In this document: piece after piece, positions 1 through 64,000 of the stretch
Layout of the letters: each line of letters begins with the position of its first letter
Position numbering within the stretch: the first letter of the stretch is position 1
Assembly (NCBI GenBank): GCA_964016885.1
Contig: OZ024742.1
Span: 92,690,001 to 92,754,000 of the forward strand
DNA length: 64,000 nucleotides
DNA from: Eledone cirrhosa
Taxonomy: Eukaryota
Direction of reading: 5' to 3'
Made by a program: the position numbers and the translations under genes
The notes under the pieces: model-generated
What the model saw: only the letters and a program-made list of their open reading frames with translations
Databases searched by the model: none
Told to the model about the DNA's origin: nothing

Positions 1-480
1 TACACAGATAAACAACGTACACATAGCTGCTACACAGAGAATTTACAAAGAGAATTTACAGATAAGCAGCTACACAAAGAATTTACACAGACAGCTGCAA
101 CACAAAGAATTTACACAGACAGCTGCTACACAGAGAATTTACACAGATAGTTGCTACACAAAGAATTTACACAGATAGTTGCTACACAGAGAATTCACAC
201 AGGTAGTTGCTATACAGAGAATTCACACAGATAGTTGCTATACACAGAATTCACAGATAGCTACTACAATGAGTTTTTACATGAATAAACAGTGACACTG
301 GAGTTTACAAACATGTATTCAGTGGATTTACACAGGCAGACAGCTACACGGGGGGGGGGGGGGGGGGGTTACACAGACAAACAGCTACACAACAGAGCTG
401 CATAGGATATTATACAAACAGCTACACAGGGGCTTTACACAAAGTTACAGAGGTTCTTCACAGACAGACAGCTAAACAAA
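1..480. repeat. Degenerate ~24-bp minisatellite (tacacagagaatttacacagatagttgc-like)
   Basis: Motif recurs about 10 times with divergence and decays towards 480. Confidence 0.8.
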
Positions 481-574
481 GGTTAAATAAAACCAAATCT
501 GTGTGTGTAATTATCGGTGTAAATACTCCTATTTACACAGACAGTAACACAAGTTATATAGCAAACGCATACAT

Positions 575-1020
575 GGCTGCATGGTTAAGAAGTGTACTTC
601 ACAATCATGTGGATTCAGGTTTGATTCCATAGTGTGGCAACTTTGGTTAGTGTCTTCTATTATAACCTAAGGCTGATCAATGCTTTGTGAGTGAAATTTG
701 GTGGACAGAAACGATACAGAAGTTCATACTGTATCATCATCATCATTTTTATGGGATAATGTGTGTGTGTGTGTGTGTACATGTGTGTGACTGCGTGGAC
801 ATGCCTTTACTTTGACACGGCTTGGTATTTGGTGGCGCTAGTTTATGTCTTCAAACAGAGCAGTCCAATGTGTGAAAGTTAGTGAAATAAAGTACCCTGC
901 ATAAGGTAAAGACAAGGGTTGGCATGAGGAAGGGTATCCAGCAGTAGAAAACTGACTCAAGAAGTCTTGTTCACCCCATACCTGCATATAAAAAGCAAAA
1001 ACAATGAGATGATGATGTTG
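575..1020 (+). mobile_element. Degraded tRNA-head SINE with RTE-like 3' tail
   Basis: A/B-box-like head (ggctgcatggttaag...caggtttgattcc); 3' part ggttggcatgaggaagggtatccagc...gatgatgatg matches the tail motif repeated elsewhere in the window. Confidence 0.55.
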
Positions 1021-1722
1021 ACAACATTTTAAGAATGGATCAAAATCCTGCCACCTCTGTTTCACAAACAAGCTCCATATCAACCACCATTGTCAACCAG
1101 TCTTAAACAAAAAAGAATGAATTTCAACTTGCCGACACATGCCTAAATTCTTCCTCAAGAGTTTCAGAAAGGACACACATATCATACTAATGCAAGACCA
1201 ACAATAACAGACAGTTGAGAGAACAACACAGAAATCTATATGTAGAAAGTATTAGAGACAGCTAGATACAAGGTATTACACAGGGTGACTTAAACATTCA
1301 ATAATATACAGAGTACTACAGAGGCATCTAGATTGAGAGAATTACACAGAGAACTACACAGCTACACACAGACAATATTACACATGCAGATACATAATAA
1401 TAATGAAAATTATTGTGTACAGTGTATTGTGTACATGGAGAGTGTTACACAGACAGATAGATATTACAGAGAGATACAATTAATAATATTGTGTATAGAA
1501 GGACGAAAAAATAGGATGCAAAAGTGTCTATTGTTGCAGCTTCTGGTAATGATGATAGTGGTTATGATAACAATAATAGTGATACAGATAGTGGTAGTGA
1601 TGATGGTAGAACAAATGATAATGGTGAGACTGATAATAGTGATGACGATGTTAGTGATAATAATAATAGTGTTGTTGTTACCCCAGTCCAAGTCAATCCT
1701 GATTTAGTAGATTTGTAAATTA

Positions 1723-2077
1723 CCTTATTTCCCAGTCCTCAAGGACGTACCCTAATTTTGACAACCAAAAATTTGAAAAAAAAAAAATTGTTTCTACTTT
1801 AGGCACAAGGCCAGCAATTAAACTGCATTACTGGTACTTTATTTTATCGACCCCGTAAGGATGAAAGGCAAAGTCAACCTCGGCGGGATTTGAACTCAGA
1901 TCGTAAAGGGACGTAACTATGCTGGAAAGCATGGCGTACGACCCTCTACCGATACTGCCAATCCACCGCCTAATTTGAAAAAAAATTATAAACAACCTTC
2001 AGCCTCCAGGATGCATGGTAGATTTTTGAGACTTATTTTAGGGAAAAAAGTAGCGTTTTCAACGCTGGGAAATACGG
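1723..2077. mobile_element. MITE (Tc1/mariner-pogo type) with TA target duplication, interrupted by a SINE
   Basis: TIRs ta|ccttatttcccag ... ctgggaaatacgg|ta. Confidence 0.65.
1786..1971 (-). mobile_element. tRNA-derived SINE (family A)
   Basis: Body ggtactttattttatcgaccccgtaaggatgaaaggcaaagtcaacctcggcgggatttgaactc shared with many copies; flanked by aatttgaaaaaaaa duplication. Confidence 0.8.
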
Positions 2078-2080
2078 TAA

Positions 2081-2945
2081 CCCTTTAGCATTTAAACCAG
2101 CCATATCTGGCCAGAATTCTCTCACCTCTTTCTGTTTAAAATGGCTGCAACCAGCTGCTCATACTGATGTTAAGGTATTGTTCTCAAAATAAATAATATG
2201 AAAATCTCAGATATTATGTGAAGTATTATGTGAGATAAAGCCTTTACCATGAAAATCATCATCATCATCATCACCGTTTTACGTCCGTTCTTCCATGCTA
2301 GCATGGGTTAGACGGGTTGTCCTGTTGTGGGCAGTGTCCGGTCGGCTGACCTTGTCTTGCTCATACGGGAACTGATTCTGGCGTGATTTCTACAGCTGGA
2401 TGCCCTTCCTAACACCAACCTCATTTACAGTGAGTGATGGGTGCTTTTTTTGCCGTGGCACCTCCACGACCACTTTGCAGTGGGACGGTGTGGGGACATA
2501 TTGTCTATATGCTTCAGCTTCGGCTTGTACCCGTGGGGGGTGGGGGGTCGGTTCTTCTGTATTACTGCGTGATGCCAGAGGTCACGGTCCTGTGTCATTG
2601 CCTTTGAGAGGTGTAATTGGGTAAGGTCGACTTTTATCACCTCATCCCAGGTCTTCTTCGGTCTCCCCACTCCTCGGTAACCATCAACTTCTAGTGCTCT
2701 GCACCTTTTTATGCAGCTGTCATCCTTCATACGCATCACATGTCTATACCAACGCAACCGCCTCTCCTGCACACAACATTTAATTCCTCTTATGCTCAGT
2801 CTCTCTCTCAATTCATTTATGCTTTGCCGTTCGCGTATATTACTATTACACATCCATCGGAGCATGCAGGCTTCGTTTCTTTCTAATCTATATAATAGAT
2901 TAGAAAATATAATAGTAAATATAGAGTAATGTAAATGATAAAGGG
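2081..2945. mobile_element. piggyBac-like MITE split by an RTE/SINE insertion
   Basis: ccctttagcattta ... taaatgataaaggg|ttaa; an uninterrupted relative lies at 25862-26018. Confidence 0.6.
2257..2885 (-). mobile_element. RTE-clade LINE 3' fragment with tail
   Basis: ORF 2425-2865 has RRLRWYRHVMRM...RGVGRPKKTW, typical of the RTE C-terminus; (GAT)n tail on the minus strand. Confidence 0.85.
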
Positions 2946-3099
2946 TTAAGGAATTCTAGCTGTCATTTTAGGTGGACATAGAATTCCATTATACAATACA
3001 TCCCTCTTTGTAAAATTACTAGTGTGATTTGGAGGCCATTTAATTTGGCTGCTATTTCTAGCAAGTATTGCAAGCTACATACAGAACGTTGGCTTGTTG

Positions 3100-4760
3100 A
3101 TGATGATGATAAGGAAGATAATGGGAGATTATGGCAGTTATGATGATGATGACATGATAATAGTAGTGATATATATGAGCAGATATGGAATAAAAACCAT
3201 TCAAGCCATGAGATCCCCCCCCCCCCACACACACACACTTTTTTGTAGAGGGTGCATCTAGAACTAGATTGTCTAATGTGTCCTTTCTTTTTTAAAAATA
3301 CTGCAAGATGAAGGTGATGTAATTCAAGAGGAGTTTGAGCTGCTATTTCTAGCAAAGTGGGCAAACTTGTGGAGGTTACTTGATTGGCATATGTTGATGA
3401 TGACAATGGTGATGCTGATGGTGGTGATGAAGATGGTAACAATAGTGAAGATGTTAGTGGTGATGATAGTGATATGATGATGATAGTAATGATGGTGGTG
3501 GTGGGGGTGACTACTGTGTGATGACAGTGGTATGATGATGATAACAATAAAGATGGTAATGCTAATGATGGTGATGCTGGTAATGGTGATGAAGATAATA
3601 ATTGTTTCTACTTTAGGCACAAGGCCAACAATTTGAAGGGGAGGGGAAATTATCTCAGTACATTACTGGTACTTTATTTTATCGACCCTGTAAGGATGAA
3701 AGGCAAAGTTAACCTCGGTGGTATTTGAACTCATGAAGATAATAATGATGATGCTAATGGTGGTGAAGATGGTAGTGATGATGATGCTGATATTGGTAGT
3801 GAAAGCAGAAGTGATGTTGATGATGATGATGATGGCAATAACATGGGTGTTGTGGTGATGGTAATGCTAGTAGTGGTGAAGATGGTTGTAATGAGAATTG
3901 TTTCTACTTTAGGCACAAGGCCAGCAATTATCCCAGTACATTACTGGTACTTTATTTTATCGACCCCGTAAGGATGAAAGGCAAAGTCAACCTCGGCAGG
4001 ATTTGAACTCAGATCAGAAAGGGGCGTAACTGTGTGCTGCAAAGCATGGCGTCCGACCCTCTACCGATACTGCCAAACCACTGTAATGATAATAGTAACG
4101 ATATTGAGTTGGGGGTTAAGATGGTTGAGATAATAATTATGATACTGATAGTGGTGCCGAAGATGATGGTGATGATAATGCTGGTAGCGACAGTGAATAT
4201 GGTCATGTTGATAACGTTGCTGCGATAGTGAATATGGTAATAATGATAATGGTGGATGAGCAGAATTGGTAGAGCATCACATAAAATGTCCTTATGGTAT
4301 TTGTTCTGACTCTTTACATTCTGAGTTCATATCCTGCCAAACTCAACTCTGCCTTTCATCCTTTTGGGGGTCAATAAAATAAAGTACCAGCCAAGTACTG
4401 GGGTTGATTTAATCAATTTTGGACATCCCACAATTTGCTGGCTTTGTGCCTAAATTAGCAATTAATAACGGTGATAGTGGTGATGATGATGATGATAATG
4501 ATGGGAATGGGGATGGGGATGATAGTGATAATAGCAGTGCATTGATGATGATGATGATGATGATAGTGATAGCGATGATAAGAGTATGGTGGTGGTGATG
4601 ATGGTAATGATAAGAGTATGGTGGTCATGACGACGGTAATGGCAGTGATGGTGATGATAGTGATGATGATGATGATGATGGTGGTGGTAATGGCCATGAT
4701 AATAATGATGTTGATGATGGTGGTGGTGGAGTGGTGAAAAGGGTAATGGAGATGAAGCTA
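3100..4760. repeat. Low-complexity (GAT/GGT)n region with embedded family A SINE copies (3600-3730, 3897-4083, 4250-4455)
   Basis: Trinucleotide low complexity; same SINE body as 1786-1971. Confidence 0.75.
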
Positions 4761-5028
4761 CTAGTAACCAATCAATATGTTCCATGCTGTGTTATGTCTC
4801 GGAGAAGGCATGGAGTGAAGTGGATTCCATTCTAGTTAGAGTTGCAAAGGAATTGAAAGAATGGAAGTCTGGATCTAAAAAGTCTTGGCTGACTGGTGTA
4901 TGTGTGTATGTGTATGTGTGTGTGGTGTGTGGTGTGTGTGAGGGTATTACTGAGTGAGTGTATTTGAAAAATTTGCATGAACTGATGCATTGGATGACTT
5001 CTGTATACATGTCTGTGAGAGTTTGTGC

Positions 5029-5063
<35 letters not shown>

Positions 5064-5065
<2 letters not shown>

Positions 5066-5163
5066 AGGTGTCCCCAAAAGATGTATACATACTTTGATTA
5101 CCTGTACAGGCTATATCTATTAAAATGCTGTTAAAGTGTGTATACATTTTTGGTGACACCCTG
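5064..5163. mobile_element. 100-bp Tc1/mariner-type MITE in a TA tract
   Basis: ~31-bp imperfect TIRs caaggtgtccccaaaagatgtatacatacttt / aaagtgtgtatacatttttggtgacaccctg. Confidence 0.7.
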
Positions 5164-5174
5164 TGTGTACACAC

Positions 5175-5218
<44 letters not shown>

Positions 5219-5397
5219 CCTTGCTAACAGGGAAAGCAGATGTTAAAACGACAACAACATATATATGTGCATGTGTAGATTATGTATGTATATACATATA
5301 TGTACTTGTGTTTGCATATATATAAATATATATATGTTTATATATATATATAAACTTATTGCGTTTTTTTTCTATTATATACACTCTGCCTGTATGA

Positions 5398-5431
<34 letters not shown>

Positions 5432-7367
5432 TCCTGACTTGGCTAGCCACATAACGTGACAACCCATCTAACCCATGCTAGCATGGAAAATAGATGTTAA
5501 ACAGCAATGGTTACAAACAAAAAGACTCCTATGTACAATAAACACACACACATATACATATATACATATAAACACACACACACACATAAATTCACACACA
5601 TATATATATATTGCAAATTCTGACTCAGTCTGTAGAATTGGCATGTAACATCTTGTGGCAATATAGTGTACAAGATGTTGATAATTAAGGGGGAGATGGA
5701 GATAAGGTGGAACCAATTATAGCAGCTACATCACCATATGTGTGTGTGTGAATGTGTGTATGAATGTGTGTATGTGTGTATGCATCTGTGTGTTTGTGTG
5801 TACATGTGTGTATGTGTATGAGCACATATGCAGGTGACTATGTACATGTAAGCAATGTGTGCATGTATGTGAGGATTGTATGTGTATGTGTGTGTGTGTT
5901 GTATGCATACATGCAAGTGAGTGCATGTGAGCAGTTATGTTTATGTATATGAAGTACTGTGCATGAAGTGTTGCGTATGTGTGTTTTGTGCATCTGTGTG
6001 TTTTATTACTTTGTGTTTCTATATGTGAACATGTATATGTCTGAATGTATGCGTGTCTGCATGTGAGCAATTATGTGTGTGAGAGAGAGTTGTTTATGTG
6101 TAGGCTTGTGTGTGTGTGTGTGAGTGTGGATATGTATGCAAATGAGAGTGTTTGTTGGGAGGAATTGAATATGTAACTTATTACTGTGTATAATTGCTCA
6201 CATGCAGACATACATTCAGATATTCAGACTGTGCATATGCATATTTTTAATTATGTGTGTATGCAAATATGAGTGCGTATGCATGTGTGAATGAGTGTGC
6301 ACATGTGCAAGAATGTATCTTTGGAATATATCTGAGCATATATATTTTCATGTCAGTGTATCTGTATGAATGACTGCATGCGTGAGTATACACACACACA
6401 CACATGTATGTATATAAATATATTCTAAGGATGTGTAAGTATCTAAGTATATGCTTGTAGATATTGTATTATAAGGATGTGAATGTGTGTGTTTGTGAGT
6501 ACATATGTGTGCATTTGTGGATACATATATATATATATATATATACATGTATTCTAAGAGTATGAATGCCTAATTACATGTTTGTGTGTGTGTGTGTATA
6601 TATATATACATGTGCAGTTTAATACAGGGACAATACCATTATCAGCTACATAACATGCCACGCCTGTTGGTTTGGCATCAGTCTAAAGTGATGGGGAAAA
6701 AAGGGGACAGTTAAGTTTGGGTCTCTGACTAACAGGGAGCAGAGGGAGAGAGATGAACAAGTGAGGTGTGAAGCTGACAGAAATATGGCTGTCAGGAAAG
6801 AACAGGGATTCTTGCAGAGAAAAGATGAGCTGTTCATATGTTTCAGGTTTTCAGTTAAAATATTCCCTAAAGGACTGTGTTGCTTGCTGGATTGGTTGGG
6901 TAAATAGACAGATACTTGCACTATGGGTTTGTGTGATAAAGACACTAAACATGCACCAAATAAAGAACTCATATACTGTTATATAGAGTCACTACAATCA
7001 ATCTTTGTTATTAAAAGAGACTTTTACTTCAAAATTTCACACAGGTTATCATCTTATCATAGATATAGATTGATAGATAGATAGATAAGTAGGTAGATAG
7101 ATAGATAGACAGACAGACAGATGAGCAGATAAGCAGGTAGATAAATAGCTAGGTAGGTAGGTCATAGTTAGAGATAGAAAAACAAAAAAGAGAGTGGAAG
7201 TAGTTGTATGGAAAGACAGAATAAGACATACATATAGAAAATTAGTTAGACAGGGATAGCTTGGAAGCTAAGCAGAGACAGTCAAAGGGTTAAATAAGCA
7301 AACAACTTCAAATACAGGCAGATACATGGACAGAGGTTAGTATGTAGATATCTCTCTCTCTGTCTCA

Positions 7368-7402
<35 letters not shown>

Positions 7403-7554
7403 CTTGTGTTGCCTGTCATATGAAGGGTAACTTCGGGAGTATGCATTTGTCACTGGGTAAATGAATTAAAATGTATATGTATTATAATATACACATCATA
7501 CTGAATTTAAAATATTTGTTTCCATGCCAAATATATTATGAATTATATCATTAC

Positions 7555-8790
7555 CATCGTTTTTTCATCCATTTTTCCATGCTTGCATGGTTTGGGTGGG
7601 TCCTTCTCAGCACAGTATCTCTCCACTCACTGTGTTTCTTTGTCATTTCCTTGTTGGGGATAGTTTCTTTTCCATCCATTTATTCTCTACATACATCAAT
7701 CTCTCATAGTAATATTTCCAGGCCTCTTTCTTTGGGGAATCTGGTGCTAAGTGCACCTGTGTCATTCCTAACACATTTTCCCCCAACAATATCTCAATTT
7801 ACACTAACACATTGCTATGCAAAACACTTCACATCTGATCCTCATGTTTCAAAACATTGGCAAACTTTCTTTTTTCAGCCTCTCTCCGAGCTGTATATAC
7901 CTTCGTCTATTTTCTCTCTTAACTACCTGGTACTGGTCTTTGCTACCCCCATTTTTCCAGTCTTTCCATGCATATCTCTTGAATTTAATGGCTCTATCTA
8001 CACTTCTGTTCCACCACCAGGTCATCTTCTGTCTGGTTGGTGCTTTACTTCAACCACAAGTCTCATCAGTGGTTTGAAAAGGTTGTCAAGTAGGAATTTC
8101 CAGTTGTCCTCTATGTTATATGTTCCTAGTTCATCACCCCTTTCATCTACTGCATCCTGTTGAGCCTTTTTAAACCTATATTTAACTGAAAGGTCCTTTA
8201 GCTTCCAAACCCTCCATCTCCATATTTTCCTGCATATCTTGTTCTGTCTTGTATTTATTTTGATGTCACTAATAACTAATTTATGTTGGGCAGTGCATTC
8301 TTGCCCAGGGAAGCCCTTAATGTTTATTACAGTCCATTTATCTTGTCTTATGAGTAAATAATCAATTTGGCTTGTGTATTGACCTGATTGATATGAAATC
8401 AGATTTCTTGAAATTTGTGTTGCAGATGGTTAGTTCATTCGTGTCACAAAATTCCAAGAGCCTTCATCCTCTTCATTTCTTGAGCCATAACTTATAGCCA
8501 CCGTTAACTCCACAGAATCTGTCCAGGTACTGTCCCACATGTCCAATGAAGTTTCTGCCAGGATGATGATGTCTCATTCATCAGTCCCTGAAGTTGCCTG
8601 TAAAAGTTCCTCATAGAACCTGTCCTTTTGGTCTTTAATTAGACCTGCCTGTGAAGCACAGGTAGATGTAATTGTCACCATTCTATTTCTTACAGCTATT
8701 CTAAGCTTGATGATTCTGTCACTTACTCTAACTACTATCACCTTATCTACCTATTTATCAGCTAGTAAGATGCCTACACCTCCTACCTAT
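7555..8790 (-). pseudogene. Degraded RTE LINE, AP-endonuclease region
   Basis: Minus strand near 8690-8790 reads GVGILLADK.VDKVIVVSRVSDRIIKLRI; the rest is broken by stops and frameshifts. Confidence 0.7.
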
Positions 8791-9107
8791 CATCATTCAT
8801 CATTTCATTTTACGTCCGCTTTTTCCCTGCTTGCAAGGGTGGGACGAGAACTGATGCTGACTTGATTTCTACAGCTGGATGCCCTTCCTAACACCAACCT
8901 CATTTACAGTGAGTGCTGGGTGCTTTTTTGCAGTGGCATCTACACGACCACTTTGCAGTGGAATGATATGGACCCCAGTCCCTATCATCTCATTTCTACA
9001 GCTGAGTAAACTGGAGCAATGTGAAATAAAGTGTCTTGCTCAAGGAAACAACACATCACCCGGTCTGAGAATTGAACTAACACATCACCCGGTCTGAGAA
9101 TTGAACT
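8790..9107 (-). mobile_element. SINE fragments with RTE-type tail; 29-bp tandem duplication at 9050-9107
   Basis: gatgcccttcctaacaccaacc motif shared with 2400, 20590 and 30500. Confidence 0.6.
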
Positions 9108-11289
9108 ATATATATATATAATTCATATGTTGTATCTATAATAGATTATGTTTCCAATTTCATTTCAAAGTTATTATTACATATACTAGCAGAAAAACCA
9201 CCCTTCGGTGGTTTTCTGCTAGCATGTGGAGTGTGCATATTGCTATTATACGCAAGTATATATACATGTAGATATGATACCTCAAATAAAATCGTAATTG
9301 ACAATCTACACAGAAATTGAACGAAGACTGCGTTACACTCTCTTATGTAATCAGTAACGTAATCCATGATACATTAAAAAAAAATGATAATTAGTGACAG
9401 AAATATATGAATATTTATTTAAGCGATCGTTAACCGGAAGTGTTGAAAATTTTGTGAATCTTTAAATAAGCAATAAAATATATTTAATCAACAGCTACGA
9501 AATTTAGTAGATAAATTATGTAATATTCATTCATTATTTATTCAAAGTAATCCAACTTATTTTACAAACGGGATAAAAAAATATATTCTGGACGCAGTCC
9601 CACACTCCTTTCTTTATGATAGTTAAGATTGATGATAGCAGAATAATAATTTCTACTATAGACACAAAGCCAACAGTTTGAGGAGACTGGAAAGTCAATT
9701 AAATCAACCCCAGTAATTGACTGATATTTTATTTTATTAACCCCAGAAAGTTGAAAAGCAAAGTTAACCCTGAACATAAAAGGCTGTAATTATATGCTAC
9801 AAAGCATTTTGTCCAATGCTCTACCAATACTGCCAATTCACTGCCCTATAATATTTGTATAATAGAAATGTAACAATCATGTTCCGAATGCTAATATTTA
9901 TGAAGATGTTTGCGTTTACCGTGTTTTCTCAGCAAATGGCAATTACATGTGCGTGAGTGTGTGTGTATGTGAGTGTGTGCACGTGAGTGTATACACATAT
10001 ATAGCAAGTACTCATTACTGTTATGTAGAGAGGAATAGTATGTATTCAAAAGCTAAAACTATGTAAGACAGTAATCCGAGTTTCTCATTCCCTAAACGCA
10101 GATGATTCAGGATCAAGAAGAAGCACAAGAAATAGAAATTTGAGTTTGCAGAGAGGCCCAGGAATCTGTATATGTTCTTATACTTACTACCATGAAATCT
10201 TTATGGTATCAGTCCAGTCCTACAAGTGGACACTGAGACAGGCAGACATAGATAGATAGCCTGATGAATGGATAATCAGATAAGAGCAAAGTAAGATCAT
10301 AAAGTCAGATAAACCGTAGACAGAGAGATGTAGATAGAGTATGTGGTAAATATGAATGAATAAATAATAAGGTATGACTAATATATCATGATAAATATTT
10401 TTGCAGGTGGGGAATAATATAGTGAATACCAAAACTAATATGTAGAATGGGCCCCTGTTGGCTTTGATGATGAGTGTTCCATCGATCAATGGAACAGCCT
10501 GTTTATATTAACATATAAGTGACTGAGCATTCAACAGACACATGTCCTCTTTATGTAATTAGCAAGGAGATTCAGTGTGGCAATGTGACAAGGCTGGCCC
10601 TTTGAATTACAAGTACAGTCTATCCAAACAGTTTCCATCTACCCAATTTCACTCACAAGGAATGGGCTGACTCAAGGAAATGACTTTTGCCCAAGATGCC
10701 ACACAGTGGGATCGAACAAAGGGGCTTAATGATTGAAAAGTGAACTTCTTCAATATTTGGCCATACTGCATCCAAAATATGATGCAGTGGATAGAAAGCT
10801 CAATGGAAAGAGGAAAAAAGTCAATTATGAAATGAGACCAAAGAAACCATGGTCTGAACTCCAATGGTTGCAGAAGAAACACTGCTTTATAAGTGACAGG
10901 AGATGGGATTTGAACTCAAAACACATAACTAGAATGGATACTGCAAAGTATCTCATCTAATTCAATCAGTCCCCACACACACACTTGATTAGTACTTTAT
11001 TTAATGATCCTAAAAGGATGAAAAGCAAAGTTGACCTCAAAGAGCAAAGAGCCAGAACAAATGCATTTAAACTAATGCTCTCTTGACGGCCATTTCACCA
11101 CCAAAGATAGTTAAAGCTGAACATCAACTTTATGAATCTCACCAGTCTCAGTGGGGTTAAGTAGGCCATGGGCACTGCCCCCCACCTCCTGTTGATTAAA
11201 ACCATTAACATTGAGTGATTAGTGGTAAAAAAGAGAGCAGCCAACTGTAACAATATGCAAATGTTCAAAACTATCTCCCTAAAGCTGCT

Positions 11290-11580
11290 CCAAATGAAAT
11301 ATAGTAAAAAGAGAGACAAGGAGAGAGAGGGGGAGTGAAAAAGAGAATAAACTGGCAAGAGGAAGAGTGAGGGAGAGAAGGATAAACTGACAAAAGAGAG
11401 AGAGAGAGTGAGGGGGGAAGAAAGGAGAGAAGTATAAACTGACAAGACAGAGTGAAAGGGAGAGAGAGAGAAAAGAGGACAAAATGGTAAGAGAGAAGGA
11501 GAAAGAGAAAAGGAGAGAATAAATTGGCAAGAGAGAGGGGGAGAGAGGAGACAAGGATAAACTGGCAAGAGGAGAGAGAC
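11290..11580. repeat. Purine-rich degenerate minisatellite (ataaactggcaagag + GA repeats)
   Basis: Motif recurs about 5 times. Confidence 0.6.
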
Positions 11581-11819
11581 AATGTATGTGTAGATGTATA
11601 TTTCTACTTCTCTCTCTCATGGCTTGTAATTCTTTGTGTGTTATTTTCTCTCAATCTCAACTCCCCCCCTCTCTCAACTCTCCCAATGCAATTTTCTCTC
11701 CCACTTGCTGTTATATTCTCTCAATAACACCCTCCTCTACTGCTATTAACCTATCTCCCCCCTCACTCACTGTGGCTACTACTCATCCTCTCTCCCTGTC
11801 ACAACTTGCCATATATACA

Positions 11820-11869
<50 letters not shown>

Positions 11870-12241
11870 CACACACATATATATATATATATATATACAT
11901 ATATATAGTAATAATAATAAATTTGAAGACTAAAATCCAAAGAGGGCTCGATAAGGAGAAATATATATCAAATATATAAGAACCGTAGAGCAAATATTTA
12001 TTAAAATAACAGATTAAAGTTTAAGCAAAGAATCGCTGCTTTCACCCTTAACGGGATCTTCTGAAACTAACAAAGTCAATCTGTAAACGCAGAACTGGAT
12101 ATTTCAAAAAACGTTGCAACCGGAGGAAGACAGGAAGACGATACTTTGGTTCGTGGAAATGTTCGCTATGCAAATAAGTAAAGGAATAAACAAAAACTTA
12201 GCTCCCACATCAAGACATAAAATATCCACGTATAGATCGTA

Positions 12242-12830
12242 CTATCCGTTAGGGTATAACGTGGGGCTGTAGTACAGGAAAGTTTTGTGCAATTTATGTT
12301 TACAAGCCGAAATTGCCTCAGATTTTTTGTTTAAGATGTGGTCTGTGGTGTAGAGTATTTCCAGGGCCTCAGCGGCGCAGCGGTCACATGGTCTTTTATT
12401 TCCGTTATACGATCTAGCCCTAGCTAGGATCTCCCAGTGTAACTTATATTGGGTGTGGTTGTCTTTTAGACTCCAGATATAAGCTGAAAGTGACGTCATA
12501 TTCCTTCTTAGAGGGTAACGAAAAGAATGGGTATGCATGTAAAGACGCTGCTTGAAACTATTGGCGGTTAACCCTATGTAGGCCCTACGGGACGTGGGTG
12601 TTACAACCTTACATTTGTAGACAATGTTACTAGAGAGGCATTTCCCAGATAGGGGGCAATCAGCCCAATTCCTACAATTACAGTTAGTACTAACTACAGA
12701 GTTGCACGTGTTCCTACGGCTAGGTAGTTTAGCTAAATTTGAAGCTGTGATGTTATGTGCAAGGTTAGGAGTCGTAGAGTAAGAAATTTTAATAGTATTT
12801 CTATTAAAAATTTTACTATATTTATGTGTA
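12242..12830 (-). pseudogene. PLE C-terminal Cys linker + GIY-YIG endonuclease fragment
   Basis: HKYSKIFNRNTIKISYSTTPNL...CNCRNWADCPLSGKCLSSNIVYKC...AYIGLTANSFKQR; collinear with the C-terminus of 60301-62400. Confidence 0.9.
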
Positions 12831-13321
12831 GTTTCAAGCAGCGTCTTTACATGCATACCCATTCTTTTCATTACCCTCTAAGAAGGAATATGACGTCACT
12901 TTTAGCTTATATCTGGAGTCTAAAAGACAACCACACCCAATATAAGTTACACTGAGAGATCCTAGCTAGGGCTAGATCGTATAATGGAAATAAAAGACCA
13001 TGTGACCTCTGCGCCGCTGAGGCCCTGGAAATACTCTACGCCACAGACCACATCTTAAACAAAAAAATCTGAGGCAATTTCGGCTTGCAAACATAAATTG
13101 CACAAAACTTTCCTGTACTACAGCCCCACGTTATACCCTAACGGATAGTACGATCTATACGTGGATATTTTACGTCTTGATGTGGGAGCTAAGTTTTTGT
13201 TTATTCCTTTACTTATTTGCATAGCGAACGTTTCCACGAACCAAAGTATCGTCTTCCTGTCTTCCTCCGGCTGCAACGTTTTTTGAAATATCCAGTTCTG
13301 CGTTTACAGATTGACTTTGTT

Positions 13322-13372
13322 AGTTTCAGAAGATCCTGTTAAGGGTGAAAGCAGCGATTCTTTGCTTAAACT
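13322..13372 (+). ncRNA. Variant type I hammerhead-like motif in the PLE 3' region (mirror copy at 12018-12068, minus strand)
   Basis: agttt CAGAAGA stemII GAAA gca..tgc TT aaact; core has U4->A. Confidence 0.5.
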
Positions 13373-13403
13373 TTAATCTGTTATTTTAATAAATATACAT
13401 ATA

Positions 13404-16163
13404 AGAAATTGGAATAAATGCTCTGAAATAGCGATATATATGTGAATATAGACATAGAATATTCGAAAATATTCTGTATGTTTATAATAAACATTTTGAA
13501 GACCTAATCGCTATAGAATAGAATACGTCACGTATTACAATTAGATTCTCGATAAAAGCAAGGGAAGTAATCTACGCGTTTCATTCTTTTTAGAAATCAT
13601 CAGGACTACATATCCAGTGCTTTTATCGAGAATGACACAGCTAGAGACTTATAGAATACTTAGCTGTGTACAGGAACTGGTTTGAAAGAGCGGTTGCCGG
13701 TCCGGCAGAAATTAGAAATTGGAATAAATGCTCTGAAATAGCGATATATATGTGAATATAGACATAGAATATTCGAAAATATTCTGTATGTTTATAATAA
13801 ACATTTTGAAGACCTAATCGCTATAGAATAGAATACGTCACGTATTACAATTAGATTCTCGATAAAAGCAAGGGAAGTAATCTACGCGTTTCATTCTTTT
13901 TAGAAATCATCAGGACTACATATCCAGTGCTTTTATCGAGAATGACACAGCTAGAGACTTATAGAATACTTAGCTGTGTACAGGAACTGGTTTGAAAGAG
14001 CGGTTGCCGGTCCGGCAGAAATTAGAAATTGGAATAAATGCTCTGAAATAGCGATATATATGTGAATATAGACATAGAATATTCGAAAATATTCTGTATG
14101 TTTATAATAAACATTTTGAAGACCTAATCGCTATAGAATAGAATACGTCACGTATTACAATTAGATTCTCGATAAAAGCAAGGGAAGTAATCTACGCGTT
14201 TCATTCTTTTTAGAAATCATCAGGACTACATATCCAGTGCTTTTATCGAGAATGACACAGCTAGAGACTTATAGAATACTTAGCTGTGTACAGGAACTGG
14301 TTTGAAAGAGCGGTTGCCGGTCCGGCAGAAATTAGAAATTGGAATAAATGCTCTGAAATAGCGATATATATGTGAATATAGACATAGAATATTCGAAAAT
14401 ATTCTGTATGTTTATAATAAACATTTTGAAGACCTAATCGCTATAGAATAGAATACGTCACGTATTACAATTAGATTCTCGATAAAAGCAAGGGAAGTAA
14501 TCTACGCGTTTCATTCTTGACGTTTCATACGTGACGTATTCTATTCTATAGCGATTAGGTCTTCAAAATGTTTATTATAAACATACAGAATATTTTCGAA
14601 TATTCTATGTCTATATTCACATATATATCGCTATTTCAGAGCATTTATTCCAATTTCTAATTTCTGCCGGACCGGCAACCGCTCTTTCAAACCAGTTCCT
14701 GTACACAGCTAAGTATTCTATAAGTCTCTAGCTGTGTCATTCTCGATAAAAGCACTGGATATGTAGTCCTGATGATTTCTAAAAAGAATGAAACGCGTAG
14801 ATTACTTCCCTTGCTTTTATCGAGAATCTAATTGTAATACGTGACGTATTCTATTCTATAGCGATTAGGTCTTCAAAATGTTTATTATAAACATACAGAA
14901 TATTTTCGAATATTCTATGTCTATATTCACATATATATCGCTATTTCAGAGCATTTATTCCAATTTCTAATTTCTGCCGGACCGGCAACCGCTCTTTCAA
15001 ACCAGTTCCTGTACACAGCTAAGTATTCTATAAGTCTCTAGCTGTGTCATTCTCGATAAAAGCACTGGATATGTAGTCCTGATGATTTCTAAAAAGAATG
15101 AAACGCGTAGATTACTTCCCTTGCTTTTATCGAGAATCTAATTGTAATACGTGACGTATTCTATTCTATAGCGATTAGGTCTTCAAAATGTTTATTATAA
15201 ACATACAGAATATTTTCGAATATTCTATGTCTATATTCACATATATATCGCTATTTCAGAGCATTTATTCCAATTTCTAATTTCTGCCGGACCGGCAACC
15301 GCTCTTTCAAACCAGTTCCTGTACACAGCTAAGTATTCTATAAGTCTCTAGCTGTGTCATTCTCGATAAAAGCACTGGATATGTAGTCCTGATGATTTCT
15401 AAAAAGAATGAAACGCGTAGATTACTTCCCTTGCTTTTATCGAGAATCTAATTGTAATACGTGACGTATTCTATTCTATAGCGATTAGGTCTTCAAAATG
15501 TTTATTATAAACATACAGAATATTTTCGAATATTCTATGTCTATATTCACATATATATCGCTATTTCAGAGCATTTATTCCAATTTCTAATTTCTGCCGG
15601 ACCGGCAACCGCTCTTTCAAACCAGTTCCTGTACACAGCTAAGTATTCTATAAGTCTCTAGCTGTGTCATTCTCGATAAAAGCACTGGATATGTAGTCCT
15701 GATGATTTCTAAAAAGAATGAAACGCGTAGATTACTTCCCTTGCTTTTATCGAGAATCTAATTGTAATACGTGACGTATTCTATTCTATAGCGATTAGGT
15801 CTTCAAAATGTTTATTATAAACATACAGAATATTTTCGAATATTCTATGTCTATATTCACATATATATCGCTATTTCAGAGCATTTATTCCAATTTCTAA
15901 TTTCTGCCGGACCGGCAACCGCTCTTTCAAACCAGTTCCTGTACACAGCTAAGTATTCTATAAGTCTCTAGCTGTGTCATTCTCGATAAAAGCACTGGAT
16001 ATGTAGTCCTGATGATTTCTAAAAAGAATGAAACGCGTAGATTACTTCCCTTGCTTTTATCGAGAATCTAATTGTAATACGTGACGTATTCTATTCTATA
16101 GCGATTAGGTCTTCAAAATGTTTATTATAAACATACAGAATATTTTCGAATATTCTATGTCTA
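13404..16163. repeat. 310-bp-unit tandem array with central inversion (3.6 units + 5.3 inverted units); retrozyme-like
   Basis: Period 310 (13411, 13721, 14031, 14341); orientation switch at 14518-14527; units look identical by eye. Confidence 0.95.
14763..14805 (+). ncRNA. Minimal type I hammerhead ribozyme of the 310-bp unit (plus copies at 14763, 15073, 15383, 15693, 16003; minus copies at 13567, 13877, 14187)
   Basis: gtagtc CTGATGA tttctaaaaagaat GAAA cgcg TA gattac: 6-bp stem I, palindromic stem III ACGCGT, GUA site; further 16-bp helix attctcgataaaagca/tgcttttatcgagaat. Confidence 0.9.
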
Positions 16164-16164
16164 A

Positions 16165-16201
<37 letters not shown>

Positions 16202-16226
16202 TACACATATATATACATATATACAC

Positions 16227-16257
<31 letters not shown>

Positions 16258-16514
16258 CACACACATATATATATATACATATATATATATATACACACAC
16301 ATATATATATATACACACACATATATACACATATATATATATATACACACACACACACATATATATTACTTCTAACAACCTCCCACACTACCCTATGTCG
16401 AGCACTATCTCACTCTCTGGATGTTACAATCTCCCTATTACATCAAATTAAATTCCAAACTCATTGATGTCATCTTAAATACATCAGTTGAAAAAAAAAT
16501 ACAACAGAAGGAAA

Positions 16515-16702
16515 TTTGTTTCTACTTTTGGCAGAAGGCCAGCAATTATTCCAGTGCATTACTGGTACTTTATTTTATCGACTCCGTAAGAATGAAAGGC
16601 AAAGTTAACCTCGGCCGGATTTGAACTCAGAATGGCAAGGGCCGTAACTCTATGCGTCAAAGCATGGCGTCCGACCCTCTACCGATACTGCCAATCCACC
16701 AC
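16515..16702 (-). mobile_element. tRNA-derived SINE (family A)
   Basis: Same head and body as 1786-1971; flanked by a direct repeat acaacagaaggaaatt. Confidence 0.8.
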
Positions 16703-16719
16703 CTTACAACAGAAGGAAA

Positions 16720-17328
16720 TTAATGTGTGTGCATGTGTATAGATATATAGTGTCTGTATGTATGCATGTGTATAAATATATAGTATGTCTGTGTATAGAT
16801 ATATAGTGTATGCATGTGAGTAGATATACAGTGTGTGCATGTGTAGATATATAGTGTATGTATGTGAGTAGATATATAGTGTGTGCATGTGTAGATATAT
16901 AGTGTGTGCATGTGAGTAGATATATAGTGTGTGCATGTGTAGAGATATAGTGTATGTATGTGAGTAGATATATAGTGTGTGCATGTGTAGATATATAGTG
17001 TATGTATGTGAGTAGATATACAGTGTGTGCATGTGTAGATATATAGTGTGTGCATGTGTAGATATATAGTGTGTGCATGTGAGTAGATATATAGTGTGTG
17101 CATGTGTAGAGATATAGTGTATGTATGTGAGTAGATATATAGTGTGTGCATGTGTAGATATATAGTGTATGTATGTGAGTAGATATATAGTGTGTATGTG
17201 TGTAGAGATATAGTGTGTATGTGTGTAGAGATATAGTGTGTATATGTGTGTAGAGATATAGTGTGTATGTGAGTAGATATATAGTGTGTGCATGAGTAGA
17301 TATATAGTATGTGTGTAGATGTATAGTA
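16720..17328. repeat. ~22-26-bp minisatellite (gtagatatatagtgtgtgcatgt), continuing after the mariner element to ~18360
   Basis: Direct periodicity. Confidence 0.85.
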
Positions 17329-17330
17329 TA

Positions 17331-18227
17331 CAGGGTGTGGACGATATTTGTTCGCAATTTTCAACTGCTAATTTTATGCAAATCTTTTTTACTTCCGTTG
17401 TCACTCTTGTCTTCATAAAAACAGTGACTATATTTCCATTATTTATTTTCAGAATAATTGATTATGAATAATTTTGAACCTCCAAATTTGTGGAAGAGAC
17501 ACGGAGTTCTTCTTGGAATCCGTGCCAGGAGGACAAATAATGAAATTTCAGACTTTCTCAGCGTCAGCAGGAGAATGGTGGAAAAGGTCAGAAAGGAATT
17601 GGAAGATTCAGGATTCGACTACAAAGCAACATCAGAGAGGAAAACACATGATCATGATTGAGGATCTGACGCCTTCAGAACACCCGAGTTCATCGCTGAA
17701 GTTCAGGATATCATCAACAATGAACCTAGCAAGTCGATGCGTGCCATTGCAAGGGAGAAAGGCGTGGATGAAAAGCTCATTAGGCTGCAGGTAGGCCGTA
17801 CATGTGGCAGCAAGACTCAGCGCCTTCCCATACCAGCCGAAAGACCCAAGCCTGGCTGTCAGAGAACTTCGTCGGCCACACTTCACCTGACATCTGGCCT
17901 CCCAGCTCGCCTGACTGCAACCCCCTCAACTTCTTTGTGTGGGGCACAGTGGAACAAGGCACCAACAGATCTAGCTGCAATACGAAAGATGATCTGAAGG
18001 CCAGGATCACAAGTGTCTTTAGTGCCTAAGTCGGGGGACAGTGACGAAGGCCTGTAGCCGCCTTGAGGCCGTCATCAAAGCCAATGGCGGGTTTATCGAG
18101 TGAGATCAAAAGAACAAGTCATGAAGACAAACTGACCCAAGTTTGATAAATAAATCTTAAAAAATAAAACTACTGTGTTATCTTTTCCTAGACAGTAATC
18201 TTGCGAACAAATATTGTCCACACCCTG
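17331..18227 (+). mobile_element. Internally deleted Tc1/mariner-superfamily DNA transposon
   Basis: 27-bp TIRs (cagggtgtggacgatatttgttcgcaa, 1 mismatch), TA target duplication, transposase remnant WQQDSAPSHTS...WPPSSPDCNPLNFFVWG. Confidence 0.92.
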
Positions 18228-18621
18228 TATATATAGATATAGTGTGTGCATGTATGCAGATATATAGTGTGTATGTGTATAGTTATATAGTGTGTGAATG
18301 TGTGTTTGTGTACATATATATATATATAGTGTATGTGTGTATAGATACATAGTGTGTGCATAGAAGTATGTTTGTGTTTATGTGCATAGATGTTCACATG
18401 CATAAATACAGGAATATAGATATGTGAGCATGAAAGTGTTTATGTGCATAGTTGTACATGTGTGTACTTGCATTCATGTGTATATATATATATATGCAGA
18501 TATATATGTGTGTACCTGCATTCATGTGTATATATATATATATGCAGATATATATGTGTGTAAGTATCCATGTGTATAGATATGCACGTGTAGATATACA
18601 TATGTGAAAGTGTTTATATGC

Positions 18622-19740
18622 ATCATCATCATTTAATGTCCGCTTTTCCTGCTTCGAAGGGTTGGATGGGTCTTCACAGACAGTACTGAAGCAGGGTTAC
18701 CGACTTTCCAGACAAGCCAGTGGTCTGTATCTTGCTTACATATGGTCCCACCTACTGACTGCATTTTATCATATAGACAGCACAAGAGAGTATCTAAGTG
18801 CTTTAGACAGTAAGGGTATCTAAGGGATTTAGAGGAGCAGTAGCTGAGGAGTGATATTGGAGGAGGCAAATATGGAGTGGGGGAGGGAAGTGTAGTGATG
18901 GTAAGAATACATACTAGGAAGTGCTATGCTAGTAGTAGAGGGGACACAGGGATAAGTCAGGTCACATTGTATGCTGTTGGCAGTGTCTTCACCAGCACAA
19001 TATAGTGCCAGCTCTCGCGACCCTTTATTATCTGTTATGTGGTTTAGTTTCTTGAGTTTGGTCTTCCCGAAATGGTCCCAAGGCTTCCTGGGTCTGCCTC
19101 TTTCATGGGTCCCAGCCACTGGGGTTTCTCTGCATTTTTTTTATGCAGTTGCTATCTTCCATATGCATTGCATGTCCATACCAACACAGTCATCTCTATT
19201 GCACACTGCATTCAATTCCTCTTATGCCAAGTTTTTCTCCGTTTGCTTATATTATATCATTCATGCACACTAGCATTACACATCCATTGGAGCATACCCA
19301 ATTTGTTTCTTTCTAGTCTTTGCAGATCTTTTGCAATCAAGGCTCATGTTTCACTGCCATGTAGCATTGCAGTTCACACACAGGTATCATACAGTCTACG
19401 CTTCACTCAGAGAGAAGCCTTTTGATAGCAGAGGTAACAGCTTTCTAAACTTCTTCCAGCCTTTCCTTATCCTAGCTATCACACTTTCAGAGATCCTTTC
19501 CCACTGCTAATTAGATTACCTAGGTAACACAAGCTGTTAACAACTTCTAAGGAAACTCTGGCAACTGAAGGAATCTATTTCATATGTGCTGTTAGTGCTT
19601 ACCTCTCCTGTGCATCTGCCATATACAGTTTATTTTTTCCATCAACCTGCTTGCAATCTTATTACATGCCTTGTGTGTCCAAAAAATACACTGTATGCAC
19701 CTTATGGAATTTCTGTTCATCTTTTTCTAACATATATGAG
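18622..19740 (-). mobile_element. Degraded RTE LINE 3' portion
   Basis: ERGRPRKPWD motif, decayed RT C-terminal sequence upstream, (GAT)n tail at 18622. Confidence 0.75.
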
Positions 19741-20004
19741 GTTCCTTATTCAAAGTTAGAGTGTTAGTATGAATCAAGACAGTGTTGGGGGACAATGTGC
19801 GAGTTTGATATGCAGAAAAGAACTAAGTAGGAATTTTATATAGTGTACTTGATGTTAAATGTAAGTGTACCAGGTGTAGTGGGATTGTAGGTAGGTTAAC
19901 AAAAAGGGTAGATTTCATGTGTAACAGATACACAGGGTTAGTTAGTAGTAGGACCACCAGTGAAATAAACTTCTTTCAGTCTGGAGAAGGTTCCATATAA
20001 ATAG

Positions 20005-20245
20005 TTGATAGCTTCTGTTACCTAGGTGACCAAATTAGTAGTGGTGGAGACAATTCTGAATGTGTAGTAGCTAGAAGAAGAACAGGGTGGAAAAAGTTCA
20101 GGAAGTTACTACCTCTGTTGTCAACAAATGTTAGATTGTATGACACCTGCATGTAAAGTGCAATTTTGCATGGAAATGAGACATGGGCTGTGAAAGCAGA
20201 GGATATGTGAAAGCTGGAGGGTAATGAATCAAGCATGCTCCATTC
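20005..20245 (+). mobile_element. RTE LINE fragment
   Basis: Reads FCYLGDQISSGG...ARRRTGWKKFRKLLPLL...LHGNETWAV. Confidence 0.7.
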
Positions 20246-21517
20246 ATCAACCTCATCACCATTTAATATATATTTTCCATGCTTGCATGGGTTTGATGGG
20301 TTGTCCACGTTATGAGACAAGTCTGGCCAGTTGGCCAAGCCATATTTGGTCCAAACGGAACTGTATTTTGGTTGGGTTTTTTTTTACAGGTGGATGCCCT
20401 TTCTAACAGTAACCCCGTTTACAGTGTGTCACTGGGTGGACCTGTTATGAGGAGTCTAGTCAGTTGGCTGCACCATACCTTGCTCATAGCAGAACTGTAT
20501 TTTGGGAGCAGGGTGGTCCTGTTATGAGGAAGGTCTGGCCAGTTGGCCACACCATACCTTGCTTATAGTGGGACCATGTTTTAGCTGGGTGCCCTTCCTA
20601 ACACCAACCACATTTACAGTGTGGGACTGGGTGCTGTTGTGTAAAATTAATGTGCATGAACAACGAAGCATGGATGGGCTGAGAGAAACTTGTGCTGGTA
20701 CAGACATGTAATTCATATGGATGAAGGTTGATGGGTGAAGAATTGCCAGTAGTTCTAAGTGAAAGGAAATCGTAGAAAACCAAGACCTGAGCTGAGGCAA
20801 TGAAAGGAAATGACAAAGGAAATAGACAAGTGGAAAGATGCAGTACTAGAGAGGACTTATCTAACCTATGATGGCATGAAAAAACAAGCATAAAAACAGT
20901 GATGATGATGATGTCTGTAGATGTGTATGTATATATTACAGTACACATGTATAGATGTTTATGTATGTTTATATTACAGTACATGAAATGATTACAAGTA
21001 AAAGATCAATATGATCGACCGAAAACCCTTGAAGGCGCCCCCAGCATGGCCACAGTGCTATGGCTGAAACCAGTATAAAAAAATTAAAAAATTTAATGAT
21101 TCAACAAAATATTTCTCCAGAACACCACTACTAAAAAAAATGACATGCATACATTCATATCTGTGTTTACATGTAGTTCTATATATGTCCTGTAAGTTAG
21201 TAATTTGACAAAAAGAGAGACAAAATAAGTACCAGACTTGAAAAAATAGTAATGGGGTCAATATGATTGATTAAATCCATTTAAAGTGGTGCCTCAGCAT
21301 GGCCACAGTTTAATGACAGAAACCAGTAAAGGAAATACAAAAATATAAGAAAAGAATCTAAGTTACTGCAGTAGTGTGGTGTTGGTGGCAGTGGTTAGTG
21401 TTATGGAGATGTGATGGTGGTGATGATAGTGGTTAGTGTTGTTATGAAGATGTGGAGGTATCAGGAAATGTATATATTTAATGTAGTTATTATATATATA
21501 TATATATATATATATAA

Positions 21518-22388
21518 ATGAGCGGAACAAGCAAACAGTAAACAATCTTTTAAATAAATCAAAATACAATTAAATATTCACCTGTTCTAATGCTGTTACC
21601 GATGGTTTCGCTTATCAAAAGATTGGAAATTCAGAGAATTTCCAATGGAAAGATCAGCTCTTCAGACAGCTATTTCCATTCTATAGGGCATAAAGCCTCA
21701 CAGTTTGTAAATATATCACTTCCTGCCCGATGTATGAGGTCAGGCCGTTAAAGTGACCCACACATAAACAGGCGCAAGTAAAAGCGGGAATATTATAGAC
21801 TCGTCTTTCATGCTACTAAAAAAAATAGCAGCACGATACAACATTTTTTTCTTTACACAACGGGAGAATACACATAAAATAAGATAAATATTCCAACAGG
21901 TAATAAGTACCTACGGAAATATATATGGTGTCTATAATAATTGTTGTTCAATGGTACTAATTTGAGATACCAGAACTACAAAAATGAGTGGAACAAGCAA
22001 ACATTAAACAATCTTTTAAATAAATTAAAATACGATTAAATATTCACCTGTTCTAATGCTGTTACCGACGGTTTCGCTTATCAAAAGATTGGAAATTCAG
22101 AGAATTTCCAATGGAAGAGCTGATCTTTCCTATAGAATGGAAATAGCTGTCTGAAGAGCTGACCTTTCCATTGGAAATTCTCTGAATTTCCAATCTTTTG
22201 ATAAGCGAAACCATCGGTAACAGCATTAGAACAGGTGAATATTTAATCGTATTTTACTTTATTTAAAAGATTGTTTAATGTTTGCTTGTTCCGGTATCTC
22301 AAATTAATACCATTGACCAACAATTATTAAAGACACCATATATATTACCGTAGGTACTTAGTACCTGTTGGAATATTTATCTCATTTT
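21518..22388. mobile_element. HHR-bearing ~466-bp-unit element: 1.3 units minus sense plus an inverted plus-sense arm
   Basis: atgag(c/t)ggaacaagc repeats at 21518 and 21984; 22117-22388 is the reverse complement; left end abuts (TA)n. Confidence 0.85.
22146..22224 (+). ncRNA. Type I hammerhead ribozyme with extended stem II (mirror copy ~21592-21670, minus strand)
   Basis: gctgt CTGAAGA gct...agc GAAA ccatcgg TA acagc; GUA site. Confidence 0.88.
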
Positions 22389-22399
22389 TATAGAGAGAG

Positions 22400-22602
22400 A
22401 GGGGTCTTCCACAGAACTAGAACTGTTTCATTCGTAGGAAACCATCAGGGAAGTCCTTTCCTGATGATTTCATACAAATGAAATAGTTCTAGTCCTGTAA
22501 AAGTCATTTCTATATAAAATTTTAAATTACCTATACTCAACATAAGTACTGAGTACCTTTTTTAACTGTGGCTACCCTCCGACACAACTTGGGAATCTAC
22601 AT
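22400..22602. mobile_element. Diverged double-HHR mini-element related to 40923-41118, in opposite overall orientation
   Basis: ctgatgatttcatacaaatgaaatagttctagtcctgta with an inverted partial copy; 3' tail aligns by eye with the 40923 family. Confidence 0.7.
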
Positions 22603-23659
22603 ATTATATATATATATATATATGTATATTTATATTTATATGAATTGTAAAATGTCTAAACCCCATTGTGATTCCATGTATTGAGTATATTACACCTGGT
22701 ACCACAATATCAATATTGATTTTTGTTAAACAGTGATACAAGGCTACACATATTGGGAACAAGACAATAGCTGATTGAATCTACCTCATATTTTGTTGTT
22801 GTTGTTTTATTTTTACACTAACCCATGATTCTGAGGAAGTGAAATCCTCATGCTTTAAAGTAAATTAATACTTTCATTACTATATATCTAATGAGAGGTA
22901 TTGCCTATGATTTTCTATTAATTTTGAAAATTTGGAGCTATTTAATAATATAACTGGTGTTTGGAGCATAAATTAACAAAGGTTTTTACATAAAAATTAT
23001 GATAGAATTTTTTTTTAGAATAAATATAAACAATACAAAACAGTTGTGTAACTTTGGAAGCCAGTCGAATGGACTGTACCTGTATTTCAAAGGGCCAGCC
23101 TTCTCAAACTGTCATGTTCAATCTCCCTAAGAATTACATATGGGGACATGTGTATGTGGAATGTTCAGCCAATTACACTATAATACAAGATATGCTGTCT
23201 GTCCTTGTAATTCAACCTCCCTGAGAATTGCGTTAAGAATGCATGTGTCTGTGGAATGCACAGCCACTTACACTTTAATTCTATATGCAGGCTACTCCAC
23301 TGATCAAACAACTGGAACACTCATCCCTGTAACTGATAGATATCTATTCCATACCATTTCAATGTTACAAACATCAGGTTCATAATAAAAAAGTCATTTT
23401 ACCTAAATCACTAAAAATTGTTATTTTCAAAATTAATTGCAACACATGGCCAATATATTACATTAAAAGTATGGTCACAAAAGAATTAACTTTGGAAGGG
23501 TGAAAGGATTAACGCCTCAGAGGAATAAAAAGCTTAACTGTCTTGGCAGGGTGAAAAGAGTTAAAACATGGAAGGAAGAAAGGGTTAATGACTTGGAGGG
23601 ATAAAAATGGAAAGGTGAAAGTGTTAATAATCGGGGGGGGGGGGGGGGGTCGTTAACAT

Positions 23660-23870
23660 GTATTCCAACTGCCAGTATAATGAATGGCCAGAATTGACAT
23701 GTGAAATGATGTGGGTAGCACCAGAAAAAAGAAGGAAAAGAGGAAATTCAAAGATATGGCACAATACTTTCAAAGAATATTTGAAACAGCTTAGCATCAT
23801 ACAAGAGGCAGGTAACCAAGCTCAGAACTGAGATGAATGGCAACTTCTTGCTGCCTGTTGTACAGAAGGA
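23660..23870 (+). mobile_element. Very degraded RTE-like LINE C-terminal fragment
   Basis: Reads RRKRGNSKIWHNTFKEYLKQL...AQN.DEW, resembling the RGRP..TW...A.DR..W pattern. Confidence 0.4.
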
Positions 23871-24999
23871 ACTAAGAAAGTTTTCTGGCTAAAAAGCCTT
23901 TCCTGATTCCAAACTTTTAATTGCTTCTTACAACATGCAGGGAAACAGTGAACCTAATCTAAAATCCAGGATACATACATATACATACATATGTGCCATA
24001 GGTCTTTCTGATCAAGACTGGCCAAGTGCTAAACAATAATGATGGTTTCTAATTTAAGCACAAGGCCAGGAAATTTAAGGGAAAAGAAAAATCTTGACTG
24101 GTACTTTATTTTATCGACTCTGAAAGGAAGAAAGGCAAAGTTAGCCTCAGTGGGATTTCAACTAAGAACGTAAAAAGTGAGAACAAATATCATAAAGTAT
24201 TTATCCCATGTCCTAAAAAATCTGCCAATCCCCTATCTAAGAATATCAAATGCTTACTCACTGCTTTATTTTGTAGATAAAACTGTACATTAGGAGCATT
24301 CAGCTATGTCAGATCAACTTTTGCTGTTCAGATACTTTACTATATGTTTGGTATCCTAATAAGAAAGTATGTGTGTATGTTGGACATCACTCAGTTTTGC
24401 CATGAAGTGTTCCAGTTATACAAACAATGGAACAGCCTACATGTGAAATTATTGCTCAAGTGGCTGGACATTCCACAGTCACATGCATCCTTAACATAGC
24501 TCTCACAGTGTGACAAGGATGCTTCTCTGAATTACATGTACAACTTATACTTTGCTAGCTGAGTGGATTGGCGCAACAGAAGAAAGTGTCTTGCCAAGAA
24601 CACAATGCACTGCCAAGAATCAAGCTCACAGCCTTACAATCATGAGCCCAAAACACTAACCATTAAGTCACCTGCCTTCAATATAAAAGCCTATCTCACT
24701 ATTCTTTCAAAACCAAATCTGCCTGATTTGCCTCTAACAATTATTGGTTTGTTAAAATAAACAACAGTAGAGAACAAGGATCATCTAAAGTAACACTGTC
24801 ACTAATTAAACTTATTATTATTAGGACAGTAGATGACAGAATTGTTAGAGAGCCAGACAAACTGCCTGGTAGTATTTAGTTACACCCATAGGGGTTAAAG
24901 GATTTCCTGTCATCACTCTGGGATGGATAAAATATTGTACCATTTAAATATTAATTTGTTTAATTGACTATAGCTCTAAAGTTTGTGGCCATGTTCCAT

Positions 25000-25857
25000 T
25001 ATTTGGATTGGCAGTATCGGTAGAGGGTCGGACGCCATGCTTTCCAGCATAGTTACGTCCCTTTACGATCTGATTTCAAATTCCGTCGAGGTTGACTTTG
25101 CCTTTCATCCTTACGGGGTCGATAAAATAAAGTACCAGTAATGCACTGGGTAATTGCTGGCCTTGTGCCTAAAGCAGAAACAATTATTATTATTAGTACC
25201 AGTAATGCACTGGGTAATTGCTGACCTTGTGCCTAAAGTAGAAACAATTATTATTAGCATTTGGATTGGCAGCATTGGTAGAGGGTCGGACGCCATACTT
25301 TGCAGCATAGAGTTACGGCCCTTTAGGTTCTGGGTTCAAATCCTGCCATGGTTAGCTTTGCCTTTCATCCTTATGGTCGATAAAATAAAGCTCCAGCAAT
25401 GCACTGAGGTCAATATCTTCGACTTTCCCCTTTCCCCGAATTGCTGGCCTTGTGCCAATAGTAGAAATCATTATTATTATTTCATCAAAATCCTTGGGAT
25501 CCCCAACTTCATAGGCAGTGCCCAAATTACCATCACTAGCACTACCAGAATCCTATGCGATATATTGAGCCTCAGATGAGGGACTAATCTGAGGCCAATT
25601 AACACACTTCACCTAGCAACCGATTGTTAGAGAAACCTTACAAAAGGTCAAAAAAGTTATTATTGTGGAGGATTGACAGAGTCGTTAGAGCATCGGGCAA
25701 ATATTTAGTAGTATTTGTTCTGGCTCTTTACATTCCGAGTTCAAATTCTGTGGGGGTTAACTTTGGTTTTCATTCTCTCAAGATCAATAAAATAAAATAC
25801 AGTACTAGGGTTGATTTAATCAATTCTAACCACTACCACAAATTGCTGGATTTATGC
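25000..25857 (+). mobile_element. Cluster of family A SINE copies (25000-25180, 25255-25470, 25665-25857)
   Basis: ggattggcagtatcggtagag head and ctttgcctttcatcc...gataaaataaagtacc body. Confidence 0.8.
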
Positions 25858-25861
25858 TTAA

Positions 25862-26018
25862 CCCTTTACCATTTAAACCAGTCAGAATTCTCTCACCTCC
25901 TTCTTCTGTTCAACTGGCTGCTCATATTTATGTTAAGGTATTGTTCTCAAAATAAATAATATCAAAATTTTGTAGATTCAATAAGAGATAAATATAGAGT
26001 AATGTAAATGCTAAAGGG
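25862..26018. mobile_element. piggyBac-like MITE
   Basis: ttaa|ccctttaccattta ... taaatgctaaaggg|ttaa. Confidence 0.7.
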
Positions 26019-28239
26019 TTAAATTAGAAATCATCATTATTATTATGCAGTAGTCATTGAATGTTTGGACTATGCTTTAAGTAGTGTGCTCTGCTCTGTT
26101 TTTTTTTTTGTTTTTGTTTTTGTTTCATATTTTATTTCTCTGTGCACCAATTTTACTGCACTCCCCCTCCCCACCCTATTCTTCACCAATTGTCAGGTCA
26201 AGCCAGAGAAACATTTCCATTGATTTTTTTTTTTTCATTGGTGATACAATCTGCCAGTTACAACTTCTGGCAGAAGGAGGCATGATTTTGAACCTGGATT
26301 GCACGGAGACAGATCAGATGTTGTAAAACATCCTGCCTGACTCTTTAACAATCCTGCCAATCCACTGCCCCAAGATTGGTACATTGAAAGGCAAAGTTGA
26401 CCTTAACAGGATTAGAAATCCAAGGAGAGTCAGAACAAATGGCAAGGCATTTAATCCAACGCTCTAATAACTCAGTCAACTCACCACCATAAATGAAATT
26501 TAAAAAAGAATTAGAAATAGAAGCTTTCGCCATATTTTTTTTACTATTGAAATTTTAACCTCACAGTGGGGTTTAGAACCCTCTAAGAAATGGAAAAAGA
26601 TGAGTATTGATGTAGCTAGCATCCTATGAATTGTATCTCCAAGGAGATCTCTCGTGACTCTTAATGATAGGGTCCACAATCCTATTATAAAAATTAGCGT
26701 GAGAGTCCAATACTTTAACTACAAGCTATGTGCCTTCACTCACTGTAATAAATAGAATTATATTGATAGCTCCTGTTGAGATTCTTGTATTTGAGAAGTT
26801 TTCTATTTCCTTCCAGGTGCTCTTATCAAAATGGATCGAATATCTATTAAACTCTATGATAAAAAAAAATGAAATTTACAGCCCACATCTTTATGCAGAT
26901 TTGGTTGGCCTCTTACGGGTTTATATTTCATAGATGGATTCTCAGGTGTTTTAATAAAAAGGACTCTAGTCCTTTCATGAAAAGCAACATGAAATGAAGC
27001 ATCTTGCTCAAAAATAATGTGTTGCCTGGTCCAGGAATCCAACCCACAACCTTATGATCATAAGTCCAACCCCTTAACTACATAGAATGGATCTATGTTG
27101 GTTTCAAAGATGAGTGTGTCAGTTGTTTAATTAATAGAACAGCCTACTCATGACATCAATGTGCAAGTGGTTGACCATTCCACAGACATGTGTACCCTTG
27201 ACATAATTCTCAGGGAGAATCAGAACAATAGTTTGTGACAAATCTAGTATATTCAATTACAAACATCATTCATCTTGTAAAATATTGAAAGTGGCTGAGT
27301 ATTCCATAGACCAATTTACCCTCAACATAATTCTTCAAAATAAGGAATACTGATGGGAGATTTTGATAAAAACTATAATCCAGTGCAAACACAACAGGAC
27401 TGATATGGGACAAGGGACAAAAGACTGTTGTGAAGGTCAGGTGCCCTGACTAAACTAAGGTTGAGGAAAAGCAAAACATGATGAGCTAATGTGGAACTTA
27501 TACCTCAGACATTCTGACTATAATCTGGCATTTATAGCTCAGACATTCTGACTATAATCTGGCATTTATACCTATTAATATTGTCACACTGGGCTATATA
27601 ATTTGCATTCAAGAACAAAACAAACTGACTTGCATCCTCCAAATCCAATCAGTTAATGAAAATTTATAAAACATATATATGTTCCAAATATTCTCCACTT
27701 GAATTTCCTAGGAATGAACCAATGCACACATTCACATACATATGGCACACACACACACACCAAGGAGGCATGTACACCCATTACAGGAGTGTAAGTATAT
27801 CCACACGTAACCTACACATATGTACACATTAACACACACATATTCACTAATTCCTGAAAGTGTCTTGACTCAAACAAAGAAGCCTTGTCAATTTGTTAGT
27901 GACGAACAAGGAAACCTTTACGTCGTCGCTTGACCTGCTAGAAAGAACAGTAACATTTTCCTCAAATCACACCTTGCCGTCTTAAAAAAGGAAAGGACAT
28001 AATTGTATTCTAGATGCCCTACACCTGAACCCCCCCCCCCCCCAAAAAAAAACAGGAGGGTCACGGTTGGAATACCATTACTAATTGTTCTGCTCTGTTA
28101 GGGCTTAGCTAAGAATAAACACCCATTTTCATTACCTTCATTATAGAGAGAGAGAGGGGGGGGTACATAGAAACAATGAAACATTCAATGAATGAGCACT
28201 CAATACGTGTGAGCAGAATATAGGCTTTAGAAAACGATG

Positions 28240-28284
28240 GCAGTATCTTCGAAGTTTCAATTTTATTGAGCCTCTTCAGACCGC
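28240..28284 (-). ncRNA. Degenerate hammerhead remnant
   Basis: Minus strand: gcggt CTGAAGA ggctcaataaaatt GAAA cttcgaag at actgc; stem II and cleavage triplet are damaged. Confidence 0.45.
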
Positions 28285-28320
28285 AAAATTTATTTCTCTT
28301 CCTCTCCTATACACACACAC

Positions 28321-28392
<72 letters not shown>

Positions 28393-28942
28393 AACACACA
28401 CTCTACGCTTATTTACAACGGAAATTCTTAGTTGATTACTGTCTATTGACATGAACAAATATATGTACATAGACGTGCACTTGTCTGTGTGTGTCTACAT
28501 GGTCGTATAATTAAGCACTCACATACGGAAGTTTAATAAGAATATCATTGGCAATATATTTCTGTTATCTGTGTGTGTAAAAAGTACTCCATACATACAT
28601 TAAAAATATGATGTATATATTTTATTTTATTTGAAGGATATACTTCCACAATTATAATTCTGAATTTAATGTGTTTTATTGTTCAAACGATTCAGTTGTA
28701 AGGAGCGGAAAAATGAAACTCCAAATTATGATTCATGAAACTTAAGCATCCAGTATAACACTCCCTATATATGTATCAGTCATACAAGATATGACAATAC
28801 GAATCTGCTACATTCATCAAAGCATCCCAGCAGCAAAAGTTTGTTGTCATAAATCAAGATGCAACCCAACAAATATCTCCTATATGTGTGTGTGTGTGTG
28901 TGTGTACTTCTACACCCCCCCCCCCCCCCCACACACACACAC

Positions 28943-28976
<34 letters not shown>

Positions 28977-29357
28977 CACACACAGACGAAGATTCTTGGA
29001 TAAAGATTTCAAGTCTTTGATACTGAATTCTGGGAATTATTACAAAAAGTAGTAGAGAGAGAGTACCGACATAAGTACCCTGTTCTTATCAACAGGCCCC
29101 ATCTAAGAGTAGAGTGGTGTGTAAGGCCCAATAAAACAATTACTAGCCATGTAATAATAGCGATCGATTTAATCGACTGTCCACTTCCTCTTTAAATGTC
29201 AGATTTGCTTTTCCAATGATTCTTAATTCGTAGCGACTGAAATAATAATAGTATATCCGTTTCTTATAATGTAGTATTTTTAGTATTTTCCTTCAGTCAG
29301 TGCTGTTTTCTTCCACTGATCATCATTCTCCTTGCCCACTTTTAATTCTGAACAGCA

Positions 29358-35563
<6,206 letters not shown>

Positions 35564-35570
35564 TATATAC

Positions 35571-35727
<157 letters not shown>

Positions 35728-35728
35728 C

Positions 35729-35762
<34 letters not shown>

Positions 35763-35765
35763 CCA

Positions 35766-35825
<60 letters not shown>

Positions 35826-35826
35826 C

Positions 35827-36027
<201 letters not shown>

Positions 36028-36040
36028 CATATATATATAC

Positions 36041-36077
<37 letters not shown>

Positions 36078-36291
36078 ACGAAGGAAATGTGGTAAGGAAC
36101 CAGGTGAACCATAACGCACCAAAGTACTCAATACTTGAGGTAGTAGAGTGGGTAGTAGGAACCAGTAAGACCCCGACAGCTGAGCTCAAGCCGTTTCGAC
36201 GGCTAATTCTGGACTCAGAATTAGTCCAGAATTAGTCCAGAATTAGCCGTCGAAACGGCTTGAGCTCAGCTGTCGGGGTCTTACTGGTTCC

Positions 36292-36296
<5 letters not shown>
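36078..36296. mobile_element. Hairpin mini-element with two inverted HHR 3' halves (copies at 41681-41899 and 44753-44971)
   Basis: 63-bp inverted arms at 36153-36215 and 36234-36296; flanked by (TA)n; same family as 38255-38884. Confidence 0.85.
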
Positions 36297-36348
<52 letters not shown>

Positions 36349-36350
<2 letters not shown>

Positions 36351-37738
36351 AAATGACCGCCTGACTAGCACGCAACATGGCTTCCGCCCAGGAAGAAGCT
36401 GCCTTACACAGCTGCTACATCACTACGACTGGGTACTGAGACAGCTACTAGACAGCTCATATGTAGACGTGATATATCTTGACTTTGCGAAGGCCTTTGA
36501 CAAGGTCGACCACGGAATGATATGTCACAAACTACACGGACTCGGTATAACTGGAAAAGTAGGTGAGTGGCTGCATGGCTTCCTGAGGGACAGAAGCCAG
36601 GCAGTCGCAGCAAATGGGGCCCTCTCGAGGGAAACACCGATAACAAGTGGGGTGCCTCAGGGGACAGTCCTGGGACCACTACTGTTTTTGGTGGCTCTCT
36701 CGGACATGCCCTCTGTGGTGCATGCAACAACATCCCTCACTAGCTATGCTGATGACACTAAGGTAGCACAGGCAATCAAAAACCCGGCTGACGCTGCCCT
36801 CTTACAGCAGGATCTGGATGCCATATACAGATGGGCGGAAGAAAACAACATGCAGTTTAATGCTGGCAAATTCCAAGCCCTACAATACAAACCTGCAAAC
36901 ACAAACACAAATATAGCGGAACACAGCTACACAGGACCAGGAGGGACCGATATCCCCGTGTCAAAATCGATACGAGACCTGGGCATAGACATGAGCGATG
37001 ATGCATCTTTTTCTTCACACATCATGAAGGTGGCGACAGCATGTAGACGATTCGCTGGCTGGATCTTGAGGACTTTCCTTACAAGAGATCGAGACACCAT
37101 GTTGACACTGTGGAGGACTTTTGTCCTAAGCCGCCTGGACTACTGCTCCCAGCTGTGGTCACCCCATAGTGTCAAACTAACCACAGAGCTTGAGGCAATC
37201 CAGCGAAGCTACACCAAGAGGATTGCCAAGATGAGGGAGACAAGCTACTGGGAGAGGCTGAAGGAACTGAACCTCTACTCCTTGGAGCGAAGACGGGAGA
37301 GATACGCAGTGATCTACATGTGGAAAATCCTGGAGGGACTAGCACCAAACTTTGGCATTGGGAGCTGGACCAACCGTCGAACAGGACGTCACTGTGTGGT
37401 GCCAAAGGTCCCGTCTTCCACATCTAGAATAAGGAGCAGGTATTGCAATAGCCTGGGATTCAAGGGCCCTCAACTCTTCAACAGGCTGCCGAGGCATCTG
37501 CGAGACTTGCATGACGTGGAGGTGGATGTCTTTAAGAAACATCTCGACACCTTGTTATCCAGGATCCCGGATGAGCCCACAGCAAGACACGAGGGAAACC
37601 TAAGGGCAGCAGCAACAAACTCCCTCCTACACCAGTGGCCAACCTATACAGGCTGGAGATAAAATGTGTAGCAACAAGGGCGGTGCCCCAGCATGGCCTC
37701 AGCCGGATGGCTGAAACAGGTAAAAGAGTAAAAGAGTA
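36349..37738 (+). mobile_element. 5'-truncated CR1/L2-like LINE, copy 1 (open RT C-terminal frame 36469-37662)
   Basis: YLDFAKAFD, SGVPQGTVLGP, YADD, LDYCSQLWSP; (taaaagag) tail. Confidence 0.93.
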
Positions 37739-37757
37739 TATATATATATATATATAT

Positions 37758-37941
<184 letters not shown>

Positions 37942-37943
37942 AT

Positions 37944-38248
<305 letters not shown>

Positions 38249-38254
38249 CATATA

Positions 38255-40922
<2,668 letters not shown>

Positions 40923-40923
<1 letters not shown>

Positions 40924-41118
40924 CGTTATTCCGGGTTGAATCGGAGGTAACCACAGTAAGTAAGGTACTCAATACATAGCAGAGTATAACAGTTTTAATA
41001 TAGATGAGATTCTACAGGACTAGTACTGTTTCATTCATTAGAAATCATCAGGAATCTGATGATTCCTGATGATTTCTAATGAATGAAACAGTTCTAGTCC
41101 TGTAGAATCTCATCTATA
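40923..41118. mobile_element. 196-bp mini-element with two divergent hammerheads (copies at 44001-44196 and 58569-58764)
   Basis: Minus HHR 41008-41056 and plus HHR 41061-41109: gattc CTGATGA tttctaatgaat GAAA cag..ctg TA gaatc. Confidence 0.88.
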
Positions 41119-41126
41119 TATATATC

Positions 41127-41158
<32 letters not shown>

Positions 41159-41183
41159 CATATATATATACATATATATATAC

Positions 41184-41230
<47 letters not shown>

Positions 41231-41321
41231 TATATAAATATATATATATACATATATATATATACATATATATATATACATATATATATATACATATATA
41301 TATATACATATATATATATAC

Positions 41322-41357
<36 letters not shown>

Positions 41358-41360
41358 CCA

Positions 41361-41420
<60 letters not shown>

Positions 41421-41421
41421 C

Positions 41422-41630
<209 letters not shown>

Positions 41631-41643
41631 CATATATATATAC

Positions 41644-41680
<37 letters not shown>

Positions 41681-41894
41681 ACGAAGGAAATGTGGTAAGG
41701 AACCAGGTGAACCATAACGCACCAAAGTACTCAATACTTGAGGTAGTAGAGTGGGTAGTAGGAACCAGTAAGACCCCAACAGCTGAGCTCAAGCCGTTTC
41801 GACGGCTAATTCTGGACTCAGAATTAGTCCAGAATTAGTCCAGAATTAGCCGTCGAAACGGCTTGAGCTCAGCTGTCGGGGTCTTACTGGTTCC

Positions 41895-41959
<65 letters not shown>

Positions 41960-41961
<2 letters not shown>

Positions 41962-43349
41962 AAATGACCGCCTGACTAGCACGCAACATGGCTTCCGCCC
42001 AGGAAGAAGCTGCCTTACACAGCTGCTACATCACTACGACTGGGTACTGAGACAGCTACTAGACAGCTCATATGTAGACGTGATATATCTTGACTTTGCG
42101 AAGGCCTTTGACAAGGTCGACCACGGAATGATATGTCACAAACTACACGGACTCGGTATAACTGGAAAAGTAGGTGAGTGGCTGCATGGCTTCCTGAGGG
42201 ACAGAAGCCAGGCAGTCGCAGCAAATGGGGCCCTCTCGAGGGAAACACCGATAACAAGTGGGGTGCCTCAGGGGACAGTCCTGGGACCACTACTGTTTTT
42301 GGTGGCTCTCTCGGACATGCCCTCTGTGGTGCATGCAACAACATCCCTCACTAGCTATGCTGATGACACTAAGGTAGCACAGGCAATCAAAAACCCGGCT
42401 GACGCTGCCCTCTTACAGCAGGATCTGGATGCCATATACAGATGGGCGGAAGAAAACAACATGCAGTTTAATGCTGGCAAATTCCAAGCCCTACAATACA
42501 AACCTGCAAACACAAACACAAATATAGCGGAACACAGCTACACAGGACCAGGAGGGACCGATATCCCCGTGTCAAAATCGATACGAGACCTGGGCATAGA
42601 CATGAGCGATGATGCATCTTTTTCTTCACACATCATGAAGGTGGCGACAGCATGTAGACGATTCGCTGGCTGGATCTTGAGGACTTTCCTTACAAGAGAT
42701 CGAGACACCATGTTGACACTGTGGAGGACTTTTGTCCTAAGCCGCCTGGACTACTGCTCCCAGCTGTGGTCACCCCATAGTGTCAAACTAACCACAGAGC
42801 TTGAGGCAATCCACCGAAGCTACACCAAGAGGATTGCCAAGATGAGGGAGACAAGCTACTGGGAGAGGCTGAAGGAACTGAACCTCTACTCCTTGGAGCG
42901 AAGACGGGAGAGATACGCAGTGATCTACATGTGGAAAATCCTGGAGGGACTAGCACCAAACTTTGGCATTGGGAGCTGGACCAACCGTCGAACAGGACGT
43001 CACTGTGTGGTGCCAAAGGTCCCGTCTTCCACATCTAGAATAAGGAGCAGGTATTGCAATAGCCTGGGATTCAAGGGCCCTCAACTCTTCAACAGGCTGC
43101 CGAGGCATCTGCGAGACTTGCATGACGTGGAGGTGGATGTCTTTAAGAAACATCTCGACACCTTGTTATCCAGGATCCCGGATGAGCCCACAGCAAGACA
43201 CGAGGGAAACCTAAGGGCAGCAGCAACAAACTCCCTCCTACACCAGTGGCCAACCTATACAGGCTGGAGATAAAATGTGTAGCAACAAGGGCGGTGCCCC
43301 AGCATGGCCTCAGCCGGATGGCTGAAACAGGTAAAAGAGTAAAAGAGTA
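41960..43349 (+). mobile_element. CR1/L2-like LINE, copy 2 (ORF 42080-43273)
   Basis: Same truncation point as copy 1; one Q->H difference in the ORF. Confidence 0.93.
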
Positions 43350-43368
43350 TATATATATATATATATAT

Positions 43369-43552
<184 letters not shown>

Positions 43553-43554
43553 AT

Positions 43555-43701
<147 letters not shown>

Positions 43702-43704
43702 TAC

Positions 43705-43739
<35 letters not shown>

Positions 43740-43752
43740 CATATATATATAC

Positions 43753-43785
<33 letters not shown>

Positions 43786-43832
43786 CATATATATATACAT
43801 ATACATATATATATATATACATATATATATAC

Positions 43833-43891
<59 letters not shown>

Positions 43892-43938
43892 CATATATAT
43901 ATACATATATATATATATATACATATATATACATATAC

Positions 43939-44001
<63 letters not shown>

Positions 44002-44204
44002 CGTTATTCCGGGTTGAATCGGAGGTAACCACAGTAAGTAAGGTACTCAATACATAGCAGAGTATAACAGTTTTAATATAGATGAGATTCTACAGGACTA
44101 GTACTGTTTCATTCATTAGAAATCATCAGGAATCTGATGATTCCTGATGATTTCTAATGAATGAAACAGTTCTAGTCCTGTAGAATCTCATCTATATATA
44201 TATC

Positions 44205-44236
<32 letters not shown>

Positions 44237-44261
44237 CATATATATATACATATATATATAC

Positions 44262-44306
<45 letters not shown>

Positions 44307-44397
44307 TATATAAATATATATATATACATATATATATATACATATATATATATACATATATATATATACATATATATATATACATATATATATATAC

Positions 44398-44433
<36 letters not shown>

Positions 44434-44436
44434 CCA

Positions 44437-44496
<60 letters not shown>

Positions 44497-44497
44497 C

Positions 44498-44702
<205 letters not shown>

Positions 44703-44715
44703 CATATATATATAC

Positions 44716-44752
<37 letters not shown>

Positions 44753-44966
44753 ACGAAGGAAATGTGGTAAGGAACCAGGTGAACCATAACGCACCAAAGT
44801 ACTCAATACTTGAGGTAGTAGAGTGGGTAGTAGGAACCAGTAAGACCCCGACAGCTGAGCTCAAGCCGTTTCGACGGCTAATTCTGGACTCAGAATTAGT
44901 CCAGAATTAGTCCAGAATTAGCCGTCGAAACGGCTTGAGCTCAGCTGTCGGGGTCTTACTGGTTCC

Positions 44967-45007
<41 letters not shown>

Positions 45008-45009
<2 letters not shown>

Positions 45010-46397
45010 AAATGACCGCCTGACTAGCACGCAACATGGCTTCCGCCCAGGAAGAAGCTGCCTTACACAGCTGCTACATCACTACGACTGGGTACTGAGA
45101 CAGCTACTAGACAGCTCATATGTAGACGTGATATATCTTGACTTTGCGAAGGCCTTTGACAAGGTCGACCACGGAATGATATGTCACAAACTACACGGAC
45201 TCGGTATAACTGGAAAAGTAGGTGAGTGGCTGCATGGCTTCCTGAGGGACAGAAGCCAGGCAGTCGCAGCAAATGGGGCCCTCTCGAGGGAAACACCGAT
45301 AACAAGTGGGGTGCCTCAGGGGACAGTCCTGGGACCACTACTGTTTTTGGTGGCTCTCTCGGACATGCCCTCTGTGGTGCATGCAACAACATCCCTCACT
45401 AGCTATGCTGATGACACTAAGGTAGCACAGGCAATCAAAAACCCGGCTGACGCTGCCCTCTTACAGCAGGATCTGGATGCCATATACAGATGGGCGGAAG
45501 AAAACAACATGCAGTTTAATGCTGGCAAATTCCAAGCCCTACAATACAAACCTGCAAACACAAACACAAATATAGCGGAACACAGCTACACAGGACCAGG
45601 AGGGACCGATATCCCCGTGTCAAAATCGATACGAGACCTGGGCATAGACATGAGCGATGATGCATCTTTTTCTTCACACATCATGAAGGTGGCGACAGCA
45701 TGTAGACGATTCGCTGGCTGGATCTTGAGGACTTTCCTTACAAGAGATCGAGACACCATGTTGACACTGTGGAGGACTTTTGTCCTAAGCCGCCTGGACT
45801 ACTGCTCCCAGCTGTGGTCACCCCATAGTGTCAAACTAACCACAGAGCTTGAGGCAATCCAGCGAAGCTACACCAAGAGGATTGCCAAGATGAGGGAGAC
45901 AAGCTACTGGGAGAGGCTGAAGGAACTGAACCTCTACTCCTTGGAGCGAAGACGGGAGAGATACGCAGTGATCTACATGTGGAAAATCCTGGAGGGACTA
46001 GCACCAAACTTTGGCATTGGGAGCTGGACCAACCGTCGAACAGGACGTCACTGTGTGGTGCCAAAGGTCCCGTCTTCCACATCTAGAATAAGGAGCAGGT
46101 ATTGCAATAGCCTGGGATTCAAGGGCCCTCAACTCTTCAACAGGCTGCCGAGGCATCTGCGAGACTTGCATGACGTGGAGGTGGATGTCTTTAAGAAACA
46201 TCTCGACACCTTGTTATCCAGGATCCCGGATGAGCCCACAGCAAGACACGAGGGAAACCTAAGGGCAGCAGCAACAAACTCCCTCCTACACCAGTGGCCA
46301 ACCTATACAGGCTGGAGATAAAATGTGTAGCAACAAGGGCGGTGCCCCAGCATGGCCTCAGCCGGATGGCTGAAACAGGTAAAAGAGTAAAAGAGTA
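45008..46397 (+). mobile_element. CR1/L2-like LINE, copy 3 (ORF 45128-46321)
   Basis: Translation identical to copy 1. Confidence 0.93.
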
Positions 46398-46416
46398 TAT
46401 ATATATATATATATAT

Positions 46417-46594
<178 letters not shown>

Positions 46595-46596
46595 AT

Positions 46597-46909
<313 letters not shown>

Positions 46910-47543
46910 CATATAACGAAGGAAATGTGGTAAGGAACCAGGTGGACCATAACGCACCAAAGTACTCAATACTTGAGGTAGTAGAGTGGGTAATAGGGTC
47001 CTTGCCTTATTCGTCCCACCTAGTTCTCTTACTTATTTCCTTATTTATTCATTTATTTATTTTTTTACTTCTTTCTTTCTTTCTTTATTTTATTCTCGCC
47101 TAACAATAGCCTGACACCTAGGTCGTAGAATTTAATTTACTTTACTTTTCTTTACACTTATTTGCCTTTCTTCACTCTCAGTATTTTTTTTTTTTTTTCT
47201 TTCCTATTTCTACCCCCCATTGTTCTACCTACCGTTCCGACTTCCCCCCCTCCCCCTCCCCTGTATCTTCTTTGACCTCATGCCCAGCTGTAGCTGGCAC
47301 TACCAACGCTTGATTGGGTCTACTCCACCCCTCCCCTCTTTCTCCTACTGGCAGGTTTAGCCACCATCTCCCCTACTAATTTGCAACCACAGAATTACTA
47401 CTGATTTTTGACAATCACTTTGACCATATATGGAATTACCCCTTGAGAAGATCGGCTATTTAAATACCAGGATAAATTTTCATTTAGTCCAGAATTAGCC
47501 GTCGAAACGGCTTGAGCTCAGCTGTCGGGGTCTTACTGGTTCC

Positions 47544-47711
<168 letters not shown>

Positions 47712-47737
47712 TATACATATATATACATATATATACA

Positions 47738-47965
<228 letters not shown>

Positions 47966-47966
47966 C

Positions 47967-48309
<343 letters not shown>

Positions 48310-48325
48310 CATATATATATTTATA

Positions 48326-48377
<52 letters not shown>

Positions 48378-48414
48378 CATATATATACATATATATATAT
48401 ATACATATATATAC

Positions 48415-48446
<32 letters not shown>

Positions 48447-48447
<1 letters not shown>

Positions 48448-51400
48448 ATTAAGTTAAAGATGTACATCCATATATGTATACTGAAATACTAGTATGTATA
48501 TGAATACACACACGTATACATATGTAGATGTACCAAGTTTTTTCACTGGTCACTTTACTGTGAGTGGCCAGCTATTCTGTATGTAAACACACAGACAAAC
48601 CGGTTTTTAGAGTCATACTGGTTTTTGAGGAAACACCTTTCCTCTATTCTCCAGAAAGCCAGACAAGGAATATTGAACTAGTTTCGTTGTTGTTACAACT
48701 CATCAGCAATATTTACCTATCTTCCGGCCTCTCTAGAGAATCGTAAAAGCACATATCGTTATATGCTTTTTCTATGAAAATTAGTAGTGGGCAGACTAAT
48801 TTGCATAGAGTGTGAGTAAGTACCGGTTCAACGGAGACGATAAAAACAAATAACGAAACGAAATTAAATTTCGTTTCGTTTGTAACTCACTTTTGTATGA
48901 CTGACGCTTAAACAATTAAGTTAAAGATGTACATCCATATATGTATACTGAAATACTAGTATGTATATGAATACACACACGTATACATATGTAGATGTAC
49001 CAAGTTTTTTCACTGGTCACTTTACTGTGAGTGGCCAGCTATTCTGTATGTAAACACACAGACAAACCGGTTTTTAGAGTCATACTGGTTTTTGAGGAAA
49101 CACCTTTCCTCTATTCTCCAGAAAGCCAGACAAGGAATATTGAACTAGTTTCGTTGTTGTTACAACTCATCAGCAATATTTACCTATCTTCCGGCCTCTC
49201 TAGAGAATCGTAAAAGCACATATCGTTATATGCTTTTTCTATGAAAATTAGTAGTGGGCAGACTAATTTGCATAGAGTGTGAGTAAGTACCGGTTCAACG
49301 GAGACGATAAAAACAAATAACGAAACGAAATTAAATTTCGTTTCGTTTGTAACTCACTTTTGTATGACTGACGCTTAAACAATTAAGTTAAAGATGTACA
49401 TCCATATATGTATACTGAAATACTAGTATGTATATGAATACACACACGTATACATATGTAGATGTACCAAGTTTTTTCACTGGTCACTTTACTGTGAGTG
49501 GCCAGCTATTCTGTATGTAAACACACAGACAAATCGGTTTTTAGAGTCATACTGGTTTTTGAGGAAACACCTTTCCTCTATTCTCCAGAAAGCCAGACAA
49601 GGAATATTGAACTAGTTTCGTTGTTGTTACAACTCATCAGCAATATTTACCTATCTTCCGGCCTCTCTAGAGAATCGTAAAAGCACATATCGTTATATGC
49701 TTTTTCTATGAAAATTAGTAGTGGGCAGACTAATTTGCATAGAGTGTGAGTAAGTACCGGTTCAACGGAGACGATAAAAACAAATAACGAAACGAAATTA
49801 AATTTCGTTTCGTTTGTAACTCACTTTTGTATGACTGACGCTTAAACAATTAAGTTAAAGATGTACATCCATATATGTATACTGAAATACTAGTATGTAT
49901 ATGAATACACACACGTATACATATGTAGATGTACCAAGTTTTTTCACTGGTCACTTTACTGTGAGTGGCCAGCTATTCTGTATGTAAACACACAGACAAA
50001 CCGGTTTTTAGAGTCATACTGGTTTTTGAGGAAACACCTTTCCTCTATTCTCCAGAAAGCCAGACAAGGAATATTGAACTAGTTTCGTTGTTGTTACAAC
50101 TCATCAGCAATATTTACCTATCTTCCGGCCTCTCTAGAGAATCGTAAAAGCACATATCGTTATATGCTTTTTCTATGAAAATTAGTAGTGGGCAGACTAA
50201 TTTGCATAGAGTGTGAGTAAGTACCGGTTCAACGGAGACGATAAAAACAAATAACGAAACGAAATTAAATTTCGTTTCGTTTGTAACTCACTTTTGTATG
50301 ACTGACGCTTAAACAATTAAGTTAAAGATGTACATCCATATATGTATACTGAAATACTAGTATGTATATGAATACACACACGTATACATATGTAGATGTA
50401 CCAAGTTTTTTCACTGGTCACTTTACTGTGAGTGGCCAGCTATTCTGTATGTAAACACACAGACAAACCGGTTTTTAGAGTCATACTGGTTTTTGAGGAA
50501 ACACCTTTCCTCTATTCTCCAGAAAGCCAGACAAGGAATATTGAACTAGTTTCGTTGTTGTTACAACTCATCAGCAATATTTACCTATCTTCCGGCCTCT
50601 CTAGAGAATCGTAAAAGCACATATCGTTATATGCTTTTTCTATGAAAATTAGTAGTGGGCAGACTAATTTGCATAGAGTGTGAGTAAGTACCGGTTCAAC
50701 GGAGACGATAAAAACAAATAACGAAACGAAATTAAATTTCGTTTCGTTTGTAACTCACTTTTGTATGACTGACGCTTAAACAATTAAGTTAAAGATGTAC
50801 ATCCATATATGTATACTGAAATACTAGTATGTATATGAATACACACACGTATACATATGTAGATGTACCAAGTTTTTTCACTGGTCACTTTACTGTGAGT
50901 GGCCAGCTATTCTGTATGTAAACACACAGACAAACCGGTTTTTAGAGTCATACTGGTTTTTGAGGAAACACCTTTCCTCTATTCTCCAGAAAGCCAGACA
51001 AGGAATATTGAACTAGTTTCGTTGTTGTTACAACTCATCAGCAATATTTACCTATCTTCCGGCCTCTCTAGAGAATCGTAAAAGCACATATCGTTATATG
51101 CTTTTTCTATGAAAATTAGTAGTGGGCAGACTAATTTGCATAGAGTGTGAGTAAGTACCGGTTCAACGGAGACGATAAAAACAAATAACGAAACGAAATT
51201 AAATTTCGTTTCGTTTGTAACTCACTTTTGTATGACTGACGCTTAAACAATTAAGTTAAAGATGTACATCCATATATGTATACTGAAATACTAGTATGTA
51301 TATGAATACACACACGTATACATATGTAGATGTACCAAGTTTTTTCACTGGTCACTTTACTGTGAGTGGCCAGCTATTCTGTATGTAAACACACAGACAA

Positions 51401-54400
51401 ACCGGTTTTTAGAGTCATACTGGTTTTTGAGGAAACACCTTTCCTCTATTCTCCAGAAAGCCAGACAAGGAATATTGAACTAGTTTCGTTGTTGTTACAA
51501 CTCATCAGCAATATTTACCTATCTTCCGGCCTCTCTAGAGAATCGTAAAAGCACATATCGTTATATGCTTTTTCTATGAAAATTAGTAGTGGGCAGACTA
51601 ATTTGCATAGAGTGTGAGTAAGTACCGGTTCAACGGAGACGATAAAAACAAATAACGAAACGAAATTAAATTTCGTTTCGTTTGTAACTCACTTTTGTAT
51701 GACTGACGCTTAAACAATTAAGTTAAAGATGTACATCCATATATGTATACTGAAATACTAGTATGTATATGAATACACACACGTATACATATGTAGATGT
51801 ACCAAGTTTTTTCACTGGTCACTTTACTGTGAGTGGCCAGCTATTCTGTATGTAAACACACAGACAAACCGGTTTTTAGAGTCATACTGGTTTTTGAGGA
51901 AACACCTTTCCTCTATTCTCCAGAAAGCCAGACAAGGAATATTGAACTAGTTTCGTTGTTGTTACAACTCATCAGCAATATTTACCTATCTTCCGGCCTC
52001 TCTAGAGAATCGTAAAAGCACATATCGTTATATGCTTTTTCTATGAAAATTAGTAGTGGGCAGACTAATTTGCATAGAGTGTGAGTAAGTACCGGTTCAA
52101 CGGAGACGATAAAAACAAATAACGAAACGAAATTAAATTTCGTTTCGTTTGTAACTCACTTTTGTATGACTGACGCTTAAACAATTAAGTTAAAGATGTA
52201 CATCCATATATGTATACTGAAATACTAGTATGTATATGAATACACACACGTATACATATGTAGATGTACCAAGTTTTTTCACTGGTCACTTTACTGTGAG
52301 TGGCCAGCTATTCTGTATGTAAACACACAGACAAACCGGTTTTTAGAGTCATACTGGTTTTTGAGGAAACACCTTTCCTCTATTCTCCAGAAAGCCAGAC
52401 AAGGAATATTGAACTAGTTTCGTTGTTGTTACAACTCATCAGCAATATTTACCTATCTTCCGGCCTCTCTAGAGAATCGTAAAAGCACATATCGTTATAT
52501 GCTTTTTCTATGAAAATTAGTAGTGGGCAGACTAATTTGCATAGAGTGTGAGTAAGTACCGGTTCAACGGAGACGATAAAAACAAATAACGAAACGAAAT
52601 TAAATTTCGTTTCGTTTGTAACTCACTTTTGTATGACTGACGCTTAAACAATTAAGTTAAAGATGTACATCCATATATGTATACTGAAATACTAGTATGT
52701 ATATGAATACACACACGTATACATATGTAGATGTACCAAGTTTTTTCACTGGTCACTTTACTGTGAGTGGCCAGCTATTCTGTATGTAAACACACAGACA
52801 AACCGGTTTTTAGAGTCATACTGGTTTTTGAGGAAACACCTTTCCTCTATTCTCCAGAAAGCCAGACAAGGAATATTGAACTAGTTTCGTTGTTGTTACA
52901 ACTCATCAGCAATATTTACCTATCTTCCGGCCTCTCTAGAGAATCGTAAAAGCACATATCGTTATATGCTTTTTCTATGAAAATTAGTAGTGGGCAGACT
53001 AATTTGCATAGAGTGTGAGTAAGTACCGGTTCAACGGAGACGATAAAAACAAATAACGAAACGAAATTAAATTTCGTTTCGTTTGTAACTCACTTTTGTA
53101 TGACTGACGCTTAAACAATTAAGTTAAAGATGTACATCCATATATGTATACTGAAATACTAGTATGTATATGAATACACACACGTATACATATGTAGATG
53201 TACCAAGTTTTTTCACTGGTCACTTTACTGTGAGTGGCCAGCTATTCTGTATGTAAACACACAGACAAACCGGTTTTTAGAGTCATACTGGTTTTTGAGG
53301 AAACACCTTTCCTCTATTCTCCAGAAAGCCAGACAAGGAATATTGAACTAGTTTCGTTGTTGTTACAACTCATCAGCAATATTTACCTATCTTCCGGCCT
53401 CTCTAGAGAATCGTAAAAGCACATATCGTTATATGCTTTTTCTATGAAAATTAGTAGTGGGCAGACTAATTTGCATAGAGTGTGAGTAAGTACCGGTTCA
53501 ACGGAGACGATAAAAACAAATAACGAAACGAAATTAAATTTCGTTTCGTTTGTAACTCACTTTTGTATGACTGACGCTTAAACAATTAAGTTAAAGATGT
53601 ACATCCATATATGTATACTGAAATACTAGTATGTATATGAATACACACACGTATACATATGTAGATGTACCAAGTTTTTTCACTGGTCACTTTACTGTGA
53701 GTGGCCAGCTATTCTGTATGTAAACACACAGACAAACCGGTTTTTAGAGTCATACTGGTTTTTGAGGAAACACCTTTCCTCTATTCTCCAGAAAGCCAGA
53801 CAAGGAATATTGAACTAGTTTCGTTGTTGTTACAACTCATCAGCAATATTTACCTATCTTCCGGCCTCTCTAGAGAATCGTAAAAGCACATATCGTTATA
53901 TGCTTTTTCTATGAAAATTAGTAGTGGGCAGACTAATTTGTATAGAGTGTGAGTAAGTACCGGTTCAACGGAGACGATAAAAACAAATAACGAAACGAAA
54001 TTAAATTTCGTTTCGTTTGTAACTCACTTTTGTATGACTGACGCTTAAACAATTAAGTTAAAGATGTACATCCATATATGTATACTGAAATACTAGTATG
54101 TATATGAATACACACACGTATACATATGTAGATGTACCAAGTTTTTTCACTGGTCACTTTACTGTGAGTGGCCAGCTATTCTGTATGTAAACACACAGAC
54201 AAACCGGTTTTTAGAGTCATACTGGTTTTTGAGGAAACACCTTTCCTCTATTCTCCAGAAAGCCAGACAAGGAATATTGAACTAGTTTCGTTGTTGTTAC
54301 AACTCATCAGCAATATTTACCTATCTTCCGGCCTCTCTAGAGAATCGTAAAAGCACATATCGTTATATGCTTTTTCTATGAAAATTAGTAGTGGGCAGAC

Positions 54401-57400
54401 TAATTTGCATAGAGTGTGAGTAAGTACCGGTTCAACGGAGACGATAAAAACAAATAACGAAACGAAATTAAATTTCGTTTCGTTTGTAACTCACTTTTGT
54501 ATGACTGACGCTTAAACAATTAAGTTAAAGATGTACATCCATATATGTATACTGAAATACTAGTATGTATATGAATACACACACGTATACATATGTAGAT
54601 GTACCAAGTTTTTTCACTGGTCACTTTACTGTGAGTGGCCAGCTATTCTGTATGTAAACACACAGACAAACCGGTTTTTAGAGTCATACTGGTTTTTGAG
54701 GAAACACCTTTCCTCTATTCTCCAGAAAGCCAGACAAGGAATATTGAACTAGTTTCGTTGTTGTTACAACTCATCAGCAATATTTACCTATCTTCCGGCC
54801 TCACCGGTACTTACTCACACTCTATGCAAATTAGTCTGCCCACTACTAATTTTCATAGAAAAAGCATATAACGATATGTGCTTTTACGATTCTCTAGAGA
54901 GGCCGGAAGATAGGTAAATATTGCTGATGAGTTGTAACAACAACGAAACTAGTTCAATATTCCTTGTCTGGCTTTCTGGAGAATAGAGGAAAGGTGTTTC
55001 CTCAAAAACCAGTATGACTCTAAAAACCGGTTTGTCTGTGTGTTTACATACAGAATAGCTGGCCACTCACAGTAAAGTGACCAGTGAAAAAACTTGGTAC
55101 ATCTACATATGTATACGTGTGTGTATTCATATACATACTAGTATTTCAGTATACATATATGGATGTACATCTTTAACTTAATTGTTTAAGCGTCAGTCAT
55201 ACAAAAGTGAGTTACAAACGAAACGAAATTTAATTTCGTTTCGTTATTTGTTTTTATCGTCTCCGTTGAACCGGTACTTACTCACACTCTATGCAAATTA
55301 GTCTGCCCACTACTAATTTTCATAGAAAAAGCATATAACGATATGTGCTTTTACGATTCTCTAGAGAGGCCGGAAGATAGGTAAATATTGCTGATGAGTT
55401 GTAACAACAACGAAACTAGTTCAATATTCCTTGTCTGGCTTTCTGGAGAATAGAGGAAAGGTGTTTCCTCAAAAACCAGTATGACTCTAAAAACCGGTTT
55501 GTCTGTGTGTTTACATACAGAATAGCTGGCCACTCACAGTAAAGTGACCAGTGAAAAAACTTGGTACATCTACATATGTATACGTGTGTGTATTCATATA
55601 CATACTAGTATTTCAGTATACATATATGGATGTACATCTTTAACTTAATTGTTTAAGCGTCAGTCATACAAAAGTGAGTTACAAACGAAACGAAATTTAA
55701 TTTCGTTTCGTTATTTGTTTTTATCGTCTCCGTTGAACCGGTACTTACTCACACTCTATGCAAATTAGTCTGCCCACTACTAATTTTCATAGAAAAAGCA
55801 TATAACGATATGTGCTTTTACGATTCTCTAGAGAGGCCGGAAGATAGGTAAATATTGCTGATGAGTTGTAACAACAACGAAACTAGTTCAATATTCCTTG
55901 TCTGGCTTTCTGGAGAATAGAGGAAAGGTGTTTCCTCAAAAACCAGTATGACTCTAAAAACCGGTTTGTCTGTGTGTTTACATACAGAATAGCTGGCCAC
56001 TCACAGTAAAGTGACCAGTGAAAAAACTTGGTACATCTACATATGTATACGTGTGTGTATTCATATACATACTAGTATTTCAGTATACATATATGGATGT
56101 ACATCTTTAACTTAATTGTTTAAGCGTCAGTCATACAAAAGTGAGTTACAAACGAAACGAAATTTAATTTCGTTTCGTTATTTGTTTTTATCGTCTCCGT
56201 TGAACCGGTACTTACTCACACTCTATGCAAATTAGTCTGCCCACTACTAATTTTCATAGAAAAAGCATATAACGATATGTGCTTTTACGATTCTCTAGAG
56301 AGGCCGGAAGATAGGTAAATATTGCTGATGAGTTGTAACAACAACGAAACTAGTTCAATATTCCTTGTCTGGCTTTCTGGAGAATAGAGGAAAGGTGTTT
56401 CCTCAAAAACCAGTATGACTCTAAAAACCGGTTTGTCTGTGTGTTTACATACAGAATAGCTGGCCACTCACAGTAAAGTGACCAGTGAAAAAACTTGGTA
56501 CATCTACATATGTATACGTGTGTGTATTCATATACATACTAGTATTTCAGTATACATATATGGATGTACATCTTTAACTTAATTGTTTAAGCGTCAGTCA
56601 TACAAAAGTGAGTTACAAACGAAACGAAATTTAATTTCGTTTCGTTATTTGTTTTTATCGTCTCCGTTGAACCGGTACTTACTCACACTCTATGCAAATT
56701 AGTCTGCCCACTACTAATTTTCATAGAAAAAGCATATAACGATATGTGCTTTTACGATTCTCTAGAGAGGCCGGAAGATAGGTAAATATTGCTGATGAGT
56801 TGTAACAACAACGAAACTAGTTCAATATTCCTTGTCTGGCTTTCTGGAGAATAGAGGAAAGGTGTTTCCTCAAAAACCAGTATGACTCTAAAAACCGGTT
56901 TGTCTGTGTGTTTACATACAGAATAGCTGGCCACTCACAGTAAAGTGACCAGTGAAAAAACTTGGTACATCTACATATGTATACGTGTGTGTATTCATAT
57001 ACATACTAGTATTTCAGTATACATATATGGATGTACATCTTTAACTTAATTGTTTAAGCGTCAGTCATACAAAAGTGAGTTACAAACGAAACGAAATTTA
57101 ATTTCGTTTCGTTATTTGTTTTTATCGTCTCCGTTGAACCGGTACTTACTCACACTCTATGCAAATTAGTCTGCCCACTACTAATTTTCATAGAAAAAGC
57201 ATATAACGATATGTGCTTTTACGATTCTCTAGAGAGGCCGGAAGATAGGTAAATATTGCTGATGAGTTGTAACAACAACGAAACTAGTTCAATATTCCTT
57301 GTCTGGCTTTCTGGAGAATAGAGGAAAGGTGTTTCCTCAAAAACCAGTATGACTCTAAAAACCGGTTTGTCTGTGTGTTTACATACAGAATAGCTGGCCA

Positions 57401-57592
57401 CTCACAGTAAAGTGACCAGTGAAAAAACTTGGTACATCTACATATGTATACGTGTGTGTATTCATATACATACTAGTATTTCAGTATACATATATGGATG
57501 TACATCTTTAACTTAATTGTTTAAGCGTCAGTCATACAAAAGTGAGTTACAAACGAAACGAAATTTAATTTCGTTTCGTTATTTGTTTTTAT
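48447..57592. repeat. 467-bp-unit tandem array with central inversion (13.6 units + 6 inverted units); retrozyme-like
   Basis: Period 467 from the repeated ORFs; orientation switch at 54802/54803; (TA)n on both sides. Confidence 0.97.
54917..54961 (+). ncRNA. Minimal type I hammerhead of the 467-bp unit (6 plus copies; 14 minus copies, first at 48669-48713)
   Basis: aatattg CTGATGA gttgt aaca acaac GAAA ctag TT caatatt: 7-bp stem I, 5-bp stem II, palindromic ACTAGT stem III, GUU site. Confidence 0.9.
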
Positions 57593-57602
57593 ATATATAT
57601 AC

Positions 57603-57635
<33 letters not shown>

Positions 57636-57648
57636 CATATATATATAC

Positions 57649-57681
<33 letters not shown>

Positions 57682-57700
57682 CATATACATATATATATAC

Positions 57701-57995
<295 letters not shown>

Positions 57996-57996
57996 C

Positions 57997-58263
<267 letters not shown>

Positions 58264-58266
58264 TAC

Positions 58267-58301
<35 letters not shown>

Positions 58302-58314
58302 CATATATATATAC

Positions 58315-58347
<33 letters not shown>

Positions 58348-58394
58348 CATATATATATACATATACATATATATATATATACATATATATATAC

Positions 58395-58455
<61 letters not shown>

Positions 58456-58502
58456 CATATATATATACATATATATATATATATACATATATATACATAT
58501 AC

Positions 58503-58569
<67 letters not shown>

Positions 58570-58772
58570 CGTTATTCCGGGTTGAATCGGAGGTAACCAC
58601 AGTAAGTAAGGTACTCAATACATAGCAGAGTATAACAGTTTTAATATAGATGAGATTCTACAGGACTAGTACTGTTTCATTCATTAGAAATCATCAGGAA
58701 TCTGATGATTCCTGATGATTTCTAATGAATGAAACAGTTCTAGTCCTGTAGAATCTCATCTATATATATATC

Positions 58773-58804
<32 letters not shown>

Positions 58805-58829
58805 CATATATATATACATATATATATAC

Positions 58830-58872
<43 letters not shown>

Positions 58873-58989
58873 TATATAAATATATATATATACATATATA
58901 TATATACATATATATATATACATATATATATATACATATATATATATACATATATATATATACATATATATATATACATATATATATAC

Positions 58990-59022
<33 letters not shown>

Positions 59023-59035
59023 CATATATATATAC

Positions 59036-59163
<128 letters not shown>

Positions 59164-59214
59164 ATATATATATATATATGTATGTATATATATATATATA
59201 TATGTATATATATG

Positions 59215-59372
<158 letters not shown>

Positions 59373-59373
59373 C

Positions 59374-59566
<193 letters not shown>

Positions 59567-59584
59567 CATATATACATATATATC

Positions 59585-59685
<101 letters not shown>

Positions 59686-60073
59686 AATGAATAATAACAG
59701 GTAGACATCATAAAAAGGTAGTTTATTCCGTGTGCTTACAAGTGTTTCCACGGTGGTGCTGCAAATACTTGTGAATTTGCACGTAGCGGAACTAGGCTGC
59801 AGCACCACCGTGGAAACACTTGTAAGTACACGGAATAAACTACCTTTTTATGATGTCTACCTGTTATTATTCATTCTTTATATACACTCCGGAATACTGA
59901 AGGATCAGGAACTAAGTTTCTTGAACAATTCTTCCATAACTCGTAGAGTAACCTCTTACCGTACGTCAACCATATCCAGTGTAGTAATTAACCATCACTA
60001 TATCTTGGATAATCCTATACCTAATAATCGCCTCCTACACAGTTGAGCAACCACACCGACACACGGCATTAAT

Positions 60074-62400
60074 ATGGAAAGGCATCATATAGGTATGTCA
60101 CTTAAAAACATACCTATACCTAACAAAAGGGAATATATTCTCAGTATGATTCAACGCAGTAACGACTTCATTCGGCGTGTACGATGGAAAGCTTTCCACT
60201 TCGATAAAGGACGCGCCAGTCACTCGTCTGAATCATATGGTTTTAAATCATGTAAAAACCCACCACAAACCCTCACCTCGAAGCTTTCGAACAGGACTTA
60301 TTGAAAACTACCATGAACATTAAGTTCAACAGACATAGACATAATGAGCTGCAGAACAACATGAAAGCACTACTCCGAAGATTGCAAAATACCAATGGAA
60401 TTGTTGTGAAAGCTGACAAGACTTCTAACGTGTATACCATGGATATCGATACGTATAATAACTTCATACGCAACGAACTACACAAAAAATATAGAAAAAC
60501 AAATGAAACTACGCTAGCAAATATTAACAACGAGGCATATAAAGTGGTAAAGAATCTCAAGATAGACGATAGAACCGAGCCGATTATACCCGCTACCCCC
60601 ACCTTCAACCTGAAGGACCATAAGGTAAATGTTGACTCTAACCCTAAGATTAGACTTATATGCCCTTCTAAATCAGACATAGGGAAAATTAGTAAACATA
60701 TACTTGACAGAGTAATAACTCAAGTGAAAAAGAAAATTGAAATTAAATTATGGGGCAACACTAGCGAAGCAATTCGCTGGTTTAATAATGTTAAGAATAA
60801 GAATAAATCTAAGTTTATACAATTTGACATAGACGAATACTACTCTTCCATCTCACCAAGCACTTTACGTAAGGCCCTATCGTTTGCTAAGACCAATTCC
60901 GACATAACGGAGGACGAAATTAATATTATTCTCGAGGCTAGAAAAACCATTATTAAGTTCGATAACTGCTACTGGGAACGTAAGGACAGACCCACAAATT
61001 TCGATATTACCATGGGTTCCAACGACTCGGCGGAGGTCACGGATCTCGTGGGAATTTACATAGCCTACATATTACATAGTAGATTTAGTAATCTACAGGG
61101 GGGGATATACAGAGATGACGGGCTCTTATTAGTTAATAACTTGAATAACCAAAATCTTGAAAGGCTACGGAAAAATATTAGAAAATCTTTTAGTGAACTG
61201 GGTCTAAAAATAACATACGAATACAATCTTAAGGTAGTAAAATTTCTGGACGTAACTCTTAATTTAAATACCGGACAGATACGACCCTTCCACAAGGTAA
61301 ATGAGAACCTTACGTATATTGACTTTAACTCTAACCACCCACTCTCCATGATCAAATCAGTTCCCCGGAGTATTTCTCTTAAAATCTCTCGCCTATCGTC
61401 TAATTCTGATATTTTTAGCGAACATGCTGAATACTACAATAATGCATTAAGGAATGCTGACCACCGGGATACAATAGAATACATCGATAGTAATTTCCAC
61501 AACATGCATAGCTCTACACGTAATCAAGGTATACGTAACCGGGGGACTAAAACACAAGCACACACACACTGTACTACCAGACATACTAATAATAGAAGAT
61601 CACCACCAAATAAATCACGTTGTAGAAAGTATATCTGGTATAATCCTATTTTTAATGCCTCGATTAGTACAAAACTATCTCTTTCATTCTTTAAATTAAT
61701 CAATAAACACTTCCCTAGTTCCCATAAGTACAGCAAAATTCTGAACTCCAAAACTATTAGACTATCATACTCCACGGCACCAAACCTTGAAGCATACATA
61801 AAAAAACTTAACTTAAGGCAATTAAACAACTCTACAAAACAAAACATTTTAGTAACAGATGGGCAGAACGCAATATCTGCCTCCCAACCACTAAATGTGA
61901 GACGGGTATTGCACAACCCACCTGTACCGCTATCACAACCTATCCATGGAATACCCGCTACCCACAACAAAGCATGTAACTGCCATCTACCTGAAAGATG
62001 TCCATTGCAGAATGAATGCCTAAAGTCCAACATTGTTTACCAATGCACGGTTGAATCGGACGACCAGAAATGGTATTATATCGGATCTACCACCACATCG
62101 TTTAAATCTCGCTGGTACCGTCATCGATTCTCAATCAAACATCAGAATCACCGTTTTGTGACCACGCTCGCCAACAAGACCTGGCAACTCCGTGAACACA
62201 ACCAAGAGTTCACCTTAAAATGGGCTATACTTTCCAGCGCAAATGCATATCGGAGTGGTTTGAAGTACTGCAGGTTATGTAACCTTGAGCTATTTTACAT
62301 ACTAAAATCCCAAAACAAACTACTTAACGATAGAATTGAACGATCATTATACTGCAACCACAAACTAAAAGCTAAATTCTCTCACTATAAAATAACTTAA
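60074..62400 (+). CDS. PLE polyprotein: RT + Cys linker + GIY-YIG endonuclease, with one frameshift near 60270
   Basis: SLKNIPIP..RWKAFHF N-terminus; ADKT, FIQFDIDEYYSSI, ITMGSNDS, IYRDDGL, FLDVTL; CNC..CPL..CL; IVY..YYIG..FKSRWYRH; CRLC. Confidence 0.93.
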
Positions 62401-62892
62401 CATTCGAACCCGTAACTACAACACCACTTTCTAGCTAACAACCTTCTCTTCCCCCCACACTACAAGACAATACACTGCTTATCACTATACATGGTAACTC
62501 AGTACAACTCCTAGAATACTACTACAAAACCAAAAGTTCACTCACCACACATATTTATCTGTCCCCTCTCTACCTATATATCTCTCTCTACATCCATTAC
62601 ACTCTCTCTCTCTCACCTTTGACCTACCCCCCCTCTCAACATTTATGAACCTGCCCTCTGGGGCAATAAATAATTCCGACCTCAACTATCTGCGCATCTC
62701 TCCAAAAGTAACTAATAAAACCCCTACCATAACATTTTGATTAAGATATCTACAAGCCACTCTCTCCTACTTCTCCAACCCCTACATATCTTTCCTTCTC
62801 TCTCCTTCTTCCCTACTTTTCTCTCTTCCTGTTCCACTCTATCTTCCCCAACAACCCCACTTAAGGGTTTTTACATTGTATATTTACCATTC

Positions 62893-63004
62893 TGCTCTGA
62901 GGAAACAGTGGTCACAGCATTGGATATTCGAGTTCTGCAAATACTTGTGAATTTGCACGTAGCGGAACTAGGCTGCAGCACCACCGTGGAAACACTTGTA
63001 AGCA
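62893..63004 (+). ncRNA. Hammerhead-like motif with long stem II in the 3' pLTR
   Basis: tgct CTGAGGA aacagtggt...accaccgtg GAAA cacttg TA agca. Confidence 0.7.
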
Positions 63005-63203
63005 CACGGAATAAACTACCTTTTTATGATGTCTACCTGTTATTATTCATTCTTTATATACACTCCGGAATACTGAAGGATCAGGAACTAAGTTTCTTGA
63101 ACAATTCTTCCATAACTCGTAGAGTAACCTCTTACCGTACGTCAACCATATCCAGTGTAGTAATTAACCATCACTACATCTTGGATATTCCTATACCTAA
63201 TAT

Positions 63204-63336
<133 letters not shown>

Positions 63337-63345
63337 TTATATCTA

Positions 63346-63388
<43 letters not shown>

Positions 63389-63390
63389 AT

Positions 63391-64000
63391 ACATTATGAA
63401 GAGAGAAGAAACATTTAGATATAATTAGTAATAAAATGTATCATACCTAAACTGTTCCTAAATTCCTCGACTACGTAGTTTCGTGGCATAAACAAAAACA
63501 ATATATCAAAGATATAGAGTCCTTGCGAGGTCTGCCAACTTATCAAGAGGATACCTCATTTTACTAGTCTCAAGAACGCGTCTACACGACGTGAGAAAGA
63601 ATCCCAAAAGGCGGAGGGGGAGATAGTCACGCGATATAACGGTCGAGAAACAGAGCTAAGCCTCTTATAACCACGAAGAAAATACCACGGAGGCGGAGGG
63701 GGTATTCATATCGAGGCCGTAGAAGGGGTAGTGAAGAAGGCGAGAAGTATGAGTAATGGAAGCTTTCCAGTTGTCCCCACATTTCAAAGATTGCTCGACC
63801 AGAGGGAGTTATTAATATATTTAAAAACACACAGATACATGCGGACACACACATATATACATGAATGCATCCGCACCCAACTGTGAGTTAAGGGTGCCAA
63901 CTTCACCGATGTTGCTCAATGAATGACTGGGACAGACCAATTCAGTTTGAACCAGACTGAACCAGTATCAGAGTTAAAAATACATTATGAAGAGAGAAGA
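63391..64000 (-). mobile_element. Start of a probable further HHR-bearing tandem element, unit 591 bp
   Basis: acattatgaagagagaaga at 63391 recurs at 63982; left end abuts (TA)n. Confidence 0.7.
63464..63551 (-). ncRNA. Type I hammerhead with U3-A8 core variant
   Basis: Minus strand: tcctc TTGATAA gttggca...tgccac GAAA ctacgtag TC gagga; palindromic stem III, GUC site. Confidence 0.85.

Follow-up and report, generated by a model that had tools for sequence, protein, structure and literature searches.

Architecture of the Array and Its Surroundings

The window, i.e., the whole stretch of DNA that was analyzed, comprises 64,000 nucleotides of the Eledone cirrhosa genome (assembly GCA_964016885.1, contig OZ024742.1, positions 92,690,001 to 92,754,000). 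It contains a head-to-head array of a 310-nt unit, both arms of which show zero mismatches to the unit (Table 1). The GC content of the array is 33-35% and no LTR is present. No stop-free frame of 80 amino acids was found inside the array, and the unit, having no ORF, lacks the RT plus GIY-YIG reading frame that characterizes an autonomous PLE. The two arms are separated by the filler GACGTTTC. Its TGACGT occurs again at 14532 and its CGTTTCAT again at 14507, so that two overlapping copies of sequence located not more than 15 nt away on either side account for it. The initial annotation had described this flip with a filler resembling nearby unit sequence and had read it as a templated end-joining scar, and both statements were borne out.

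Table 1. Features of the 310-nt array and its flanks (positions in the window).
Feature	Position	Strand	Remarks
(TA)n microsatellite, left of PLE fragment	11811..11907		
Palindromic 3' PLE fragment, head-to-head, with CxCX5C linker and GIY-YIG (Hydra-type motifs)	11908..13396		Motif definitions from the available text of PMC8557442
Target-site duplication TAAATATACATATA, left copy	13390..13403	+	7 nt PLE end + 7 nt microsatellite
Left arm	13404..14518	-	3.60 units, from unit position 132 at the outer end (site B) to 258 at the inner end
Hammerhead domain with 16-bp extension	13545..13633	-	Predicted cleavage after 13573
Hammerhead domain	13855..13943	-	Predicted cleavage after 13883
Hammerhead domain	14165..14253	-	Predicted cleavage after 14193
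Filler at inversion junction	14519..14526	+	8 nt; two overlapping local copies
Right arm	14527..16163	+	5.28 units, with the outer end in site A (unit position 85-87)
Module shared with 317-324-nt sister families	14546..14726	+	Unit ~20-200; holds both inferred reverse-transcription start sites
Hammerhead domain	14739..14827	+	Core from 14769; predicted cleavage after 14799; repeats at +310, +620, +930, +1240
Stem I and 16-bp helix of this domain	14763-14768/14800-14805; 14739-14754/14812-14827	+	
Target-site duplication TAAATATACATATA, right copy	16162..16175	+	14 nt
(TA)n microsatellite target, right of array	16165..16366		

The PLE fragment to the left forms a palindrome (arms 11994-12560 and 12829-13396, 98%) that ends 7 nt before the array. 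The long end of its family lies on the left arm and the short end on the right arm, which stops at the common short end of the family and leaves an 86-nt tail. Copies of this family are mostly 93-98% identical and older. The reported adjacency of array and palindromic PLE fragment was therefore real, but the PLE is an earlier and separate insertion: because the 14-nt duplication TAAATATACATATA includes the last 7 nt of the PLE, the fragment must have been present first and the array was inserted at the junction of PLE and microsatellite. Arrival of both in one event is ruled out by the same duplication.

Another PLE lies at 60256-62400 of the window. Its 714-aa frame carries the Hydra-type motifs DKT and CxCX5C, with RWK encoded in a frame upstream; the element also has a terminal repeat in direct orientation (59756-60026 / 62932-63202) and a short copy in inverted orientation. 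Pfam searches with the adjacent fragment, this 714-aa ORF and the 1217-aa ORF of a further PLE family described below returned nothing significant, nor did a PDB search with the 1217-aa ORF. The PLE and clade labels of all three, including the Hydra-type motifs of the PLEs of the window, therefore rest on motifs read by eye against the available text of PMC8557442.

The Hammerhead Ribozyme of the Unit

The core CTGATGA..GAAACGCGTA was found five times on the plus strand and three times on the minus strand, with one additional truncated copy at 14475-14518. The eight hammerheads are identical, of type I, one per unit, and carry the stem III ACGCGU and the GUA site that had been annotated. Each has a 6-bp stem I, a four-position stem II with U-U at its base, and a helix III of 1-2 bp with a palindromic loop. 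The annotated 16-bp helix extending stem I is present and perfect in each copy and sits past two internal loops. These stem features match the canonical metazoan type I form given in the accessible part of PMC4209133 (4-nt palindromic insert, 6-bp stem I, loop-bearing stem II). The designation as a minimal hammerhead had to be abandoned, the minimal PLE type being described there as having nothing in helix III/loop 3 beyond the core. As far as the available text of PMC7229834 describes them, axolotl HHR_Amex1 has a similar palindromic tetraloop above a single pair, and HHR_Amex2 a similar U-U at the helix II base. Rfam reported nothing on the array at the gathering score; the best model was HH9, below threshold (21.2 bits vs gathering 52, E 0.01). 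Neither the core pattern nor Rfam detected a ribozyme on the opposite polarity of the unit. Judged from its sequence, the hammerhead is of canonical metazoan type I, with an intact and conserved core, and is predicted to self-cleave.

Among the variants fixed at individual loci none of 32 hit the 12 core nucleotides, and 10 of the 11 at paired sites kept the pair, the structure having been folded from the 310-nt unit itself and 50% being expected by transitions alone. The circularly folded unit gave z ~ -4.3 against 40 dinucleotide shuffles, with a similar value for the minus strand (-4.6). The active hammerhead fold lies ~8 kcal/mol above the predicted minimum of the monomer, which counts against the explanation favored below. 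In a two-unit RNA an inter-unit stem III can form without predicted energy cost, and the ACGCGU palindrome supports the dimer-type stem III that had been proposed. A weak palindromic helix III favors dimers and spares monomeric circles according to the available text of PMC4209133; only one of nine Xenopus dimers is reported to cleave in vitro in that of bioRxiv 10.64898/2026.07.22.740005.

Family Size and Sampled Loci

In the 3.0 Gb genome the core pattern gave 14,242 matches (0 for the reversed control) and a second unit pattern 16,242, so that the family holds at least 16,000 units. At ~9 units per insertion the latter count corresponds to ~1,800 loci. A pattern for the junction at site B (defined below) matched 756 times on one strand and caught 8/13 B ends of an unselected set, which leads to up to ~2,400 loci. 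We estimate that the family consists of roughly 2,000 insertions, and well over a thousand, mostly head-to-head arrays in (TA)n.

A total of 76 loci was examined in three sets. The 13 loci nearest to the variant of the window comprised 10 complete inverted arrays, one cut by a contig end, one cut by a gap and one single arm. In the second set, made up of the first 15 loci with the core on contig C1, 11 arrays were inverted and four had a single arm. The third set of 48 loci, chosen for the B end, comprised 45 inverted arrays, two that extended beyond the fetched stretch (>22 units) and one single arm. Whether other genomic copies are inverted as well, a check suggested with the initial annotation, is answered in the affirmative by these counts. 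The 5-6 single-arm loci among those sampled count against the favored explanation. The loci are dispersed, mostly 98-100% identical and have differing junctions. The array at 13404-16163 is an ordinary family member with nothing special about its locus.

The assignment to a retrozyme family was supported by tandem 310-nt non-coding units in dispersed copies, amounting to thousands of units, with target duplications of 12-15 nt at 9/66 loci. Metazoan non-LTR retrozymes are characterized, in the available texts of PMC7229834, PMC7761336 and bioRxiv 10.64898/2026.07.22.740005, by tandem units of 150-450 bp with low GC (<50%), no ORF and no LTR, one type I hammerhead per unit, dispersed copies, target duplications >4 bp and a self-paired predicted RNA. 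All of these features are found in the 310-nt family. Whereas expression and circles were demonstrated in the published cases, the 310-nt family is known here from genomic sequence.

Paired Ends and a Probable PLE Footprint

Every one of the 66 complete inverted insertions has its 3' ends facing outward and combines an arm that ends at site A (unit ~85-102) with an arm that ends at site B (~119-135). The windows for A and B were derived from the first 10 loci; TA microhomology makes the A end less sharp. For the 21 of these loci that were taken without selection on their ends, A+B pairing has p ~5e-7 under independent ends. The typical tail, i.e., the stretch from site A to site B, measures 26-33 nt. 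Informative target duplications of 12-15 nt were present at 9/66 loci compared with 0.73 in shuffled flanks (maximum 3 of 300); at most other loci they are unreadable because the targets are uninterrupted TA. A looser test was weak (25/66 vs 14.1) and the stricter one was used instead. The flanks are (TA)n or AT-rich; the target of L047 is AT-rich and not a microsatellite.

PLE copies are inverted and 5'-truncated, often only one of their ends has a tail of 30-40 bp, and they target (TA)n, as stated in the available text of PMC8557442. In vitro, the tail of an anole PLE corresponds to the stretch between two internal reverse-transcription start sites, and the enzyme cuts and extends both target strands (PMC11167929). 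With respect to the inverted 5'-truncated copy, the one-end tail, the two internal start sites, the (TA)n targeting and a target duplication of ~8-15 nt, the 310-nt family resembles PLEs as they appear in the accessible parts of PMC8557442, PMC11167929 and PMC3846280. It differs from them in that it encodes no protein and each arm is a multi-unit concatemer. The A+B pairing across 66 loci is likely the PLE tail signature, and analogy with the start sites of the anole PLE in vitro agrees with this. The A/B ends, the target duplications and the (TA)n targets also support the shared, PLE-type integration route that had been proposed from the locus alone. We consider it very probable that the insertions arose by PLE-type priming from both ends of the cut.

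In L1 twin priming both ends of a staggered cut prime on one RNA and microhomology joins the ends; the internal site used by the second primer varies, and each cDNA covers a different part. The 310-nt family differs in having two fixed start sites, with both cDNAs covering the same sequence.

The Template of the Two Arms

Of 61 loci in which the arms overlapped sufficiently, 58 had the same haplotype in both arms, compared with 9.7% of 3,971 between-locus pairs, and 33 haplotypes were distinguished among 74 internally uniform loci. At 10 loci, private variants (unseen at other sampled loci) were fixed in all copies of both arms. This suggests a bottleneck of a single unit, and repeated copying of one unit would be the simplest route to it. 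The cleavage site (273/274) was crossed 587 times with two minor substitutions and no sporadic indels, and inner ends were not enriched at it (2/132 vs 3.0 expected), which argues for a template continuous over the cleavage site, either circular or uncleaved.

Alternatively, the same PLE twin priming could use as its template a linear multimer, transcribed from a donor array and left uncleaved, in which case the ribozyme would have no role in integration. For the anole PLE in vitro mainly unprocessed RNA was used and hammerhead cleavage was dispensable (PMC11167929). Two loci, L085 and L098, speak for this explanation, carrying a variant at the matching ordinal unit of both arms, namely restricted to the first-copied one, which a pure monomer circle cannot produce. 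Likewise, two haplotypes are mixed at four loci (L029, L032, L073, L077). Against it, only 2 minor variants were shared vs 39 unshared among 56,504 doubly copied positions. Nor does a multimer readily explain the fixation of private variants or the uniformity of most loci in spite of 33 haplotypes, the arms of 19 to >22 units in spite of truncation in each round, or the conservation of the ribozyme core. We therefore regard the linear multimer as unlikely to be the usual template. L085, L098, the mixed loci and L061, which shows a 7-unit period, indicate that some templates were multimeric, or that switching or conversion took place. Closed 340-nt contigs from sequencing runs are compatible with a DNA array as much as with a circle. 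Given PLE-type priming from both ends, a circular monomer was probably the usual template.

Joining of the Inner Ends

The inner ends are spread over the unit (offsets 0-306 nt). The lengths of the two arms show a weak correlation at most (rho 0.24, p 0.05), and the longer arm can be of either kind (A in 32/66). Among 67 junctions, 46 belong to the filler-free/overlap class, 19 have short fillers and two have long inserts. Zero overlap was seen in 9 of the 46 filler-free junctions vs 53% expected. In 9 of the 10 fillers of at least 6 nt, at least three quarters matched the unit, by eye near the junction. Microhomology and templated fillers of this kind resemble polymerase-theta end joining. 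One long insert, at L062:2099-2370, consists of 272 nt of GC-rich foreign sequence between the arms and had no Rfam match; the inner junction of L034 (3043-3220) is complex, with two extra strand switches.

These junctions bear on self-priming, which the available text of PMC3846280 proposes for rotifer PLEs and in which one cDNA (or antisense RNA) folds back and copies itself into the inverted arm. Fold-back would account for the identical haplotypes across arms, and four of the 46 filler-free junctions have overlaps of 10-17 nt at natural hairpins. It would place the inner ends close to a small loop, where no cluster was found. Because the inner ends are spread, the arm lengths at most weakly related and either arm may be longer, the data argue against it; self-priming alone also leaves the second fixed end, at a reverse-transcription start site, unexplained. 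We consider fold-back very unlikely.

An inversion produced by a missed adapter would yield symmetric arms and flanks. Least credible of all is the expansion of single PLE-type insertions into satellite DNA by unequal crossing-over, or an assembly artefact behind the inversion: local amplification is the model in the available text of bioRxiv 10.64898/2026.07.22.740005, variants repeat within one arm at L061 and L062, and the junction at 13404-16163 is taken from the assembly, but the loci are dispersed and mostly 98-100% identical, with differing junctions, fixed asymmetric ends and target duplications, and one haplotype spans both inverted arms.

A Model of Integration

Our preferred reading, to which we assign a probability of about 0.7, is that the array is a young non-LTR retrozyme insertion, with a target duplication of 12-14 nt and two fixed outer ends, written by a PLE-like enzyme. 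The enzyme would have primed on a single RNA, probably circular, from each end of a staggered cut. In transcripts of an array, neighboring hammerheads would pair via the ACGCGU palindrome and release monomers. Judging from other animals, a host ligase would circularize these, and a lone circle would cut itself poorly. A presumed PLE protein would then nick the two strands of AT-rich DNA ~13 nt from each other. Reverse transcription would start from one 3' end at site B and from the other 26-33 nt upstream, at site A; the footprint of nicking and priming is visible in the insertions. Each cDNA may circle the template a variable number of times. The two cDNA ends would finally be joined via 1-4-nt microhomology or a locally templated filler, as the footprint at the junctions indicates. 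We give even odds to a more specific version, in which a PLE dimer binds a single RNA circle produced by the ribozyme, using two fixed positions on it, and rolls round it from both ends of the cut, unit 20-200 acting as a portable start signal for PLEs.

The available texts of PMC7229834, PMC7761336 and bioRxiv 10.64898/2026.07.22.740005 already describe retrozymes and their circles as well as the hypothesis of PLE involvement. There, mobilization of animal retrozymes by PLEs via circular RNA has so far been proposed from co-occurrence and phylogeny. The accessible parts of the cited PLE papers call the origin of inverted PLE copies and tails unresolved. In the literature searched (few subscription papers, no supplements) we came across no description of retrozyme insertions that have two arms and complementary ends; the word "inverted" is absent from the available text of PMC7229834 and occurs once, in a reference title, in that of bioRxiv 10.64898/2026.07.22.740005. 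With ~2,000 near-identical insertions that strictly combine one A with one B end, each from one template haplotype, and with intact young PLEs in the genome, both questions become testable in vitro. If the more specific version is correct, genomic data would reveal how retrozymes integrate, the inverted-plus-tail structure of PLEs would reflect twin priming and not self-priming, and the module 20-200 would have swapped hammerhead domains.

Candidate PLE Partner

A very young autonomous PLE family (L171-L185, e.g., L178:2022-5672) has a 1217-aa frame with an asparagine-rich insert and a minimal hammerhead in its terminal repeat. Its youngest copies are 99.5-100% identical and occur as inverted and tandem insertions. 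In 12/12 pairs listed, one arm ends at ORF nt 21-26 and the other at 69-85, which is the pairing rule of the 310-nt family and speaks for the preferred reading, and target duplications of ~13-15 nt are readable at two of these pairs. This PLE is a candidate source of the enzyme, and a candidate only, because age, target and duplication length match whereas tail length and sequence do not. Tail lengths vary by family: they are 26-33 nt in the 310-nt family and 43-64 nt in the very young PLE, whereas other families have 74 and 86 nt. A PLE similar in sequence to the 310-nt unit was found at 0/40 sister-module loci and 0/45 PLE loci; both observations count against the preferred reading. Among the four PLE families examined, no terminal repeat of an autonomous PLE was homologous to the unit. 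A second abundant PLE family (L141-L155) has 796-aa frames with RVT_1 and GIY-YIG domains (Pfam).

Sister Families and Other Hammerhead Elements

The initial annotation had treated the 310-nt family as independent and its array as a second, unrelated one. Its independence is qualified by sister families of 317-324 nt, which share unit ~20-200, including both start sites, and differ in the ribozyme domain. Sister copies (L047:7110-8010, L099:2640-3150, L101-L140) often have a decayed hammerhead and show longer self-complementary stem III variants. With regard to the 467-nt unit of another array in the window, "unrelated" holds for alignable sequence only (the best match is the ribozyme domain, E 0.36), and both have a long stem I extension in common. 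The 467-nt hammerhead array (48447-57592) consists of 13.6 + 6.0 units head-to-head in (TA)n, ends at unit positions 381 and 455 (74-nt tail) and has the stem III ACTAGT and a similar long helix extension. Another retrozyme family at L050, of ~420-430 nt, is interleaved with PLE fragments and the 310-nt family. A self-complementary stem III is also present in the 467-nt family, the L050 family and 10/15 sister-family variants.

Viroid-like circular RNAs resemble the 310-nt unit in size, self-paired structure and hammerhead. The unit differs from them in having its ribozyme in one polarity only and in being integrated with a retrotransposition footprint.

A near-identical unit was found in 20 sequencing runs carrying 18 organism labels. 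Among the seven runs examined of 24 listed, X1 was deep in PLE and array and X8 contained PLE pieces at depth 2-10, a signal that fits trace host DNA; run X9 covered the array only, X3, X12 and X16 were compared with the array alone, and X23 yielded no reads. None of the runs listed with the unit was an RNA run, which says nothing about expression, and the spread of labels, for which horizontal transfer or a free RNA replicon was considered, speaks neither for nor against transfer.

Elsewhere in the window, very short inverted hammerhead stubs lie in (TA)n at 41005-41115, 44083-44190, 58650-58760 and 22410-22500, three of the four having 25/28 core nucleotides as in the 310-nt unit. The region 35500-48500 contains multi-kilobase duplicated blocks with three copies of a LINE reverse-transcriptase fragment and long (TA)n, reflecting local duplication or assembly redundancy. 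Positions 17340-18200 contain transposase-like fragments, recognized from translations, which we take to be of the Tc1/mariner type.

Follow-up and report, generated by a model that had tools for sequence, protein, structure and literature searches.

What kind of element ends at the right edge of the 64,000-nt stretch of the Eledone cirrhosa genome analysed here (the window), where a hammerhead-like motif on the minus strand lies in a sequence that starts again after 591 bp? The initial annotation took this sequence for the left arm of a third tandem array and predicted further units and an inverted arm beyond position 64000. Here, the motif, the repeat unit, the family in public sequencing runs, the predicted RNA folding and the other hammerhead insertions of the window (Table 1) are considered together.

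Table 1. Features at the right edge of the window and elsewhere in it; position 1 is the first letter of the window
Feature	Position	Strand	Basis or remark
Complete non-coding unit of 591 bp, with the RNA sense on the minus strand	63392..63982	minus	period, GC, frames, folding
Part of the next unit inside the window, 18 nt, up to the edge	63983..64000	minus	same head-to-tail joint in X1, X8, X9 and X10 contigs
(TA)n target tract	63207..63391		sequence; last 3 nt (ATA) are shared with the adjoining unit
Type I hammerhead with U3-A8 core, long stem II, palindromic stem III	63464..63551	minus	descriptor, 0/2000 shuffles
Stem I 5' strand, UCCUC	63551-63547	minus	sequence
Core heptamer UUGAUAA	63540..63546	minus	sequence; U3 = 63546, A8 = 63541
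Stem II region, 57 nt	63539-63483	minus	sequence
GAA	63482-63480	minus	sequence
Stem III ACUACGUAGU, 10-nt perfect palindrome	63479-63470	minus	sequence
Predicted cleavage site, after C17 of GUC	63468..63469	minus	position only; C17 = 63469
Stem I 3' strand, GAGGA	63468-63464	minus	sequence
Small 5' hairpin, predicted competitor of stem I	63547..63557	minus	probability ~0.9 in linear prefixes, 0.58 in circle
Long 3' hairpin, predicted to sequester stem I 3' strand	63398..63468	minus	probability 0.93-0.97 in circle
Tentative second TA-abutting end, 168 nt beyond the first	63815	minus	TA-ended contigs
Penelope-like element, Hydra type	59677..63206	plus	RT + GIY-YIG-like frame 60256-62400
N-terminal part of the same element, other frame	60074-60289	plus	
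Direct repeat of the same element, 271 bases	59756-60026 = 62932-63202		
C3-G8 hammerhead of the same element	62893-63004		85-nt stem II region
Two-armed 310-bp array	13401-16166		arms of 3.6 + 5.3 units; one hammerhead per unit
Two-armed insertion, CUGAAGA core, 466-base period	21517-22604		left arm ~1.3 units; right arm fused to 204-like element
218-base elements, inverted derivatives of the 634-base element	start 36077, 41680, 44752		three copies
634-base U3-A8 element	38254-38888, 46909-47550		two copies; hammerheads 38776-38869, 47438-47531
204-base palindromic hammerhead elements	40923-41126, 44001-44204, 58569-58772		three identical, in TA tracts
Two-armed 467-bp array	48447-57589		arms of 13.6 + 6.0 units; 99.9% identical

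Results

A hammerhead with a U3-A8 core on the minus strand

The motif comprises the N3-U-G-A-N-N8-A core, GAAA, a paired 3-8 position and a UH site (GUC), and its three stems surround the core with stem I open, which is the layout of a type I hammerhead. All five pairs of stem I are Watson-Crick, and stem II (6 bp plus extension) consists of a G-C and a U-A pair, a bulged U, four further pairs and a long extension. The call was made by a descriptor that permits any Watson-Crick 3-8 pair, and not by a library match: the descriptor found nothing on either strand in 2000 dinucleotide shuffles of 63392-64000 (609 bases), while Rfam, at gathering score, matched no hammerhead anywhere in the 64-kb window and, with E up to 10 in 62500-64000, returned weak miRNA-type matches far under the gathering score and no hammerhead. 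A 30-nt pattern taken from this hammerhead had 0 matches in the JGI metagenomes scanned.

The UUGAUAA core, the palindromic stem III and the GUC site are all found where the initial annotation had located them on the minus strand. Its description of the stems as intact holds with a reservation for stem III, of which the monomer forms only 3 bp, at a predicted +1.5 kcal/mol. It was also right to regard U3-A8 as a compensatory core pair, but this had been published before (PMC3088659; PMC4209133). Natural U3-A8 hammerheads were reported from a survey across the domains of life, wherein such variants are stated to have been shown active in vitro earlier (PMC3088659), and approximately 1,300 U3-A8 motifs in Schistosoma mansoni, having a short stem I, a long stem II, a palindromic stem III and low, dimer-dependent activity, were tied to the Penelope-like element Cercyon (PMC4209133). 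The U3-A8 swap is not new, and adds nothing to hammerhead chemistry.

The hammerhead reported here, known from sequence alone, has the same covariation of the 3-8 core pair as the natural examples of the survey (PMC3088659), and shares with those of Cercyon the U3-A8 pair, a 5-bp stem I, a long stem II with G10.1-C11.1, a palindromic stem III and a predicted activity as dimer; it differs from them in the 10-nt length of the palindrome and the bulge within stem II, and in that it lies in a stand-alone tandem unit, whereas the Cercyon motif lies in the terminal repeat of an RT-coding element (PMC4209133). A second U3-A8 hammerhead occurs in the same window in an unrelated 634-base element, with a UUGAGAA core, a 54-nt stem II region and a GUC site.

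A non-coding 591-bp unit adjoining a TA tract

The first 19 nt of the element had been noted to recur 591 bp later, which is correct, and the exact match is in fact 21 nt long (63389-63409 = 63980-64000). The unit so defined has a GC content of 41%, and its longest ATG-started frames encode 75 aa on the minus strand and 45 aa on the plus strand. Animal non-LTR retrozymes are characterized by non-coding head-to-tail units of a few hundred bases, each with one type I hammerhead and a GC content below 50% (PMC7229834; bioRxiv 10.64898/2026.07.22.740005), and the 591-bp unit has all of these features. It adjoins the (TA)n tract with a 3-nt overlap, that is, it sits at a microsatellite target such as is used by Penelope-mobilised insertions.

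The 591-bp family in public sequencing runs

Parts of the unit were contained in 20 of 24 public runs, under 17 organism codes, and eight runs were aligned to it. No RNA run with the unit is among the 24, which speaks neither for nor against expression. The joint 63982 -> 63392 is present in contigs of four of these eight, with 121 (X1), 248 (X8), 63 (X9) and 36 (X10) bases on its shorter side, and in both X1 and X8 a single contig of 620-621 nt spans the unit from end to end and runs back into its own start without branching into other sequence. The claim of a 591-bp head-to-tail unit is thus borne out at the family level, and the unit is real. Between the window copy and the X1 contig there are 4 differences in 591 bases. 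Run X3 holds 1593 contigs with many minor variants and a summed depth of the order of 1e5, which is not a copy number but is consistent with a high-copy 591-bp family.

In the six covering runs, at thresholds of 5% or 3%, the listed variants of the hammerhead spare the core and stems I and III; the only substitutions listed within the motif are at 63537, the bulged base of stem II, and in X3 the far arm of this stem is longer by an insertion of 2 bases. Therefore, given a core without listed variants in the covering runs, U3-A8 is the norm of the family and not a decay of the window copy. Strand-changing joints are listed in none of the eight aligned runs, which is uninformative, as contigs drop rare junctions.

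Near-identical copies of the unit occur at low depth in X1, X8, X9 and X10, under four other organism codes. The copies from organisms A, E, F and G have the same majority letters, and two further samples of organism G, the raw reads X22 and X23, are nearly empty, with 0 and 3 partly matching reads in about 1.9 billion letters each, too few to bear on the junctions. Carry-over between libraries from a high-copy species is probably the cause, being a simpler reading than horizontal transfer; a wide host range or horizontal transfer is not claimed, in view of the shared majority letters, the low depth and the near-empty samples of organism G. Therefore, the runs are not counted as independent species, and the joints may all come from one species.

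Predicted folding of the minus-strand RNA

The 591-bp unit folds better than its shuffles on the minus strand only (z = -5.7, against -0.7 on the plus strand), and therefore the hammerhead strand points to being the RNA strand. In the free fold of the 88-nt motif stem III does not form, while two copies could pair through it in a 10-bp duplex of -12.9 kcal/mol, and the pairing probability of this inter-copy stem III in the two-unit model is 0.79-0.94. For two units, the double hammerhead has a predicted energy of -230.2 kcal/mol, two single hammerheads -220.1 kcal/mol and the free minimum -237.4 kcal/mol, so that the double form gains 10 kcal/mol over two monomers, yet lies 7 kcal/mol above the free minimum. 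The predicted minimum is lower than the active fold by 1.6 kcal/mol in the 88-nt motif and by 7-8 kcal/mol in full context, in a model without tertiary contacts or proteins.

Once 90 nt of upstream sequence are included, the probability of stem I is at most 0.04, and its two strands are predicted to be engaged by the two hairpins of Table 1, the longer of which stops 6 nt before the insertion end. The unit monomer is thereby predicted to cleave poorly, which suits a stable circle, but the ribozyme may simply be weak. Among the 21 listed family variants, 4 break a predicted pair where 5.8 are expected (P = 0.24, not significant).

A Hydra-type Penelope-like element on the same TA tract

The TA tract adjoined by the 591-bp unit also bears, on its other side, a Penelope-like element with a 714-codon open frame that carries RT and GIY-YIG-like motifs and with a short inverted 5' arm of 82-87 bases. 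The N-terminal part lies in a different frame (shift near 60260-60290), and therefore this copy is frameshifted or mis-assembled. By its RWK, DKT, CxCX5C, terminal CxxC and CxH motifs, the C-terminal GIY-YIG and the hammerhead, it matches the Hydra clade, an assignment based on motifs; the target also fits, as Hydra-clade elements are reported to insert into (TA)n (PMC8557442). The identity of the element is also based on homologues: the 714-aa frame has 636 among 7539 candidates, with a best identity of 37%, a GIY-YIG match was found in one of the four homologues scanned, and Pfam gave no match in the frame. With this element, the genome is seen to contain TA-targeting machinery of this kind. 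The 591-bp unit has no detectable similarity to its terminal repeat (local score 26, against 21-29 in five other comparisons), and therefore the element, the sole autonomous candidate compared, cannot be named as the helper.

Other hammerhead insertions of the window

Seven other kinds of hammerhead-bearing insertion lie within or beside TA tracts in the 64-kb window, and six of them match themselves in inverted orientation, the exception being the 634-base element; the 83-base leader that this element shares with the 218-base elements may be read as an inverted tail. The two ends within these insertions differ by about 33-150 bases, as in the 467-bp array, wherein each unit carries one canonical minimal hammerhead and the right arm is 71 bases longer at its end. 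Arms of at least three units occur in only two of the seven kinds, and three left arms exceed one unit, with lengths of about 1.3, 3.6 and 13.6 units.

The polarity rule proposed in the initial annotation is correct insofar as, wherever both arms carry full motifs (the 310-bp, 467-bp and 21.5-kb insertions), these are antisense on the left and sense on the right, but it says nothing by itself about a second arm. A cDNA grown from the left cut end would be antisense on the top strand, and the polarity would follow from target priming; since priming at a left-hand TA tract would give a minus-strand RNA whether or not a second arm exists, the rule is weak evidence for one. Partial tandems, an inverted 5' copy and a one-sided tail are reported for Penelope insertions (PMC8557442), and the opposed-arm layout seen here is the published Penelope footprint (PMC8557442; PMC11167929).

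Several further resemblances were seen among these insertions and their surroundings. The hammerhead of the 310-bp array resembles that of the 204-base elements, and the array adjoins an inverted repeat (11994-12560 / 12829-13396). The 204-base elements are about 74% like the stretch 22407-22588, and their 75-base leader has a short motif in common with the leader of the 218/634-base elements. Between 36077 and 47550, a block of a 218-base element, a short TA tract and a 1388-base LINE-type RT fragment occurs three times at 99.9-100% identity, which could be a recent duplication or an assembly error in TA-rich DNA. Another LINE-type fragment lies between TA tracts at 32705-35412, with an RVT_1 match at 33868-34665.

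Discussion

A probable animal non-LTR retrozyme inserted into a TA repeat

We hold it quite probable that the locus contains one end, that adjoining the TA tract, of an insertion of a young 591-bp repeat without coding capacity, an animal non-LTR retrozyme that was copied by a Penelope-like RT-endonuclease into a nicked TA repeat. Multi-unit minus-strand transcripts would cleave after C63469, mainly as double hammerheads of neighbouring copies and perhaps with the help of a protein, and the 591-nt monomer would be circularised and stay uncut through the sequestering of stem I in the fold. The cut TA strand could then serve the enzyme as primer for a cDNA that would begin at a UA-rich site, 77 nt downstream of the cleavage site, and run past one unit, and the other cut strand would probably prime a second, inverted arm beyond 64000.

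Several published observations bear on these steps. The animal non-LTR retrozymes give rise to RNAs in linear as well as circular form, and for some of them cleavage is best in the dimer (PMC7229834), and retrozymes track Penelope-like elements (bioRxiv 10.64898/2026.07.22.740005). A purified Penelope-like protein is reported to cut and extend both strands and to start internally on the RNA, the Penelope tail being the stretch between two RT start sites (PMC11167929). The same protein in vitro uses unprocessed RNA, and hammerhead mutants leave insertion unaffected (PMC11167929), while only one of nine Xenopus retrozyme dimers was cleaved in vitro (bioRxiv 10.64898/2026.07.22.740005); the eight uncut dimers and the ineffective mutants therefore argue against a central role of the ribozyme.

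A more specific version, which we put forward tentatively and hold at somewhat under even chances, is a self-regulating circle, wherein the hammerhead of the monomer would be locked by the two competing hairpins and fire when copies pair in a multi-unit transcript, and a dimer of the Penelope-type enzyme would copy the circle repeatedly from both cut TA strands at two fixed UA-rich starts 168 nt apart. If so, more units would follow beyond 64000, and the inverted end would lie at the base equivalent to 63815.

Alternative explanations

Least compatible with the data is the reading that the motif is a look-alike, arisen by chance or left by decay, within an ordinary satellite. The silence of Rfam and the free fold of the 88-nt motif, in which stem III is missing, would fit such a reading, whereas the absence of the pattern from the shuffles, the agreement of every core position, the strand-specific folding and an unrelated element of the window with the same design of U3-A8, long stem II and GUC speak against it, and we consider it highly improbable. 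Alternatively, a longer Penelope-like element, autonomous or deleted, might lie on the minus strand with the unit as its 3' terminal repeat, and about one pseudo-LTR unit would then precede the element body beyond 64000. Penelope terminal repeats do carry such hammerheads, those with U3-A8 included (PMC4209133), and form partial tandems (PMC8557442); moreover, the window contains only 18 nt of a second unit, and one left arm in it ends at about 1.3 units. Against this, the X1 and X8 contigs close the 591-nt unit on itself unbranched, and the unit lacks a long reading frame, which makes a terminal repeat improbable.

A further possibility accepts the retrozyme but not the RNA circle: the tandems would grow as DNA, by unequal crossover or slippage, or come from linear multi-unit transcripts, with the hammerhead as a passenger. 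Satellite-type expansion is the model of a recent preprint (bioRxiv 10.64898/2026.07.22.740005), and both the predicted sequestering of stem I and the Penelope-like protein that accepts unprocessed RNA and needs no hammerhead cleavage in vitro (PMC11167929) would agree with a passenger. Crossover alone is insufficient, however, for the units of the other two arrays, which are 99.9% identical in opposed arms with unequal ends, and the core without listed variants in a deep, variable 591-bp family argues against a passenger; none of these points argues against the version with linear multimers. Taken as a whole, we regard this alternative as unlikely, and keep to the retrozyme copied by a Penelope-like enzyme into the TA tract.

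Beyond position 64000

An inverted partner arm beyond 64000 is likely by analogy, because six of the seven other kinds of hammerhead insertion in the window have one. At least one further full 591-bp unit is also likely to follow, if a little less so, and of further full units or a long array we are less sure than of the inverted partner. As for the far end of the right arm, TA repeats stand directly before 63815 in four X3 contigs and before 63814 in one X10 contig; 63815 lies 245 nt downstream of the predicted cleavage site, in a UA-rich stretch that follows a long hairpin and is predicted to be single-stranded. This signal is weakened by chance low-complexity matches in the window that likewise begin at 63815, and we favour, by a modest degree, that 63815 is a second end used by other copies, at which the right arm would terminate. 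The prediction made for the region beyond 64000 is plausible, and it largely restates the known anatomy of Penelope insertions.

Relation to known retrozymes and Penelope-like insertions

With 591 bp, the unit falls within the retrozyme range of 51-972 bp given in the preprint (bioRxiv 10.64898/2026.07.22.740005), and exceeds the RNAs of 170-400 nt tested in coral, mussel and axolotl (PMC7229834). Its U3-A8 core and 57-nt stem II region would escape a CUGANGA descriptor. Insertion into TA tracts and inverted arms are unmentioned in the main text of PMC7229834 and of the preprint (bioRxiv 10.64898/2026.07.22.740005), as far as this text was accessible, the word 'inverted' occurring there 0 times in the former and once, in a reference title, in the latter. 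Descriptions of two-armed retrozyme arrays or of cephalopod retrozymes were not found by title or abstract start, in a search outside which most subscription papers lie.

The TA target, the inverted arms with unequal ends of the window's other insertions and the internal RT start are shared with Penelope-like insertions (PMC8557442; PMC11167929). The published Penelope tail measures 30-40 bp, compared with end offsets here of about 33-150 nt and, tentatively, 168 nt for the 591-bp family; and arms of many perfect units, as in the arrays of the window, are not described for Penelope-like insertions in the accessible text of these two papers (PMC8557442; PMC11167929).

In conclusion, the 591-bp element adds a new example to a kind of element already known, and its headline variant has been published. 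Retrozyme surveys that use a CUGANGA core and a short stem II would miss the abundant 591-bp family as well as the second U3-A8 family of the window; therefore, retrozyme counts are probably too low. More-than-unit reverse transcription of circular RNA has stood as a proposal since 2014, and to a test of it the truncated 591-bp copy at the window edge contributes less than complete arrays would. Young two-armed arrays with fixed ends, as a class, represent a natural test of whether a Penelope-type enzyme reverse transcribes circular RNA beyond one unit.
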